Virus record (IMG/VR): IMGVR_UViG_2799112923_000001
Reading direction: 5' to 3' (one strand)
Origin: a virus
Taxonomy: Duplodnaviria > Heunggongvirae > Uroviricota > Caudoviricetes
Length of the DNA stretch: 64,000 nt
Shown here: piece after piece, positions 1 to 64,000 of the stretch
Position numbering within the stretch: the first letter of the stretch is position 1
How the letters are laid out: each line of letters begins with the position of its first letter
The notes under the pieces: generated by a model
The model's input: only the letters and a program-made list of their open reading frames with translations
Database searches by the model: none
Told to the model about the DNA's origin: nothing
Position numbers and translations under genes: made by a program

Positions 1-375
1 TTGGGTGAATTGAAATCACCCAACCCATATTATGATTTGAATGGTGATAAACTGAGCGAACATATAGAAATTTATGGTGCCGACGCATTAGACCAAATGA
101 TTGAAGCAGTTCTTTGTACAGAACCATACGAAAGAATTTTTAATCTATCTTTTAGTTCACCATTATATAGAGTTCTGTTTGAAAATCATACACAGATTGA
201 TAGTTTAATCAATATGGTATTTGACCAGATTGAGTATTGGGTTCCAGTCTCAATTTATCGTGAAAATGCTGATGTTAGAACAAATCCTAGTGAACATTCA
301 GTACATTTTAAAATACCTTATGTTTCAAACGATGGAAAGATTACCCATATTTTTAATCGCATAATAAGCAAATAA
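1..375 (+). CDS. Baseplate wedge protein, gp25/GPW family (5' may be truncated)
   Basis: L.TEPYER.F...F.SPL..VLFE motif typical of gp25-like proteins; structural context. Confidence 0.75.
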   Translation: MGELKSPNPYYDLNGDKLSEHIEIYGADALDQMIEAVLCTEPYERIFNLSFSSPLYRVLFENHTQIDSLINMVFDQIEYWVPVSIYRENADVRTNPSEHSVHFKIPYVSNDGKITHIFNRIISK

Positions 376-395
376 CGATTTTTCATAAATAATAT

Positions 396-869
396 ATGAA
401 TATATCGTTTAGAGAATATGTGAAATTGAATATGGATAAAGCCTACAACCACCAAAAGGTTGAGGTTCCCGAAGTTAAAGTTAAGAAAATTGTTAAACCG
501 ATAGCAACAGCACCGGTTAAAGAAAAAGATGCTTACGATTATTTAAAAGAAATCAATCCACAAGTTTGGACTGCTAAAATCGTACAAAATAACAAGTATC
601 TTTTTTATAATGAACACTATCTTGATATATCCAAATTAGCAACTGAATTAAAAACATTGTACACCAATAATGGGTATCGCAACTATGGTTTCTCTAAATT
701 AACAGAAAGTGATTTAATTCGTTACACCACTGTAAGAGAAATTTTAGCAAAAGAATTTAATAACCCAACAAGTGAAACGGAATTAAATCCCGCAGATGTT
801 GCCCAAACTCTTTATAATAATGAATTGAAAGACTTTGAATGGCAACCACAACCTCTAAATCTTAAATAG
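396..869 (+). CDS. Hypothetical protein
   Basis: 157-aa ORF after late-promoter-like ATAAATA; no clear family. Confidence 0.6.
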   Translation: MNISFREYVKLNMDKAYNHQKVEVPEVKVKKIVKPIATAPVKEKDAYDYLKEINPQVWTAKIVQNNKYLFYNEHYLDISKLATELKTLYTNNGYRNYGFSKLTESDLIRYTTVREILAKEFNNPTSETELNPADVAQTLYNNELKDFEWQPQPLNLK

Positions 870-877
870 GTGATACA

Positions 878-1294
878 ATGAATACAATGACAAATAATTT
901 GTTAGAGGTTAAATTATTAGTAGAACCTTCTATAATTGAAGAAACTCTAACAAGAATGGGAATTCCCGATACAAAGAATAAGATTTTATATCAGTCATGC
1001 CATTTGTTAAAACATTTTGGTAGTTATTACATAGGTCATTTCAAACAATTATTCGTTTTAGGCCGCGGAAAAGATGGTTTTCCAGGTTTCGGTAATGTTA
1101 GTATGGAAGATATAGAACGCAGAAATTCTATTGCGTTTTGCCTTCAAAAATGGAATATGATTGAAATTATTGACCCAGCACAAATAGAAGAACATAATGT
1201 AAGAATTTTTGTTTTGCCACACAAAGAAAAACATAACTGGCAATTAATCAAGAAGTTCAATGTTAAAAATTTGGAGGGTGTTAGTAATGGATAA
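878..1294 (+). CDS. regA: RegA translational repressor
   Basis: ETLTRMGI...LYQSCHLL...YYIGHFKQLF...RRNSIA..LQKW..KEK.NWQL matches T4 RegA family motifs. Confidence 0.95.
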   Translation: MNTMTNNLLEVKLLVEPSIIEETLTRMGIPDTKNKILYQSCHLLKHFGSYYIGHFKQLFVLGRGKDGFPGFGNVSMEDIERRNSIAFCLQKWNMIEIIDPAQIEEHNVRIFVLPHKEKHNWQLIKKFNVKNLEGVSNG

Positions 1295-1694
1295 ATATAA
1301 TATGACATACGATAGCGGATATGCTAATGAAAGTCTTTATAACAAAACAGAAGGAGAAAACAATATGAATCTTGAAGAAGCAATAGAATTCCTAAACAAT
1401 CAGGGATATTATCTAAAAGAAACCCATGCGGAAGATGATGAATTAGATTATCTTTGCGATATAGTTTATAATGATATTTCAAAAGAACTTACTGGTGGAA
1501 CGATAGATATGAATTGGAAGAATGGGACTGCTTGTAAGCGAGGTATTCTTTATACACAATACACCAGTCTTGATGGTGAAACATCAGATATACAAGTATC
1601 TTTTAATGATAATCATGTGAAATTTATTACCATTGATGGGCAAGATATGACTGATGAAGAATTCATTGAAATGGCTAATAGTGGTGAAATTTAA
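1287..1694 (+). CDS. Hypothetical acidic protein
   Basis: ORF overlapping regA stop, GGAGG upstream. Confidence 0.6.
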   Translation: MDKYNMTYDSGYANESLYNKTEGENNMNLEEAIEFLNNQGYYLKETHAEDDELDYLCDIVYNDISKELTGGTIDMNWKNGTACKRGILYTQYTSLDGETSDIQVSFNDNHVKFITIDGQDMTDEEFIEMANSGEI

Positions 1695-1714
1695 CACTCT
1701 TTTCATATAATTTC

Positions 1715-1744
1715 AAAAAGGCGGCCTGTTTGGGTCGCTTTTTT
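1715..1744 (+). terminator. Intrinsic terminator
   Basis: AAAAAGGCGGCC-TGTTT-GGGTCGCTTTTTT hairpin plus T run. Confidence 0.75.
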
Positions 1745-1749
1745 GCGTA

Positions 1750-1757
1750 TATAAATA
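1750..1757 (+). promoter_or_regulatory. T4-type late promoter TATAAATA (similar sites near 385, 5113, 7866, 10945, 20454, 49763)
   Basis: TATAAATA/nATAAATA just upstream of structural gene starts; gp55-like gene present. Confidence 0.7.
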
Positions 1758-1779
1758 TAGAAAGAAGTAGAATTGTATT

Positions 1780-2574
1780 ATGTTAAGTTATCAAGAAATT
1801 TTTAATATCCAAAGAACAACCCTACCATTATCCAAGAAAGAATTGGAAAATGTACTTACTAAGTCTGTTTTCACAGGCTATGTTCAATGTTCATATAGTG
1901 TTTTGGTTCAAACCCTTAAAGAACTAGCAACTGCTGAAAGTTGTAAATGTACTATTAACCCAGATGTTATGTACCAAAATACCAACAATCCATTCTTAAA
2001 AGCAGATTGTATTATTCAGGTTGAAGGTACAAGATACTATGAAGAATTTATTAACAGAGTGATTTCTAACGAAGATAGTAAAGAATGGACTGATTTCGTC
2101 ACTTATTCCGAAACATTCAAAGACGAACTTCGTGTTCTCAAATGCCAAATTATCGCAAAATATCTTTGGAATCACATGAACTTAAATAACTGGTATGAAG
2201 AAAAGAATGTATCTTTGTTGGGTGATACAAAGGCTATGATGGAATCCGATTGGGAAACATTCAAGAATAAGGTATTACTCACACCAGATTTGTATGGATT
2301 TATAGATTCTTGTAACCAGGCAGATTTACAGAAAGCCACAAAAGCATTGAGCCAAAATCTATGTGCTAAGTTGGTTAAATATAAACCTGAATTGATGAAA
2401 CATATTACAAACAATAGTAAACGAGAAGAAGTTATAACAGTTAAAAATCCAATTATCAAACATATTTTCATTGTTTCAAACTATGCTAAACAATGTGAAA
2501 AAGATTGGCCTGTTATTAAGTTTACTACATTGGATAGAAGAAGTTTTGAAAATCTCAGTATGTGGGAAGAATAA
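1780..2574 (+). CDS. Hypothetical late protein
   Basis: 264-aa ORF, TAATG overlap with next gene. Confidence 0.7.
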   Translation: MLSYQEIFNIQRTTLPLSKKELENVLTKSVFTGYVQCSYSVLVQTLKELATAESCKCTINPDVMYQNTNNPFLKADCIIQVEGTRYYEEFINRVISNEDSKEWTDFVTYSETFKDELRVLKCQIIAKYLWNHMNLNNWYEEKNVSLLGDTKAMMESDWETFKNKVLLTPDLYGFIDSCNQADLQKATKALSQNLCAKLVKYKPELMKHITNNSKREEVITVKNPIIKHIFIVSNYAKQCEKDWPVIKFTTLDRRSFENLSMWEE

Positions 2575-5117
2575 TGTTAAAACATAGTGAAACCATAATA
2601 AATTCTAATGTTAGACGCCAAGATGCTACCTGGGATTATCGTTGGGAATACAATAACAGTGATAATCCAAATACCATATTTGAAAAGCCAGATATGCAGC
2701 AAGAAGGTCAGTTTGGTAATGAAACTTGGTATTTTTGTGGTGATGCTAGTGAGTTAAGACAATACGATAGTTCTACCTGGGACCCTAATCATCCTGTATT
2801 TGAGTATGATAGTGCTAATCCTGAATCCTGGGATGAATCACACCCATATAACCCAACCCGTTATTTAAGCCCTGGTGATAGTAAATTTATTCGTATCACC
2901 AATTCTGTACAAAATGTTACTATTGACCCTATTCCACCTGAATTCGTCACAGATTATGGTACCGAATACTTAACATTGGAATCTAAACTTGATGGTAGAA
3001 GTTGGGTGGATAAAAGCACACCTGAAAGAATTAAATATAAATTCTCACAAGCAACAAGAGAAATCGTTTTAGAGTTCAAAGACGAAATTGGTTTGGACTA
3101 TAAACAGGTCGCATTGTATACTGGTGATGAAGAAATTGATTGGGGTAATGTAAAAGAATTAACTGATAACATAATTTATTACTATGATAGAACATTAGAT
3201 AAATCTTTACAACAGAAATATGTAGAACACATGTCCTTCAATTCTACTAAGGATGGTCAGTATAGAGTTGCTTTCTCATTGAATGAACAATGGGCTAAAA
3301 TCAAAAAATACACTGATAACAAAGTATTTTACGATGAAGAAAAACTTGAAACATACATTAACGATGTAGGTTCAATTTATAATGTAGAATACAAGAAAGG
3401 TGGTGAAGATATAAGTAGACCCAAATATGGTAAAGCCAAACTAAATCTAATCGTTTGGGATTTAGCAGGCAACTACTCAATTTACCATATCGTTAGACCA
3501 TTCAATACATTAAAACTTGAAGATTTAAATAATCTCGTCCCAGTAGATATTTTGTTCAAAGATATAGAACCAAAGAACTACTATTTGGAAGATGGTATTG
3601 AAGGCAAGATTATTACTGATGTTTATGACCCAAACGATATTCTATGGGAATATGAAAATGTTGCTAAACTAATGGAAGGTTCCATTGGTGTAATTGATAA
3701 AGGTTCTTACGAAGCAGGTGATAACAGAAAAAAACCATTAACAGGTGTTCGTGAATTTATTATCACTCACCTTACAGAAAGTGGTAATGTAGAAGTTGAA
3801 GCCTGGGTTGAAACTGGCTTCCCTGAAATTGATGAACTAATTAAAGAACGAACATATAATACCGCTATATGTGGTCCTTGGGTTTATGGAGCAGAAGGTA
3901 GAAGATACCATATCACTCCTTATGTTCCTAAGTATCTACACGGTACTGAGTTCGCAGACTTTATGGAATTTTTCCAGTTGTACATTAACACAATGTACCA
4001 GGGAATGGAAAGTAAAAAGAACATTTCAGCACTAGAAAAGATTGCTAGAATTGGTAACTTCAATGATATTGCTAGATTGGAAGATTCATTAGTTTATCAC
4101 TATGCTAAACAGTTCGGAAATGAATTTGATTTTGATGTTGATTCATTACAGAATGTGAACTTGATATTTGATGGTATGGGTTTCACCACAAGAGATATGA
4201 AAGAAACCTTTGATATTATCAAATATGTTTTGGAAGAATTACCAGCATATAACCGCTATAAGGGTACTAACACTGGTATTACTATGGCTATTAGAATGTT
4301 TGGTTTCGCATGCCAAATTATAAATGTATGGGTTCGTAGAGATATTGAAGTAGAAAAAGACCCTAACTTTATTGAAGAGGATAGATTATACTCATACGAA
4401 GAATACTTTATGACCTCTCGTTTTGATTTGGAATTGAAAGCCGATAACAATAAATTCAAAACATTCTGTGAAAACATTGATATGTTTATAGATTTAATCA
4501 AATCCATTAAGCCTATTACAAAGATTTTGAATTTGATTAAATACACAATTATACATGAACTTAATGTAAATCTTGTGTATGATATTGACGAAATAGAAGA
4601 TACTAATAATCCTGTGAAAGAATACTCCTTCAAATGGTATTTTGATAATGAACACGAAAAGAGTATAAAGAACATTAAGAAACTATGCTCAATGGATTAT
4701 AGTACTGGTACTGTAGATTTATTCTGTTTAAATTATAGACCAGATGTAGTTTCACCACAAGCAACTACACCACCAATGGTTTATAATGTAATTGGTAAGT
4801 TCTTGAAATCAAAATTTGAAGAAATCATTTTGACTGTAGAAGCAACTAAAACAGAAAAGGCTATTGAAGATAATGTAGATATAGAAGTTCCATCAACTAC
4901 AACATATAATTTGAATAGAGCAGGGTTGACTCCAATCTTAAATGCTGGTTCATTCTTCTTATATCTAACTGATGCTTCTAATGGAACACACGGCTATAAT
5001 ATGATTCATAAATTCTTTGACTATAAAAATCTTGAACTTGGTTATTTGAAAATCACTATTTCTATGAGATTTAAAATTCAAAACGGCACAGATTATGCTG
5101 TCGCATTAACACCATAA
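2574..5117 (+). CDS. Large baseplate wedge-like protein
   Basis: C-terminal half with ...YNRYKGT..GI..AIRMFGF...IKPI pattern seen in baseplate wedge (gpI/gp7-like) proteins; context. Confidence 0.55.
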   Translation: MLKHSETIINSNVRRQDATWDYRWEYNNSDNPNTIFEKPDMQQEGQFGNETWYFCGDASELRQYDSSTWDPNHPVFEYDSANPESWDESHPYNPTRYLSPGDSKFIRITNSVQNVTIDPIPPEFVTDYGTEYLTLESKLDGRSWVDKSTPERIKYKFSQATREIVLEFKDEIGLDYKQVALYTGDEEIDWGNVKELTDNIIYYYDRTLDKSLQQKYVEHMSFNSTKDGQYRVAFSLNEQWAKIKKYTDNKVFYDEEKLETYINDVGSIYNVEYKKGGEDISRPKYGKAKLNLIVWDLAGNYSIYHIVRPFNTLKLEDLNNLVPVDILFKDIEPKNYYLEDGIEGKIITDVYDPNDILWEYENVAKLMEGSIGVIDKGSYEAGDNRKKPLTGVREFIITHLTESGNVEVEAWVETGFPEIDELIKERTYNTAICGPWVYGAEGRRYHITPYVPKYLHGTEFADFMEFFQLYINTMYQGMESKKNISALEKIARIGNFNDIARLEDSLVYHYAKQFGNEFDFDVDSLQNVNLIFDGMGFTTRDMKETFDIIKYVLEELPAYNRYKGTNTGITMAIRMFGFACQIINVWVRRDIEVEKDPNFIEEDRLYSYEEYFMTSRFDLELKADNNKFKTFCENIDMFIDLIKSIKPITKILNLIKYTIIHELNVNLVYDIDEIEDTNNPVKEYSFKWYFDNEHEKSIKNIKKLCSMDYSTGTVDLFCLNYRPDVVSPQATTPPMVYNVIGKFLKSKFEEIILTVEATKTEKAIEDNVDIEVPSTTTYNLNRAGLTPILNAGSFFLYLTDASNGTHGYNMIHKFFDYKNLELGYLKITISMRFKIQNGTDYAVALTP

Positions 5118-5125
5118 ATAGTAAT

Positions 5126-5893
5126 ATGAATAGTAGTGTTTTTTATAAAGATGTAGTATGCGTTATAACCAACGAAGGAAAATCATTATTTGTTAAACAA
5201 TCTAATGGTATCAAATTCGCAAAGGTTGGAGCAGTCTTATTCTCTGATAAAAACAAATCTATCAAAAATGCTTATGAATTAGATGGTGATAAACATTTGT
5301 TGTTAAAGAACATTTCTTTAAAACAGTTAAAGAATTATACAACACTCGTTTATAAGAACATTACATATACACAAGAAGGGAATGTATTCATTCCTGAAAA
5401 CATGACCGACTATAATAATGCGTTATCTAATCCTGAAAATTTACTACCAATACAACTTGCTTATGGTAAAAAAGAAATTGGTATAGACGAAGATGAAGAA
5501 CCTATTTATCAAAAATTTATGTCTTATGACTTGGTTCTTAAAACCAATACCCTTTCTGTTCAAAGAACATCCGATATGAATTTTGATGGTTTCGCTATAT
5601 TGGGTTTACCATTCAAACCATTGGATGTTGAACAAAATTTACCAATTATAGTTGACCAGGATTACTGCACATTAGCATTGGTTTATTTCCCAAAAGATAC
5701 TGAGAAATTCCAGGTATTATATAACCAACCTAGTACTGTTGCTATGAACTACGAAATACATGTTATGATGGATAATCCAATACTTTTAGATGGATTGAGT
5801 TATACAACAACAAAAGGATTAGAACCAAAAAACCCAAAAAGATTTTTATATGGAATACATTTAACTAATGATGGCTTACATAATAAAGGATAA
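5126..5893 (+). CDS. Virion structural protein (tail/baseplate)
   Basis: N-terminal ITNEGK..F.....GIKFA motif paralogous to 7878 ORF start; tail-fibre-like N-terminus. Confidence 0.5.
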   Translation: MNSSVFYKDVVCVITNEGKSLFVKQSNGIKFAKVGAVLFSDKNKSIKNAYELDGDKHLLLKNISLKQLKNYTTLVYKNITYTQEGNVFIPENMTDYNNALSNPENLLPIQLAYGKKEIGIDEDEEPIYQKFMSYDLVLKTNTLSVQRTSDMNFDGFAILGLPFKPLDVEQNLPIIVDQDYCTLALVYFPKDTEKFQVLYNQPSTVAMNYEIHVMMDNPILLDGLSYTTTKGLEPKNPKRFLYGIHLTNDGLHNKG

Positions 5894-5899
5894 TGAAGA

Positions 5900-7867
5900 A
5901 TGAAAAACATTGGAACTGTCAATGATATATTAATGTCTGATGGAATTAAGAATGTAGATTCTATCGCCAAGTTGAACATTATGACCGAAGCCAATAATGA
6001 CTTTGATAAGAATGTTCCACAAATTATGTTATCACAAACCACTACTGGTACTGTGAAGACTTGGAATGGTGATAGATTAACCATTAATTATGCCAGTGGT
6101 AATAATGCTGGGTATTTCGGTATTTCCGAAATTACTGGTTCATATAGAAAAAGATTGAATTTTGAAATCCTAGGTGCTAACAATGTATTCCATACTTCTG
6201 TTGGCGGAACCTATGGAAACTCCTTCATTTATGCCCAAGGCAACAAATTATCCAAGAATACTCACGATTGTAATTTCATTCATTCCGATTACAACACATT
6301 CAATACTTCTGCCGCAAATTCATTCAATTTTATCCATTCTCATAACAACACTTTTAAAGCTGGTAGTTATGATAATGTTTATGCATCAGCCAATAACATT
6401 TCTTTATACAACTCTAACGATAACACATTCAATCCACTTCCAGCCACATATACTGTAGTTTCTACAAAGGGTTCTACAAAAGGCCAAACAGAAAGATTTG
6501 GTGTTAAAGGTTGTTTCTTACGCAACCAAACCTTGATTGGTTCTAACTTTAACTACATCAAAGGTAGAGTGGTTGCTAATGGAACTACAAATGTACCTAA
6601 CACTACTTTCATTAACTCTAACAGTGGTTTGTATGATTTCAATGAACACCACGGTTCATTAACATTCATTGGTAATACATTTGGTTATTACAACAATGTA
6701 AGTGGTGGTAATGTAATTGGTATTGGTGAAGGTCTTATTCAGGATGGTGGTAGTTCCGATAAGATTTTGTTAGGTTTCTATAACCAAAACACAACTGACC
6801 CTAACGAAGTATTGGTTGTTGGTGATGGTAGATTGAATCGTAGTTATGTTAAGGGATTAACAAAAAACTATGGTGATGATTGGAACACCAAGCATGGTGC
6901 TTGGAACAAGATTATGGGTAGCATTAGTGGTACAGGTTCTACTGCTTATAATGATACACACTATCGTCACAATATCTTTACTGTTAATAAGCAAGGATAT
7001 GTAACAATTTCCGATTACCAAGTACCAAGTAATTCTGCTCGTTATGGTTATAAGGGTATCACTGCTTATGTAGATGGTGCTGTATATGATATTCCATTCG
7101 CCAAAGTCTATAACAAGATTAACGGCAACGATGCAGTTGATATTATGCAGGAAACTATTGATTCTTACACACATACTATTCAAACAAGAATTGATAGTAT
7201 GCCAACTACTAAATTTGAAACATTCACAGACCCAAAGAGTATTGTAAACACAACTATTCAAACATCTGGTTATTTGAATTTGGATAAACCAAGTAATAAC
7301 GCAGCTTTGAAAATTATTAAAGATATTGATACCTACACAAATAATTCTATAATTGGTGTATCATATCAGCCTGATACTATTGGTAATAGTAAGAGAAGAA
7401 TACCTGCAAAGATTGTATGGTCTTACTATCCACCTGTAGAAAATGGTAAGAGTAATAAGGTTACACTATCTACTTTGATTTACCCATATTGTACTAAACA
7501 ATTTATCTTGCGTAAACCTTATTATCCTTCTACTGATAAACAACAAAAACCATTCAGTGGTATTACATTGGTAGAAAGTGACGATTCAACAAAGAATATC
7601 AATTACGAAAGCGTTACACCAGTTACAGATGCATTGAAGTATTATTTGACTATAAACGATAACAATACTGTTAGATATTATAATGGTTCTACTGCTTCAT
7701 ACCAAACAAATAATTGGATTACAATTCCTGAAAACGAAGATGTTTCTACCTATGCATCATTTACTGCTAAATGGACTACCGCTTCATTAGATACTATGAA
7801 TACTATCAATGATTCTATTAGTGCTGAACGTGGTGATTACGCAGATGTAAACTATTATTATGTGTGA
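5900..7867 (+). CDS. Tail fibre/spike-like protein
   Basis: N/G/S/T-rich beta-repeat segments (FIHSDYNTF..), VLVVGDG...RHNIFTV motif. Confidence 0.55.
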   Translation: MKNIGTVNDILMSDGIKNVDSIAKLNIMTEANNDFDKNVPQIMLSQTTTGTVKTWNGDRLTINYASGNNAGYFGISEITGSYRKRLNFEILGANNVFHTSVGGTYGNSFIYAQGNKLSKNTHDCNFIHSDYNTFNTSAANSFNFIHSHNNTFKAGSYDNVYASANNISLYNSNDNTFNPLPATYTVVSTKGSTKGQTERFGVKGCFLRNQTLIGSNFNYIKGRVVANGTTNVPNTTFINSNSGLYDFNEHHGSLTFIGNTFGYYNNVSGGNVIGIGEGLIQDGGSSDKILLGFYNQNTTDPNEVLVVGDGRLNRSYVKGLTKNYGDDWNTKHGAWNKIMGSISGTGSTAYNDTHYRHNIFTVNKQGYVTISDYQVPSNSARYGYKGITAYVDGAVYDIPFAKVYNKINGNDAVDIMQETIDSYTHTIQTRIDSMPTTKFETFTDPKSIVNTTIQTSGYLNLDKPSNNAALKIIKDIDTYTNNSIIGVSYQPDTIGNSKRRIPAKIVWSYYPPVENGKSNKVTLSTLIYPYCTKQFILRKPYYPSTDKQQKPFSGITLVESDDSTKNINYESVTPVTDALKYYLTINDNNTVRYYNGSTASYQTNNWITIPENEDVSTYASFTAKWTTASLDTMNTINDSISAERGDYADVNYYYV

Positions 7868-7877
7868 TAAATAGTGT

Positions 7878-10800
7878 ATGGAAATAAAATTTACAAATAA
7901 ATGTAAAGATAAAATCATTCATGCGAAAGATGGTATCAAATTCGCATTGAAAGGCTATGCTTTCTATTCTGATGAATTACCAGATACAGTAGAAAGTGAA
8001 GAACTAGAAATTAAAGATTTAGATAGAGAATATCTTGTATTGAATGAATACAAGATTACTGACGAAGAATACGAAATTAAAGATTGTCTTTTTGATTTAA
8101 CATACATTCCATCATTAGAAGGAACTGTAGTCCAAACAAACGAAGATGAAAGTGAAGAACTCGTTTGTAAATTTGGAACATACGAAATTCCTATTAACAA
8201 AGGTTTATTCAAAACAGAACCAGACCAAATAAGATATATTCTTTTATTTGGTGAAGAATTAAGTGAAACCAATAGAACAGTTTCCGATAGAAAAAAGACC
8301 TATTTAGCTGGTCTAATTGAAGTCAATTATACAGATTTCACAAATCCAAAGAAAGTAATTTTCCAGCTTTCTCTATCAGATATTAGTGAAGTACCATCTA
8401 ATGCTCAAATTGTAATTGACGATAATTTTGATTCAATTACAGAAAACGAATCCTTGAAGAATATAAATCTTCTTGAATTTGAAGATAACTTTACATTAAC
8501 ACCAAATGAAAACAACAATGATTATAGTGATGATGTTGGTTATATCAATGGTGGTGCAGCTAACACTAAATTCTTCCCTGGCAACATTACATTATACGAT
8601 GAAACCGAAAAGATTAACAACCCTTGGAATACTTCGCCAAGAGTTTATGTTGGTTTGAAGAAACCAAACGATATATCTTTGCCACATGCTCAGTTGTTGA
8701 ATACAGATAACAATGAATTGAATTCATTGACTTTCCAGTTCAATCCTGAACGCGGTTATGTTGCTATTAACCAGGATGATGGTAATGATAACATTCAAGC
8801 AGATATTTTCCCTGAAGATGTAGATTTGGAAAACACTATCTGTTTGAAAGATAGAATTAAAAAGAGTAATTCCACATTTAATTATGCGGATGTTTCTGCT
8901 GCTAAATCTTATTTTAGATTTGATTCCAATGGTTCTTATTATGGTGATGGAGCATACCATATATTTGAAAGTGATTGCCGTGGAAACCAAATTCCTGATT
9001 TGTATTTACCAGCAAGAAACCTTACATTCTTATATTCCGATTATAACACATTCAATGGTGAAAACATAAATGCTCTCACTATGGATTCCGATTATAACAA
9101 TATCGGTCATGGTTTGAATGAATTAACTTTATTGAATACCCATAATTCTACTATCACAAACGATTCTAGAAGTTATGAAGAAGGTGAAGAACTTGGTGTT
9201 TCTAATGTTTATTTGAATAAGAATGTTATTATTGCTGCTACAGGATTAAATTCTTATATCAATGTTCCAGTTACAAGTAATAACATCACATTTATTGGTA
9301 AGAACAACAATACTACCTATGTTCCATATACAAAGAGTGAAGTTCTTGATTTTGATACTATCAAGACTATTAAAGGAACATTCAAGAGATATTATGGTGG
9401 TGAACATTCCGACTACGATTATATCAATGATACTGTAAATGTAGATTTGAAACATTCTTATGAGTTCAGTGCCCAAGATATTGAAAACCAAGCATTGATT
9501 GGTTTTGATGGATTAACAGTTAATAAAATTCCAAATAATGAGTATTTCTATTCTAATAGATATCAGATTGGTTATTCTAAGGAATTGAACCAATATGATT
9601 ACTATTACTATGGTGACGAAACCAAACAACCAAACAGAAACTTCTCTGTTGTATTTGGTTCATATAATGCTAACGATAATTTGGATGCTATTAGTGCTAT
9701 TAATGGTTTGAAAGTATCTACTGTATTTGGATTGAAAGGCAAATATAGTGATTTGGAAAATTCATCATTTTCTTCTTACTATAATAATGAGTTCACATAT
9801 AGTACTGACCCAACACTTTCAGGTGAAGTTTCTGCTATTACAGAAATCCATAAATTGTATTTCAAACATACACAAGATAGCACATATACCGATTCCGCTA
9901 TTTCAGCTCAATGGGATTCATTAACTGCTGATGAAGGTGATTATGGTTTGAATAGAATTGTTGTAGTTGGTAATGGTACACAACATACTGATATCAATGT
10001 TATCGGTCATTCACCAGCAGAATTTGCTTCTAAATCCACATTGTATAGTGATAATACTAGAAGAAGTAATTTGTTCTCTATTGAAAAGAACTCCTTACAA
10101 TTAGTTCACAATGGAGCATTTGACGAAAACCCACACTATTCTGCTACTAATGTTGTAAACATTCCTTCTATGTTTGCAGTTCGTGGTTCAGACCCAATTT
10201 CTCAAACATATACTTACCATTTCATTAGTGGTACAAATACTGAAGATAATTCTGTATTCATTAACAAAGAATTATACGAGAGTGTAAACCAATATAACTT
10301 ACACCATTCTGTTTATACACCAACTGGTATCTTTATTCCATTACACAGAAGTTCTAATGATTTGTATAAAATGAATTTCTCTAATGTTAAAGGTTTGATT
10401 AACGATAACATTATTAAGGGTAATAAAGATGTTTCTTACGATGCGTTAAGAAATATGATTAACTTTAAACAATACACATTCGTCCTTCCTACAAGTGGTC
10501 TAACATTTAGATATGCTAATGGTACATTAGCCAAGGGTAAAGGGAAGGGTAAAGGTATTAATTCTAGTAAGGGTAAGGGCAAGGGAAAAGGAACTGGTAA
10601 GGGAACTGGTATCACATACACATACGAAACATTAACCAATTTCAATATGAAGAACTTGGTTGACTGGTATGCCCAAAACCAAAATACATATATTCCAATG
10701 TCTAACCAATACGGTAGTGATACACACTTGTACACATTCTATATCATTAACAACAACCCATACAAAGGATTGAAAATGAAAGGATTTAGAATGAACAAGA

Positions 10801-10952
10801 GTGGTAATTCTATGCAAACCTTGTATAAATCAAAATACATCGCTAAGGGTCATTGTTTGCGTGTAGATTATATGGATTGCGGTGCCAAGGGTAAATATGG
10901 TGTAATGAACTTTGATTATTGGAACCAGCGTTCAAATTCATTCTATAAATAA
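7878..10952 (+). CDS. Large tail fibre-like protein with GK repeat
   Basis: 1024 aa; paralogous motifs to the two upstream ORFs (GIKFA, SDYNTF, IVVVGNG..RSNLFSI). Confidence 0.55.
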   Translation: MEIKFTNKCKDKIIHAKDGIKFALKGYAFYSDELPDTVESEELEIKDLDREYLVLNEYKITDEEYEIKDCLFDLTYIPSLEGTVVQTNEDESEELVCKFGTYEIPINKGLFKTEPDQIRYILLFGEELSETNRTVSDRKKTYLAGLIEVNYTDFTNPKKVIFQLSLSDISEVPSNAQIVIDDNFDSITENESLKNINLLEFEDNFTLTPNENNNDYSDDVGYINGGAANTKFFPGNITLYDETEKINNPWNTSPRVYVGLKKPNDISLPHAQLLNTDNNELNSLTFQFNPERGYVAINQDDGNDNIQADIFPEDVDLENTICLKDRIKKSNSTFNYADVSAAKSYFRFDSNGSYYGDGAYHIFESDCRGNQIPDLYLPARNLTFLYSDYNTFNGENINALTMDSDYNNIGHGLNELTLLNTHNSTITNDSRSYEEGEELGVSNVYLNKNVIIAATGLNSYINVPVTSNNITFIGKNNNTTYVPYTKSEVLDFDTIKTIKGTFKRYYGGEHSDYDYINDTVNVDLKHSYEFSAQDIENQALIGFDGLTVNKIPNNEYFYSNRYQIGYSKELNQYDYYYYGDETKQPNRNFSVVFGSYNANDNLDAISAINGLKVSTVFGLKGKYSDLENSSFSSYYNNEFTYSTDPTLSGEVSAITEIHKLYFKHTQDSTYTDSAISAQWDSLTADEGDYGLNRIVVVGNGTQHTDINVIGHSPAEFASKSTLYSDNTRRSNLFSIEKNSLQLVHNGAFDENPHYSATNVVNIPSMFAVRGSDPISQTYTYHFISGTNTEDNSVFINKELYESVNQYNLHHSVYTPTGIFIPLHRSSNDLYKMNFSNVKGLINDNIIKGNKDVSYDALRNMINFKQYTFVLPTSGLTFRYANGTLAKGKGKGKGINSSKGKGKGKGTGKGTGITYTYETLTNFNMKNLVDWYAQNQNTYIPMSNQYGSDTHLYTFYIINNNPYKGLKMKGFRMNKSGNSMQTLYKSKYIAKGHCLRVDYMDCGAKGKYGVMNFDYWNQRSNSFYK

Positions 10953-10955
10953 TGT

Positions 10956-11876
10956 ATGCCCGAAATCTATACAAAAGATAATAATGGTAATTTCAAGAGT
11001 TTAGGAAATGTTGACCCAGGTAAATTGGTAAACACTTCCGTTCTTGGCAAGTATATAAAAGATTTTTGGACTGATAAAAAGAGTGGCAAACACCCCGAAT
11101 TGGGTAAGAAACATTATCAAATCCTTCAAACAGATTTGATTGCGAAACCTGAAGATTTGTTTGAACAACTCAAACAAAATAAGTTCGTGTTCCAGGATTT
11201 CGGTCCATTAAAGATTGTTAATTTCTTGAAAAATGCCAAACTAGATTCTTATTTGAAACCCGAATATGTTGAACATTGTTTGGAAGTTACAACCCACCAA
11301 CCAGCTATCGGAAAAGGTGAGTTCTTACTCGTTTCTTGTTTTAATAACATAAATTTCTCAGATAAGAGTGGTGACCTTGTAGATGACGAAGGTAATAAGA
11401 TAGAAGTTAAGGGCACTCATTCAGCTATTGGCGGTCCTAAACATTTTAAACAAATGAACAAATCTATTATGTTCTCCATTTATAATTTGTTTGGAACTAA
11501 TCCTGATTTCCCAGATTTGACTATGGAATGTGCTGAAGACTTACAAACCAAACTAATTGATAATCCACAACAGATTAGAAAGACTATGTTGTTATTACAG
11601 AATAACAATCAAGAAAGTAATAGTTTGGCAGAAGCCATGACCGCATTGTTCAATGAAAAACAAGATTTGTTAAACATTGTGGCTGCTGCACATTTGTATG
11701 CCTATCTTAAATTACAGAAAGCAAACTTCTTGTTTGCTATCAATGATAAGTATTTCGCAGGGTTCGCTACACCAAAAGATTTGAAACAATCCTACGAAAT
11801 AATCAAAAACCATTTCAAAGTAAACGGCTGGACCACAGGTAATAGCGGTATAACATTCACATTAAGAGCGGGGTAA
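10956..11876 (+). CDS. Putative PD-(D/E)XK nuclease-fold protein
   Basis: GKGEFLL...SGDL.....KIEVKG motif. Confidence 0.45.
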   Translation: MPEIYTKDNNGNFKSLGNVDPGKLVNTSVLGKYIKDFWTDKKSGKHPELGKKHYQILQTDLIAKPEDLFEQLKQNKFVFQDFGPLKIVNFLKNAKLDSYLKPEYVEHCLEVTTHQPAIGKGEFLLVSCFNNINFSDKSGDLVDDEGNKIEVKGTHSAIGGPKHFKQMNKSIMFSIYNLFGTNPDFPDLTMECAEDLQTKLIDNPQQIRKTMLLLQNNNQESNSLAEAMTALFNEKQDLLNIVAAAHLYAYLKLQKANFLFAINDKYFAGFATPKDLKQSYEIIKNHFKVNGWTTGNSGITFTLRAG

Positions 11877-11880
11877 TTAA

Positions 11881-13308
11881 ATGACTATTTCAAATAACAG
11901 TACCCAGCTTGGTAATGTAAAGACCTACGATAACAGCTATGAATCTTATATCATTCGTCTTAATGACCCTAAAGATGGTAAGATACTATCTTCACAAGGC
12001 ATTAAAGAAATTGCGATTACTGAAAACATTTTTAGTTTGTTGCCAACTATTCGTATTGAAGTTGAAGACCAAGGTTCATATTTCGCAGCTTATAACATTA
12101 AGAATGGGGATAAAATCTATTTCATTGTTACACCAAATGTAGCAAATGAAGGCGAAGACCCAAAACCATACATTGATAGTGTATTCGCAGTTCAAAACAT
12201 TTCTTGTGTTCCTGATGGGATTAACTACCAATATGTAATTATCGGCATTTATGATGCTCAAACATATCTCAATGAAGTAGCCACATATCCAAAGACTACT
12301 GTTGAATCCATTTTGATGTCTAATACAAAGAGAAGTGATGAGGCAATTCAAGAAGTATTAGACGATACAAGTTTGAAGTTATCCATTAAGATTTCACCAA
12401 GTGATAAAGGGTTGTGGTTAAACTGCCGTAATACCAGAGCACAATTCGTAGATAAAATAATAGAACATGCGTGGATAGATACTGACGATGCTCCAGTCAT
12501 TTACACAGATGTAAATGGTGGTTCTGTTTACACCAGTGTTAAGACTATGGCAAGTCAAAAGAAACTTTGTATGTTCACCAATGTTAAGAACTATATTGAT
12601 AATTTAAGGGGTGATGCTACTGAGAAAGAAGATATGGAATTTCCATTCACTTCAGTAGAATTTCTACATGCTGCTGGTCCAATCTTAAACCAGGGTGGTT
12701 ATAAAGTTCGTGCTAACTATTACACACCATACAACGCATTATCATTATACGATTTGGATATTACACCAAAAGATATTGATATTTACGAATTGCTAAAAGA
12801 CCTTTTAGCACAAGGTAATTTAGACCCTATGAGTATGGCAGATGCTCAATTAGCAGATAAGAAAACATTGGGTAAATTTAGAGAAGCAGTATACCAACAA
12901 GATGACCCATATATCGCAAGCCGTAGTAATAAGGCGGCTTCGCAAATGGATAGATTAACTAGAAACATTGATGCAGGAATGTATTTCAAAGAATTTCATG
13001 ACCATTACGATGTTGCTCCAGTTCATAATGAAATGATTAGACGAAGTTTCTTCCAAAATTTTATAAATATGACTGTAGATGTTCATCGTATGCCAAAAGA
13101 ATATCAAACAGCACAATGCAGACCAGCTCTTGGTGATAAAGTAAATATAGATTTTTCTAATGCTGATACAGTAGATAAAATCCATAGTGGTAACTATATC
13201 GTAGCAGGTATCACTCACCATTTCAAGGCTTTCCAATCATATACATTGGAAGTCAAATGTGTTACAGATGGTACATTTGGTAAGGGTCTATTGGAGGAAG
13301 AAAAATAA
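11881..13308 (+). CDS. Baseplate hub protein (gp27-like)
   Basis: Directly upstream of gp5-like spike; C-terminal LGDKVNI...SGNYIVAGITHHF motif. Confidence 0.65.
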   Translation: MTISNNSTQLGNVKTYDNSYESYIIRLNDPKDGKILSSQGIKEIAITENIFSLLPTIRIEVEDQGSYFAAYNIKNGDKIYFIVTPNVANEGEDPKPYIDSVFAVQNISCVPDGINYQYVIIGIYDAQTYLNEVATYPKTTVESILMSNTKRSDEAIQEVLDDTSLKLSIKISPSDKGLWLNCRNTRAQFVDKIIEHAWIDTDDAPVIYTDVNGGSVYTSVKTMASQKKLCMFTNVKNYIDNLRGDATEKEDMEFPFTSVEFLHAAGPILNQGGYKVRANYYTPYNALSLYDLDITPKDIDIYELLKDLLAQGNLDPMSMADAQLADKKTLGKFREAVYQQDDPYIASRSNKAASQMDRLTRNIDAGMYFKEFHDHYDVAPVHNEMIRRSFFQNFINMTVDVHRMPKEYQTAQCRPALGDKVNIDFSNADTVDKIHSGNYIVAGITHHFKAFQSYTLEVKCVTDGTFGKGLLEEEK

Positions 13309-14123
13309 TGAATGATATAGAACAATTTAGACAGTTAATGGGTGGCAATACAGAATCTATTGCTACTGACCAAATTATACCAAAGAAAGAAGTTCCTGAG
13401 AATACTCATTGGACTGGTATTGTTGTAAACAACAATGACCCAGACAAACTCGGTCGTTGCCAAATCAAGATTTATGGTTATTATGATGATTTAGCCACAA
13501 CTAACATTCCTTGGGCTATTCCTGATATTCCATCTCTTGCTTCCACAAAGGGTAATTTCGTTATCCCAGAACTAAACACAGTAGTTCGTGGTTATTTTGA
13601 TAATGGTGATGACTCAAAACCAATCTATGATAGTGTTGCTTTCAACGCTTCTTATAGTGATATGAAATACAACTTCAAAGACTGGCAGTTAAGAACTGAA
13701 GACTATCCACACACGATGGTATTGTTCCAAACAGACCAATCCGATTATCTTGTTATGAATCGTAAAACAGGTGAAATCGCTTTCACCCACCATACAGGTG
13801 CAGTCATGAGAGTTAATCCTGACGGAAGTATTGATATTGGAACAAGTGTTTATAGTGCTGGACCAGCACCATTGAATGTAAGTATTAGTGGTGATGTGAA
13901 CATTCAATGTAATGGTAATATGCAGTTGAGTGCTATGAAAGAATGTACCATAAATGCTTTACAAAGTATCAATGTTAGTGCTATGGGTAATGTTGATGTT
14001 CAATCACAAGCCGGTATGATTACTCTCGGCCCTAACCCAGCTAAAACTCCTGTATGTAATTTGACTAACTGTTGTATTTGTGGAGCACCTCACCAAATCG
14101 GTAATACTAAAGTATTCGTGTAA
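13308..14123 (+). CDS. Baseplate central spike, gp5/VgrG OB-fold
   Basis: GIVVNNNDPDKLGRCQIKIYG...IPWA OB-fold motif, beta-helix repeats, Cys/His tip. Confidence 0.9.
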   Translation: MNDIEQFRQLMGGNTESIATDQIIPKKEVPENTHWTGIVVNNNDPDKLGRCQIKIYGYYDDLATTNIPWAIPDIPSLASTKGNFVIPELNTVVRGYFDNGDDSKPIYDSVAFNASYSDMKYNFKDWQLRTEDYPHTMVLFQTDQSDYLVMNRKTGEIAFTHHTGAVMRVNPDGSIDIGTSVYSAGPAPLNVSISGDVNIQCNGNMQLSAMKECTINALQSINVSAMGNVDVQSQAGMITLGPNPAKTPVCNLTNCCICGAPHQIGNTKVFV

Positions 14124-14132
14124 GGAGAGAAT

Positions 14133-14891
14133 ATGGCTAATAAGATTTTAAATACACCAGGTGGGCAAGGACAATTACCAGCAGGGAAAGTAATCGTTGG
14201 TAATGGTTATACAGGTGATTTAGCAACATTTAATGGCAAATTATTTATTTTTACTGACCCTTATAATCCATTGGATTTACCTTCTAATACAGTTAGAGTT
14301 AGAACAAATGATGGAAATGCACCATTTAAAGATTTGAGCAAGGCAACACATGCTACTTATGACACAGCCATTTTAGTTCCAGGTACTACTGATGTGTACG
14401 ATGTTTACAAAAGTGGTTCAAGTTTTGAAAATTTATTTTATTGGTCTATAAACATTGTAGAAGTTTTAGGAGCAAATTCTACAGGAATCACAAACATGCA
14501 ATATATGTTTAAAAACTGTGAATACTTAACAACTATTTCTACTGTATTTGATACTTCTAGTGTAACTAATATGCTTGGTATGTTTCATAATTGCGAGACT
14601 TTACTATCAACTCCAGTGTTTGATACTTCTAATGTTACTAATATGCGTGCTATGTTTGAATTTGCTTATAAACTAACAACAGTTCCTTTATTTAATACAT
14701 CTAAAGTAATAGATATGGAACGTATGTTTCATTTTTGTGGTGATGTACAATCAGGTGCTTTAGCATTGTATCAACAAGCAAGTTCACAATCTAATCCACC
14801 AACAAACCACACTTTTACATTTGATAAGTGTGGTGAAAACACTGAGACTGGTGCAGCAGAATTAGCACAAATTCCTTATGAATGGAGATAA
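14133..14891 (+). CDS. DUF285/BspA-like repeat protein
   Basis: Repeated FDTS.VTNM..MF..C..L units. Confidence 0.8.
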   Translation: MANKILNTPGGQGQLPAGKVIVGNGYTGDLATFNGKLFIFTDPYNPLDLPSNTVRVRTNDGNAPFKDLSKATHATYDTAILVPGTTDVYDVYKSGSSFENLFYWSINIVEVLGANSTGITNMQYMFKNCEYLTTISTVFDTSSVTNMLGMFHNCETLLSTPVFDTSNVTNMRAMFEFAYKLTTVPLFNTSKVIDMERMFHFCGDVQSGALALYQQASSQSNPPTNHTFTFDKCGENTETGAAELAQIPYEWR

Positions 14892-14894
14892 CAG

Positions 14895-14921
14895 AAAACC
14901 CGGTGTTAATTCACCGGGTTT
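14895..14921. terminator. Bidirectional terminator between convergent genes
   Basis: AAACCCGGTG-TTAATT-CACCGGGTTT. Confidence 0.8.
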
Positions 14922-14925
14922 CATT

Positions 14926-15414
14926 TTATCTAGTCAAAATATCAATAACAAATGGTGGTACAGCGTCAGGATACGCATCATTGTTAGGTATCATAATTTT
15001 TATTTTGACTTTTTGATTTAAGAATTTATCGTTAATTGTATTCTTGTTATTTAGTTTATCTAACAAGTCTTTGTATTCTTTTTCAAGTGCATCTTTAGCC
15101 TTTTGAAATTCTACCATTAGTTCTGTAATGCGTGGTTGTTCGTTTTCATAAACGATACTGCCCTGATCATCACGATCTGCGTATTTCTTTACAAGTTTCT
15201 CGTATTTATCTCTAAACTCAAAGAATTTAGGGTCATTTTCTTCGTTATACACACCCTTACTAATCTGGTTGTATGGTGTTTCCAAATACTTTATATTCTT
15301 ACAAGTAATCAAAGACCAATCATACGAAAGACCTGGTTGACGATACATTGTGAAAAAGTATTCATACAAATTTTTTATATCAAGTAATGTAACTTCTATT
15401 TCGGTTTCTTTCAT
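14926..15414 (-). CDS. Hypothetical protein
   Basis: 162-aa ORF in minus-strand operon. Confidence 0.7.
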   Translation of the reverse strand: MKETEIEVTLLDIKNLYEYFFTMYRQPGLSYDWSLITCKNIKYLETPYNQISKGVYNEENDPKFFEFRDKYEKLVKKYADRDDQGSIVYENEQPRITELMVEFQKAKDALEKEYKDLLDKLNNKNTINDKFLNQKVKIKIMIPNNDAYPDAVPPFVIDILTR

Positions 15415-15415
15415 A

Positions 15416-15739
15416 TTACTCCTTGTGTTCGTATAAACTATTTAAATCAAAATCAATAGGAACATTTAATGTAACGGCAGAATACCATTTTGTATCACCG
15501 GATTTAGATACTATTGGAAAAATTGGGGTTCCATTTCTACCCATAATTCTAACAACGAAACCTTCGTGTATATTAAGTTCCTCTATTGGTAATCGTTTCA
15601 AATAACAAGGATATAATCTAGTTTTTCCATTATTATCTTTCATTGGTTCTAAAAATTCTCTTGCCGTTTCAGGTAAATGTTCATACAAATACTCAACCGA
15701 AGAATAACCATCACATTTTAAGCCATTTGGTAAAAACAT
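15416..15739 (-). CDS. Hypothetical protein
   Basis: 107-aa ORF in minus-strand operon. Confidence 0.65.
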   Translation of the reverse strand: MFLPNGLKCDGYSSVEYLYEHLPETAREFLEPMKDNNGKTRLYPCYLKRLPIEELNIHEGFVVRIMGRNGTPIFPIVSKSGDTKWYSAVTLNVPIDFDLNSLYEHKE

Positions 15740-15741
15740 AA

Positions 15742-16369
15742 TTACTCCACAAACTTGTTAATACCATCCATACTATGAGGGTCATCAATAGTGTTCAAGT
15801 TATCGTAGAAATCAAGACCAGTAACCATTTTCTGTTCTCGTTCCTTAATTTCATTCAATGAGAATAAGATACTATTGGTCGCCAACTGAGTAACATAAGC
15901 GAAAGCAGAAGTAGCCAATTCATCGTTGTATCTGTTAATATAGGTCATAACAGCGATAAATGCGTCCTGAACAATATCGTTAATATCTTCGTGGTTCTTT
16001 AATGAGCCATTTGAACGAAGTCTAAATGAATTTATACGACCGTTAATAATCTTTAAGAAATACTCGCACATTTCATTTTTGAGAATATCCAATTTCTGCC
16101 TATATGCTCGTTTCTCTTCAGCGGTCATCTTTGAGTATGTTTCCTGGAGTTCATTAATTGATTTTGCTTTGTTAATAATGAACTGTTTGGCAGTGTTGTA
16201 TTTCTCTTCTGGCATCTTGCCTTTAAGATACTTGTTCTCCAATCGTTGTAGATATGAAGGACACCAATCACCGCTTGTCATCAGGGTTCATACGATTATA
16301 TTCAATGATAACTTGTCTTAATCTTGCGTTATCTACATAATACTTTTTATCTTCATCTTGTTTTGCCAT
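15742..16369 (-). CDS. gp55-like late sigma factor, apparently split by a +1 frameshift near 16275
   Basis: N-terminal YYVDNARL frame (16369-16268) plus downstream frame with DIVQDAFIAVMTYINRYN...SAFAYVTQLATNS sigma region 2. Confidence 0.75.
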
Positions 16370-16511
16370 AAATTAATTCCTTATTCGTAGCCTCCTTGCT
16401 ATAAGTTTCGTGGATTAAGTTTAAAAGACTATTAATTTGTTTTCATTTATGTTAAATATAGTTAAAATACTACAACTGCGATAAAATTTATTGTTTTTGA
16501 GAACTGTAGTA

Positions 16512-17393
16512 TTAAATCATTGAACGATTCATAGTGATTTTGCCATTATCCTTCTCAAGTTGTTTTCTTTCTTCTTCGGCAATCTTATTAGCAGCTTCTT
16601 GTAGGATTTCTACTTCCATCCAAGGCATGTTATCTTGTATCTGATAATTCATTGTCTTGGCTAATCGTAATGTTAAATCAAGAATTTCAAACAAGTTTAC
16701 AGAACCTAATAGACCTAAATCACTATATTCAATGTTATATGTGTGGGGATGACCGCACATTGGGCAATATATGGTTATATCATGGCTAAATCCAATAGCC
16801 ATCTTGTTTATTGTGGTTTGGAGAATGTTAAAATCCAAAGCACTCAAATTCTTTACGAATTGTTCTAGTATAACTACATCAGGATTATCTATATTCAAAT
16901 GCCTTATGATATTTTCTATTTCTTTATCTTCACATTTGATTTTCAAATCACGAATAGTTGGGTATTTTAACTTCAATGTAATACCAGCATCAGGTAAATC
17001 TATTGCTTGCTCGTCTTCAGTGATATATTTTTCTTCAAAGTCTGTTAGTTTAATGTTAGTGTTATATGAATTGTGGCATCTTTCACATTCTTTAATGGTA
17101 ATATCATAACCATTGTTCTTTGTAAATGAGTTAATACGAACCCAAAAAGCAAAGTATTCTCTATCACCCAAGTAAATATCTTCAAATTTGATTTTATCTA
17201 ACAACAAACATTTTTCAAGGATTTCATTTACAATATCAGTAGCATTTTCTTCACTAATAGTAGATAAGTATTTGATTTCTTGAACATTCAAAGGACGGAT
17301 TTTGATTATTGTATCTTCAGGATATAACTTACCCATTGTAGGTAGTTCTTTCAAATCCATTTTCCAATAATTATTATATGTTTGTGCTATCAT
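16512..17393 (-). CDS. Baseplate hub assembly protein gp26-like with gp51-like C-terminus
   Basis: LPT.GK.Y...IKIRPL.V.E.KYL, two CxxC motifs, LKYPT, C-terminal DNMPWMEVEI. Confidence 0.75.
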   Translation of the reverse strand: MIAQTYNNYWKMDLKELPTMGKLYPEDTIIKIRPLNVQEIKYLSTISEENATDIVNEILEKCLLLDKIKFEDIYLGDREYFAFWVRINSFTKNNGYDITIKECERCHNSYNTNIKLTDFEEKYITEDEQAIDLPDAGITLKLKYPTIRDLKIKCEDKEIENIIRHLNIDNPDVVILEQFVKNLSALDFNILQTTINKMAIGFSHDITIYCPMCGHPHTYNIEYSDLGLLGSVNLFEILDLTLRLAKTMNYQIQDNMPWMEVEILQEAANKIAEEERKQLEKDNGKITMNRSMI

Positions 17394-18007
17394 GCTAAGG
17401 CTACCTGTTGAAATGCTATTGTAACTGTGCCAGTAAATGCTCCAGTTGGTATCATACCAGCTCCGACGAATGGCATAGTCACAGGAATAATAGATTTAAA
17501 TGCGAGATTTAAATATCTATCTAATGTATTGTGAAATAATACTGGGTTCATATTCCCAGCGGCTCCAATAGCCATAATTTCGGTCATAAATGCGGTGCCC
17601 ATTGTAGTGAATGGAGTTACAGCATCAAATGTAAAACCAGTTAATCCACCAACTATTGTTGTAGAATACGCATTAGTAAAGTTCAACATTAGTTTAGACG
17701 CAAATAGTTTGAACAAATTAGGAAATGTTTGTGAACCTTCGCCACACCACATAGCCGCTTTGACTTCTGGGTATGTTAATCTAATATGTTTGTTAGATAC
17801 TTGCCCAACAGGAGCAGTAATTGGTACTGGAACAGGTGGTGTTCCAGGAACCGTTGTAACTCCGGCAATCACGAATTGTGGAATGTTCATAGCAGTCTCA
17901 ATATCCTGCATATATTCGTTTAATGAATCCATCATAGCACGAACATACCATTCCTTATCTTCAGCACTTTGCCCTAATCGTGGGATTATGTGATTAGCAA
18001 ATAACAT
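17390..18007 (-). CDS. Hypothetical virion protein
   Basis: 205-aa ORF in structural operon. Confidence 0.65.
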   Translation of the reverse strand: MLFANHIIPRLGQSAEDKEWYVRAMMDSLNEYMQDIETAMNIPQFVIAGVTTVPGTPPVPVPITAPVGQVSNKHIRLTYPEVKAAMWCGEGSQTFPNLFKLFASKLMLNFTNAYSTTIVGGLTGFTFDAVTPFTTMGTAFMTEIMAIGAAGNMNPVLFHNTLDRYLNLAFKSIIPVTMPFVGAGMIPTGAFTGTVTIAFQQVALA

Positions 18008-18009
18008 AT

Positions 18010-19086
18010 TTAATTAAAACTTTTCCAAAAGTCTGTATTATCGTTTGATTCGTCAAACAAGCATGGAGGTGGTGCGTAATCATCTACAACTGTGGTTGGT
18101 GATGAAACTTGTATAGCATCCAAATCAAATTGTGGTAATGATAAGCAATACACTGCCCAATATAAACCGGAAACAAGGTCATCGTGGCACCCTTTAGCAC
18201 CTCTAAAATGGTTTGGACTAATTTGTTCAAAACGAGATAACTGATAAATTGTTTCGGCATCGTGTAGAATTAGTTTATGAGCATCAGCAACCTTCTTTAA
18301 TGCCATACAAGCATCTAATTTACTTGCAGGAGTAGCACGGGTTCCAATTCCCTTACCATCAGTATTCATTACATTAGGACAACCAATGTTATACCATAAT
18401 TCATCTGTAACATATCTACCGCAATCGTTGTTTTCAACAATCATCATAGCATTATTATAGGCTTCACTTGTTTTTGCTATGATTTGAGCATAGTCTACTG
18501 GCTTGATTTTATTGTGTTTGAACACACAAACTTGTTCGTATAAATCACGATTAACGATTTTTAATACTTGGAACGCACAATAGTCCTGACCTACACCAGT
18601 TGAACTATCTACACCCATAACATATACAACACCTGGTTGAGGTTCTTCATATATGTTCATAGCATAGTTGTATTTAATCGTCACTGGGTCGGAAGGTAAA
18701 TATGTTTTTAAGATTTCACCATCAACAAGTGTTGGAGATGAACCTTCAAATGAGCAGTTATAATTAACTACACCATTTGCTATATACTTATTACCATTTT
18801 GAACCATAACGGGTGTGTAAACTGTTTGTACACCCATTGGAATTATATTATCAACTGTTTTAGGACCTAGTCTTCTACCATATTCTAGTGTATCACCTTT
18901 TCTTAATTTTTCTGCTACTATTTCATAATCATTATTGCCTAAAGTTTTATAGTTATAGCAAGCAAATCGGTGGTCTTTACTACAAGTAATAGATGTACCA
19001 TCGGTAAAAACAATCTTTATACAATCAGCGGTTTTCTTTTGTATCTTATAATAAGGCTGATATCCTGTTGGAGTCAGTATTTTCAT
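18010..19086 (-). CDS. Terminase large subunit C-terminal (nuclease) half fused to split-intein C-fragment
   Basis: Residues 111+ CSFEGSS.TL...YVMGVDSSTGVGQDY...IVENN...HDDLV = gp17 nuclease; residues 1-110 intein-like. Confidence 0.9.
   Translation of the reverse strand: MKILTPTGYQPYYKIQKKTADCIKIVFTDGTSITCSKDHRFACYNYKTLGNNDYEIVAEKLRKGDTLEYGRRLGPKTVDNIIPMGVQTVYTPVMVQNGNKYIANGVVNYNCSFEGSSPTLVDGEILKTYLPSDPVTIKYNYAMNIYEEPQPGVVYVMGVDSSTGVGQDYCAFQVLKIVNRDLYEQVCVFKHNKIKPVDYAQIIAKTSEAYNNAMMIVENNDCGRYVTDELWYNIGCPNVMNTDGKGIGTRATPASKLDACMALKKVADAHKLILHDAETIYQLSRFEQISPNHFRGAKGCHDDLVSGLYWAVYCLSLPQFDLDAIQVSSPTTVVDDYAPPPCLFDESNDNTDFWKSFN
18757..19086 (-). mobile_element. Atypically split intein, IntC (110 aa)
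   Basis: MKILTPTGY start lacking block A, CSKDH block B, VY..V...NKYIANGVVNYN/C block F-G. Confidence 0.85.
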
Positions 19087-19499
19087 TAATTACACCATTC
19101 ATTCACTGTTTCGCTTCCGCCTGGATTATACACTCTGCGTAATTCATTGGAAGCTTCATTATTTTGTGGAATATCATCAAACAAATGGGCTGTTTCTTTC
19201 CACATTTCTGCTTCTTTAATAGGTTCCACTGTAGGAACTTGAACAGTACCTTCTTGTACTGTTTCGGTTTCAATCGGAGTTGCCTGAATTACTACTTCTT
19301 GGGTTCCTGTGTTGGTGGAACTGGCTTTGGTTGTGGTTTTCTTGGTGGTACTCTTCTCATTTTCTTCTCCTTCTATTTCTCGGGTTTCTTCATCAGTTTT
19401 ATATTCACTATATTTCTTTTTGTGAATGTTCCAATAATGCATCGCAATCTTCTTGCTATCAAACCATTCACCGCAAATTTTACATTTCTTTTGAATCAT
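19086..19499 (-). CDS. C2H2 zinc-finger protein
   Basis: CKIC...HYWNIH N-terminus, low-complexity tail. Confidence 0.7.
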   Translation of the reverse strand: MIQKKCKICGEWFDSKKIAMHYWNIHKKKYSEYKTDEETREIEGEENEKSTTKKTTTKASSTNTGTQEVVIQATPIETETVQEGTVQVPTVEPIKEAEMWKETAHLFDDIPQNNEASNELRRVYNPGGSETVNEWCN

Positions 19500-19534
19500 A
19501 TAATCACCTCACATTAATTTGTTTATTATTTATA

Positions 19535-20419
19535 TTACCACCCATCAAAAGGGTCTATTCTGTAATACTCTTTTTTGTTTTCATCAGTTTCAGGGTGATA
19601 TATTGCCTGGTCTTGTTCTTTTTCTTTCAAATTATCATTGATAGCAAGTTTATCACCACTAGCCTTAACAACACTTGTTGGTGTTGGTGAATACTCAGGG
19701 TGAACTTCTACATTAGCAGCATCAGGATTTAATTTGTGTGCAGCATCGTGTTTACCCATATCGTAATCTACATTAAAGGTTTCGCCCAATTCAACATAAC
19801 TGCGTAAATGTTCCATATTGTCATCATTTACATTCATTTCATCCACATTTTCGTGAGAATTTCTCCAAACTCTCAAACTAAACTTGTATGTAATTGGTGT
19901 GGATAGGAATGTTGTACCTTCTGCGAAGTCTTTTACATTCAATACTTCGTAATAAAGGTCGGAATACTTAAAATACATCAAATCACCAATTTTAGGAACA
20001 ATACTTTCATACGCATTTGGATTTTCTGTTTTCCAATCATATCTACTTGCTTCAGCAAAGTGTTGAATTGTACATTGAACTTCTATGATTTCTGTATAAA
20101 TCATTCCTTGTAGTTCATATTGTTTCTGTAATTGTGGAATGTTTTCAGCATAGACCTGTAAAGCAAATCTTCTCTTTACATTTTCTAATTGGTCTTCTCC
20201 ATAAACTGGGTCAAACTTGGTATCGTGTTCTTTAACAAAATAATAAACAGATAATCCATACTTATTATATGCTTCGCTAGTTAAACTTGCCATAAGAGCA
20301 GCTTCACTGCCATAGCAATCATTGTTTAATGAATCAAAATACCTTGGTTGTGTCCAGTCCGTCTGTGGTGGGCAACTATTACCAAATACTTTCTTAAATT
20401 CACTAGCAAAATCTGTCAT
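19535..20419 (-). CDS. Neck protein gp14-like
   Basis: YG..VYY......DPVYGED...P..GDL.YF....YEV..V motifs. Confidence 0.8.
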   Translation of the reverse strand: MTDFASEFKKVFGNSCPPQTDWTQPRYFDSLNNDCYGSEAALMASLTSEAYNKYGLSVYYFVKEHDTKFDPVYGEDQLENVKRRFALQVYAENIPQLQKQYELQGMIYTEIIEVQCTIQHFAEASRYDWKTENPNAYESIVPKIGDLMYFKYSDLYYEVLNVKDFAEGTTFLSTPITYKFSLRVWRNSHENVDEMNVNDDNMEHLRSYVELGETFNVDYDMGKHDAAHKLNPDAANVEVHPEYSPTPTSVVKASGDKLAINDNLKEKEQDQAIYHPETDENKKEYYRIDPFDGW

Positions 20420-20477
20420 ATATCTGCGGCTTCGTATAAATTCATACTATATTTATAAATAGATTAAGAGGTTTCCA

Positions 20478-21842
20478 ATGAAATTTGAACAATTTTTAAA
20501 TGAAAAATTAGCAGACGATTTAACACCATCCCAAATGGATTACTATTGGAAAGCAATCCACGCATATAACTCCTGGAAAAAGAACCAAAAGAACTCTATG
20601 AAAGTCAAGAATATGTTATCTTTCATACTTATGAATTTTAACCTAGATGACCGTGCTACAGCTAAAATTACAAATCTTAAAAATACAGTAGATGAATATA
20701 TTCAAAATGGTAATTTGGTTATAGCACCAATCAAACATAGAGAAAAGAAAGAAGAAGAACCTGAAACCAAGCAAGAAGTAACTATTGACGAAACTGAGTA
20801 CCAGACTATTGAGATAGATAAAGAATTTTGCGAGAAAGCATTTGATAAATTCAATCAAAAGTATTTTGAAAATAAACTTGCTAAAATACCATTTGAAATA
20901 AAATCTATTGGTGGTGGTATTGAAGGTCAATTCGCATTTACTGTTAATTATAGAGATAAAAAATTTGACCCAATTTGTATTAGAATTAATAAAAAAGATG
21001 ACTGGACTTTATCTTCATTTAGAAATACATTAGTCCACGAAATGCTTCACTATTATGTTCACTGCTATAATAATGGATTAACTGAAGAAGATTGGCAATC
21101 AGCATTCTTTTATTTAATTCGTGGTAAAAAACGCAAAGCAAATTCAATCCTAGAAGTAACTGATGCTACATGCCACGGTGGTATTTGGTTGAAATTAGCA
21201 AAAGAATTAAATAAGAGATATACTGAACTATGTATCACTAGAAATGGATTCGTTAGTTATCGTGCTGAAACAGATAAAGTAAAAGTCATTAACCAACTAA
21301 AAGACGCATACGCAGTAGAATTACTTTATATGGGTTCTACTAAATTCCCAAGATATAGATTAGTTAATAAAGAACAACTTGATAAAATAATGAGTTTTAT
21401 TAAAGAAAGTCCAACTGTTAAAGTAGATGAATATGGTAGTCTTGATTATACAGACCCAACAACTAATTTTATTTCGGATTTAAGTATTAGTTATCGTAAT
21501 CCAAATGATTTTACAGATGTTTATGCAGCTCAAATTGTAAATCCTGTTCCATTAGCAGAATTTCCAATTAGAGATATAGAAAAGGAACCTTATGCTATGG
21601 GTAAAGAAGAATGGAAACAAATGAATCACACATCAGCTTTCGGAAAATTCAAGAAACTCGGTGAAATCAAAATTAAAACAAAAGAAAACGAAAGTAAAGA
21701 AGAAACCAATTTCTTAAACTGGTTAAATGAAAAAACACAAAAGAAATGGGATATTGAAAAATTGAAAGCATTAGGATTAACTGACGAAGAAATAGAAAAA
21801 TTACTATCCGGTGATGTGGAAGAACAATGTACTATTGAATAA
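20478..21842 (+). CDS. SprT-like zinc metalloprotease
   Basis: FNQKYF..KL, TLVHEMLHYY, HG..W..LA..LN. Confidence 0.8.
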   Translation: MKFEQFLNEKLADDLTPSQMDYYWKAIHAYNSWKKNQKNSMKVKNMLSFILMNFNLDDRATAKITNLKNTVDEYIQNGNLVIAPIKHREKKEEEPETKQEVTIDETEYQTIEIDKEFCEKAFDKFNQKYFENKLAKIPFEIKSIGGGIEGQFAFTVNYRDKKFDPICIRINKKDDWTLSSFRNTLVHEMLHYYVHCYNNGLTEEDWQSAFFYLIRGKKRKANSILEVTDATCHGGIWLKLAKELNKRYTELCITRNGFVSYRAETDKVKVINQLKDAYAVELLYMGSTKFPRYRLVNKEQLDKIMSFIKESPTVKVDEYGSLDYTDPTTNFISDLSISYRNPNDFTDVYAAQIVNPVPLAEFPIRDIEKEPYAMGKEEWKQMNHTSAFGKFKKLGEIKIKTKENESKEETNFLNWLNEKTQKKWDIEKLKALGLTDEEIEKLLSGDVEEQCTIE

Positions 21843-21908
21843 TGTAAACAAAATTTTACATAAAATTGGCAGTTGTCTATTGACAACTGCTTTTTATTTT
21901 ACTATATT
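21843..21908 (+). promoter_or_regulatory. sigma70-type promoter with upstream TGTAA-N8-TTACA palindrome (first of about 18 copies)
   Basis: TGTAAACAAAATTTTACA, 19 nt, TTGACA, 17 nt, TATATT. Confidence 0.8.
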
Positions 21909-21932
21909 ATATAGTGTAAAAGAGAGGTAACT

Positions 21933-22298
21933 ATGAACACATACACACACAAAGAATTGGTTGAACTTATGAGAAAGCAGATTACTACTAGCCCGAAGAA
22001 GGCTATTGCTGCGTTACTTAGAATTTACGAAAACCAGCGTGTAGATGAAAAGAGTTATCGTTCTGTATATTACAAAAATGGTATTGGTTTCAAACCCCAG
22101 GATGTGAGAGTCCTTTCTAGTATGGCTGAACAGGCTATCCATAACAAGAAAATGGAAAAAGAAAATTTGCTCACAGAAAAGCAAATTAAATGGCTCCTGA
22201 AATTGATTGGCAAATATGCTGGTCAGTTGGTGGATGGCTCTATTGCTGAAGGCAAAATCGTTAAGCTCCAAAAGGGCAAATTCATTGTAAACAAGTAA
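21933..22298 (+). CDS. Hypothetical protein
   Basis: GAGGT RBS after promoter. Confidence 0.75.
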   Translation: MNTYTHKELVELMRKQITTSPKKAIAALLRIYENQRVDEKSYRSVYYKNGIGFKPQDVRVLSSMAEQAIHNKKMEKENLLTEKQIKWLLKLIGKYAGQLVDGSIAEGKIVKLQKGKFIVNK

Positions 22299-22314
22299 TT
22301 ACAAAGGTACAACT

Positions 22315-22563
22315 ATGAAAATTACAGAACTCACTGCGGAAAATCTTGAAAATGCTAAAACTGGTGATATTATCGTAACCCCGCATAAGGGCGAATACAA
22401 GATTGAACAGGTGTACAATGGTGTTTGGCTCTATAAGAATGGCGAAATTGTTTATCGTGATTATGCCGACAATTATGTATGGTCAGCCAAAGAAAACACC
22501 AACACAGCTCGTTTACATTTTATGTACGAAATTCTCGCTCGTTGGGCTAATCGTAATTGGTAA
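22315..22563 (+). CDS. Hypothetical protein
   Basis: AAGGT RBS. Confidence 0.65.
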   Translation: MKITELTAENLENAKTGDIIVTPHKGEYKIEQVYNGVWLYKNGEIVYRDYADNYVWSAKENTNTARLHFMYEILARWANRNW

Positions 22564-22574
22564 TGGAGGTAACT

Positions 22575-22865
22575 ATGTTAAGAGATTACATTTTTGAAAT
22601 CAAAAATAAAATCAATGAAATCAATTTCTGTTTAGACGAAAACCAGGATCCAGTTTACTGGAAATGGACTGGAACAGATGCGGAATTAGACAAAATCGTC
22701 TATGAAGATTACGAAGGTTTAATTGATTTTGCGTATGAAAAGCAAATCAGTGTAGCATCAATTTCCCACGAAATTGTTCAGCGTATCGTTGAAGATAAAA
22801 AGGGATTGGAAGATTTGAAAGACGCAGCAGAAATCGTTAAAGAAATCAAGGCTCACTATTTGTAA
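22575..22865 (+). CDS. Hypothetical protein
   Basis: GGAGGT RBS. Confidence 0.7.
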   Translation: MLRDYIFEIKNKINEINFCLDENQDPVYWKWTGTDAELDKIVYEDYEGLIDFAYEKQISVASISHEIVQRIVEDKKGLEDLKDAAEIVKEIKAHYL

Positions 22866-22948
22866 ACAAAAATTTACAAAGTGACCCATTGACAAACTTC
22901 AATTTATAAACTATAATTGTGTATGAAAACTCAAAAACGAGGTACTAA

Positions 22949-23335
22949 ATGGTTACAGAAGGACTAGAACGATTTAATAAAATCGTAGATATTTGTGGAT
23001 TGTATGTTCCCGAAGAGGGAAAGAAAATTCTACAGGACCCAGAACGAATGAAGAATGAAGCCGTTTGTGCGTATGTGAACGAAGAAGCATTCACGAATAA
23101 CGCAGGCTATATCATTTCTGTAATTGACGAATGTGTTTACGCATGTTTGGAAACTGTGGAAGATTTAAAGACCCGTGGTGGTTTTACCAAAGAATTTTGT
23201 TTTAACGGTTGTTTCCCTGCGTGGACTTATACCGATGAAATGCTCATTGAACATATTGGTGACCTGTGTGTAGAATATAAGAAACACGCATCCAATAAGG
23301 CTCTCAAATCTTTGCAGGAAGATTTTGACGATTAA
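22949..23335 (+). CDS. Hypothetical protein, DF-tail family
   Basis: Own promoter and RBS; ends KALKSLQEDFDD. Confidence 0.7.
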   Translation: MVTEGLERFNKIVDICGLYVPEEGKKILQDPERMKNEAVCAYVNEEAFTNNAGYIISVIDECVYACLETVEDLKTRGGFTKEFCFNGCFPAWTYTDEMLIEHIGDLCVEYKKHASNKALKSLQEDFDD

Positions 23336-23427
23336 ATGTAAAAATCTTTTTACAAAGTGAACCATTGACAAAACAAAAATTAAAAACTAAAATTGGAAAC
23401 ATTCACAACAAACAAAGAGGTACAAAA

Positions 23428-23643
23428 ATGAAGAAATTTAAGATTACTAACACTGCCACCAATGAAACCCGTGAATTTGGTGTGCCCGATAATGCTACTG
23501 ACCAGGAATACGATGCCATGAAGGAAATCGTTATCGCAGGTCTTCAGGGCAATAACGAAATTGGTAATATCAAGATTGAATTGATTGACGCTCCTGACGA
23601 AATCAAGGAACGATATATTATCAACCCGGATTGTGATGGTTAG
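23428..23643 (+). CDS. Hypothetical protein
   Basis: GAGGT RBS after promoter. Confidence 0.65.
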   Translation: MKKFKITNTATNETREFGVPDNATDQEYDAMKEIVIAGLQGNNEIGNIKIELIDAPDEIKERYIINPDCDG

Positions 23644-23762
23644 TTTGTAAAAATCATTTTACAAAATTACCCATTGACAAAACGAAAAACAAAATCTAAA
23701 ATTTCACTTGTGATTTTTAACTAATATCAACTAACCATAAACAAAAAGGAAAAAAATAAATT

Positions 23763-24971
23763 ATGGATATTGCAACTCTCAAATCAGTACTCGCAGCAAC
23801 TCCTTCCACTCACACCATTATGTTGAAGGGCCCTCATGGTATCGGTAAGACCGAAGTCATTCGTTGGCTCGCAAAGAATGTATGGCATCAGGATTGTGTG
23901 GAATTCCAGGCATCCCAGATCTCCGACGTGGGTGACTTGATTGGTCTGCCACGCATCAATTCCGAAACCGGTGAAACCGAGTTCGTTCCTCCATATTGGT
24001 ATAAGAAGGACGAAAATGGTAATCCACTTCCCGTCACTCTTTTCCTTGACGAAATCAACCGTGGTACTACCCTCGTCACCAATGCTATGATGCAGCTTGG
24101 CCTTGACCATCGCATTTTGAATTTCAAGCTGGCTCCAGGTTCGCACGTCATTTGTGCTATCAATCCGGGTGACGATGGCAATTATGATGTTGAAGAATTT
24201 GACCCGGCAAAGATGGACCGTTTCGTGGTCTATAACTTTACCCCAACTGTTCAGGAATGGCTTGATTGGGCTACTGAGTCTGGCGTGAACTCCGTTGTAA
24301 CTGGCTACATCTCCCAGTACTCCGGCGACCTTGACCCATACTCCAATGCCGCAGCTAGTAAGACTGCTAGCAAGAGCTTTGATGGTATTCTTCCATCCCG
24401 CCGTACGTGGACTCATTTCGCTGCGTTCCTTGATATGGCATCCGAAAAGGGATTGTTTGATGGCAATAAGGGTTTGGGTATTCTCCAGGAATCTTGTGCC
24501 GGTTATGTGGGGCAGGCTATCGCAGCCAAATTCAAGACCTACTATGCTCAGCATGGTACTGGTATGGATGCTAAGGCTCTAATGGAATCCAAGAACTTTG
24601 AAAAGGATTTCGGAAAGAAGGTAGAAGGTCTTTGTAAGAAATCCAAGATTGAAGCGGTCCAGTTGGGTCAGTCTGTCTGCCAGTATCTCCATGAACAGGA
24701 AGGCAAGATGGGCACTCCTGATAATCCAACGGAATTGGCTCACAAGTATGCTGACAATTTCTACTATTTCTTGACTCACCTGCAGAAAGAAATTCAGGTA
24801 GAAGTTTACACCAACGCAGTCGCTACGGCTCGTGAACGCAAGCAGAAGTGGACTAAACTCATTGGAAAATCTTGCACCATCAAGGTGAAGGACGAAAAGA
24901 GCGGCGAACAGGTTAATGCTCTCAATGCTCTCTACATTTCCATTGTTCGTATTCAGAACGAATTTAACTAA
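23763..24971 (+). CDS. MoxR-like AAA+ ATPase
   Basis: Walker A GPHGIGKT, DLIGLP, Walker B LFLDEINR, AINP, DPA..DRF. Confidence 0.9.
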   Translation: MDIATLKSVLAATPSTHTIMLKGPHGIGKTEVIRWLAKNVWHQDCVEFQASQISDVGDLIGLPRINSETGETEFVPPYWYKKDENGNPLPVTLFLDEINRGTTLVTNAMMQLGLDHRILNFKLAPGSHVICAINPGDDGNYDVEEFDPAKMDRFVVYNFTPTVQEWLDWATESGVNSVVTGYISQYSGDLDPYSNAAASKTASKSFDGILPSRRTWTHFAAFLDMASEKGLFDGNKGLGILQESCAGYVGQAIAAKFKTYYAQHGTGMDAKALMESKNFEKDFGKKVEGLCKKSKIEAVQLGQSVCQYLHEQEGKMGTPDNPTELAHKYADNFYYFLTHLQKEIQVEVYTNAVATARERKQKWTKLIGKSCTIKVKDEKSGEQVNALNALYISIVRIQNEFN

Positions 24972-25173
24972 TTTCTTTATGGTGGTTGAGGGTGGTTTTC
25001 TCTCAAATGGGAAAACCACCTTTTTTCTTCCAAAACTTCGCAGTGACGAAGTAAGAATTAGTTAAATCGTTCTTTTGTTAATTTTATTTTACATAACTTG
25101 GGTTGACAACAATTAACAATTTTACTAAATTATCGTTAGATTGATAAACAATGCTATATAAGAGGTACAAATT

Positions 25174-26691
25174 ATGGCAAATTCTATTACTCAAACTACC
25201 AATGAAGTCATTGGTCTAACCAAACAAGAACTGGCGGAATTTTACAAGTCCGACAAGCAGGCGTATGATAACGCCTGGAATGAATGTAACTCAATGAGTG
25301 AACAACTCATTACATCAGCCGTAAAGTTGCTCCAATTTGAGCCGGCTATTCTCACATATTTTGGTTTGTGCGATTTGAAGCCTGTTCGTGACCCGGAGGT
25401 AACTCTCCGTCTTAATTGCCGTGGCACTGGTTCCGCTATCAATATGGAATACAACCCAATTTGGCTGAACAAGATTGAAGAATGCTCTATTCTTGCTTAC
25501 ATTATGTTTAGTGAATGTTTGCGTATCGCACTTCACCACATTACTACCCGTAAATGCTATCCCATTGAAATTTTCAAGAAGGCTAGTGATTACATTTCGT
25601 TTGCTGATAACCAGCGTTCTATTCTCAATACCCATAAGCCCGAAGTAACTCAAATGCTCCAGGAATTTCCTAGCAAGGCAAAATTCCGTCAAGAAACATC
25701 CAAAATCAAGTTTGACGAAGAACAGCATTGGTTCTTGGAAAAGGTTTTCTCTATGTTGATGGAAGTTGCCCAGTCGCAGCCACAATCCGGTAGTGGTCAA
25801 GGTCAAGGTGGACAAGGCCAGGGACAGGGACAAGGCCAAGGTAGCGGAAATGGTCAGGGTCAGGGTCAAGGACAGAATGGACAAGGTAATGGTGGTAATG
25901 GAAACCAAAACGGAAATGGTGGTGGTTCCGGTGGCAACCAACAGAAGAAGGGCGGAAGTGGTAATAATACCAAGGACGCCATCGGCGACTATTTTGACAA
26001 TTCCAAACAGGGTGCGGAAAAGGCAACAGAAGGTTGGGAAGAAAATACTCTCGTTGACCAGGAAATCCAGGAAATCACTCACCACATTGCTGAGAATGGT
26101 TCAACATGGGGTAACATTAGTGGTGGTTTGCTCCAGGCAATTCTTGCTGCTAATACTCCAAAATTTGACCCAAAGACGGTGCTAAAGAGATTCAAGGCCA
26201 ACACAGTTGATAAGTATACAGAAGATACTCGTATGCGACCAGATCGTAGAAAGGGATTTGATGTTCCAGGTAAGAAACACAAATATCGTTCTCGCATTTT
26301 GGTGGCTATTGACTGCTCCGGCTCTATGGCCGACGATGATGTTGAACGTGGTTGTGCCATTGTGAACAAATTCGTAAAACACGCTGATGTATCTTATTGC
26401 TTCTGGGATGGTGTTTGTGGTCCTTTCACCGAACAGAAACAAAAGAAAAACGAATTTAAGCTGATCGGTCGTGGCTGCACCAACCCGGAATGTGTGTTGG
26501 AAGCAATCAAGGAACGCAAGGCCAAATTTGATGGTATCATCTATTTCACCGATATGGGATTTGATTTCCCTCGTCCTGAACACATGGCGAACAAAATCTT
26601 TATGATTAGCACTCCTGGTACTGAATCATATATTCCTGAATGGGTGAAGTATCATCTTACCACCGAACAACTCTTCTCCATTGAAGAATAA
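25174..26691 (+). CDS. vWA-domain protein (DUF2201-like) with G/Q/N linker
   Basis: MIDAS AIDCSGS, GRGCT, IIYFTD; degenerate peptidase motif SECLRIALHH; adjacent to AAA. Confidence 0.85.
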   Translation: MANSITQTTNEVIGLTKQELAEFYKSDKQAYDNAWNECNSMSEQLITSAVKLLQFEPAILTYFGLCDLKPVRDPEVTLRLNCRGTGSAINMEYNPIWLNKIEECSILAYIMFSECLRIALHHITTRKCYPIEIFKKASDYISFADNQRSILNTHKPEVTQMLQEFPSKAKFRQETSKIKFDEEQHWFLEKVFSMLMEVAQSQPQSGSGQGQGGQGQGQGQGQGSGNGQGQGQGQNGQGNGGNGNQNGNGGGSGGNQQKKGGSGNNTKDAIGDYFDNSKQGAEKATEGWEENTLVDQEIQEITHHIAENGSTWGNISGGLLQAILAANTPKFDPKTVLKRFKANTVDKYTEDTRMRPDRRKGFDVPGKKHKYRSRILVAIDCSGSMADDDVERGCAIVNKFVKHADVSYCFWDGVCGPFTEQKQKKNEFKLIGRGCTNPECVLEAIKERKAKFDGIIYFTDMGFDFPRPEHMANKIFMISTPGTESYIPEWVKYHLTTEQLFSIEE

Positions 26692-26712
26692 TTAGTTTGT
26701 TGTACCTCCGTA

Positions 26713-26750
26713 AAGAGGGTCATTTGGGAAACCAGGTGGCCCTCTTTTTT
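26713..26750 (+). terminator. Intrinsic terminator
   Basis: AAGAGGGTCATTTGG-GAAA-CCAGGTGGCCCTCTTTTTT. Confidence 0.8.
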
Positions 26751-26769
26751 ACTAACAAAGGAAATAACT

Positions 26770-27228
26770 ATGGCAGTTGATAAAATAATTCAATGTTGCG
26801 AAAAAGCAATTAGAAATGGAACTAATCTCAAAGAACTATATACCAAATTTAAAGCATTGGTTGATGTGAATGGTGGGATTTTCTATTCACTTCAAATTAA
26901 GGGTAATTTACAGAATTCTCCAAATTTGTATGCTATTATAAAATTCAAAGAAGAAAATGATGGTTCTCGTTTAACTATTAATTCCCTTGATAAGTGTACG
27001 AAGTTTAAGTTCCAATATCTACCATCAGATTGGACATGTGAAAACAATCAGTTCTATCATCTATATGATATTGAAAGGGAAATAGAAAATTTAACAAAGA
27101 AGGGTTTAACATTTGAACAATTCAAAATGTTCTATTTGGGTTTAAATCGTGATTTGACCTGTTGCGAATTTTCCAAAGTGATTAAGCAACTGATTGCTCA
27201 GTTTAAACTACAAAAGGATTTCAAATAA
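26770..27228 (+). CDS. Hypothetical protein, DF-tail family
   Basis: Ends FKLQKDFK. Confidence 0.7.
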   Translation: MAVDKIIQCCEKAIRNGTNLKELYTKFKALVDVNGGIFYSLQIKGNLQNSPNLYAIIKFKEENDGSRLTINSLDKCTKFKFQYLPSDWTCENNQFYHLYDIEREIENLTKKGLTFEQFKMFYLGLNRDLTCCEFSKVIKQLIAQFKLQKDFK

Positions 27229-27493
27229 TTCTTCAGTATTCAAAAAAACTTTTTTGTTAAAATACCCATTGACAATTAGAATTTTTAATACTATATTATA
27301 TCTCGTTAAATGATTGAGAACAACCATTAAACGAAAACAGAAAAAGAGAAGTTAAATGTAAAAAACATTTTACAAAACTACCTCTTGACAATGGATTGAA
27401 AAGAATCTATATTAGTTCTCGTTGATTGGTTGAGTAATCAAGAAACAAATTTTGAAAAATAAAAATTATACATACAATATAGGAAAACAGAAA

Positions 27494-27625
27494 ATGATGT
27501 CTATTAAGAATCTACATAACATTTGCTCCGAACGAGATTGGCTCCGCGTCAATGCCAATTCAATGCAGGGTGCATTTGCAGGCATCGCCTTTATTGAATG
27601 TGGAGAGGGATTATATAGTCCGTAG
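27494..27625 (+). CDS. Putative attenuator leader peptide of tRNA cluster 1 (43 aa)
   Basis: AGGA RBS; MMSIKNLHNICSERDWLRVNANSMQGAFAGIAFIECGEGLYSP; 3' end overlaps antiterminator arm. Confidence 0.7.
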   Translation: MMSIKNLHNICSERDWLRVNANSMQGAFAGIAFIECGEGLYSP

Positions 27626-27689
27626 ATTTTATTTGTTTTTCCGGCGTAACAAATTAAATCCATTGGACTAAAATCCAATGGATTTTTTT
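27608..27689 (+). promoter_or_regulatory. Antiterminator/terminator switch before tRNA cluster 1
   Basis: Terminator AAATCCATTGGA-CTAAAA-TCCAATGGATTT+T run; alternative hairpin 27608-27637 with 27648-27676. Confidence 0.7.
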
Positions 27690-27744
27690 ATTACTCTTTT
27701 GCTGGTAAGCCAGTAGTGGAGAAACCACTTAAAAAACAAATTAT

Positions 27745-27819
27745 GGCCCTATCGTCTAGTTTTGGTTAGGACACAAGAATTTCACTCTTGAAACACCAGT
27801 TCAAATCTGGTTGGGGCTA
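27745..27819 (+). tRNA. tRNA-Glu(TTC)
   Basis: CAAGA-ATTTCAC-TCTTG anticodon arm. Confidence 0.85.
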
Positions 27820-27834
27820 CTAACAAACTAATAT

Positions 27835-27907
27835 GGTACTGTAGAATACTTGGTTAGTTCGCTGCCCTTTCAAGGCGGAAAAGAGAGTTCAAATCTCTCC
27901 AGTACTA
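27835..27907 (+). tRNA. tRNA-Glu(TTC)
   Basis: CTGCC-CTTTCAA-GGCGG. Confidence 0.9.
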
Positions 27908-27920
27908 CTAACAAATTAAT

Positions 27921-27994
27921 GGGTGTGTGGTGAAGTGGTTTAACACACCGGTCTGTCTAACCGGCATACGCGGGTCCGAATCCCGCCATACTCG
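27921..27994 (+). tRNA. tRNA-Asp(GTC)
   Basis: CCGGT-CTGTCTA-ACCGG. Confidence 0.9.
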
Positions 27995-28006
27995 CTAAAA
28001 CATTTT

Positions 28007-28080
28007 GGTTTCGTGGTGAAGTGGTCTAACACATTGGTCTGTCTAACCAACATTCGTGGGTTCAAATCCCACCGGAATCG
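28007..28080 (+). tRNA. tRNA-Asp(GTC)
   Basis: TTGGT-CTGTCTA-ACCAA. Confidence 0.9.
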
Positions 28081-28090
28081 TACAAATTAT

Positions 28091-28166
28091 GGGCTTGTAG
28101 TTCAGTCTTTGGTAGAACGCCGCACTTGCACTGCGGAGGTCATGGGTTCAAATCCCTTCAGGTCCA
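28091..28166 (+). tRNA. tRNA-Ala(TGC)
   Basis: CCGCA-CTTGCAC-TGCGG, G3:U70. Confidence 0.9.
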
Positions 28167-28181
28167 CTACATACAAATTAT

Positions 28182-28254
28182 TCCACCTTAGATCAGTTGG
28201 TAGATCAGGGCACTGTTAATGCCTTAGTCCCAGGTCCGAGTCCTGGAGGTGGAG
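28182..28254 (+). tRNA. tRNA-Asn(GTT)
   Basis: GGGCA-CTGTTAA-TGCCT. Confidence 0.9.
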
Positions 28255-28308
28255 CGAAAACAAAAAATGGTGGTAATCCACTGGTGCTGGAAGCACCTTA
28301 AAAACTTG

Positions 28309-28382
28309 GCCCTCTAATCCAAATCCAGTGATTGGACCGGACTGAAAATCCGAGAAGCTGCGGGCGGCACGCAGAGTGGGCA
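28309..28382 (+). tRNA. tRNA-Phe(GAA), atypical D and T loops
   Basis: CGGA-CTGAAAA-TCCG; T arm CTGCG-GGCGGCA-CGCAG. Confidence 0.7.
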
Positions 28383-28394
28383 CGAACAAATTAT

Positions 28395-28467
28395 TCCGGT
28401 ATAACTCAACTGGTAGAGTGTTTCCTTCATACGGAAAAAGTTGTAGGTTCAAATCCTACTACCGGGA
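28395..28467 (+). tRNA. tRNA-Met/Ile2(CAT)
   Basis: TTTCC-TTCATAC-GGAAA. Confidence 0.85.
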
Positions 28468-28479
28468 CTAACAAATTAA

Positions 28480-28555
28480 CTCTCCTTCGCCTAGCTGGTT
28501 TATGGCACCTGTCTTACAAACAGGAACAACCTTGGTTCAAATCCAAGAGGGGAGA
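28480..28555 (+). tRNA. tRNA-Val(TAC)
   Basis: CCTGT-CTTACAA-ACAGG. Confidence 0.85.
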
Positions 28556-28558
28556 TAC

Positions 28559-28629
28559 TGCCCATTGGTGTAATGGTAACACGGCTCGCTCTGACCGAGC
28601 AATCAGTAGTCCGAATCTATTATGGGCAA
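28559..28629 (+). tRNA. tRNA-Gln(CTG)
   Basis: GCTCG-CTCTGAC-CGAGC. Confidence 0.85.
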
Positions 28630-28641
28630 CGAACAAATTAT

Positions 28642-28718
28642 CGGCAACTATCTCCTCGCTCTGATAAGGCGTTGAAAGAGTAAATGGTTACATGTAGGTT
28701 CAATCCCTATGTTGCCGA
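28642..28718 (+). tRNA. Rearranged tRNA-Ile(GAT)-like RNA
   Basis: Acceptor CGGCAAC/GTTGCCG, CGCT-CTGATAA-GGCG arm, T arm present, no D arm in normal position. Confidence 0.6.
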
Positions 28719-28722
28719 CTAT

Positions 28723-28796
28723 CGCCCGGTGACGGAACTGGCATACGTGTCTGCCTTAGAAGCAGAATTTTGAGAGTTCAAATCTCTCCTGGGCGA
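28723..28796 (+). tRNA. tRNA-Leu(TAG), short variable loop
   Basis: TCTGC-CTTAGAA-GCAGA. Confidence 0.85.
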
Positions 28797-28808
28797 CTAA
28801 ACATTTTT

Positions 28809-28893
28809 GGAGGTGTGGCAGAGCGGCTTATTGCGTCGGTCCTGAAAACCGAAGATGGTAAAACATCCGTGGGTTCAAATCCTACCACCTCTT
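28809..28893 (+). tRNA. tRNA-Ser(TGA)
   Basis: TCGGT-CCTGAAA-ACCGA, long variable arm. Confidence 0.85.
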
Positions 28894-28901
28894 CTACTTA
28901 T

Positions 28902-28974
28902 ACTCTCGTAGGCTAACTGGATAAACCACTGGACTACGAATCCGGCATTGAAGGTTCAAATCCTTCCGAGAGTA
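28902..28974 (+). tRNA. tRNA-Arg(ACG)
   Basis: CTGGA-CTACGAA-TCCGG. Confidence 0.9.
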
Positions 28975-28988
28975 CGAACAAATTATTT

Positions 28989-29062
28989 GTGGCTATATCA
29001 TAGTCTGGTTAATGAGCCTGTTTACCAAACAGGTTACCTGGGTTCAAATCCCAGTAGCCACT
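28989..29062 (+). tRNA. tRNA-Gly(ACC)
   Basis: CCTGT-TTACCAA-ACAGG, U73. Confidence 0.8.
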
Positions 29063-29070
29063 TACCAAAT

Positions 29071-29159
29071 GCTTATGTGACCCGAGTCTGGCGAAGGGGG
29101 CGGTCTGCAAAACCGTTGTGTTTACAGCACCATCGTTGGTTCAAATCCAATCATAAGCT
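29071..29159 (+). tRNA. tRNA-Cys(GCA), long variable arm
   Basis: GCGGT-CTGCAAA-ACCGT, U73. Confidence 0.85.
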
Positions 29160-29163
29160 CTAT

Positions 29164-29234
29164 ATCTCATTGGTGTAACGGCAGCATGGCTGGTTCCAAC
29201 CCAGTTGGTGGGGGTTCAAATCCTTCATGAGGTG
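29164..29234 (+). tRNA. tRNA-Trp(CCA)
   Basis: GCTGG-TTCCAAC-CCAGT, G73. Confidence 0.85.
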
Positions 29235-29247
29235 CGAAAGTAAATAA

Positions 29248-29319
29248 GTCCTATTGGTGTAGCTGGAAACATGGCAGTCTTCCAAACTGGTGTCGCGGGT
29301 CCGAACCCCGCATAGGGCT
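29248..29319 (+). tRNA. tRNA-Gly(TCC)
   Basis: CAGT-CTTCCAA-ACTG, U73. Confidence 0.85.
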
Positions 29320-29338
29320 CTACAAACAAACTATCATC

Positions 29339-29412
29339 TCCGTATTAGTGTTAATTGGTTAGCACGCAAGTTTGTGGCACTTGTAGTCTGAGTTCAAATC
29401 TCAGATATGGAA
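29339..29412 (+). tRNA. tRNA-His(GTG), lacking G-1/C73
   Basis: CAAGT-TTGTGGC-ACTTG. Confidence 0.8.
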
Positions 29413-29415
29413 TAT

Positions 29416-29487
29416 ATCTCCGTATGTCAATGGTTAGACGAGCAGACTCTTAATCTGTGGATCTGGGTCCGAATCCCAGCGGGGGTA
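29416..29487 (+). tRNA. tRNA-Lys(CTT)
   Basis: GCAGA-CTCTTAA-TCTGT. Confidence 0.9.
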
Positions 29488-29501
29488 CGAACAAATTAAA
29501 T

Positions 29502-29574
29502 GGGCTTACATGTTCCTTGGAGGCGAATCTCCCTAGCACGGAGATTGTGATGGGTCCGATTCCCATTAGGTCCA
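29502..29574 (+). tRNA. tRNA-Ala(AGC)
   Basis: TCTCC-CTAGCAC-GGAGA, G3:U70, atypical D arm. Confidence 0.75.
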
Positions 29575-29583
29575 CGAAATCAT

Positions 29584-29614
29584 AACTGGTAAACTTTTGT
29601 TTACCAGTTTTTTG
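29584..29614 (+). terminator. Terminator ending tRNA cluster 1
   Basis: AACTGGTAAAC-TTTT-GTTTACCAGTT+T run. Confidence 0.85.
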
Positions 29615-29710
29615 ACGTTTTGTAACTTTCTTTTTACAATTATGGGTCAGTTATCTATTGACAAATACAGTATAAAATTCTATATTATTATAATAAAAAG
29701 AGAGGTAACT

Positions 29711-29938
29711 ATGAAATCCAATTTTACTTATCACAGCAACGCAAAATTTGAACTGAACATTCGTTTCAAGACTGTTGAAACAGCTCATGTGTTTGCGTGG
29801 GATTATAATTGCGAATGCCGCGACCACGCTGAAGATTGGGTTGATGTATGGCTGGATAAGAAATCCGACCTGAACAAATTCGTAAAAATCGTTATGAATG
29901 ACCCGGATGTTGAACACTTCTCTGTGAGCAAGTTCTAA
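29711..29938 (+). CDS. Hypothetical protein
   Basis: GAGGT RBS after promoter. Confidence 0.7.
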   Translation: MKSNFTYHSNAKFELNIRFKTVETAHVFAWDYNCECRDHAEDWVDVWLDKKSDLNKFVKIVMNDPDVEHFSVSKF

Positions 29939-30174
29939 TGAACGAAACTACTATCAAATTTATCATTCTCAATGTTATTAATGGTAAAGCCGTTCAAACT
30001 TGGTCTTTTGCTGACAAGGCCCATATCGTGTATTGTAAATCTCCCGAATGGGCTATGAAATTTGATACTATGGAAGATGCTCAAAAGAGAGTGGAATACC
30101 TGAAAAAGAATTTTCCTAGTCAAAAATTGACCGCTATGAAATTCACTAAAACTGTTACATACAAGGTAGGATAA
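29938..30174 (+). CDS. Hypothetical protein
   Basis: TAATG coupling. Confidence 0.65.
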   Translation: MNETTIKFIILNVINGKAVQTWSFADKAHIVYCKSPEWAMKFDTMEDAQKRVEYLKKNFPSQKLTAMKFTKTVTYKVG

Positions 30175-30177
30175 ACT

Positions 30178-30447
30178 ATGAAAATTAGACCAGCATCAAG
30201 TTTTCTTGATTTAGATACAGCCATGAAAATGGTAAAAGAAATCAATACTCTAACAGAATTGAAGAATGAAATCACTACCGCTACCGATGGTTGGTTTAAT
30301 GCGGAAACTGTGACTTGCCTGGAACATGGTTATGATGACCGAACAGGTTGGAACACATATTTAATTTGTTGTGATTTTACCAATGGCAAATATAAGCAGC
30401 AGGCTGTGTTCTTTGCCGATAGCCCAATTTCCGATTTGAAGGAGTAA
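30178..30447 (+). CDS. Hypothetical protein
   Basis: Operon continuity. Confidence 0.65.
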   Translation: MKIRPASSFLDLDTAMKMVKEINTLTELKNEITTATDGWFNAETVTCLEHGYDDRTGWNTYLICCDFTNGKYKQQAVFFADSPISDLKE

Positions 30448-30450
30448 ATT

Positions 30451-30735
30451 ATGTGCGATGGTGCTATTGTTGGTTGTATTGCGTTTTGTTTCTTGATAAT
30501 TCTCGTTGGTGCATTTCTGTATGATACATACGGACCGAAACTAGACGATTTGCGAATTGTTGAATTAGAAAACGGAAAATACGCAGTTGAGAAGTATACA
30601 TTTTGTGGAATGGATGAAACAGGCACAGATGAATGGGTACGAATAAAAGAATTTAATTCTTTGAAGAAAGCCCAACAGTACAAACAACTTAAAACTCCCA
30701 AAGAAGAAACAAAAATTAAACGAGTAATCAAGTAA
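30451..30735 (+). CDS. Small membrane-anchored protein
   Basis: N-terminal hydrophobic segment. Confidence 0.65.
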   Translation: MCDGAIVGCIAFCFLIILVGAFLYDTYGPKLDDLRIVELENGKYAVEKYTFCGMDETGTDEWVRIKEFNSLKKAQQYKQLKTPKEETKIKRVIK

Positions 30736-30745
30736 GGAGAAAAAT

Positions 30746-30985
30746 ATGATTGGATTGATTATTTCTTTTATATTGTTTGGTGTTATCGTTTGGGGCTGTA
30801 TTGCCCGACAACATTCAACTACTAGACTTGTTCTTTCTTACATTCAAGAAGGTTTGGCTGTGGCTATGGCATTTATTCAGGTCGGCTGGGGCAACTATTT
30901 CTGTTGTTTGTGCGATGTTGCTATCGCAGGTCTAGCCATTTATTACATTCTCAAACAACATAATCCAAGTTCGGAAAGGAGATAA
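30746..30985 (+). CDS. Small 3-TM membrane protein
   Basis: Three hydrophobic segments, AAGGAG RBS. Confidence 0.7.
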   Translation: MIGLIISFILFGVIVWGCIARQHSTTRLVLSYIQEGLAVAMAFIQVGWGNYFCCLCDVAIAGLAIYYILKQHNPSSERR

Positions 30986-30987
30986 AT

Positions 30988-31230
30988 ATGATGATTACCA
31001 TTTTGACTATTATTTTGCTAACACTAATTTTCACCGAATTTTTTCTCTTTAAGAAGAAAGAAGCTCGTTATTGGATAAATCTGGTAGAAGTAATAATCGC
31101 AACATTTTTGAGTGGTTATTATTTCCACGAAAATGATATTTTGGGAACTGTGTGTAATTTTGTGGTTAGTCTGATGGCAATATGTTATGTTATCTGTTAT
31201 ACGATATGCGGGGAAGATGATGTCCATTGA
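30988..31230 (+). CDS. Small 3-TM membrane protein
   Basis: Three hydrophobic segments, AGGAG RBS. Confidence 0.65.
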   Translation: MMITILTIILLTLIFTEFFLFKKKEARYWINLVEVIIATFLSGYYFHENDILGTVCNFVVSLMAICYVICYTICGEDDVH

Positions 31231-31456
31231 GTGTTTCTTTTCAGTACTTAATTTAGTTCTATTTGGTGTTATTTTATCCAAATTCTTCTTTATTAAGAAC
31301 TATCCTGTACTTGTAAGTTTTTGTGTAGCCCAACTTATATTGTCAGCTATCATTATGGTTTATGATGTAGCAGTTAATAATTTGTTTGGTGCGATTTTAG
31401 ATTTGGTTGTTTTAATGCTGGCTATCTTTGAAATACAAACTATAAAGGAGAAATAA
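31217..31456 (+). CDS. Small 3-TM membrane protein
   Basis: Three hydrophobic segments. Confidence 0.6.
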   Translation: MMSIECFFSVLNLVLFGVILSKFFFIKNYPVLVSFCVAQLILSAIIMVYDVAVNNLFGAILDLVVLMLAIFEIQTIKEK

Positions 31457-31671
31457 TGCTCAACTTGCCGGGACCATTTCCACCACCAGTCATTCCACCA
31501 GTTTATTATATCCCAGATGAAGATGATGTAGATTTTCCCAGTTGGAAGGATGCTTCCATTGGGATGAAAATCTATCTTTGCTTTTTATATGGTTTACTCG
31601 GTTTAGCCGGTATTGGAACTTTACTTTTAATTTGTTTAACTATTAAAGTTGTTATTGAAACATTTAACTAA
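31456..31671 (+). CDS. Small membrane protein
   Basis: Pro-rich N-terminus, acidic patch, C-terminal TM. Confidence 0.65.
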   Translation: MLNLPGPFPPPVIPPVYYIPDEDDVDFPSWKDASIGMKIYLCFLYGLLGLAGIGTLLLICLTIKVVIETFN

Positions 31672-31680
31672 GGAGAACTT

Positions 31681-31920
31681 ATGTTTAATATCTTAATGGG
31701 TATCGCAGTTATAGTAGGTATGCTATCAGCTATCGCATATCTAGTAGTTATGTTTAAACATCGTGGAAATCCAACTTATGATTCTACTGTAACACTAATG
31801 GGTCTCTCAGTTCTAGCCTTTATTGGTTGTTTATCTGCTCAGGCTTGGATGGGTGTAATTTGTTGGATTATCTGTTTTTGTACGCAGCTATATACATTCA
31901 TTAGAATTGGTAAAGATTAA
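31681..31920 (+). CDS. Small 3-TM membrane protein
   Basis: Three hydrophobic segments, AGGAG RBS. Confidence 0.65.
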   Translation: MFNILMGIAVIVGMLSAIAYLVVMFKHRGNPTYDSTVTLMGLSVLAFIGCLSAQAWMGVICWIICFCTQLYTFIRIGKD

Positions 31921-32354
31921 ATTCTACAGTTCTCAAAAATAAAAATTTTTGGATCAGTATAAACAAATTAACTATATTTGGCAATAAAATAGTAAGTCTA
32001 TTTCCTCGGAGCGAAGCTCAACTCAATGCAGTTATCGGTAGAGGGATAGCCATTTTGCCAAATAGTTCGGTGGCATCGGAATGTAAGAACATCGTAGTTT
32101 GGATTAGCAACCCAAACATATAGCCGCTTTGGTAGAATAGAATGTAGCTGGAGTACAGGAAAACCGACCCATAAGTCTATTCGTAAATCCCACAGAAGTT
32201 GATACTTATACTTTATACAAAAAAGAAGGTATCTCAAGTTCTAGTTGACCTAACTAGGCTTGAAGTATCCTCTTACCATTACCAAAAAAGAATTCATTAA
32301 AAATCATTTTTGAGTTTATCTCAAAAATGATTTTGTTTGCGTTAGCAAACATAC

Positions 32355-32660
32355 TTATTCTAAAAATTCTTCTATTGATTCTTTCTTATATTCTTTGAAT
32401 GATATTAAATATGGATCTTCTCTATACACACTCTCAAAAGAAATTAGAGTGCACTTTAAAATATCGTCTGTATTAGAAAGAAATCCATTAAAATGAGTCT
32501 GAAAAGAACTTTCTTCTTTTTTAATAGATTTAGTGAAATTAGTTAGATATGGGTCATTTTCTATTGTACTCTCAAATAATAACAACTGAGATTTAAGTTC
32601 ATCAGTTGTATTTGATAATGAACCATAAAATGAAGTTTTGATTTGATTATTATTTTCCAT
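32355..32660 (-). CDS. Hypothetical protein with internal duplication
   Basis: Two copies of T.F.G.LSNT.D.LK..L..FES....DPYL..F. Confidence 0.55.
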   Translation of the reverse strand: MENNNQIKTSFYGSLSNTTDELKSQLLLFESTIENDPYLTNFTKSIKKEESSFQTHFNGFLSNTDDILKCTLISFESVYREDPYLISFKEYKKESIEEFLE

Positions 32661-32727
32661 ATTATTATTGAATAATTGTTTGTTATTTATTATATTCAAC
32701 TTATAAACTCAAAAAGGATAAAAAACT

Positions 32728-33567
32728 ATGTTATATGAAGAAATGAGAAGTTATTGCTATCGTCATGGCAGATGGGATGAAGAACATAAGTTTGATAAAC
32801 GAAGTTCAGGTATCAGTAAAGAAGAATTTAAAGATTTTTTAACCAGTCATAATTTTACTAAAGATAGCTGGGGAACATGGGATAATGGAACGATTAAGAT
32901 TAGTTCAATTAACTCAGGTTATAATGAAGGAACAATATATGAAATTGCCCACATACAGTTCAAGAATAGTAAGACTGATGCTTGTTTGAAGTATGAAGGA
33001 AAAAGTTTTGGTGAATACATTTTTGATTTGTATGTAAAGAATTATACAGATTATTATACAAAGGGTATGGATGCTACAAGGTATCAGTTTACCGGTGATT
33101 CAAATTTATGGAAGGAATTTTTCTTTAAAGAATTTGAAATAGCCATAGATAAATTAAATACCAAATGGGCATTGAAACATAAGAAAGATAAAATCGCAGA
33201 TAATCTACAACAGATTGAAAATGAGATAGATTATGCGATTGAAGAAGTAGCAGATGAATTAAAGCAATATAATATCAAGTTAGAAACAACTAACAATGAA
33301 ATTGCGTCAACCACATTAACATACAGATTTTCAAAAGATATTAAAGCCCGAATACATTTACCTTGTATAATCATTCGTAAACTGAAGAATGGTAAAAATA
33401 CAATGTGTTATCGTGATTATAATACTTATGATAATGATTTTTCTGTTTGGAAGAAAGTAAAAGATGGCACAACACCTGACGAAATCAAGCAGTTCATTAA
33501 AGATTATTTTGAACCTTGGTACGGGTTAAAAGATATTTACATTAAGAAACCTGGGTTTGTTGACTAA
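32728..33567 (+). CDS. Hypothetical protein
   Basis: 279-aa ORF with AAGGA RBS. Confidence 0.75.
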   Translation: MLYEEMRSYCYRHGRWDEEHKFDKRSSGISKEEFKDFLTSHNFTKDSWGTWDNGTIKISSINSGYNEGTIYEIAHIQFKNSKTDACLKYEGKSFGEYIFDLYVKNYTDYYTKGMDATRYQFTGDSNLWKEFFFKEFEIAIDKLNTKWALKHKKDKIADNLQQIENEIDYAIEEVADELKQYNIKLETTNNEIASTTLTYRFSKDIKARIHLPCIIIRKLKNGKNTMCYRDYNTYDNDFSVWKKVKDGTTPDEIKQFIKDYFEPWYGLKDIYIKKPGFVD

Positions 33568-33678
33568 AATTTACATATTTGTAAACAAAAATTTACATAA
33601 AAAGGCAGTTGTTATATTGACAACTGCCATATTTTTATCTATATTTACTATGTAAAACAATCAAACAAGAGGTAACAC

Positions 33679-33837
33679 ATGAACGAATATATCCCCGCTG
33701 GCTTTAAGAGTTGGACTGAATACAACCGAGTTCAGGAAAAGAAGGCAAAGAGAAAATACATTCTCCAGGGAATTGCGGGAATGTTGGTTTTCTTTGGTGC
33801 TATTGCTCTTGATGGTATCACCACCCTTTACATGTAA
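33679..33837 (+). CDS. Small membrane protein (52 aa; not in ORF track)
   Basis: GAGGT RBS after promoter; MNEYIPAGFKSW...GMLVFFGAIAL. Confidence 0.6.
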   Translation: MNEYIPAGFKSWTEYNRVQEKKAKRKYILQGIAGMLVFFGAIALDGITTLYM

Positions 33838-33851
33838 TGGAGGTACAAACA

Positions 33852-34187
33852 ATGGATAACAATGAAATTTCTTTCCGTTCTATCAAACCTTATTCAATGA
33901 CAGAACTCCGCCGCTATAATCGTACAACTGCTGAACAGAAGCGGAAGGACGAAATTGACGCATATCTCAATAACATCAATTACAAAATCTTTACGGCCTG
34001 GACTGAAAGCGAAGTAGACCGAGTAACTATTGACCTGGATAATAATTTGTACGATAGTTACAAGCTCAAGAAAGAACTCAAAGAATTGGGTTATGAAATT
34101 GAATTACATCGTGAAATTGACAGTTACACCCGTAATCTTGTTCCTGTAACGATGGTGGTAAAATTCCCTGAACAGAAGGAGGCATAA
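33852..34187 (+). CDS. Hypothetical protein
   Basis: GGAGGT RBS. Confidence 0.7.
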   Translation: MDNNEISFRSIKPYSMTELRRYNRTTAEQKRKDEIDAYLNNINYKIFTAWTESEVDRVTIDLDNNLYDSYKLKKELKELGYEIELHREIDSYTRNLVPVTMVVKFPEQKEA

Positions 34188-34266
34188 ACTATGGAACAGT
34201 ACATTCTTGACATCGCATTTGTTATTACAGGTTTCGTTATTGGTTATATCGTGAGAGGTATGAAGA

Positions 34267-34584
34267 ATGGCTAAAAGACATCGTAGAACCAAAGCAGAAA
34301 TGATTGCTTACAGGGCACAAAAGGCGGAAAAGAAGGCTCAAAAGTATCTTAACAAGATTAACAAGAAGAAAGAAGAAAATCCGCAGGTTATCGGTATGCG
34401 ACCAGTGAACTATCAGGTCACAGATCCCAATGACCCAAACACATACGATTTTTGTGATTTCGTTGGAACAGAAGAAGAAGTCAATTCTTTTATGAAGAAG
34501 CACCCTGAGTATGATTTTGTTGGTAATGCTCCATATTTGTACGAAGGTAATAAGTTCCGAATCACTTACTGGAAGAAAAAGTAA
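34267..34584 (+). CDS. Hypothetical protein with basic N-terminus
   Basis: KRHRRTKAEM start. Confidence 0.7.
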   Translation: MAKRHRRTKAEMIAYRAQKAEKKAQKYLNKINKKKEENPQVIGMRPVNYQVTDPNDPNTYDFCDFVGTEEEVNSFMKKHPEYDFVGNAPYLYEGNKFRITYWKKK

Positions 34585-34633
34585 AATGTTTACATTATCA
34601 CACCCAATTAAAAGTATTAAAAGGAGTACGAAT

Positions 34634-35125
34634 ATGGGTCTGTATAACAAACTATCAAAGATTGAACAACTGATTGAAGCGAACACAAAGATTTCTTATT
34701 GGGCCTGGACAGAAGGTTGGATTTCTGTTGAACAGCTCCCTGATAAGATGCGTGAATGTATGATTCAGTTTGGTTACAAGAAAGACGCTCCACTTTTCGG
34801 TGTTCATGTTCGCTCTCCAGGAAAAAATAATGGTGGTGATACAACTGTTTACGATTTGATTTACATTTCGCCTGGTAAAGATGATAATGCTAAGTGGACC
34901 GATTTGCTCTATAAAGATGTTGATAGGGACTGGCGTTATACTGTTATGTTCAACCACAATAACAATATGACTGAAGAATTGAAAAAAGAAAATGATGGTA
35001 AACTAGAAAAATGTTATAATACATTAAGCAAACTGTTTGCTTTCCTTAACATTTACATTCGCCATCGTGAAGAACTTGTTCAGTTGGTAAACATTGAATA
35101 CGATCAGTTGGAAGATTTAAAATGA
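34634..35125 (+). CDS. Hypothetical protein, paralog of 35888 ORF
   Basis: AGGAG RBS; MG.Y.K..KI...P...RE..  ..G.K...F...Y.L...SP shared. Confidence 0.7.
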   Translation: MGLYNKLSKIEQLIEANTKISYWAWTEGWISVEQLPDKMRECMIQFGYKKDAPLFGVHVRSPGKNNGGDTTVYDLIYISPGKDDNAKWTDLLYKDVDRDWRYTVMFNHNNNMTEELKKENDGKLEKCYNTLSKLFAFLNIYIRHREELVQLVNIEYDQLEDLK

Positions 35126-35511
35126 AACCTTGGAATAGTGCATACAGAAATAATGTGAAAGAAATTTTAACATGGATAAAGAATAAACAATTATTCCCAA
35201 ATGTTTATCTTGAAGGATATTCAAACGAATGGATTGGATGCGACATTATCTGTAAAATAGGTGCTAGTCATCATATTGTGATCTGGTGTTGTACGGGTGA
35301 ATATACACATGACCGAAAGTCAAGACCATTTTATGTTATTCGTTATGAAAAGAACAATGAATGTAACAGATATGAAGTATTTAATTTAAAACAGATTTAC
35401 AAATTCTTTGAACTATCCAAAGATATTGGTTATAAGAATGCTGGTGAATATATTGACAAACAAACTAAATTAATAAATGAACAATTAAAAATTTCAAAGG
35501 ATTTTGAATGA
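35122..35511 (+). CDS. Hypothetical protein, DF-tail family
   Basis: Ends QLKISKDFE. Confidence 0.7.
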   Translation: MKPWNSAYRNNVKEILTWIKNKQLFPNVYLEGYSNEWIGCDIICKIGASHHIVIWCCTGEYTHDRKSRPFYVIRYEKNNECNRYEVFNLKQIYKFFELSKDIGYKNAGEYIDKQTKLINEQLKISKDFE

Positions 35512-35888
35512 AACCTTCAGTCAGTGCTATAAAAGAGAACATAAAATTTGTTCGTGATTTTATGGATAAAGAAAATATCAAATATGATATTACATTCCAA
35601 CATCCAACCAGTTTTATGTGTGAAGTGCGAGGATATTCAGTAACTTTTTGTGTTCACATTGAATTAGAGAAGTATTTTGAAATTCGGAATTCAAAAATAA
35701 AATACAGAATTGGAAGGTGGTGCGGGTGTCCAGGACCATTTTTTGAGTTCACCACAAACAGAAGATGGGAAAGTACATATTTTTTACGAACAATAAAACA
35801 TCTCGGCATAGAAGAAGGTGTTAAGTTTTTTGAGAAATTATCTAAACGAAAAGAGATGATTTCAGCAATAAAAGAGGATTTTGAATAA
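35508..35888 (+). CDS. Hypothetical protein, DF-tail family
   Basis: Ends ISAIKEDFE. Confidence 0.7.
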   Translation: MKPSVSAIKENIKFVRDFMDKENIKYDITFQHPTSFMCEVRGYSVTFCVHIELEKYFEIRNSKIKYRIGRWCGCPGPFFEFTTNRRWESTYFLRTIKHLGIEEGVKFFEKLSKRKEMISAIKEDFE

Positions 35889-36409
35889 TGTTAGAAACAA
35901 TTAAGAGGGCATTTAATATGGGAATTTATGGAAAAATTCAAAAGATAACAGACTGGTTAGACCAAAAATATAACATTACTAACTGTTGGGTAAATTTTTC
36001 ATACACAGTTAAGAATTTTCCAAAAGACTTTAGGGAGACGTGTTATTATATTGGACTAAAAGATGCGGACACCATTTTTGCCATTAATTACAAATTCACA
36101 AATGGAAAACAGTATACATTGGTCGCATTATCCCCACCAATGGATGAAAAATGTAAGACTGACGATTATAGTGTAATTTTTAAGCGAAACTATTGGCAGT
36201 TCCAAAGTAGATGGTTTGAAACATTTGATGAAAATCTTTATATAAAAGAAAAGAATCCCCATAAGCAGGTGGAAGAACAGATTGAAAATATCTTTATTCA
36301 TTTACAGAATTTTTGCCAAACCATAGAATTACTGACAAAACAGCTCAAAGCCATGCCCACATTACAGAAAATTGAAACAGATTTCACGAAAACAACGGAA
36401 GAAGTGTAA
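35888..36409 (+). CDS. Hypothetical protein, DF-tail family
   Basis: LQKIETDF near C-terminus. Confidence 0.7.
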   Translation: MLETIKRAFNMGIYGKIQKITDWLDQKYNITNCWVNFSYTVKNFPKDFRETCYYIGLKDADTIFAINYKFTNGKQYTLVALSPPMDEKCKTDDYSVIFKRNYWQFQSRWFETFDENLYIKEKNPHKQVEEQIENIFIHLQNFCQTIELLTKQLKAMPTLQKIETDFTKTTEEV

Positions 36410-36545
36410 ATTTTTGTAAACATTGGGGTTTGTAAACTTCTTTTTACACAAAAATGTAAGAAAATGGTTGACGAACTGCGTGGAATAAACTATATTTACT
36501 ATGTAAACGAAATTGAGCCATTAACAACAACAAGAGAGGTAAACT

Positions 36546-37319
36546 ATGGCAAAGAACAACAACAACACCAAGATTTCCACCATCAACGCTGAAACTCGTA
36601 CCCACTACGAACCGCTCCCCATCACCGACGAGGAACACGCAGATATCCAGGCTCGCCTGATGAAGCATGGTCTTTGTATCAAGCAGGGTAAGAAGCATGC
36701 CCGTGTGTATCGTTTCAAGGGTTGGAAGAACAAGAAGATGCTCACTAGCCCGGACTTCGTCTATGTTATCCAGGCGGATGACTACCGTGCTAACCCGGAT
36801 GGTGTGATTGCCGAATGTGTTGCGAAGTCCGAACAGGTCTTTACGAAGAAGACCAAGAAGGTCAAGAATGCTGAATATGAACGCAACATGTTCAAGGTAG
36901 AAGAAAAGCTGCTCATGGAACACGGCATCAAGATGCAGTGGAAGGTTTCAAAGCATGCGATTTTCAAGCAGGTGGCTCACATTTGTACAGACCGAAAGGT
37001 TCTTGAGGTTCTTGACGAATACGCAAAGAACAACGGCCCATTTGTAACGAACCATCTCCGTGCCACGAAGGACGGAAAGCACCTGGAAATTTTCCGCAAG
37101 CTGATCCGTATCTTTGAAGAATTTGAAAAGGATGTTCCTGATTACGATTGGCACTCCTTCCGCTATATCACAAAGAATGGCAAGGTAGTGTGTGCCTACT
37201 CTACTGTGGACATGACAAAGATTAAGAATGTGGCATTTGCCCGTGGTATCAACGATAAGTTTGATTTCAACCTGAACATCAACAACTATGTGAACGACGT
37301 TCTCGGAATCACGAAGTAA
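36546..37319 (+). CDS. Basic hypothetical protein
   Basis: Own promoter, GAGGT RBS, terminator after; C-ending codon bias. Confidence 0.8.
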   Translation: MAKNNNNTKISTINAETRTHYEPLPITDEEHADIQARLMKHGLCIKQGKKHARVYRFKGWKNKKMLTSPDFVYVIQADDYRANPDGVIAECVAKSEQVFTKKTKKVKNAEYERNMFKVEEKLLMEHGIKMQWKVSKHAIFKQVAHICTDRKVLEVLDEYAKNNGPFVTNHLRATKDGKHLEIFRKLIRIFEEFEKDVPDYDWHSFRYITKNGKVVCAYSTVDMTKIKNVAFARGINDKFDFNLNINNYVNDVLGITK

Positions 37320-37392
37320 ATCCTGCATGCCGGGTTTGGGCGAACTAACTCGCCCATTCCCATTTTTTATTTTCAACTCAAGGAGATAAGTA

Positions 37393-37815
37393 ATGTTTAA
37401 GAAGATTTTGTTTGTAATGATTGTTATGTTGTTCATTGGTTGCGATTTTGATTTTACTAATAAGACTGCGGATATTCCGTCTGGTTCTTCTGTAACCACA
37501 ACTGTTCTTGATACTTCTTCTGTTGTGCCGGATAGTATCGTGGTAAAATTCATTAAGCAGTTCAATGAATTTAACACTGACACCAGTTGTTCTATCGTGG
37601 ATATTGAATCCAGGAATTGTTTCGGACATGAACGAGGCTCATTTACAGATATTTTAGTGAAGTGCTACAGTTTATCTAATTACGAATTTCCACAGAATGT
37701 AGAGGTCTTTTATAAAGAACAGTCTGTAACAGATATGCGACCTGAACATGGTAAGTTAGTAAGAGTATCATTTACACGATATACAAATCAAAAATGTGTT
37801 TATGTGGAGGACTAA
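37393..37815 (+). CDS. Putative lipoprotein
   Basis: MFKKILFVMIVMLFIG-C lipobox-like signal. Confidence 0.65.
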   Translation: MFKKILFVMIVMLFIGCDFDFTNKTADIPSGSSVTTTVLDTSSVVPDSIVVKFIKQFNEFNTDTSCSIVDIESRNCFGHERGSFTDILVKCYSLSNYEFPQNVEVFYKEQSVTDMRPEHGKLVRVSFTRYTNQKCVYVED

Positions 37816-38034
37816 ATGGCACGTGATGTTGAACGATTGGATCCGCTCTATGAATATCTAAAGCAAGTTCATAAGCAGAATTTTCCTGATTGGAGATTTA
37901 TGCAGTTTATGAAAAATTTTATGGATTGGTATGGTGCAGATCCGTTTTATATGGAAGATGACAAGGTCTATGACCGAGTGGAAAAATTTCTTCAGCATTT
38001 GAAAGTACAAAATTCTTTTGTAAAGAAAATTTAA
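37816..38034 (+). CDS. Small conserved phage protein (DUF1040-like)
   Basis: RD.ERLD.....L..VH....PDWRF.Q pattern. Confidence 0.55.
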   Translation: MARDVERLDPLYEYLKQVHKQNFPDWRFMQFMKNFMDWYGADPFYMEDDKVYDRVEKFLQHLKVQNSFVKKI

Positions 38035-38098
38035 TTTGACAAAGAAAAAATAAAATACTATATTAAACTAAAACATTTTAACTAATGAGGTAAAAAAT

Positions 38099-39112
38099 AT
38101 GATTTACGAAAAAGGTCAGGAACCAACAAACATTATTGAAAATTTTGAAGAATGGACTCTTGATGACCCAAATCCAGGCCGTCAGGAATTCTTTGCTGAA
38201 GTCATGTCGGCTCTTGAAAACAACGAATCCGGTTACGCATCATTCTCAGTTGGTGTTCCAATGGACCGTGGTGTTGGTGGCTATTTCACTAACACTCTGG
38301 CACTAGACCAGATCAATTTGCCCCGTATTGCTACTGCGGATTTTGCCACACAAACTATCAAATTCCACGATGAAGAAGTGGATGAAGAATTTATGAAGGA
38401 AAATCCTGATTACGAACCAATTACTGCTGACAGAGCATTTGCGATTTTCGTACACGAAGCATGCCACTTCCTCCATTTCTCCCGTGATGGTGGCGAATTT
38501 ACTAGCCCATTGATGAAGGGCAAGGTTTACACTATGAATGAATTAGTTCATAGTCCAAAAGTCAGACGAGAAGCAGAATTTGAAGCTGGCTATCGTTCTG
38601 TAAAGTATAATGCTATGCTCCGTCTTTACCCAGAGGGTGACCGCACTATTCTTGAAACGAATCTACACAATATGATGAATTACGATAAACCAAATCAGTC
38701 CCGTGAATGGTTTGACAAATATCGTAAGATTGTAGAACCCTGGCTCAAGGACGCCAAGGACGAAAATGGTGATTACATCATTGACGATAAGGGCGAAATC
38801 GTTAAGTCAGGCGAAATTGCGGAAGAACATAAGAAAGATTACGAAAATTTCTTTGATAGTTTGTTCGCAAAGGTAGAAAAGTTTACTGAATGGGCTGATC
38901 CAAAACACGAAATCAAGGGAGTTATGGATTACGAACTTCCCGAAGTAGTCAAGCCTGACCAGGATGTGGAAAAAGAAAAGGCCATTAAGTTGCTCCGTTC
39001 AATGGGCTACAATGTTTCTCTTCCAGGTGAAGATACAGTTGATACCATTGGTGGAACGATTGGCAAGGCCATTGGTGGCATTAAGAATCTTATTACGGGA
39101 GGCAAGCAGTAA
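38099..39112 (+). CDS. Putative zinc metallopeptidase
   Basis: IFVHEACHF followed by EAEFEA. Confidence 0.6.
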   Translation: MIYEKGQEPTNIIENFEEWTLDDPNPGRQEFFAEVMSALENNESGYASFSVGVPMDRGVGGYFTNTLALDQINLPRIATADFATQTIKFHDEEVDEEFMKENPDYEPITADRAFAIFVHEACHFLHFSRDGGEFTSPLMKGKVYTMNELVHSPKVRREAEFEAGYRSVKYNAMLRLYPEGDRTILETNLHNMMNYDKPNQSREWFDKYRKIVEPWLKDAKDENGDYIIDDKGEIVKSGEIAEEHKKDYENFFDSLFAKVEKFTEWADPKHEIKGVMDYELPEVVKPDQDVEKEKAIKLLRSMGYNVSLPGEDTVDTIGGTIGKAIGGIKNLITGGKQ

Positions 39113-39366
39113 TGGTATTGACCTTACAAATTATTCTTTTGCTAATTCAGTTAACTGAATTTCTTATTCCAAAATTTATTCCAAAGAAGTTCTTAATTCC
39201 AAATTTCAAAGCACAGATTATTCTATCTTTAGTTTGTTCTGTTGGATTTGGATTTGAACATTCAGTGTTTGGATGCATCATTTATTTTATGGTGTTTGGA
39301 ATAGTCAGTTATCGTTTAAGCAAGGAAATTGAAAAAACCAAGGAGATTGAAAATGAAAATCATTAA
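39112..39366 (+). CDS. Small membrane protein
   Basis: Three hydrophobic segments. Confidence 0.65.
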   Translation: MVLTLQIILLLIQLTEFLIPKFIPKKFLIPNFKAQIILSLVCSVGFGFEHSVFGCIIYFMVFGIVSYRLSKEIEKTKEIENENH

Positions 39367-40417
39367 GGCCGACCCAACAGTAGAACCATCTATCCAGCTC
39401 GCAAGTAATCTAAACAATTCTATCTTTCTTGCGGGTCCATGTCCACGAAAGGATTATACAAATGATTGGCGAAACAAGGCATTTGAAATTCTTGAAAAGC
39501 TGGGATTTGATGGAAATGTGATTACACCAACGAATGACCGCTTTCCTGAACTGCGTGAAAAGTTTGGTAAGGAAGCACTGCGTATTCAAACAGAATGGGA
39601 AACGATTGCGATGAAGAAGGCATCAGCCATTGTGTTCTGGGTTGATAGGCACATTGAAGCAGGTTTCCCAGCATTCACTACCAACATTGAATTTGGTGAT
39701 TGGTATAACAAGCCAGGTGTATATTGTGGTTTCCCTGATGATGCGGAAAAGAACGATTATCTTAAACTTCGTTTGGAACAAGAAAAGATTGAGTACTGGA
39801 CTGATCTTGAACAAATGCTTACTGCCGTTGTAAACAAACTCAATGGCAAGTCAAATACTTGGTTCACATCTGATACACATTTCTCCCAGCAGAGAACATT
39901 GGAACTTTCTCGCAGACCATTCATTGATGTAAATCAGATGGACCTGACGATGATTTCTAACTGGAATAAGAAAGTTACAATGAATGATATTGTGTTCCAC
40001 GCAGGGGATTTCGGTGATATTTCTACAATGAAGGATATTCTTTCTTGTTTGAATTTCAAAACTCTTTATTTTGTGTTGGGCAATTATGACCGAAAGATTA
40101 AGGACGAAGTAGAAAAGGTTGTTAGTGAATTGCCAGATCGTGAAATTATCATTTCTTCCAAGGCAGAATTTGATTACAACGATAAACATTATTATGTTGT
40201 TCACGAACCTGACGAAGGAACAGAAACTCCTGAATATCCAAAGAACATTGTTTTGTATGGGCATATTCACGGGCGCAGTTTCGCAAAACAGAATGGTTTT
40301 GATTTGGCAACAGATTACCACAATTACACCCCGATTTCTATGGAACAGGTTGCGTGGTTTGCTAATGCTATTCAGTATTGGGATAACAATGTTTTCTGTA
40401 CCAAGGCTAGTGTGTAA
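39353..40417 (+). CDS. Nucleoside 2-deoxyribosyltransferase-like domain fused to calcineurin-like metallophosphoesterase
   Basis: SIFLAGP...DWR...EWE...TTNIEFG; FTSDTHF, GDFG, GNYD, GHIHG. Confidence 0.85.
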   Translation: MKIIKADPTVEPSIQLASNLNNSIFLAGPCPRKDYTNDWRNKAFEILEKLGFDGNVITPTNDRFPELREKFGKEALRIQTEWETIAMKKASAIVFWVDRHIEAGFPAFTTNIEFGDWYNKPGVYCGFPDDAEKNDYLKLRLEQEKIEYWTDLEQMLTAVVNKLNGKSNTWFTSDTHFSQQRTLELSRRPFIDVNQMDLTMISNWNKKVTMNDIVFHAGDFGDISTMKDILSCLNFKTLYFVLGNYDRKIKDEVEKVVSELPDREIIISSKAEFDYNDKHYYVVHEPDEGTETPEYPKNIVLYGHIHGRSFAKQNGFDLATDYHNYTPISMEQVAWFANAIQYWDNNVFCTKASV

Positions 40418-40525
40418 ATAAAATTTTACAATTATTTTTCAATTACCCATTGACAAATACAGTATATAATTCTATATTATACACACAAACAGAAAACAAC
40501 AACAATCCACAAAGGAGTTAATACT

Positions 40526-40798
40526 ATGATTAATATGCTTCACGATGATTTCATTGACCAGGCCCGCCACTACATTCAGGAAATTACTGCTCTCCGTAAG
40601 AGCGGTAAGGCAGTGGAAGCAGCCAAGAAGAATCTTGAATTTGCCCAGTTCAAGGTGGGGTATTATGAACAGTTCGTTGATGAAGACGCTCCGGCATCAA
40701 ACTATTCCAAGATTTACGATGACGAATATAGCAAGGCACTTCGTGGATTGGCAGTAGCCCGAGACGAATGTATGGATTTGGGCATTTACGAAAAGTAA
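40526..40798 (+). CDS. Hypothetical protein
   Basis: Own promoter, AAGGAG RBS. Confidence 0.7.
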   Translation: MINMLHDDFIDQARHYIQEITALRKSGKAVEAAKKNLEFAQFKVGYYEQFVDEDAPASNYSKIYDDEYSKALRGLAVARDECMDLGIYEK

Positions 40799-41018
40799 AT
40801 TGCTAGACTAATACGTCTCCTGGGCGACCTTGGCACATGCTGGGGTCGCCTTAGTTGTTTTATGGGCAAATGGTATAACCACACCACTAAATCTAACTGG
40901 GGCTTGTACGTCAAATACTGGGCATCCTTGTGTAAACATTCTTTTACAATAATTTTAATCTTTTTTATTGACAACTGAGTTAAATAATGCTATATTATTA
41001 GTGTTAAAAAAAGAGGTA

Positions 41019-41264
41019 ATGAATATGTTTACAAAAGCAAATGAAATCGCAACACTCACCAAGAAGTTCAACGAAATCAATAAGCAGCAGAAGGGCTCTC
41101 GTTCCTATTGCCAAATTGTAGGATTTGAAGAATTTGATAAGAAGGAAAACGGTGCGACCTGTGCCATTCATTTCCACGAATCCATTCACGGTATGGAACG
41201 TAATAGCAAATTTGAATTTCTTGATGAAAATCATATTGTTCAGTATCTCAAGGCTCACACCTAA
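41019..41264 (+). CDS. Hypothetical protein
   Basis: GAGGT RBS after promoter. Confidence 0.65.
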   Translation: MNMFTKANEIATLTKKFNEINKQQKGSRSYCQIVGFEEFDKKENGATCAIHFHESIHGMERNSKFEFLDENHIVQYLKAHT

Positions 41265-41277
41265 TTTGGAGGCAACA

Positions 41278-41727
41278 ATGTACACAGAAATTTTCCAGAT
41301 GCTCGTTGATAATCACGCACTGATTATTGAACGAATTAACCAACACATTAATACAATGGAAAGTCTGATTAAGATAGCTGAAAATACTCTCAACAATTTC
41401 CGTTGTGGTTGTGTGGTTGCTAATTGCCCTCGTAAACCTGAAGAATTTGAATTTTACATTGACCGAGATTTGAAGTCCATCAAAGAAGCCAATAAGATTA
41501 AAGAAGATTATGTAAATGGAATAATTGAATTGTTTAAGCAGGTTAAGAATGATTACAAATTCATCGCACCTAGTCAGTGGGTGAATTATGTTTACACAGC
41601 ATCTGATGCTCTCAATTTGTACAACATTAAAACCTGCTACCAGCGTTCTTACATTGAAAAGATTGCAGCTCTCCAGACGGAAGTTTGGAACAAAACAGAA
41701 AAGTGGTTCACCATTAACAAGGAGTAA
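41278..41727 (+). CDS. Hypothetical protein
   Basis: GGAGG RBS. Confidence 0.7.
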   Translation: MYTEIFQMLVDNHALIIERINQHINTMESLIKIAENTLNNFRCGCVVANCPRKPEEFEFYIDRDLKSIKEANKIKEDYVNGIIELFKQVKNDYKFIAPSQWVNYVYTASDALNLYNIKTCYQRSYIEKIAALQTEVWNKTEKWFTINKE

Positions 41728-41731
41728 TAAT

Positions 41732-41974
41732 ATGGTATTTGAATTAGCCGCTCGTTTTGACGCAAGAAAGTCTTTCTATGGAAAGGCCCAAGTTGAAGAT
41801 ACAACAGAAGGGGTTTTTCTTTATTCCTATAATCGTAATGTAGCAAAGATTATCGGCGGTCAGCTTATTCTTTGCCCCGATTGGAATTACTCACAAACTA
41901 CTCGCAGACATGTAAAAGAATTTTGTAAGCAGTATGATGTGGAAGAACAGTACAACGAATTAAGGAGAGGTTAA
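41732..41974 (+). CDS. Small conserved phage protein
   Basis: D.RKSFYGKA.V......LYSY...VA.I...YSQTT.RHVKEF motif. Confidence 0.7.
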   Translation: MVFELAARFDARKSFYGKAQVEDTTEGVFLYSYNRNVAKIIGGQLILCPDWNYSQTTRRHVKEFCKQYDVEEQYNELRRG

Positions 41975-41975
41975 T

Positions 41976-42230
41976 ATGTTTGTAGAAATTAAGCAGCACG
42001 AAAAGCCATTAGTTTTGAACATTGACAAGATTGAAGCCATTGTTCCCATTACTGACGATTTGTTCAGGGTTCAATGTGAACGCGGTTCATACGAAGTAAA
42101 CAAGAACGCAGTTAAGATTTTGAAGCAGAAGATGGGATTGATTGGAACACAACAGAATACCCAGATTGAACAATATAACCAGTTGGTTGCTTCATTGGGA
42201 ACTAAGGGACCGCGTATTCAAAAGGCATAA
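41976..42230 (+). CDS. Hypothetical protein
   Basis: GAGG RBS. Confidence 0.65.
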   Translation: MFVEIKQHEKPLVLNIDKIEAIVPITDDLFRVQCERGSYEVNKNAVKILKQKMGLIGTQQNTQIEQYNQLVASLGTKGPRIQKA

Positions 42231-42231
42231 A

Positions 42232-42486
42232 ATGAGTGATAGAATCAAGAACTATTTGAAGAACCCGGCGAATAAGAATAAACTAATTGAAAAGTTAAAT
42301 GATTATCGCCGAGACCACCCGGAAGAAGCAAAAGATGGTCCTGGAAATGATTTTCTTTTGACTATGTTAATGCATGGTTGGATTGACGAAGACGCACCGA
42401 CACTTGCCCGTTCTATTGATAGTGTGTTGAATAAGAAACCAACGCCTGAACCAACAGAAACGAATGAAAACAACAAAGGAGTTTAA
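42232..42486 (+). CDS. Hypothetical protein
   Basis: Operon continuity. Confidence 0.6.
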   Translation: MSDRIKNYLKNPANKNKLIEKLNDYRRDHPEEAKDGPGNDFLLTMLMHGWIDEDAPTLARSIDSVLNKKPTPEPTETNENNKGV

Positions 42487-42488
42487 CT

Positions 42489-43172
42489 ATGGGATTTTGG
42501 AACCGAGATAAAGATTACAAACCTTGGGATTGGGACCCGAATAGGGATGACCCGGACAAGAACGGTCGCAACGATGAATTTCGTGAATCCGAAGAAGATA
42601 AACTTTTCCACCAGGAAAAGAGTGAATTTGAATGGAACGAAATTGAAAATCGTATTGGTCCTGAAATGATTAAGAACGGCCTGAAAGACAACAAAGAAAT
42701 TCAGGAAGAATATCAACGCCAGACCTCTGGTATGGCAACTAATCTAATGATGCTCCAGCTCACTAATTGGAAGTTCGCTCACAATAACGAAGCCGCCAAG
42801 CGAATGATTGATGTAGCAAAGAAGTTAGACCCAGATGGACATACATTTGAAAAAATGATGGACAGTTCCAAAGTTATGGAAATTCTCCGTTCTAACAGGC
42901 GTAATGATGATTCTGTGAATATGAGTGCTATGGTTGCTTTTGGTGTGGCTCTCACCGATCACTGCGTGAACAAAGATATTCAGCAGACTATCCTGCGTGA
43001 ATACGAATCACAAAAGAAGTTCTTCAGGGAAAAGGGTGAACTGGAATACACAGCATTCTTAATGGGTGTTGAAACACAAAAGTATTTCGTAGAAGAAATG
43101 TGGCTCAAAGAACAGGTCTATAAAGAAATTGATGAACTGGAAAAGACACCTGTGCCAAAAGATAATAAGTAA
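42489..43172 (+). CDS. Hypothetical protein
   Basis: 227 aa, AAGGAG RBS. Confidence 0.75.
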   Translation: MGFWNRDKDYKPWDWDPNRDDPDKNGRNDEFRESEEDKLFHQEKSEFEWNEIENRIGPEMIKNGLKDNKEIQEEYQRQTSGMATNLMMLQLTNWKFAHNNEAAKRMIDVAKKLDPDGHTFEKMMDSSKVMEILRSNRRNDDSVNMSAMVAFGVALTDHCVNKDIQQTILREYESQKKFFREKGELEYTAFLMGVETQKYFVEEMWLKEQVYKEIDELEKTPVPKDNK

Positions 43173-43245
43173 TTCCACAGTTCAAATAAAATAAAAATAT
43201 CCTTCAAGGGGTTGAAATCTTGAAGGATTTTATTATATATACAAT

Positions 43246-43323
43246 ATGATTATGAATAATACACAAATTAGATTGCCTAAACACTATTACTTAATAGCGG
43301 TTAGCGGTGATTATTTTGTGTAA
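43246..43323 (+). CDS. Putative attenuator leader peptide of tRNA cluster 2 (25 aa)
   Basis: MIMNNTQIRLPKHYYLIAVSGDYFV; 3' end pairs with terminator 5' arm. Confidence 0.65.
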   Translation: MIMNNTQIRLPKHYYLIAVSGDYFV

Positions 43324-43396
43324 ACTGTGAATGTTCATATTGTAGGAAAACAGAAACAAGATTTTCACCGCAACATAAAACTGTTGCGGTTTTTTG
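43304..43396 (+). promoter_or_regulatory. Antiterminator/terminator switch before tRNA cluster 2
   Basis: Terminator ACCGCAACA-TAAAAC-TGTTGCGGT+T run; 43304-43319 pairs 14/16 with 43356-43371. Confidence 0.7.
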
Positions 43397-43429
43397 TTTA
43401 TATATTTTTACAAAAATTATTCATATTTT

Positions 43430-43835
43430 GGTTGACAAGGGGGTAATGGATTACTATATTATAGTGTGTTAAGAGAATGGTTTGGTTCGTGAAACCAAAT
43501 AGTAGATTGAAAATTGGAATGTGTAAAAAATTTGCGTTTGTTAATACTCGCCTTGGTTGTGGTTGTGAACCACCTGCGGATAGAGATTAACAAATGTAAA
43601 TTACATTTTACAAAAAAAATTCAAAATATGGGTTGACAAACGATAAACAATTAACTATCTTTGTTCACACAAAGAAAATGATTGGTTCGTGAAATCAATT
43701 TGTAGATTGAATGATTTGGAAAATGTAAAAATAAAATTTACAAAAAAATTTACTAAAATGGGTTGACAAACAGAAAATGTTTTACTAAATTTGTGAAACA
43801 CGAATGATTGAAAATCGTTTGAGTAGATTGAAATT
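43430..43835 (+). promoter_or_regulatory. Three tandem sigma70 promoters each followed by a short repeat ending GTAGATTGAA
   Basis: GGTTGACAA at about 43430, 43631, 43762 with TA.TAT/TAAAT -10 boxes. Confidence 0.75.
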
Positions 43836-44119
43836 GTGGATTTTATAGTTCAAAACATAGGAACTGACGAAAATCGGACCCGGCTAGAATCGGGTAGATG
43901 GTATGGACCTGAAAAATTAAATTGCAGGATTTCTATGTAATCATTTGAACAAACTACAACAAACTAACAACTGACAGAAATGTTTGTTGTGGGTGTTTGA
44001 ATGGAACAAAAATTTTGAATGAAATGGTTAGATTGCAGCAGTTCTATTAAATCAACAATGTGACCCTTGTTGAGCCAATTTGTTCAAAACAAGAAGGAAC
44101 AACTTGTAAAAACCAAAAT

Positions 44120-44192
44120 GGGTTTGTAACTCAGTTGGTAGAGTAACGCACTTTTAATGCGTGAGTCGGGGGTCCGAGTCCCCCCAAGCCCA
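44120..44192 (+). tRNA. tRNA-Lys(TTT)
   Basis: ACGCA-CTTTTAA-TGCGT. Confidence 0.9.
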
Positions 44193-44292
44193 CGAACAAA
44201 CTAATGTTCCAAAAGGGAAAAAGCGGGTGGCTCATAGAGCCTAGCCACAAGATGGAAGCCCGCCCACTCAGGTGCGATTTTTGGAATGTTAC

Positions 44293-44366
44293 CGGGATGT
44301 AGTTCAATCTGGTAGAATGGTCGCTTTGGGAGCGAGTGGTTGCAGGTTCAAATCCTGTCATCCCGA
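44293..44366 (+). tRNA. tRNA-Pro(TGG)
   Basis: TCGC-TTTGGGA-GCGA. Confidence 0.9.
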
Positions 44367-44679
44367 CGAAAGGTTTAAGATTTGGAAACCGTTAACCTTT
44401 AAAAATGGGTAGGATATGATGGTAGTCCTTTTAACACTGACATCCATTAATTGTTATGTTGTTTAAATTAGGAAAGCAGGGATGCGATAACCTGCACGAT
44501 TAACCAACATCGTTAGTTCATTTGTAGTTAGAACAAATTAAACAACTGACTATGGGATATAAACTATCTTGAAGGCCAAAAGATATTATCCCCGAGTAGA
44601 TAGGCGAAACCGGTTCGTAATAAACAAGGCTCTCGCCACGATTTTAATAGTTTGTGATGATACAAACAACAGAACTTAT

Positions 44680-44763
44680 TGGTAGGTACCCGAGTGGTAG
44701 CAGGGGGGAGACTGTTAATCTCTTGTCGCAAGACCGCCGCAGGTTCGAATCCTGCCCTATCAG
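44680..44763 (+). tRNA. tRNA-Asn(GTT), Tyr-like long variable arm
   Basis: GGAGA-CTGTTAA-TCTCT, G73. Confidence 0.85.
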
Positions 44764-45105
44764 CTAAAAGAATGAATGGTTAGTAGTACAAATGAACTCA
44801 ATGTAGTAATACTGAGTGCTTAGTACACTCTCCAATAAACCGGAGAGAGATGTTAATGTGACTGTTATGGGTCATTGGTTTAACCTAACTGAGTGTTTAA
44901 CAAAATCACATTTGGTAGTAAAAGGTACAAACTACGCCTGCGCAGATGCCGGGAGTTGCCAACATCCTAAATTGGTAATGTGGTGAATGAATACAAACTA
45001 AACTGGATGATGTTGTATTCTACGAACAATATAATTACCAGTAGTCAATTATGTTGCGAGGCACTTTTTTCCATAGTATGCGTCAAAATGGAACAAATTT
45101 TATAT

Positions 45106-45190
45106 GCTAGTTTCGGATAGTGGTCAATTCCTGGAGACTGTAAATCTCCCGCCCTCTGGGCTTTCGGTGGTTCAAATCCACCAGCTAGCA
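45106..45190 (+). tRNA. tRNA-Tyr(GTA)
   Basis: GGAGA-CTGTAAA-TCTCC. Confidence 0.9.
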
Positions 45191-45226
45191 CTAATACAGA
45201 ATTTTGAAGAATGGTGATGTGAAACA

Positions 45227-45302
45227 GTCCCCATACGCAAGTGGCTAAAGCGGCTCCCTGAACGAGGGAGTGAATTCATGGGTTCAAATCCCATTGGAGA
45301 TT
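45227..45302 (+). tRNA. tRNA-like element, nominal Val(AAC) or pseudo-tRNA
   Basis: D and T arms intact; CTCCC-TGAACGA-GGGAG; mismatched acceptor. Confidence 0.5.
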
Positions 45303-45566
45303 GAAGTAGCATTGAACAAATCAGGCCTCATACGCAATTTGTTCTAACCAAACTTCATCGGGTGAATAGATGATTGAAAATCCTAGGTAATCATTCAGTC
45401 ACAATTCACCCACCGGTTTTGAAGAAAACTAAATCAACAGGTGGTGTTATACTATTAATTTGTTGTAAACATAGTTGATTCCCACCCGCCCGTCTAAAAA
45501 GATGAATGTGAAGGCCTCCGGCGATGCTCCGATAAACGCATTGTGATTTAGAACAACATTTTTTTC

Positions 45567-45640
45567 GCACCCGTGGCTCAACTGGATAGAGCAACGCACT
45601 TCTAATGCGTAGGTTGTAGGTCCGAGTCCTACCGGGTGTA
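45567..45640 (+). tRNA. tRNA-Arg(TCT)
   Basis: ACGCA-CTTCTAA-TGCGT. Confidence 0.9.
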
Positions 45641-45650
45641 CTAAATTTAC

Positions 45651-45723
45651 TGGGGTATAGCCAAGCTGGTAAGGCAGGGGCCTTTGAAGCCTTTATTCGG
45701 GAGTTCAAATCTCTCTACCCCAA
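45651..45723 (+). tRNA. tRNA-Gln(TTG)
   Basis: GGGGC-CTTTGAA-GCCTT. Confidence 0.9.
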
Positions 45724-45836
45724 CGAAATCAGTTGATGAATGCATCTCAATGTTTAGAAACACAGAACGCATGGTGGAAATCCTGCAAGCAGAAGTTGTG
45801 ACTGCGATAATAAATTAAATAACAACAAATTCTTTC

Positions 45837-45910
45837 CCATCCTTAGTTCAACTGGTTAGAGCGCGGCTCTTATAAGGCTGAAGTTCTAGGTTCAAATCCT
45901 AGAGGGTGGA
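45837..45910 (+). tRNA. tRNA-Ile(TAT)
   Basis: CGGCT-CTTATAA-GGCTG. Confidence 0.85.
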
Positions 45911-45944
45911 CTACCGCTTTTCGCCATAGTACGGGTCAAAATGG

Positions 45945-46445
45945 CAAAATGTGAAAGTAGTTCAAAAGCGATTAGCACCACGCAAATACAAGGTTTGTAT
46001 TGGATGCAAGTTTGACAAGCGTTTCGCTAGTGGTAAGAACGAGTTGCTTCCGAAGATTGGCAGAATCAGCTATGTAAGGCTGTTTAGGAAGTGTAAAATG
46101 CAAGTGTTATGTAGTACACGGACCACGCAAGGTAAATGACCTTATGCTATGCCCACGATAGTCTTTCACTCACAAAGTAGATATATGTGAAAAATACCAA
46201 GTGGTTTACCAATTTGCCTCTATCTACAAAATTGGAAAATCTTTAATGGTTATAGACGAAACTGACCAATGTAAAATAGTTATATGCTCCTTGATAAAGT
46301 GGAATTTATTTTGGATAAAGTATATTATAAAATCTATTTGAATAATACAATAGTTAGACGTTTAGCAGTGAAAAGTTAGACAGAGTAATGATGGCTCGTT
46401 AAGCCCTATCCGAGGGTGTAGTTGAATGGCACACTGGTAAGAACA
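45945..46445 (+). ncRNA. Candidate large structured ncRNA
   Basis: About 500 nt without a credible ORF between tRNAs, many short helices. Confidence 0.35.
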
Positions 46446-46479
46446 AAAACTAAATGAACTAAACAAAACATCATACTAT

Positions 46480-46563
46480 GGCCTGGTGATGAAATTGGTA
46501 AACATAGGGGACTTAAAATCCCCCGGTGGTAACACCTTGTGGGTTCAAGTCCCACCTTGGCTA
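46480..46563 (+). tRNA. tRNA-Leu(TAA)
   Basis: GGGGA-CTTAAAA-TCCCC. Confidence 0.9.
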
Positions 46564-46591
46564 CGAACAAAATAATTGGAGATTATTAACT

Positions 46592-46801
46592 ATGATTAAT
46601 ACTGGTTGGGTTCCAGGTTATCTACAAACTACTGGCAGAATGTTACATGAGAGTGGCAAACGCGGTGGTGGTTGTGGTGGACCGAAGAAAGACGATGACG
46701 ATGATGACGAAGATATTAGCATTGTAAAGATTTTACTTTTTTTGTTATTATTCTTTGGTATTGTTGGATTATTCTTTTTCTTGCTTTGTGTTATGTTTTA
46801 A
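46592..46801 (+). CDS. Small membrane protein within tRNA cluster
   Basis: GGAG RBS; poly-D then C-terminal TM. Confidence 0.6.
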   Translation: MINTGWVPGYLQTTGRMLHESGKRGGGCGGPKKDDDDDDEDISIVKILLFLLLFFGIVGLFFFLLCVMF

Positions 46802-46917
46802 TTGTGAAGTTTAGCAAAAACAAAATTCATAAATAAACCATTGACAAACATAAAACAAAAAACTATAATTGAATATGTAAACGATACGAATTTAGACGGA
46901 TAGTCAATTTCTTTCGG

Positions 46918-46991
46918 GCCTCATTGATGTAGTGTTAGCATGAAATGTTTCCGACCTTTTCGCCTGAGTTAGATTCTCAGATGAGGCTCCA
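46918..46991 (+). tRNA. Atypical tRNA-Gly(TCC)
   Basis: GCCTCAT/ATGAGGC-T-CCA; no D-loop GG; T loop TTAGATT. Confidence 0.55.
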
Positions 46992-47094
46992 AAAAGAAAA
47001 AAGAATTTTGGTTTCCAATTTTTCCTTAAAAATTGGTGGTGGTCGCTTGGAATTTTGTTAGTTTATCCATGACCAAAACAAAACTAACAACCAT

Positions 47095-47179
47095 CCTCCG
47101 ATGGCGGAACTTGGTAGACGCGCTGGACTCAAAATCCAGTTCTCGCAAGAGAGTGTGAGTTCAATTCTCACTTGGAGGA
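47095..47179 (+). tRNA. tRNA-Leu(CAA)
   Basis: CTGGA-CTCAAAA-TCCAG. Confidence 0.9.
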
Positions 47180-47399
47180 CTAATACCAAAGTAAAATAGA
47201 GAACTGTGATTTAAAAGTATCAGGTAGTTTGTAGTACTGACCTTAACAAAAACTAGGAAATTTGAAGAGTCATTGGCTTAACCAATGTGGAGCGATACCC
47301 CTGATAAGGGTTCCCGCAAGCTGTGTAGTGCTTTGAACTACACACAAATTTAGAAGGAGAAAATGGTTTGTTAATTTACCACAAATAAATTAACACCAT

Positions 47400-47472
47400 G
47401 CCTGGTTAGCACAGCTGGTAGTGCAGCGGCTTTGTAATCCGCAGGTCGGGGGTTCGGGTCCCTCACCAGGCG
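47400..47472 (+). tRNA. tRNA-Thr(TGT)
   Basis: GCGG-CTTTGTAAT-CCGC. Confidence 0.85.
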
Positions 47473-47485
47473 TAATAAATAAACA

Positions 47486-48100
47486 GATTGAGAAATCAAT
47501 CAAGCGAAATCTTTAGCCTAATACAAATCTAATCTGGTTTGAAGGCACTATGGATGCACTGAAAAGGTGTTTGAAGTAGGTATGAGATAATCGCAAAAAC
47601 ATAGGGTAAACTGCGTAACTATTAGTTAGAGGTTTATATGTTTGTGGAATTTTGAGATACCCAGGGTTCCACAGGCTACGAAACAGATGTGGCGTCTGAG
47701 TTCAAATATAAGTCGCTAAAGCCGAAATAGTGAGAGTTTTATCGGATGACAGATATGCTATTTTTGGCACAGATTGCCGATATGTGTGTAAATCCACACC
47801 AGTGACTTGTAGCATTGAAAGGGGTAGCTGCCGAGTAAATGTGTTGCTGTGACCTAATAATGTTTGGTTATTTCATTAAAGGTAAACCCCAGTCCTTTAA
47901 GTTTCGTTTTATTGATTTTTCAATCTTGAACAAGATAATCCAGGAAACGGAGGTTTGTTATCTCATAGCGACGCACTGCTATCTGTAAGATAATGAGCGG
48001 GCACGAAATGGAAGCGCTGACACTCTAAGCTCTGTTAGACATGGACTGATAATTAATATATCTTGTTAGGGTACCTAAATGTCCGAGAGTACCTGCCATT
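47486..48100 (+). ncRNA. Candidate large ornate ncRNA (ROOL/GOLLD-like context)
   Basis: 47486-47508 pairs with 47902-47925; 47581-47590 pairs with 47958-47967; no ORF. Confidence 0.55.
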
Positions 48101-48193
48101 TAAACAAAAACATACTTGGTTGTCCTACGAACCTTCACGATTTTTGAAATCGTAAAGGAATGAGAGTTTGTATGTTCTCTCATAAGATTTTAT

Positions 48194-48267
48194 CGCGGGG
48201 TGTAAGCAGTTGGTAGCTGGCAAGGCCCATAACCTTGAGGTCGCGGGTTCAAGTCCCGCCCCCGCTA
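48194..48267 (+). tRNA. Initiator tRNA-fMet(CAT)
   Basis: CGCGGGG acceptor with C1 mismatch; CAAGG-CCCATAA-CCTTG. Confidence 0.85.
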
Positions 48268-48738
48268 GAATTTGTCCACAAAGAAAAATGCGGTCAGAAC
48301 GCATTGGACCTTTTCCTGGTGAGAGCCTCGTAACTAGGACTGTAGCAAACGAGGCAACGAATTTAACGCGGCACAATTATTCTTTTTGCGAATTTGTTTA
48401 AAACAAACACAGATTCCACCATAAGAAGAAATAATTTCGTACAAACGCAAATAATCCTAATGACGTCTAATGGAACGATTGTGAGTGCGGCGACCAATTA
48501 ACTAATGGCTGATAGACGATAAATAAAATGAAGATATGAATATGGTTGCGGGTTGAGTCTAGATATTCCTTCTAGAATTATTCATTTCTCGGAAGTGACG
48601 AATCGGTATTCTTCCGGGCCATTATTTTGAAATTTAAACGTCTCCTAGGCGGTTATTGGTTCTTTACAATTTTCTCCACTAATCAAAAGAAAATCTATTT
48701 TTTGTTTGTTGTTACCTCCTTGGGTTGTGGTTGACCCA

Positions 48739-48771
48739 ATGCTCACTAGCGAATGTTAGTGAGCATTTTTT
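48739..48771 (+). terminator. Terminator ending tRNA cluster 2
   Basis: ATGCTCACTAGC-GAAT-GTTAGTGAGCAT+T run. Confidence 0.85.
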
Positions 48772-48958
48772 GTAAGTACTGGTGCCATACTGACCAGTTT
48801 TTATTTAATTGGTATAGTTTACTATCCAACACAGAAATCGCCTTATAACGCAAGTACTGACGAATACTGTGTAAACAAACTTTTACAAAGAAATAGTTGC
48901 CAACCTGTATATTAGTTACTATATTATGGTTGTTAAAAATTAAAAGAGAGGTAAAAAT

Positions 48959-49150
48959 ATGAAGAAAGTTTATGTTCTCACATACAACACTATGGATAAG
49001 CCTGAACGTCGCATGATTTGGGGTGTTTATGGCTCAAAGGCAACAGATAAGGAAAACCACGATGAAGCAGAAAAGGCTCGTCAGGGCATTATCAAGCAGT
49101 ATGGTTCATTCCTAGCAGATACAGAAATTGATGAACAAGAAGTAAGGTAA
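48959..49150 (+). CDS. Hypothetical protein
   Basis: GAGGT RBS after promoter. Confidence 0.65.
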   Translation: MKKVYVLTYNTMDKPERRMIWGVYGSKATDKENHDEAEKARQGIIKQYGSFLADTEIDEQEVR

Positions 49151-49717
49151 ATGGATTATAAACAATCTATCGGTGCCGTTGTTAGGCATTTTTACGAACA
49201 CCATACTGATGTATGGTGTTTTTGTCCTGGTTTCCCTAATAATTACAAAGAAATGAAGTTATCCGAATTTGGTGAAACTGATGAAGAAATTGCGAACAAG
49301 ATAATAGACCAGTTACATGAAACTAAACTAGAATTTGAAATGTTCAGTTCCGACAACAGTCATCCAGGTGGTTCATTTTATGGGCCGTCATTGTATATTG
49401 AAAATGGTTATACTCCATTCCCAGATGGTGGAAAACCTAAATGGATTACTGGTACATTGAAAATGATACAACAAGTTCCAATGTTAAGGTATTATGGTGA
49501 TGATAAACGAATTTTCCAGTTAGGAAGTAAACCTGTAAATTTTTATTTCACACAACAGTTTAAAGGGCAAAACGATTTTGATAATTATTTGAAGTATTTG
49601 AAGAAAACAGAAGAAATAATCAAACACAACAAAGAATATCAAGATAGATTTGAAATTGATAAGAAATATGTAAAAGCCCAAGACCTGGAACAAGCAATTC
49701 AAACTGATTTTGATTAA
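49151..49717 (+). CDS. Hypothetical protein, DF-tail family
   Basis: Ends LEQAIQTDFD. Confidence 0.75.
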   Translation: MDYKQSIGAVVRHFYEHHTDVWCFCPGFPNNYKEMKLSEFGETDEEIANKIIDQLHETKLEFEMFSSDNSHPGGSFYGPSLYIENGYTPFPDGGKPKWITGTLKMIQQVPMLRYYGDDKRIFQLGSKPVNFYFTQQFKGQNDFDNYLKYLKKTEEIIKHNKEYQDRFEIDKKYVKAQDLEQAIQTDFD

Positions 49718-49863
49718 CACAGTTCGCCACCAAACAAAATGATTATTGTGGCTATTGAAAAATTATAAATAATAAACTATATTATAACTACTAAAATGGT
49801 TTACATTTAGCCCCCTGAGCAATTTGTGTATGGGATTGGTTAAATGGTTTGCCTTAAAATCTA

Positions 49864-49985
49864 CCACCCGTGGTGTAATGGTAGCACGGTAGGATATAAT
49901 AGAGATAAATTATTATTGATTTTTATAATAGAGTTATATAATAATAATTGGAATCAGGTGGGTGGTTCAAATCCCCCGGGGTGGT
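49864..49985 (+). ncRNA. tRNA-like RNA with AT-rich insertion replacing anticodon arm
   Basis: CCACCCG-TGGTGTAATGGTAGCAC 5' half; GGTTCAAATCCC-GGGGTGGT 3' half. Confidence 0.6.
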
Positions 49986-49998
49986 CTAAATTAGAATT

Positions 49999-50166
49999 TG
50001 GGTATAGTTCCCTGCACACAGTTCTAGAATGCGTGTTCAAGAAGCCCGCAGTAAGACCTCTGTGAAAGGTTTGGTGAGTTATCCTTGTCGCAAGGCACGA
50101 AGATTTGAAAGGGAATAAATGGATTAGATAGCAACTCAACTATCGCCGGGCGCAGTCCAATACCCA
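49999..50166 (+). ncRNA. Candidate structured RNA (about 170 nt)
   Basis: TGGGTAT/ATACCCA closing stem, TTCCCT/AGGGAA, GCCCG/CGGGC, GAGTT/AACTC. Confidence 0.45.
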
Positions 50167-50193
50167 TCACATTTAATACAAAGGAAAAACAAG

Positions 50194-50349
50194 ATGAAAA
50201 AGAAGAAAGTAGTTATTGAGAAAGAAACACAGGAACAGAAAGAAGCTCGTTGGAAGAAGAATTTGAAGATGGCACGAAGTTTTGCTAAACAAGCAGGTGT
50301 AAAGAAAGAAAAGAAAGTAGAAAAGCAATCGGAAAAATACGATTACTAA
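50194..50349 (+). CDS. Small Lys/Glu-rich protein (51 aa; not in ORF track)
   Basis: AAGGA RBS. Confidence 0.55.
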   Translation: MKKKKVVIEKETQEQKEARWKKNLKMARSFAKQAGVKKEKKVEKQSEKYDY

Positions 50350-50357
50350 CTACAGTT

Positions 50358-50440
50358 GGAGGATTAGCCTAATTGGTAAGGCAGCAGATTACTAATCTGC
50401 CGCGGGAAACCGCTTGGGGGTTCAAGTCCCTCATCCTCCG
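50358..50440 (+). tRNA. tRNA-Ser(ACT)
   Basis: GCAGA-TTACTAA-TCTGC, long variable arm, G73. Confidence 0.85.
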
Positions 50441-50457
50441 TTAATTGAGAACAAACT

Positions 50458-51252
50458 ATGAAAATTTATCCAAACTTAGCTGTTGAAGAATCAAACACAT
50501 CAATACAATATGCTCGTCAGTATGCAGCATATACCAGAGACGAAATTTTAGACTGGGTTAATCTAAAATGTTTGAGAGCATGTGAGAAACCTGATGAAAG
50601 AATAATTTGTGTAAGAACTGGTATTCAATGTGATAAAAGAATACAGAAGTATTTAACATTTGTATTCTATAATTACTCTGATAAAGAATATCTTTTATCC
50701 AAAATAGATACAAGAGATTGCTGGTATCAGGACCATAACAACGGTTGGATGTTCTCATATTATACTTGGGGAGATGCCTGCACATTTTTTAGAGATATGG
50801 GTTTATCCCTTGATGACCTGTATGCTAAATATGAAAAGAAATTTGAGAATACTATTGCTGAATACGATAAGTATATCAAAGATAAAATAGAGCAGCAGAA
50901 AATCTACGACATTGACACCGACGATTTTGAAGGTGAATTGCTATTTATGGCCGAGAAATATGGTTATAAATTTGAATCTGAGTTCGCTAGTAATGTGCCA
51001 ACTAAAAAGAATTATCATTTTACACACCCAACAACAGGTGCTTCAATAGATTACTATGTTAAACAGGTAAAGAAATATAATTATGTTTGTTGGGAGGTAT
51101 CTGCTAGTACTCCCTGGACTAAAGAATACTACTCAGTTTATGTGGATAGTTTTGAAGCCATTAAACGAATATCAGAGGGCTATATGATGATGTTCGCCCA
51201 ACCATTTATAGAAACAGATTGGCGAAATTTGCCCACATTCAAAGAAAAGTAA
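50458..51252 (+). CDS. Hypothetical protein with internal DF-tail-like segment
   Basis: KIEQQKIYDIDTDDFE mid-protein. Confidence 0.75.
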   Translation: MKIYPNLAVEESNTSIQYARQYAAYTRDEILDWVNLKCLRACEKPDERIICVRTGIQCDKRIQKYLTFVFYNYSDKEYLLSKIDTRDCWYQDHNNGWMFSYYTWGDACTFFRDMGLSLDDLYAKYEKKFENTIAEYDKYIKDKIEQQKIYDIDTDDFEGELLFMAEKYGYKFESEFASNVPTKKNYHFTHPTTGASIDYYVKQVKKYNYVCWEVSASTPWTKEYYSVYVDSFEAIKRISEGYMMMFAQPFIETDWRNLPTFKEK

Positions 51253-51337
51253 ACAAAAATTTACACAGTTTTATGAAAATCCTATTGACAATCAATAGGA
51301 TTTTTTCTATATTATATGGTATAAAAGAGAGGTAACT

Positions 51338-51550
51338 ATGGCAACAATTACAAATGTTAAAATGATTGATGTTCGTGCTTTGGATGTGTTTATGGTTCTT
51401 ACATCTGATACGAATGAATACAACTATGGAAATTGGTCGGCAAAGAAGTTGATTGAACTCTATGCTGCCGAAATCAACAAAGATTTTCAAAATAAGAAAA
51501 CACCTGAACAGGTTGCTAAGCATATCGTTAAACTCTATATGAAGGACTAA
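51338..51550 (+). CDS. Hypothetical protein
   Basis: GAGGT RBS after promoter. Confidence 0.7.
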   Translation: MATITNVKMIDVRALDVFMVLTSDTNEYNYGNWSAKKLIELYAAEINKDFQNKKTPEQVAKHIVKLYMKD

Positions 51551-51553
51551 TTT

Positions 51554-51796
51554 ATGTGTAAGATTTGCGACCATATTGCTACAACTCGTTCCCCAATTCA
51601 AATCACCGCTCAATGGACTGCTACCCAGCATTCATCCACCATTACAACCGACCTTTCTAAATGCCAAATTGGTGTGTTCAATGAAGAAACTGGTGATTAT
51701 GATATGGTAGAATGGAAGGTTTGCCCGGTATGTGGCAAGCAGTTGAAGATTGAACCATGTAAAACAATGGAAGATATTGTAAAGAGGGAAGGCTAA
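51554..51796 (+). CDS. Small zinc-ribbon protein
   Basis: CKIC...CPVCG. Confidence 0.7.
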   Translation: MCKICDHIATTRSPIQITAQWTATQHSSTITTDLSKCQIGVFNEETGDYDMVEWKVCPVCGKQLKIEPCKTMEDIVKREG

Positions 51797-52170
51797 TGTA
51801 TAAAAGTTCTCGTAGCGAAAACCAACTCCAGTTTGATGTAACGAATGTGAAGCTCGGACAGCTCCCAGGTGTGTTTGATACAGTCACCAACGAAGGAGCA
51901 TTTTTCAAGAATTTCTCTGATGATTGGGCAAATGGATATTGGGAAGATGGCTGGGATGTTGAACCGACCAAGGTAGCTGGTACTTGGTTTGACTATTTGC
52001 GTAAGAAAACTGAAGCATGGATTAACCCTGCTTATGATACATTTGATACTGACGATGATTTTGTTTGTAGAACTGTGTATCCCGAAAACCAAAAGCGAGA
52101 TGTAGCAGTTTCTGTAATTTTTGATAACACTAACGATATTGTAGTCGGTTGGTTTATTGACGCCGACTAA
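51796..52170 (+). CDS. Hypothetical protein
   Basis: TAATG coupling. Confidence 0.7.
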   Translation: MYKSSRSENQLQFDVTNVKLGQLPGVFDTVTNEGAFFKNFSDDWANGYWEDGWDVEPTKVAGTWFDYLRKKTEAWINPAYDTFDTDDDFVCRTVYPENQKRDVAVSVIFDNTNDIVVGWFIDAD

Positions 52171-52184
52171 AGGAATAAAAAACT

Positions 52185-52334
52185 ATGGTAAATGCTTATT
52201 TGGGTATCTTTCTTAAAGATGGTGAACGAAAGACTGTAAAGTATTTGGCAGATGATATTGAAACTGCTGAAAAAGAATTAAAAGAAATCGCAACAACACA
52301 GGGTTCTATCCTGGAAGATGTTATGGAGGTCTAA
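52185..52334 (+). CDS. Small hypothetical protein (49 aa; not in ORF track)
   Basis: AAGGA RBS, TAATG overlap with next gene. Confidence 0.6.
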   Translation: MVNAYLGIFLKDGERKTVKYLADDIETAEKELKEIATTQGSILEDVMEV

Positions 52335-52753
52335 TGATTTTAATAACTAAGTCCGAAATTGACGAATTGTGTGCTTGCTATAATCTCACAATGACTAACA
52401 ACAAACCATTTAATACATTGGTAGGGTTTGCTGTTCCTGACGATGAACATTTCTATCTCGTTATCTCACACCCAGCATTACAAAATGATAAGGAAGAAGT
52501 TGTGTGTTTGAATAAAACATATAATAATTGCTATCGGGTAACTCGTTTGTTTGATAAATTTGAAGAAAAAGACGATTATGGCCGAGACACACGAACTTTA
52601 GGACCGAGAGAAAGAAACATTTTTAGACAAACTCTATTTTCTTACACAGAATTAAAGCTTCGCCTAAACAAATTGAGTGGTGAACTTAATGATTATGTTC
52701 GCAATAAAGTAACGAACAAGAATTTAGCAGAAATTAACAGTGATTTTGAATAA
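52334..52753 (+). CDS. Hypothetical protein, DF-tail family
   Basis: Ends LAEINSDFE. Confidence 0.75.
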   Translation: MILITKSEIDELCACYNLTMTNNKPFNTLVGFAVPDDEHFYLVISHPALQNDKEEVVCLNKTYNNCYRVTRLFDKFEEKDDYGRDTRTLGPRERNIFRQTLFSYTELKLRLNKLSGELNDYVRNKVTNKNLAEINSDFE

Positions 52754-52767
52754 AGGAGAAATAAACT

Positions 52768-53718
52768 ATGGCAGTTAAAACTATTCACACATTTAAGCAG
52801 TTATGCGAACGTATCATTATGAATGGTCCTGAAGACCAGAACTATTACAGTGATGAAGCACAACCAGATGTAGTTTACATTTCAAAGGAACTCAATGATG
52901 GAGCGAATGACATTAAGTTGTGGTATTCTGTAACCGGCAACGGTCGCCCAGTATATCTCGGGTACACTGGTTTGTGTTATTTCCCAAATGGCTCTCTCGT
53001 TGTGGATGATGTAAAGCCAACGATTAAGCCAAAGCCACAGTGGGATTATCCAATGAGCCATAAGCAAATTTTGGATTTGGCAAATTCTCGTTTGGCTAAG
53101 TATGGTTTATCAATGGAAAATTTCAGTTCCCAGTGGAATGATAAACATAAGAACTCAAAGATTTTAAAGTTGGAAAAGATTCCTGGTTGTAAGAAACGAT
53201 TCTGCTATGACCAGCCCCGATATTGTTCTGTTTGTAGCATTTCTTATGAAACTTCACCAAAGCAGGTTTTCTTTGGTTGTAATCTTGACGATGTGGATAG
53301 TGATTTTATGAAAGAAGGCAGACTGCAAGCTTCTTCTACCTATATCAAGATTCCATTGGCATTTAGACTAATTGAAGAAGATTACGCAATCTACTATGAC
53401 AACAATAAGGACCACGAATGGAAGAAGTATGGTTCTGTTGCGTATAATTTGGATTTGGTAGTTTGTAGAACACCTGAAGAAATCAATGCTTGGTTTGACA
53501 AGTTTGACGCATATTATTCTCGTCTCCAGGAACAGGCAAAGATTACATCCGAAGTATTTGATTATGTTAAGACTAATGGTAAACCATATAAGGACATTAT
53601 GAAAACATATACAAAGCGAACTCAGCAATACAAGGATGCTCGTAAGAACTACGAAGATATGATTTTAGGACAAATTAAGAGAATTACAGCTCTTGACAAA
53701 ATTAACAATGACTTCTAA
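52768..53718 (+). CDS. Hypothetical protein, DF-tail family; paralog of 53734 ORF
   Basis: Shared LAN.RLAK...KRFCY...DSDFM.EG.LQASSTYIK.PLAF...QIKRITA.D.INNDF. Confidence 0.8.
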   Translation: MAVKTIHTFKQLCERIIMNGPEDQNYYSDEAQPDVVYISKELNDGANDIKLWYSVTGNGRPVYLGYTGLCYFPNGSLVVDDVKPTIKPKPQWDYPMSHKQILDLANSRLAKYGLSMENFSSQWNDKHKNSKILKLEKIPGCKKRFCYDQPRYCSVCSISYETSPKQVFFGCNLDDVDSDFMKEGRLQASSTYIKIPLAFRLIEEDYAIYYDNNKDHEWKKYGSVAYNLDLVVCRTPEEINAWFDKFDAYYSRLQEQAKITSEVFDYVKTNGKPYKDIMKTYTKRTQQYKDARKNYEDMILGQIKRITALDKINNDF

Positions 53719-53733
53719 AAGGAGAATAAACTA

Positions 53734-54492
53734 TTGCCAGCAAGTAATACTATTCAACAGCTCATTCAGCTCGCACAGTCTTTCCAAAATTCTATCACAT
53801 CGGGTCAACCAGTCAATCTCAACCAGGTCTTTGGGTCACCTAGCCAGCAGAAAACATTCAATATGAACATCGCAGACATTGAAGCTCTCGCTAATGCTCG
53901 TCTAGCAAAGAATAGTTTGGCTCTCAAGTCCTATCACGAAGACCCAGATTGGGATTTCAAGTGTGTTAAGGGAGAGGATATTCCAAATTTCACAAAGAGA
54001 TTCTGTTATTTCCGAGAAGGCTTTGCTGGAGAATGTTTGTGTGGTCTTTCTATGCAATCGGGTAAGCCAGCTCTCATTTGTGCTGACATTAATGACATTG
54101 ATAGTGATTTTATGAGCGAAGGTAATCTCCAGGCCTCATCTACCTATATCAAACACCCTCTAGCATTTCATTTGTTTAGATTTGGTGACCTGATGCATTT
54201 TGACCAGGGCTTGTGTTTTGGTGTTCCTGTAGAAGTTCTCGCCACTGAAGACGAAATTAACGCATGGTTTGATAAGTTTGATTCTATCTATCCTCGTCTC
54301 CAGGCTCAAAATACTATGGTTGCCGAGGTCTATAAGAATGTTAAAGAACTTGGTAAGCCATACAAAGATATTATGAAAACTTATCAAAAGCGAACAAATG
54401 AATACAAGGAAGCCCGTAAGAACTATGAAGAAATGATTTTAAATCAAATCAAGCGAATTACGGCTGTGGACCAGATTAACAACGATTTCTAA
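53734..54492 (+). CDS. Hypothetical protein, DF-tail family; paralog of 52768 ORF
   Basis: TTG start after AAGGAG; ends AVDQINNDF. Confidence 0.8.
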   Translation: MPASNTIQQLIQLAQSFQNSITSGQPVNLNQVFGSPSQQKTFNMNIADIEALANARLAKNSLALKSYHEDPDWDFKCVKGEDIPNFTKRFCYFREGFAGECLCGLSMQSGKPALICADINDIDSDFMSEGNLQASSTYIKHPLAFHLFRFGDLMHFDQGLCFGVPVEVLATEDEINAWFDKFDSIYPRLQAQNTMVAEVYKNVKELGKPYKDIMKTYQKRTNEYKEARKNYEEMILNQIKRITAVDQINNDF

Positions 54493-54505
54493 GGAGAAAC
54501 TTATT

Positions 54506-54940
54506 ATGGCATATTCTGTTGGTGATTTTAAGAAAATGATGAAAGATGCGTATAAAACCGCATTTGGTTATCGCGGTGCCACCGGTTTTAATATCTATCG
54601 CAGATATGCCGGTAATAAGTTCCGTTATTGTAGTGAATGTGAAGTTAACGAACTAAATGCTCCAGGTGGTTTCACTCATTGGATTCCTAAGGCTAATCCC
54701 ACAGATCCAAAGAAAGTAAAATACATTGGTTTTTGGTTCGGTGTGTATATTACAGATGCTACCGGAACTAGAATGGATTTACATTATATTCATTTTATGT
54801 ACGAAGATACTACTATCCTTGGTGTATGTTATGAAGATTTTGATAATCCACAAACACAGCTTCAAATTAATAGTGGTATCACACCTACCACAACTCCAAT
54901 GAATGTTCAGTTAAACGATTTCATACAGGCTTTTAAGTAA
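54506..54940 (+). CDS. Hypothetical protein
   Basis: AAGGAG RBS. Confidence 0.7.
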   Translation: MAYSVGDFKKMMKDAYKTAFGYRGATGFNIYRRYAGNKFRYCSECEVNELNAPGGFTHWIPKANPTDPKKVKYIGFWFGVYITDATGTRMDLHYIHFMYEDTTILGVCYEDFDNPQTQLQINSGITPTTTPMNVQLNDFIQAFK

Positions 54941-55245
54941 TGAACTTATTCCAAATTAAAAATCTACTAGAGAAAGACGCAGATCTAATTAAGACCTTGG
55001 ATAGCAATTCAAGTTTCCGATTTGATTGCAAACTAGAATATGAATACCAGGGACATGGTATTCTCTCAGTAGATGGTGGTTGGGTTCAGGTTGCCGGTCT
55101 AAACATTTATATGGAATATCTCAGTAAGAAAGACCTTCTTTCTAGGATAGAGATAGGAAAAGAGAGAATCCGTAATCTTATTAGAGAGAATAAAGAAAGA
55201 CTTGTTGAAATTCATTTAAAACAAATGAATATGGATTTTGAATGA
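54940..55245 (+). CDS. Hypothetical protein, DF-tail family
   Basis: Ends LKQMNMDFE. Confidence 0.7.
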   Translation: MNLFQIKNLLEKDADLIKTLDSNSSFRFDCKLEYEYQGHGILSVDGGWVQVAGLNIYMEYLSKKDLLSRIEIGKERIRNLIRENKERLVEIHLKQMNMDFE

Positions 55246-55562
55246 TTTTTGAACATATTGCTGATATAGAAAAATTGTTAAAGAAATATGGATTTTCTTT
55301 GAACCGATACCATGATTCTGTAATCACTCGTTGGAATTTGTATTATAATAATTCCGGCGGAAGTATTGCTGAGTTATGGAAGAATAATAAATTGGGTCAG
55401 TATAAAATACGATATGAACAGAGTGCAGGAAATGTGCCAGCATATTCTATGGAATTATGCGATGATGAAAAATTTGAACAGTATCTAATAGATTATATTA
55501 GAGAAAGAAAAGAAGCCAATGTAAGAATTAAATTATCCGATATAAAAAAGGATTTTGAATGA
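55242..55562 (+). CDS. Hypothetical protein, DF-tail family
   Basis: Ends LSDIKKDFE. Confidence 0.7.
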   Translation: MIFEHIADIEKLLKKYGFSLNRYHDSVITRWNLYYNNSGGSIAELWKNNKLGQYKIRYEQSAGNVPAYSMELCDDEKFEQYLIDYIRERKEANVRIKLSDIKKDFE

Positions 55563-55846
55563 CTTTTGAAAGATTTAAAGAAATGGTAAAACAAGACCCT
55601 ACAATTATTGTAGTTATAGATACACCTAAAAAATTTGTTTGTAACTACAATGAGAGAGAATTGTTATCTTCTAATGGTGCAGTTGTTCTCTCGTTTAATA
55701 TGAATATGCGTTATGAGTATATGAGTGAAGAAATGGCTAAGTTCGTTATCCAAAATGGTAAAGATTATGTTAATCATTATATTAAATGGGATAAAGAACT
55801 TAGAGAAACTGAAAGATTAGAAGAAATACAGAAGGATTTTGTATGA
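55559..55846 (+). CDS. Hypothetical protein, DF-tail family
   Basis: Ends LEEIQKDFV. Confidence 0.7.
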   Translation: MTFERFKEMVKQDPTIIVVIDTPKKFVCNYNERELLSSNGAVVLSFNMNMRYEYMSEEMAKFVIQNGKDYVNHYIKWDKELRETERLEEIQKDFV

Positions 55847-56154
55847 TTACTCTTGACCGAATTAGAGAACTATGTTTACAGTTTGGTTATAAACCATTTG
55901 ATAGAGAACCAAACGAATACCATATTGGAGAGTCTTCAGTATTTAAAGTATTACCAAATGAAACTAGCAAAAATGTAGTTTACTGGGACACGATGTATAC
56001 TTTGGGTACAAGATACTCTAATACAGATTTGACTGAAGAAAAAGTAATTGAAATGATTAAAGAAAATCTAAAATGTGTTCAAAAACACGAAGAAATGAGA
56101 AAGAAAAAATTAGAACACAGAATGTTGAGCAGTATTCAAGAGGATTTTAGATGA
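55843..56154 (+). CDS. Hypothetical protein, DF-tail family
   Basis: Ends LSSIQEDFR. Confidence 0.7.
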   Translation: MITLDRIRELCLQFGYKPFDREPNEYHIGESSVFKVLPNETSKNVVYWDTMYTLGTRYSNTDLTEEKVIEMIKENLKCVQKHEEMRKKKLEHRMLSSIQEDFR

Positions 56155-56552
56155 TTACTTTGTGCCAAATTAAAGCATTACAGAGAGAATTTGATTTAAC
56201 CTATACTGAAGAATTTGGCTATATCACTATAGGCTCTAAACATCCAGCATGGGAACTAAAGCATGGGCAAATGGCATTAGCACAGTTCTCTTATTGGGAA
56301 TGTGAAAAACAATACAATTTAATCTATCTCGCTGCCGTAATTCACAAAACACCGAATGAATTTATTCTATTACCCGCTGGCTATGATAAAGATGGAACAA
56401 ATGTTGCCTCTATCCATGCTCCACCTCTCTCTTACGAACAACTGCGTATTCACCTTAAATCTCTCCTTGAAGATTTTGATTATCTCTCCCTCTATAAGAA
56501 ACAACTAAAATTACAACAAAATATCTCTAATATCTCTCATGATTTTAAATAA
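56151..56552 (+). CDS. Hypothetical protein, DF-tail family
   Basis: Ends ISNISHDFK. Confidence 0.7.
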   Translation: MITLCQIKALQREFDLTYTEEFGYITIGSKHPAWELKHGQMALAQFSYWECEKQYNLIYLAAVIHKTPNEFILLPAGYDKDGTNVASIHAPPLSYEQLRIHLKSLLEDFDYLSLYKKQLKLQQNISNISHDFK

Positions 56553-56868
56553 AGACTCTCTCATACAATTATTAACCCAAAATGGGTGTGAGTATTGCTC
56601 CTGCCCACCTTCTCTCACTTACAAAGATTATAGATTTCTATCCTTTAATCATTGGTTTTATGATACAGATACAGATTTTAGATTACATACACATCTAACT
56701 AAAACACTCATGACTAATCATGGGTTAAGATGTAAGTATACAAATACCTCTCCTGAATTTATTCTCTATCATTTAGAGAAATTCAAAATGTGGGTAGATA
56801 GGCTCTCTCTCAAAGAAAAACAAGAAAAACTTACTAATATGATTGGCAAAATTCAAGAGGACTTCTAA
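56539..56868 (+). CDS. Hypothetical protein, DF-tail family
   Basis: Ends IGKIQEDF. Confidence 0.7.
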   Translation: MILNKDSLIQLLTQNGCEYCSCPPSLTYKDYRFLSFNHWFYDTDTDFRLHTHLTKTLMTNHGLRCKYTNTSPEFILYHLEKFKMWVDRLSLKEKQEKLTNMIGKIQEDF

Positions 56869-57323
56869 TGAACTTAACTTTGGAAGAAATAGAACATATT
56901 TGTAGTAGATATAATCTACAGTTTATCCAAACAAGTCCAACAGAACATCAATTATTTCTTCGCTCTGATATATTTGGGGCATATTCTTATCCTGAATTGG
57001 GAGGTTATATCTTACCTGTAGCCGATTTTAAAATGACCGCCGACATCCATTCCAAATATGCTCTATACAATACTTATAATGCTTTTCTTATGAGAGACTT
57101 CCAAACAATACCACCTTATATCTGTTTATTCCGAGCCATCACACCCGCTGAAAAATCTCATGGTGATATTATCTTTCTTAATACCCAATTCACTTATATC
57201 CCAGATTCTATACAGTTTATGAATTATATCCATTGGATATTAGATACTATCCCGGAAGCATCCAAATATCTCAAACAATATAAACAAAATAAACTTTTTG
57301 AACAAATACAAAAGGATTTTTAA
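56868..57323 (+). CDS. Hypothetical protein, DF-tail family
   Basis: Ends FEQIQKDF. Confidence 0.7.
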   Translation: MNLTLEEIEHICSRYNLQFIQTSPTEHQLFLRSDIFGAYSYPELGGYILPVADFKMTADIHSKYALYNTYNAFLMRDFQTIPPYICLFRAITPAEKSHGDIIFLNTQFTYIPDSIQFMNYIHWILDTIPEASKYLKQYKQNKLFEQIQKDF

Positions 57324-57658
57324 TGCTTATCCCTTATTCTAAATTAGAGAATGTAAGAACTTTGTTCACGAATTTAGGTATTAAAGATACCAATTATGGT
57401 GTATTTGAAGAATTTTATATCTCCCGCCCACACTTGGCTAATTTAGTAATAGCCGAATTACATAAAGATGTTCCCGGCTTCGCTATCTTACTCTTTAAAA
57501 TCTATATCAAAGATAATAACCTGTATAATGATAGAAATGATAGAATCCTAATAGATAATATCCCAGATCTAATCTCTACCCTTGACAATTATTCTTTAAT
57601 TCTTAAACAATACGAACAAATACTAGAAATTAAAAAGATTAAGAAGGATTTCCTATGA
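57323..57658 (+). CDS. Hypothetical protein, DF-tail family
   Basis: Ends IKKIKKDFL. Confidence 0.7.
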   Translation: MLIPYSKLENVRTLFTNLGIKDTNYGVFEEFYISRPHLANLVIAELHKDVPGFAILLFKIYIKDNNLYNDRNDRILIDNIPDLISTLDNYSLILKQYEQILEIKKIKKDFL

Positions 57659-58035
57659 ATCGTTATAGATTAAAAGACATTTATTCTCTATGTGGTCTTT
57701 TTCCTAATGACTTCAAGGTTTATAAAAACTCTACCTCTTATGGTATTACATCTCTCAAACTGAACACTATTATTATAGCATTTCAACAAGTATCTAATAC
57801 ACGATATGAAATTCATGCTATAACAAACTGTTTTATGTTTTCTAATGGTGGTATCGCACCTTGTGATTCTAATAGAATGGTATCCGATATATTTACTGAC
57901 TATGTGTTTAAGAATGTACCAAACAAATTATCCGATTATTTAAGATATTTTCGTGATAATTTCCAATATGTAGAAAAAGCATATAAAGAATACTTATATG
58001 CCAAAAAACTAAACAATATATCTGAGGATTTTTAA
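57655..58035 (+). CDS. Hypothetical protein, DF-tail family
   Basis: Ends LNNISEDF. Confidence 0.7.
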   Translation: MNRYRLKDIYSLCGLFPNDFKVYKNSTSYGITSLKLNTIIIAFQQVSNTRYEIHAITNCFMFSNGGIAPCDSNRMVSDIFTDYVFKNVPNKLSDYLRYFRDNFQYVEKAYKEYLYAKKLNNISEDF

Positions 58036-58205
58036 TAAGAATGAAATTATCCCTATATGGTATTTATTAGCAAAAAACTGTGGTGAAACCACGAAATTTG
58101 CTATTGAACCAGTGTTTGACCCACTTTGCACGGTTTGTTGCAGTAAATAAAAAAATTTTTTGAAAAAAGAATATATTTACAAGTAAAGGATAAATTTATA
58201 TATTA

Positions 58206-58679
58206 TTGGCTATGGCAAAGTTATTAGGAATACAGTATTTGGATTATGATATAGCCAATAAGTATGTTGACATGTACAACAACATCGTAAAGGCTAATCA
58301 GGATTTTGAAAGTGAAAAGAAGGAAATAGAATTAGATTCATTTTGTAGCATTTACAATAAGTTTAGTAAGGAATGGAGTGATTTAATTTATTTAATCAGT
58401 TATGAAGAAGATGGTGAATATCATAATTTAATCAGTTATGTAGATAATGATGATGGATATAGAAGTTATGTAAAAACCATAGAATTAGCAGGATTAGGTC
58501 AACCATTATTAAAGCAGTTTGAATATGATGTAGATATATCAAGATATGTAAGTGGACAAAATGAAATAAATTATGATATTTTGATACAGTATGAGGGTAA
58601 GAATATATTTGAATGTTACACAGATAACAGTGATAATTATTATCCAGTAGGGAATATAGAATATCATGGATTTCAATAA
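58206..58679 (+). CDS. Hypothetical protein
   Basis: 157-aa acidic ORF. Confidence 0.65.
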   Translation: MAMAKLLGIQYLDYDIANKYVDMYNNIVKANQDFESEKKEIELDSFCSIYNKFSKEWSDLIYLISYEEDGEYHNLISYVDNDDGYRSYVKTIELAGLGQPLLKQFEYDVDISRYVSGQNEINYDILIQYEGKNIFECYTDNSDNYYPVGNIEYHGFQ

Positions 58680-58974
58680 TTTAATAGAAAAAGAACAGTT
58701 ATTGTATGCTCAAGGGTTTTATTATTTTGAGAAGGGTAGTCCATTAATCATGTATGAAAACTGCAATCAGTTTATGATATATGTTCGTCGGCATATACAA
58801 CTACTAGAAAATAATAAGATTGGTGATGGTGATTTTGATATAATGTTCAGGGAATCCGCAGATTTAGAACAACGAATACAAGCATTACGAATAGAATGGA
58901 ATAATATAGTATTATACTTTAAACAACTAAAAATGGAAAAACAACTACAACAACTGGAGAAAGATTTTGAATAA
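58666..58974 (+). CDS. Hypothetical protein, DF-tail family
   Basis: Ends LQQLEKDFE. Confidence 0.7.
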   Translation: MDFNNLIEKEQLLYAQGFYYFEKGSPLIMYENCNQFMIYVRRHIQLLENNKIGDGDFDIMFRESADLEQRIQALRIEWNNIVLYFKQLKMEKQLQQLEKDFE

Positions 58975-59482
58975 ATACGGATTAGATATATCAAACACCA
59001 AAAAGACAGTAATGGATAATATAGCCAAGATTGAAGCAGTTAATGCAGATTTTAATAAAATTGAAAATCCATTTACTAAAACTTCATTATTCATAGAAGG
59101 TAGCCTTGGTATGAATGGTAAGATTGATGGAAGACCCAAGGTATATTCCGAATTGATTATTAGGGATTTTAGTTATAAGTTACACATGAGATTTATATTC
59201 CGATACAGTTTAGCAAGAAAGAATTGGAAGTTTGGTGATTTTGAAATAAATTATAGTAGAAATTGGTGGAATGAAAAGCCAGGAGATGAACAATATAGGG
59301 CATTATGGCAAAAGGTTAAAGATTTTGATTTTGAAGGATTATTTAAGAAAAAGAATTTAGAAGAATGTTGGAATATATTGGCTGAATGTATTACCGGTGT
59401 GAATGGTGAAGAAGAATTAAGTCTATTCTATAAAAATCTTATAAATGTTAGTGCCACAGATAAAATCAAAGGAGATTTCTAA
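58967..59482 (+). CDS. Hypothetical protein, DF-tail family
   Basis: Ends TDKIKGDF. Confidence 0.7.
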   Translation: MNKYGLDISNTKKTVMDNIAKIEAVNADFNKIENPFTKTSLFIEGSLGMNGKIDGRPKVYSELIIRDFSYKLHMRFIFRYSLARKNWKFGDFEINYSRNWWNEKPGDEQYRALWQKVKDFDFEGLFKKKNLEECWNILAECITGVNGEEELSLFYKNLINVSATDKIKGDF

Positions 59483-60039
59483 TGACTTGGGATGACGCAG
59501 TAGAAGCATTTGCCAAATATGATATAGATATTAAAAAATATCGTAATGGTAAATTGAAATTCAAGGATATTAAACTCACAAAGCAGTATTTTAAGAGAAG
59601 ACCGGAATATCCAGTATTTGAGTATAATGAAGCCACTTATAATGGAACATTAACCAAGAATAATTTTTATATTGATTATAACACAAATGCTAAGGGTGAT
59701 TTCTTATATTATCAACCAGCAGATTTTGGTGACTTATCAGATTGGGAAATGGATGATTTTTTGAAGTCAAAGGGTAATCCTACACGATATTTTAGAACAT
59801 GGCATGGAAAGAAGATTGCTATAAATGGAAAAGAACAATTAGAATGGGCTTTGAAGGATTTCTTTAATAGATTGGAAGTTATGAATAAACTGACTACAAA
59901 TGAAGATTTGTTGCAGATTAAGAAGGATTTCCAAGAACAGACTAATGAATTAGAAAGAATTACCCAGAACATAAAGAATTTAAAGACTAAATACAAACAT
60001 ATATTTAAAACACAAGCCGGTATAAATGCCGATTTTTAA
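59482..60039 (+). CDS. Hypothetical protein, DF-tail family
   Basis: Ends QAGINADF. Confidence 0.7.
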   Translation: MTWDDAVEAFAKYDIDIKKYRNGKLKFKDIKLTKQYFKRRPEYPVFEYNEATYNGTLTKNNFYIDYNTNAKGDFLYYQPADFGDLSDWEMDDFLKSKGNPTRYFRTWHGKKIAINGKEQLEWALKDFFNRLEVMNKLTTNEDLLQIKKDFQEQTNELERITQNIKNLKTKYKHIFKTQAGINADF

Positions 60040-60050
60040 GGAGAAATAAT

Positions 60051-60233
60051 ATGGAAGATATAAAGGAAAAACTACTAATCGCAGTTCAAGACGGTGCTAT
60101 TGATGGAGCAGATGTGGTTGAAAAACTATTAGCATACATTGATGGTGATACGGTACAGGATATTGTGGATTCCGAAGGTTGGGATGAAGCATGTGGGATT
60201 GGTATTAGTGATTCTAGTGATGACGAATACTAA
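60051..60233 (+). CDS. Small acidic protein
   Basis: AAGGAG RBS. Confidence 0.65.
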   Translation: MEDIKEKLLIAVQDGAIDGADVVEKLLAYIDGDTVQDIVDSEGWDEACGIGISDSSDDEY

Positions 60234-60323
60234 TGTAAAGAAAATTTTACATAGAATGGGTTGACAAAACCCATTCTTTTTTCTATAATATAGTGTAGAA
60301 CTTCAAAATAAGGACAAAAAACT

Positions 60324-60800
60324 ATGCAAAATACTATGAGATTTATTCCACTTAACGATATTCTTGAATTGCTTACTGGTAAGTCAACGGGATTTCCTAG
60401 TTCTTTTTATGAACAAGTAGACCCAGATTTGCGACCAACTAATAAGGTTCCAGCGGAAAAGGCTAATGCTTGTTGGGCAAATGGTACACCAGTGTATCAA
60501 GAACCCAAGTGGAATGGTGATAAGGCATTTGAATTGGCAAATGACATTAAGGCTCGTAGAGCAAAGATTGAAGAAATCAAGGCAGCTCAACAGGCAGAAT
60601 TGGAACGTGAACAGAAAGCATTGGAAGAAGCCGAAAAGCAGTATCACAATGAACTCTCCCATATCCGATATGTTGGTGATGACAAGCAGTTGGAACTTTT
60701 GATTCCCCGCGAAAAGATGTTCCAGTTGGTTAAGGGATTGACAGATGTAATTAACGGGAATAAGGAAGCAAAGTCTTATAAGGTCAAGATTACTCTTTAA
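60324..60800 (+). CDS. Hypothetical coiled-coil protein
   Basis: Own promoter, AAGGA RBS. Confidence 0.7.
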   Translation: MQNTMRFIPLNDILELLTGKSTGFPSSFYEQVDPDLRPTNKVPAEKANACWANGTPVYQEPKWNGDKAFELANDIKARRAKIEEIKAAQQAELEREQKALEEAEKQYHNELSHIRYVGDDKQLELLIPREKMFQLVKGLTDVINGNKEAKSYKVKITL

Positions 60801-60904
60801 TCTTGACTTTTTATGCAGTTCTTAATGAAACAAAATAAATAGGTGAAAACATTGACAAGTGTAAACTAATAATTTACATTTACAATGTTGAACAATTTAA
60901 CTAT

Positions 60905-61558
60905 ATGGAGAAAAAAACTATGAATACAAATTCAACAAAATCCGCCTCTAAGGCACCAATGAGCAACCGTGAAATTCTCGGTATGAAGCTAAAGAACATT
61001 GTTTCTACTAACAAGCAGTCCATTGAAAAGGTTGGCGACAACGCCTGGCGTTTCAAGGACATTGAGGTAGATAACAAGGTAAATGATTATCTTGTTCGTT
61101 TGGAAGCCAAGACTGGTAAGTCAGGCAAGACATTCAAGAAGCGTAATCTTTATCGTATCGTTGATGGTGCGGAACAGAAGGTTGAATTGGGTGAATTTAA
61201 GAAGGAATATCTTTATAAGATTGTTTCCGGTTTGACTAGCACCGCAGTTCCTCGTGAAAAGCTCGCAAAGTGGGATGCTGATTCCGGTCATAAGATTTGT
61301 GAATACATCAAGACCCACCAGGACGAATTTAAGACTGTTGATGGTGTAACCACAGGTAAGATTCCCGAAATTGGTGAAATCAAGTACATTGCTGGTCATC
61401 TCAAGGCTATGAAGAATGGACACAAGCGTTTGTTTGGTCGCAAGCTCTATGTGAATGGCGAAATCCACTCCGAAGGTGGTAGTTTGCATCGCATTGACCG
61501 TGCTATCAACGCAAAGAAGCGTGGTCGCAAGCCTGCCGTCAAGACTGAAAGTAAGTAA
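60905..61558 (+). CDS. Basic hypothetical protein with AT-hook-like KKRGRKP tail
   Basis: Own promoter and terminator. Confidence 0.75.
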   Translation: MEKKTMNTNSTKSASKAPMSNREILGMKLKNIVSTNKQSIEKVGDNAWRFKDIEVDNKVNDYLVRLEAKTGKSGKTFKKRNLYRIVDGAEQKVELGEFKKEYLYKIVSGLTSTAVPREKLAKWDADSGHKICEYIKTHQDEFKTVDGVTTGKIPEIGEIKYIAGHLKAMKNGHKRLFGRKLYVNGEIHSEGGSLHRIDRAINAKKRGRKPAVKTESK

Positions 61559-61638
61559 TTACAGAGCCGCTAACCCCGGTTGGGTTAAAGGGTAGTAGAA
61601 AAACACTACTACCCTTTTTTTCTTTCAAAGGATTTAAT

Positions 61639-62094
61639 ATGATTGTAGAATATAATGGTGATAAGTTCCAAGTAATGTTCTTTCATAAGAATAAAGAATG
61701 TAAGTGTGAAATTTGGTTAATGAGTAATCTTCCAACCAATGAATTAGAATATGTGCATCAAAAGTCTAAAATTCGTGGTTGTGAATCAAAGAAACACCCA
61801 GATACCATTTCTAAATTGTTATTAGCAAAGACAGTAGCCAAGTGTGCTGATGAAGATAATTACATTTATGCGTATGGTCGTGCATTATCCTTGAAACGAG
61901 CCTTACGAGTACTTATTGATGAATCTTACAATACTACCAGTGTGGAACATGTAGACCGAATTATCCAGTTCAATAATGAAATGTTCAAGAAATTCATGCA
62001 TGAATTGAAGGTACAATGCCCACACGGGGTAGAAGCCGCAGAGAAGTTACAGTCTGTTAAGGGCTATAATTTAAACGAAGATAATATGTGTTAG
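61639..62094 (+). CDS. Hypothetical protein
   Basis: AKC...DNY....GR.LSL.RAL motif common in phage proteins. Confidence 0.7.
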   Translation: MIVEYNGDKFQVMFFHKNKECKCEIWLMSNLPTNELEYVHQKSKIRGCESKKHPDTISKLLLAKTVAKCADEDNYIYAYGRALSLKRALRVLIDESYNTTSVEHVDRIIQFNNEMFKKFMHELKVQCPHGVEAAEKLQSVKGYNLNEDNMC

Positions 62095-62234
62095 ACATTC
62101 CCACACGGGAATCTCCGTCATGAACCGGTGCTGCAGATGTGCTGCTCGCCGGTTCTTTTTATGTAAACATTATTTTACACAGTTTTGGGCTAAAACCCAT
62201 TGACAAACCATAATGAATATACTATATTTGTTTA

Positions 62235-62861
62235 TGTGATTGAGAGAATTGGTGGTTCGCTCTTAAAATCAACCAACAACGAAACCACATCACTTAAGGA
62301 GATTAGTATGAAGGAAGATAGTCCGCCGCTCAATTAATTATGGTCATTAGTTTCCGGGTCGCAATAGGATGCGGGACCAAACGCCGGGCGGAAACGAGTG
62401 GGATAGCAACCCTACCATAGTACACAAAGATACACGAGTTTGGCACGGTGCCCTTCGCAAAGGCACCACTGGAGTTCTTTGGTCTATCTTAACATGGATT
62501 AGGATATACCACAGAACTTGAGAATGATTGCGTGTCTGATCGTTCAAGTATAGGACTCCGCAGTGAGCGGCAATATCTGGGGTAGAGCCAGACAAGACTA
62601 AAACGCAAACATTCAAGGGATTACATAGCAGTGGACGCACCAATATGATAATCCCAGCGCTCTTGAATCTCGTAGCATAACTCTAGTGCAGCAGAATACC
62701 AAGCTGACGATGGTGGTGAGAATCCCCCGAGATTTATCTTTGAATCGCATAGCCGGTAGCCCGGTGTGGAATGTTGGAAATCCACGATAAACCAACAAAA
62801 ATTTTTGATTGTTGTTACCTCCTTAACCGCTCCCTGAGATTACATCAACGGGAGCATTTTT
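62235..62861 (+). ncRNA. Candidate about 600-nt ncRNA with own promoter and terminator
   Basis: TTGACA(62200)-TATATT promoter, GC-richer structured body, terminator 62829-62861, no credible + ORF. Confidence 0.6.
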
Positions 62862-62959
62862 GTATATTAAATTTTACATAAAAATACTCAGTTTACTATT
62901 GACAAATAACGCAGTTTAAACTATATTTGTATATGTAAAACAAAACAAGAGGTAACACT

Positions 62960-63421
62960 ATGATTAACAACACCGCTCTCTACAATCTCGCCAACTATGA
63001 AACCATCCATGCTGAATGGGATAAAGATGTTAAAGAATGCCGAGACCTTTGTATAGAAAAGACTTGCCCCGTTCTTTATAAACTTCTTGAAGCAGTATAT
63101 AATAAGAATGGTGGTGCCGACTATCATGATTACGATATGTGGGACTCCGAATTTGACCGAGTTCATCGTGAAAACTGGGTAACTCCCGTTATCCAGCTCA
63201 ACAATGAAATGTTTAGCAAGAGCCATAACCCGAAGGTGAATCACCTTGTGGAAGCAGGTTTGAATGGACTTCGTGGTTATCTCACTATTCCGCCTGAAGA
63301 TGACCAGGACCGCTATGAAATTCTTGAATACATTGAACGCATGCAGCCTATTATGGAAAACTATAAGGTTGCTATGAATGATTTGAAGAAGCGAATGGAA
63401 ACTGCTTTGAAGAACATTTAA
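62960..63421 (+). CDS. Hypothetical protein
   Basis: GAGGT RBS after promoter. Confidence 0.75.
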   Translation: MINNTALYNLANYETIHAEWDKDVKECRDLCIEKTCPVLYKLLEAVYNKNGGADYHDYDMWDSEFDRVHRENWVTPVIQLNNEMFSKSHNPKVNHLVEAGLNGLRGYLTIPPEDDQDRYEILEYIERMQPIMENYKVAMNDLKKRMETALKNI

Positions 63422-63432
63422 GGGAGAACAAA

Positions 63433-63879
63433 ATGAATAAACTTCAATTACTAATTAAAGCATATAACAATAACATTAAGTATATGCGTGAACTATGGAT
63501 TAACTTTTTAAATGCCTCAACAGGCATGGAATTTATTGATAAGTCAACTCTGTATCGTGATTTGGTTGAAGGTAGAGCCGCAGATAATCTTTGGTTTATG
63601 ATGTCTAATGAATATGATAAGGTTCGTGAAGAATGGAAAAAAGAATGGTGGAAACTGTATAATTCTTGTTGTTCCTACAAGGCACCCGATGAAGTATATA
63701 AGATACCTATAAATTTCGTTGGTAAGAATACAGAAGAAGAACAGATTGAGTTCTTTATCAAAACAATAGAATTCTTTGAACGATGGATTAACAAACTTAA
63801 AGAATTGACTACTCAACATTCTATTATTGTAAAATCTACATTACATACTTTAGATATGGCACTATTGACAAAAGGTTAA
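63433..63879 (+). CDS. Hypothetical protein
   Basis: GGGAG RBS. Confidence 0.7.
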   Translation: MNKLQLLIKAYNNNIKYMRELWINFLNASTGMEFIDKSTLYRDLVEGRAADNLWFMMSNEYDKVREEWKKEWWKLYNSCCSYKAPDEVYKIPINFVGKNTEEEQIEFFIKTIEFFERWINKLKELTTQHSIIVKSTLHTLDMALLTKG

Positions 63880-63915
63880 ACATTAACTATATTATTTCTA
63901 AAAAGAGGTTATTAT

Positions 63916-64000
63916 ATGACGATTTATTTTGATATGGATGGTGTTCTTTGTGATTTTGAACATCGTTGTGATGAACTTGATTGTTGGAAGCCTGACATTC
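63916..64000 (+). CDS. HAD-family 5'(3')-deoxyribonucleotidase-like protein (partial)
   Basis: MTIYFDMDGVLCDF = HAD motif I; runs off window. Confidence 0.75.
   Translation, partial: MTIYFDMDGVLCDFEHRCDELDCWKPDI

Follow-up and report, generated by a model that had tools for sequence, protein, structure and literature searches.

Why phages carry tRNA genes has been debated for decades, with codon compensation set against counter-defence (PMC10264068). The locus described here raises a narrower question: does a phage adjust the supply of its own tRNAs during infection, and in response to what? The locus lies in a 64,000-nucleotide stretch of viral DNA (hereafter the window), where a short ORF, leader 2, is followed by an intrinsic terminator and then by tRNA cluster 2. 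A sequence-only reading of the window had taken this arrangement for an attenuator whose codons match the cluster 2 tRNAs. We computed sequence features, conservation, structures and statistics, and from these we propose a start site, translation of the leader, its coupling to transcription, stalling and a trigger. On this sequence-based evidence, we put the probability that the locus is a leader-peptide transcription attenuator at about 0.9. A cis switch that lists the tRNAs under its control makes the phage-tRNA question testable.

Origin of the window

The window comes from a T4-like giant phage of the rumen. It carries baseplate, terminase and late-sigma genes, the last encoding a gp55-like late sigma factor (15742-16281, minus strand; phrog_234, E 1.9e-5). 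Close homologues were found on contigs of up to 407 kb, and the RNA and DNA runs that match it are for the most part from cattle and sheep gut. A search of 50,697 phage records gave no cultured relative and only tRNA-level matches, and the 227-aa protein encoded upstream of the leader had no relatives in viral contigs. Host labels from binned genomes carrying relatives were discarded, as the three labels were discordant and the bins are probably misbinned phage contigs. Other features of the window include an Rfam cow-rumen-2 RNA (32091-32195, 103 bits), whose flanking region is conserved in the relatives G001 and G002; an array of small, unrelated-looking genes with a common Asp-Phe C-terminal motif (52768-60039, plus 26770 and 49151); and a structured-looking non-coding unit (62200-62860) that has its own sigma70 promoter and terminator and no ORF.

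Transcription signals around the leader

A variant of the T4 gp55-type late promoter precedes the leader (43234-43241, plus strand) and is nearly invariant in alignment A2. It adjoins a terminator-like hairpin (43199-43236, plus strand) that closes the upstream early unit (gene 42489-43172); a similar hairpin was seen in L135 and L138. The canonical T4 late motif stands 5' of late genes at 1750, 10944, 19534 (minus strand) and 20454. Since this motif occupies positions -13 to -6 in T4 (PMC1524935), the predicted start of the leader transcript was placed at 43246-43247. The leader ORF has no ribosome-binding site, and the same spacing between late promoter and ATG is found 5' of long, nuclease-like ORFs in relatives. 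[quoted passage not shown]

The 15-nt promoter motif that the sequence-only reading had found at this locus and at a companion locus occurs only at 27466 and 43233. The 14-mer reported for the same two loci is indeed present (27480 and 43343) and rare by chance (6 of about 2,980 random pairs), but the near-identical strain L150 and all of the distant relatives lack it, and we do not regard it as a functional part. As a finder of relatives in viral contigs, the 15-nt pattern returned mostly unrelated matches without tRNA arrays and was abandoned.

Three sigma70 promoters (43432, 43633 and 43763; 43432-43791, plus strand) were confirmed downstream of the terminator, which they would bypass. One to three sigma70 promoters lie 3' of the terminator in every type-2 locus of the relatives as well, which suggests that only late or read-through input is gated. 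The earlier caveat that the switch may act only late is therefore probably correct, given also the encoded gp55-like late sigma and the same promoter geometry in relatives. Owing to the bypass promoters, the attenuated share of cluster 2 transcription may be small. Two studies supplied RNA contigs whose first positions are 43256 and 43262 and which extend across the terminator, a weak hint of a leader transcript, as the contigs carry no strand information and some may derive from DNA. Contig depth in run X1 is much greater 3' of 43415; the RNA runs are assembled contigs that give no strand, ends or level, and the missing leader cover in X1 was not counted as evidence.

After each sigma70 promoter of the tRNA array we noted a small hairpin with a conserved purine-rich motif (43470-43512, 43680-43712 and 43803-43835), seen also in the distant relatives L002, L153 and L004. 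It is a candidate nut-like antitermination or processing signal.

Folding of the leader transcript

Re-reading the sequence returned the leader ORF as it had been given (43246-43323, plus strand; 25 codons plus stop). Across 10 aligned loci its start is invariant and its internal indels are of 3 or 6 nt. Folding gave a trp-like, mutually exclusive set of pairings on the plus strand. Segment 1 (43246-43278) pairs with the segment 2 region (about 43305-43337; -17.7 kcal/mol). Segment 2 (43304-43322), the antiterminator strand at the ORF end, pairs with segment 3 (43356-43375; -23.1 kcal/mol), which includes the terminator 5' arm (43367-43375). Finally, segments 3 and 4 form the intrinsic terminator (hairpin 43367-43390, with its U tract 43367-43398; -13.0 kcal/mol). 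The 1:2 protector hairpin had been absent from the sequence-only reading and was found by folding. The pairing of 43304-43319 with 43356-43371, which overlaps the terminator 5' arm, was reproduced at 14 of 16 positions (13 Watson-Crick and one G-U). The 2:3 duplex has a z of -6.0 against shuffles, and segment 2 is the strongest upstream partner among the 14 terminator-like hairpins in the window.

A co-transcriptional model placed a ribosome on each codon of a transcript ending at the terminator loop. In all eight loci modelled, segment 2 holds segment 3 for A-site codons up to 16-18 and then releases it, and the 2:3 helix is lost at, or at most one codon from, the end of the matched stretch. 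The modelled switch in the window falls between codons 17 and 18, a position contingent on the footprint that was assumed. Folding to full equilibrium gives a clear switch in the window, L180 and L181 and a partial one in L135 and L178, and the terminator is favoured at every ribosome position in G001, G002 and L163. These three loci would therefore need kinetics, with 2:3 forming before strand 4 emerges.

A late-gene codon dialect decoded by cluster 2

Cluster 2 consists of 13 tRNA calls from Lys to Met (44120-48266, plus strand), with an internal sigma70 promoter at 46841. No plus-strand terminator was found before 48639-48775; the terminator at 48738-48775 (plus strand) closes the cluster and leaves a tRNA-Ser at 50357 outside. 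The companion attenuator (27467-27689, plus strand; leader 1 ORF 27494-27625, terminator 27656-27685) has a complementary codon set. Cluster 1 has 21 tRNAs (27745-29575, plus strand), three of which (Phe 28308, Ile 28643 and Ala 29502) escaped ARAGORN at default settings. All 33 sensing codons of leader 1 are read by cluster 1, and 14 of 14 exclusive families are covered.

We compared codon use in late genes with that in promoter-proximal early genes, defined as the first genes behind sigma70 promoters. At Lys, Gln, Arg, Ile and Leu positions, cluster 2 codons account for 58% in late genes versus 21% in early genes (odds ratio 5.3, per-gene p=5e-7; control AT3 shift, 1.5). The tRNAs of cluster 2 thus serve to decode a late-gene codon dialect. 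This tie is new here, and it is in keeping with feedback through a late promoter. Within the window, host-like codon bias is strongest in a 257-aa gene at 36546-37319, which has none of the cluster 2 type among 83 codons and no Pfam or Atlas match.

Several of the tRNAs are unusual in themselves. The atypical tRNA-Phe (28308-28380) and tRNA-Ile (28643-28718) were missed by both ARAGORN and Rfam, and an atypical Ile(UAU) resembling the latter occurs in L180 and L181. The tRNAs at 28989 (Gly), 29502 (Ala), 45226 (Val) and 50357 (Ser) have A34 anticodons, which are unusual in bacteria, and the tRNA-Val also has G for U at position 33. The tRNA-Asn (44680-44764) has a long variable arm and is about 83% identical to the tRNA-Asn of phiKZ-like phages. 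A second, weak-scoring tRNA-Gly(UCC) of cluster 2 (46918-46991) is kept in relatives and sampled by no type-2 leader. In L181 (1940-2284), a tRNA-Leu(UAA) is split by a 260-nt intron. A degenerate tRNA-like sequence with an insertion (49864-49987) lies 3' of a late-promoter motif at 49764, and a small basic ORF (50194-50349) ends just 5' of a tRNA gene; a similar small ORF stands 5' of tRNA-Leu in the distant G004 (L004, 14410-14560).

Proposed model of the switch and its trigger

Early in infection, the three sigma70 promoters past the terminator would transcribe cluster 2 without control. Late in infection, the gp55-type promoter would give a leaderless RNA, and ribosomes would translate its ORF in the wake of RNA polymerase. 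When cluster 2 tRNAs are plentiful, the ribosome would reach codon 18 or beyond and cover segment 2, and the 3:4 terminator would form. When any cluster 2 tRNA is short, the ribosome would wait in codons 2-17 and segment 1 would be held open. The 2:3 structure could then form as computed, and the polymerase would be expected to read on through cluster 2. Sensing would be at the level of isoacceptors. Since the cluster 2 tRNAs read codons that are preferred in late genes and shunned in early ones, the likeliest routine trigger would be late-gene demand exceeding supply. We consider it likely that the locus works in full as a late-infection negative feedback on the phage's own tRNA supply. With less confidence, we lean towards a wider picture in which the genetic code is split between two tRNA blocks, each with an isoacceptor-resolved ribosome sensor; leader 2 would close the loop on the late-dialect tRNAs, and tRNA supply would be metered in the late programme and would respond to tRNA loss.

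Cleavage of tRNAs by host defences would trip the same switch. It is conceivable, although we hold it doubtful, that the switch has been selected mainly as a counter-defence alarm, which senses when host anticodon nucleases cut particular tRNAs and replaces those lost. Where a defence cleaves tRNAs, phage-encoded ones rescue infection (PMC11555353; PMC10264068), and RNA ligase and kinase-like genes lie a few kb upstream in relatives. In addition, one codon per tRNA suits near-total loss better than mild shortage, and the companion leader samples nearly all other tRNAs. However, the content of cluster 2 is explained by the late-gene codon dialect without any nuclease. The two triggers, late demand and counter-defence, are not mutually exclusive.

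Codon coverage of the leader

Codon families were grouped by decoding tRNA. The sensing zone was defined as the codons at which a ribosome would keep clear of segment 2 (codons 2-17, 43249-43296, plus strand; 15 non-Met codons), with a ribosome footprint of +9 from the A-site codon that was chosen after the window had been inspected. The zone contains all nine cluster-2-exclusive families (Lys-AAA, Gln-CAA, Arg-AGA, Ile-ATA, Leu-TTA, Leu-TTG, Thr, Pro and Tyr) and Asn. The ten cluster 2 tRNAs that had been named as matching are all present in the window, and the only sensing codons that do not match are Ile-ATT (twice) and His-CAC (once), again as described. His-CAC is kept in the leader although cluster 2 has no tRNA for it. 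No sensing codon corresponds to Val(AAC), Gly(UCC) or the Ser(ACU) that is transcribed separately. The codons for the 10 families are mostly single and not in runs, and the sensitivity of the sensor may be low for this reason.

The claim that the codon match exceeds chance held for the completeness of coverage but not for the share of matching codons. Coverage of 9/9 families by the 15 sensing codons had p=0.0001 against mononucleotide shuffles and p=0.0025 against dinucleotide shuffles, and was reached by none of 20,000 phage ORF windows. A longer assumed footprint changes the coverage to 8/9 (p=0.003) or 7/9. The N-terminal null comprised only 58 ORFs, which bounds its p near 1/59. The share of matching codons, counted as own minus other, did not reach significance against dinucleotide shuffles (p=0.27), owing to the A-richness of the region, and this count was rejected as the key statistic.

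That p of 0.27, the presence of bypass promoters and the case of L174, which does without a leader, are what would be expected if the codon match were a by-product of a late-style ORF made A-rich through pairing, with a terminator that only insulates the tRNA promoters. We find this improbable. Complete coverage was reached in none of 6,502 late-gene windows and in 18 of 500,000 random draws from late codon usage, and the two other reading frames cover 3-4 of the nine families. Moreover, leader 1 has the same promoter and the opposite dialect, and the 2:3 pairing is conserved with changed sequence.

Leader and array in related phages

Leader, terminator and cluster recur in L135/L138, G001, G002, L140, L163, L178, L153/L180 and L157/L181. 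The marker protein of these relatives is about 56-78% identical to that of the window. The MAFFT alignment misaligns segment 3, and conservation of 2:3 was judged by per-locus duplex energies and not by pair counts. The 2:3 pairing is kept in all seven relatives measured (z -3.3 to -7.6 over 8 loci), and 1:2 and 3:4 are kept, with changed sequences, in the six relatives folded. The terminator shows compensatory changes in relatives. In L135, three linked changes (corresponding to 43303, 43372 and 43385) preserve 3:4 and lengthen 2:3.

Type-2 leaders cover 9/9 exclusive families in the window, 10/10 in G001, and 7/7 in each of L180 and L181, and the companion leaders cover 14/14, 15/15, 18/19 and 15/15. 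Of 96 cluster-exclusive families, the eight leaders of four phages thus cover 95. Leader 2 carries the Pro codon where tRNA-Pro is in cluster 2 (window and G001), and the other leader carries it where tRNA-Pro is in the other cluster (L180 and L181). Ser-AGY codons are in the leader of the cluster that holds the tRNA in four of four phages, and Tyr and Asn are partly so; leader 1 of G001 has no Asn codon, and its cluster 1 likewise has no Asn tRNA. A single evolutionary event may account for the moves of Pro, Tyr and Ser, the tree being mostly unresolved. The complementarity of the two codon sets, proposed for the window, extends to the relatives: within every phage, the two leaders divide the synonymous codons for Lys, Gln, Arg, Ile and Leu between them (p 0.0004-0.01; pooled 29:4 vs 3:33), which points to sensing at the isoacceptor level. 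The comparison of leaders and arrays therefore supports a ribosome-controlled attenuator matched to cluster 2, with all three pairings conserved while the sequence changed, frame-preserving indels, complete coverage in four lineages and a Pro codon that moves with tRNA-Pro.

The correspondence has exceptions and losses. L163 has lost cluster 1, all but one tRNA, together with leader 1. No leader was found at L174 cluster A or in the distant G004, and in L140 and L174 broad leaders precede arrays that have shrunk. The G002 leader lacks the core codon Leu-TTA. Model R1 returned no further type-2 leaders and gave leader 1 at noise level (27 bits, E 0.1); two other weak matches that were inspected proved to be ordinary genes.

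Even less probable than a by-product is a trans-acting product (a small peptide or the 150-nt terminated RNA) or a nascent-peptide arrest motif that drives the switch instead of tRNA supply: a peptide core of about ten residues is common to the window, L135, G001, G002, L140 and L163, but L178, L180 and L181 retain seven core codons (Lys-AAA, Gln-CAA, Arg-AGA, Ile-ATA, Leu-TTA, Leu-TTG and Thr-ACA) in a different order and not the order of the peptide, and the synonymous isoacceptor choice is conserved.

The contigs of the relatives showed some further features. Nuclease-like insertions are present in the tRNA arrays of L129, L140, L149, L163 and L004, each having a late promoter at a spacing that suits a leaderless start. 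In L140 (5530-5990), an insertion lies between promoter and leader 1, and cluster 1 is shrunken. Leader 1 and cluster 1 of L163 were lost at 11993. L178 (7777-7930) has, far from tRNAs, a leaderless 44-codon ORF behind a late promoter that runs into a hairpin, possibly a further attenuator.

Discussion

The tie of cluster 2 to the late-gene codon dialect suggests that the early-to-late programme includes regulation of the phage tRNAs. If leader 2 is the attenuator that we propose, read-through would show which tRNA becomes scarce, and at what time. Single codons of the leader can be changed one after another in a reporter, for which phage culture is not needed.

Leader-peptide attenuators of amino-acid operons include trpL, hisL, thrL and ilvL, and those of thr and ilv are multivalent, sensing several amino acids. 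The locus has the structure that defines a leader-peptide attenuator: the ORF overlaps segments 1 and 2, the folds are exclusive, a U-tract terminator stands 5' of the genes, and the codons are matched. It resembles the phe and trp class, of which E. coli pheL/pheA is described in PMC3082878, in its short leader ORF, in its exclusive 1:2, 2:3 and 3:4 pairings and in a predicted stall on regulatory codons that would free segment 2 and block termination. The features of the amino-acid-operon family were not found here as regards the target genes, the codon runs and the position of the attenuator between the main promoter and the genes. First, phage tRNA genes would be regulated, so that the product is the sensed molecule. 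Second, there is about one codon per tRNA over 9-10 families, specific for isoacceptors, and no tandem runs for one to three amino acids. Finally, the promoter is a phage late promoter, the mRNA is apparently leaderless, and bypass promoters lie 3' of the terminator. A conserved arrest peptide of the TnaC, ErmCL or SecM type was not found, as the residue order differs in L178, L180 and L181.

T-box riboswitches likewise tie the choice between terminator and antiterminator to tRNA state, but they bind tRNA directly and without translation. No Rfam family matched 43233-43400 at E up to 0.1. Unlike T-boxes, the locus has a conserved ORF that we infer to be translated.

Known phage tRNA regions include the tRNA-rich region of T5/SP15 (PMC11555353) and the T4-like tRNA genes behind early promoters (PMC1524935). 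The present locus is like them in its clustered phage tRNAs, its strong promoters and its possible roles in codon compensation or counter-defence. Their published control is promoter strength, unlike the attenuator proposed here, and neither PMC11555353 nor PMC13015707 mentions attenuation or a leader. We found no published leader-peptide attenuation of tRNA genes in the open-access literature, where most subscription papers are missing.

In the pheM/pheST attenuator of the host chromosome, the supply of charged tRNA controls the synthetase for one amino acid. Leader 2 would be like pheM/pheST in that charged-tRNA supply attenuates a component of the translation machinery, which is a synthetase there and a tRNA array here.
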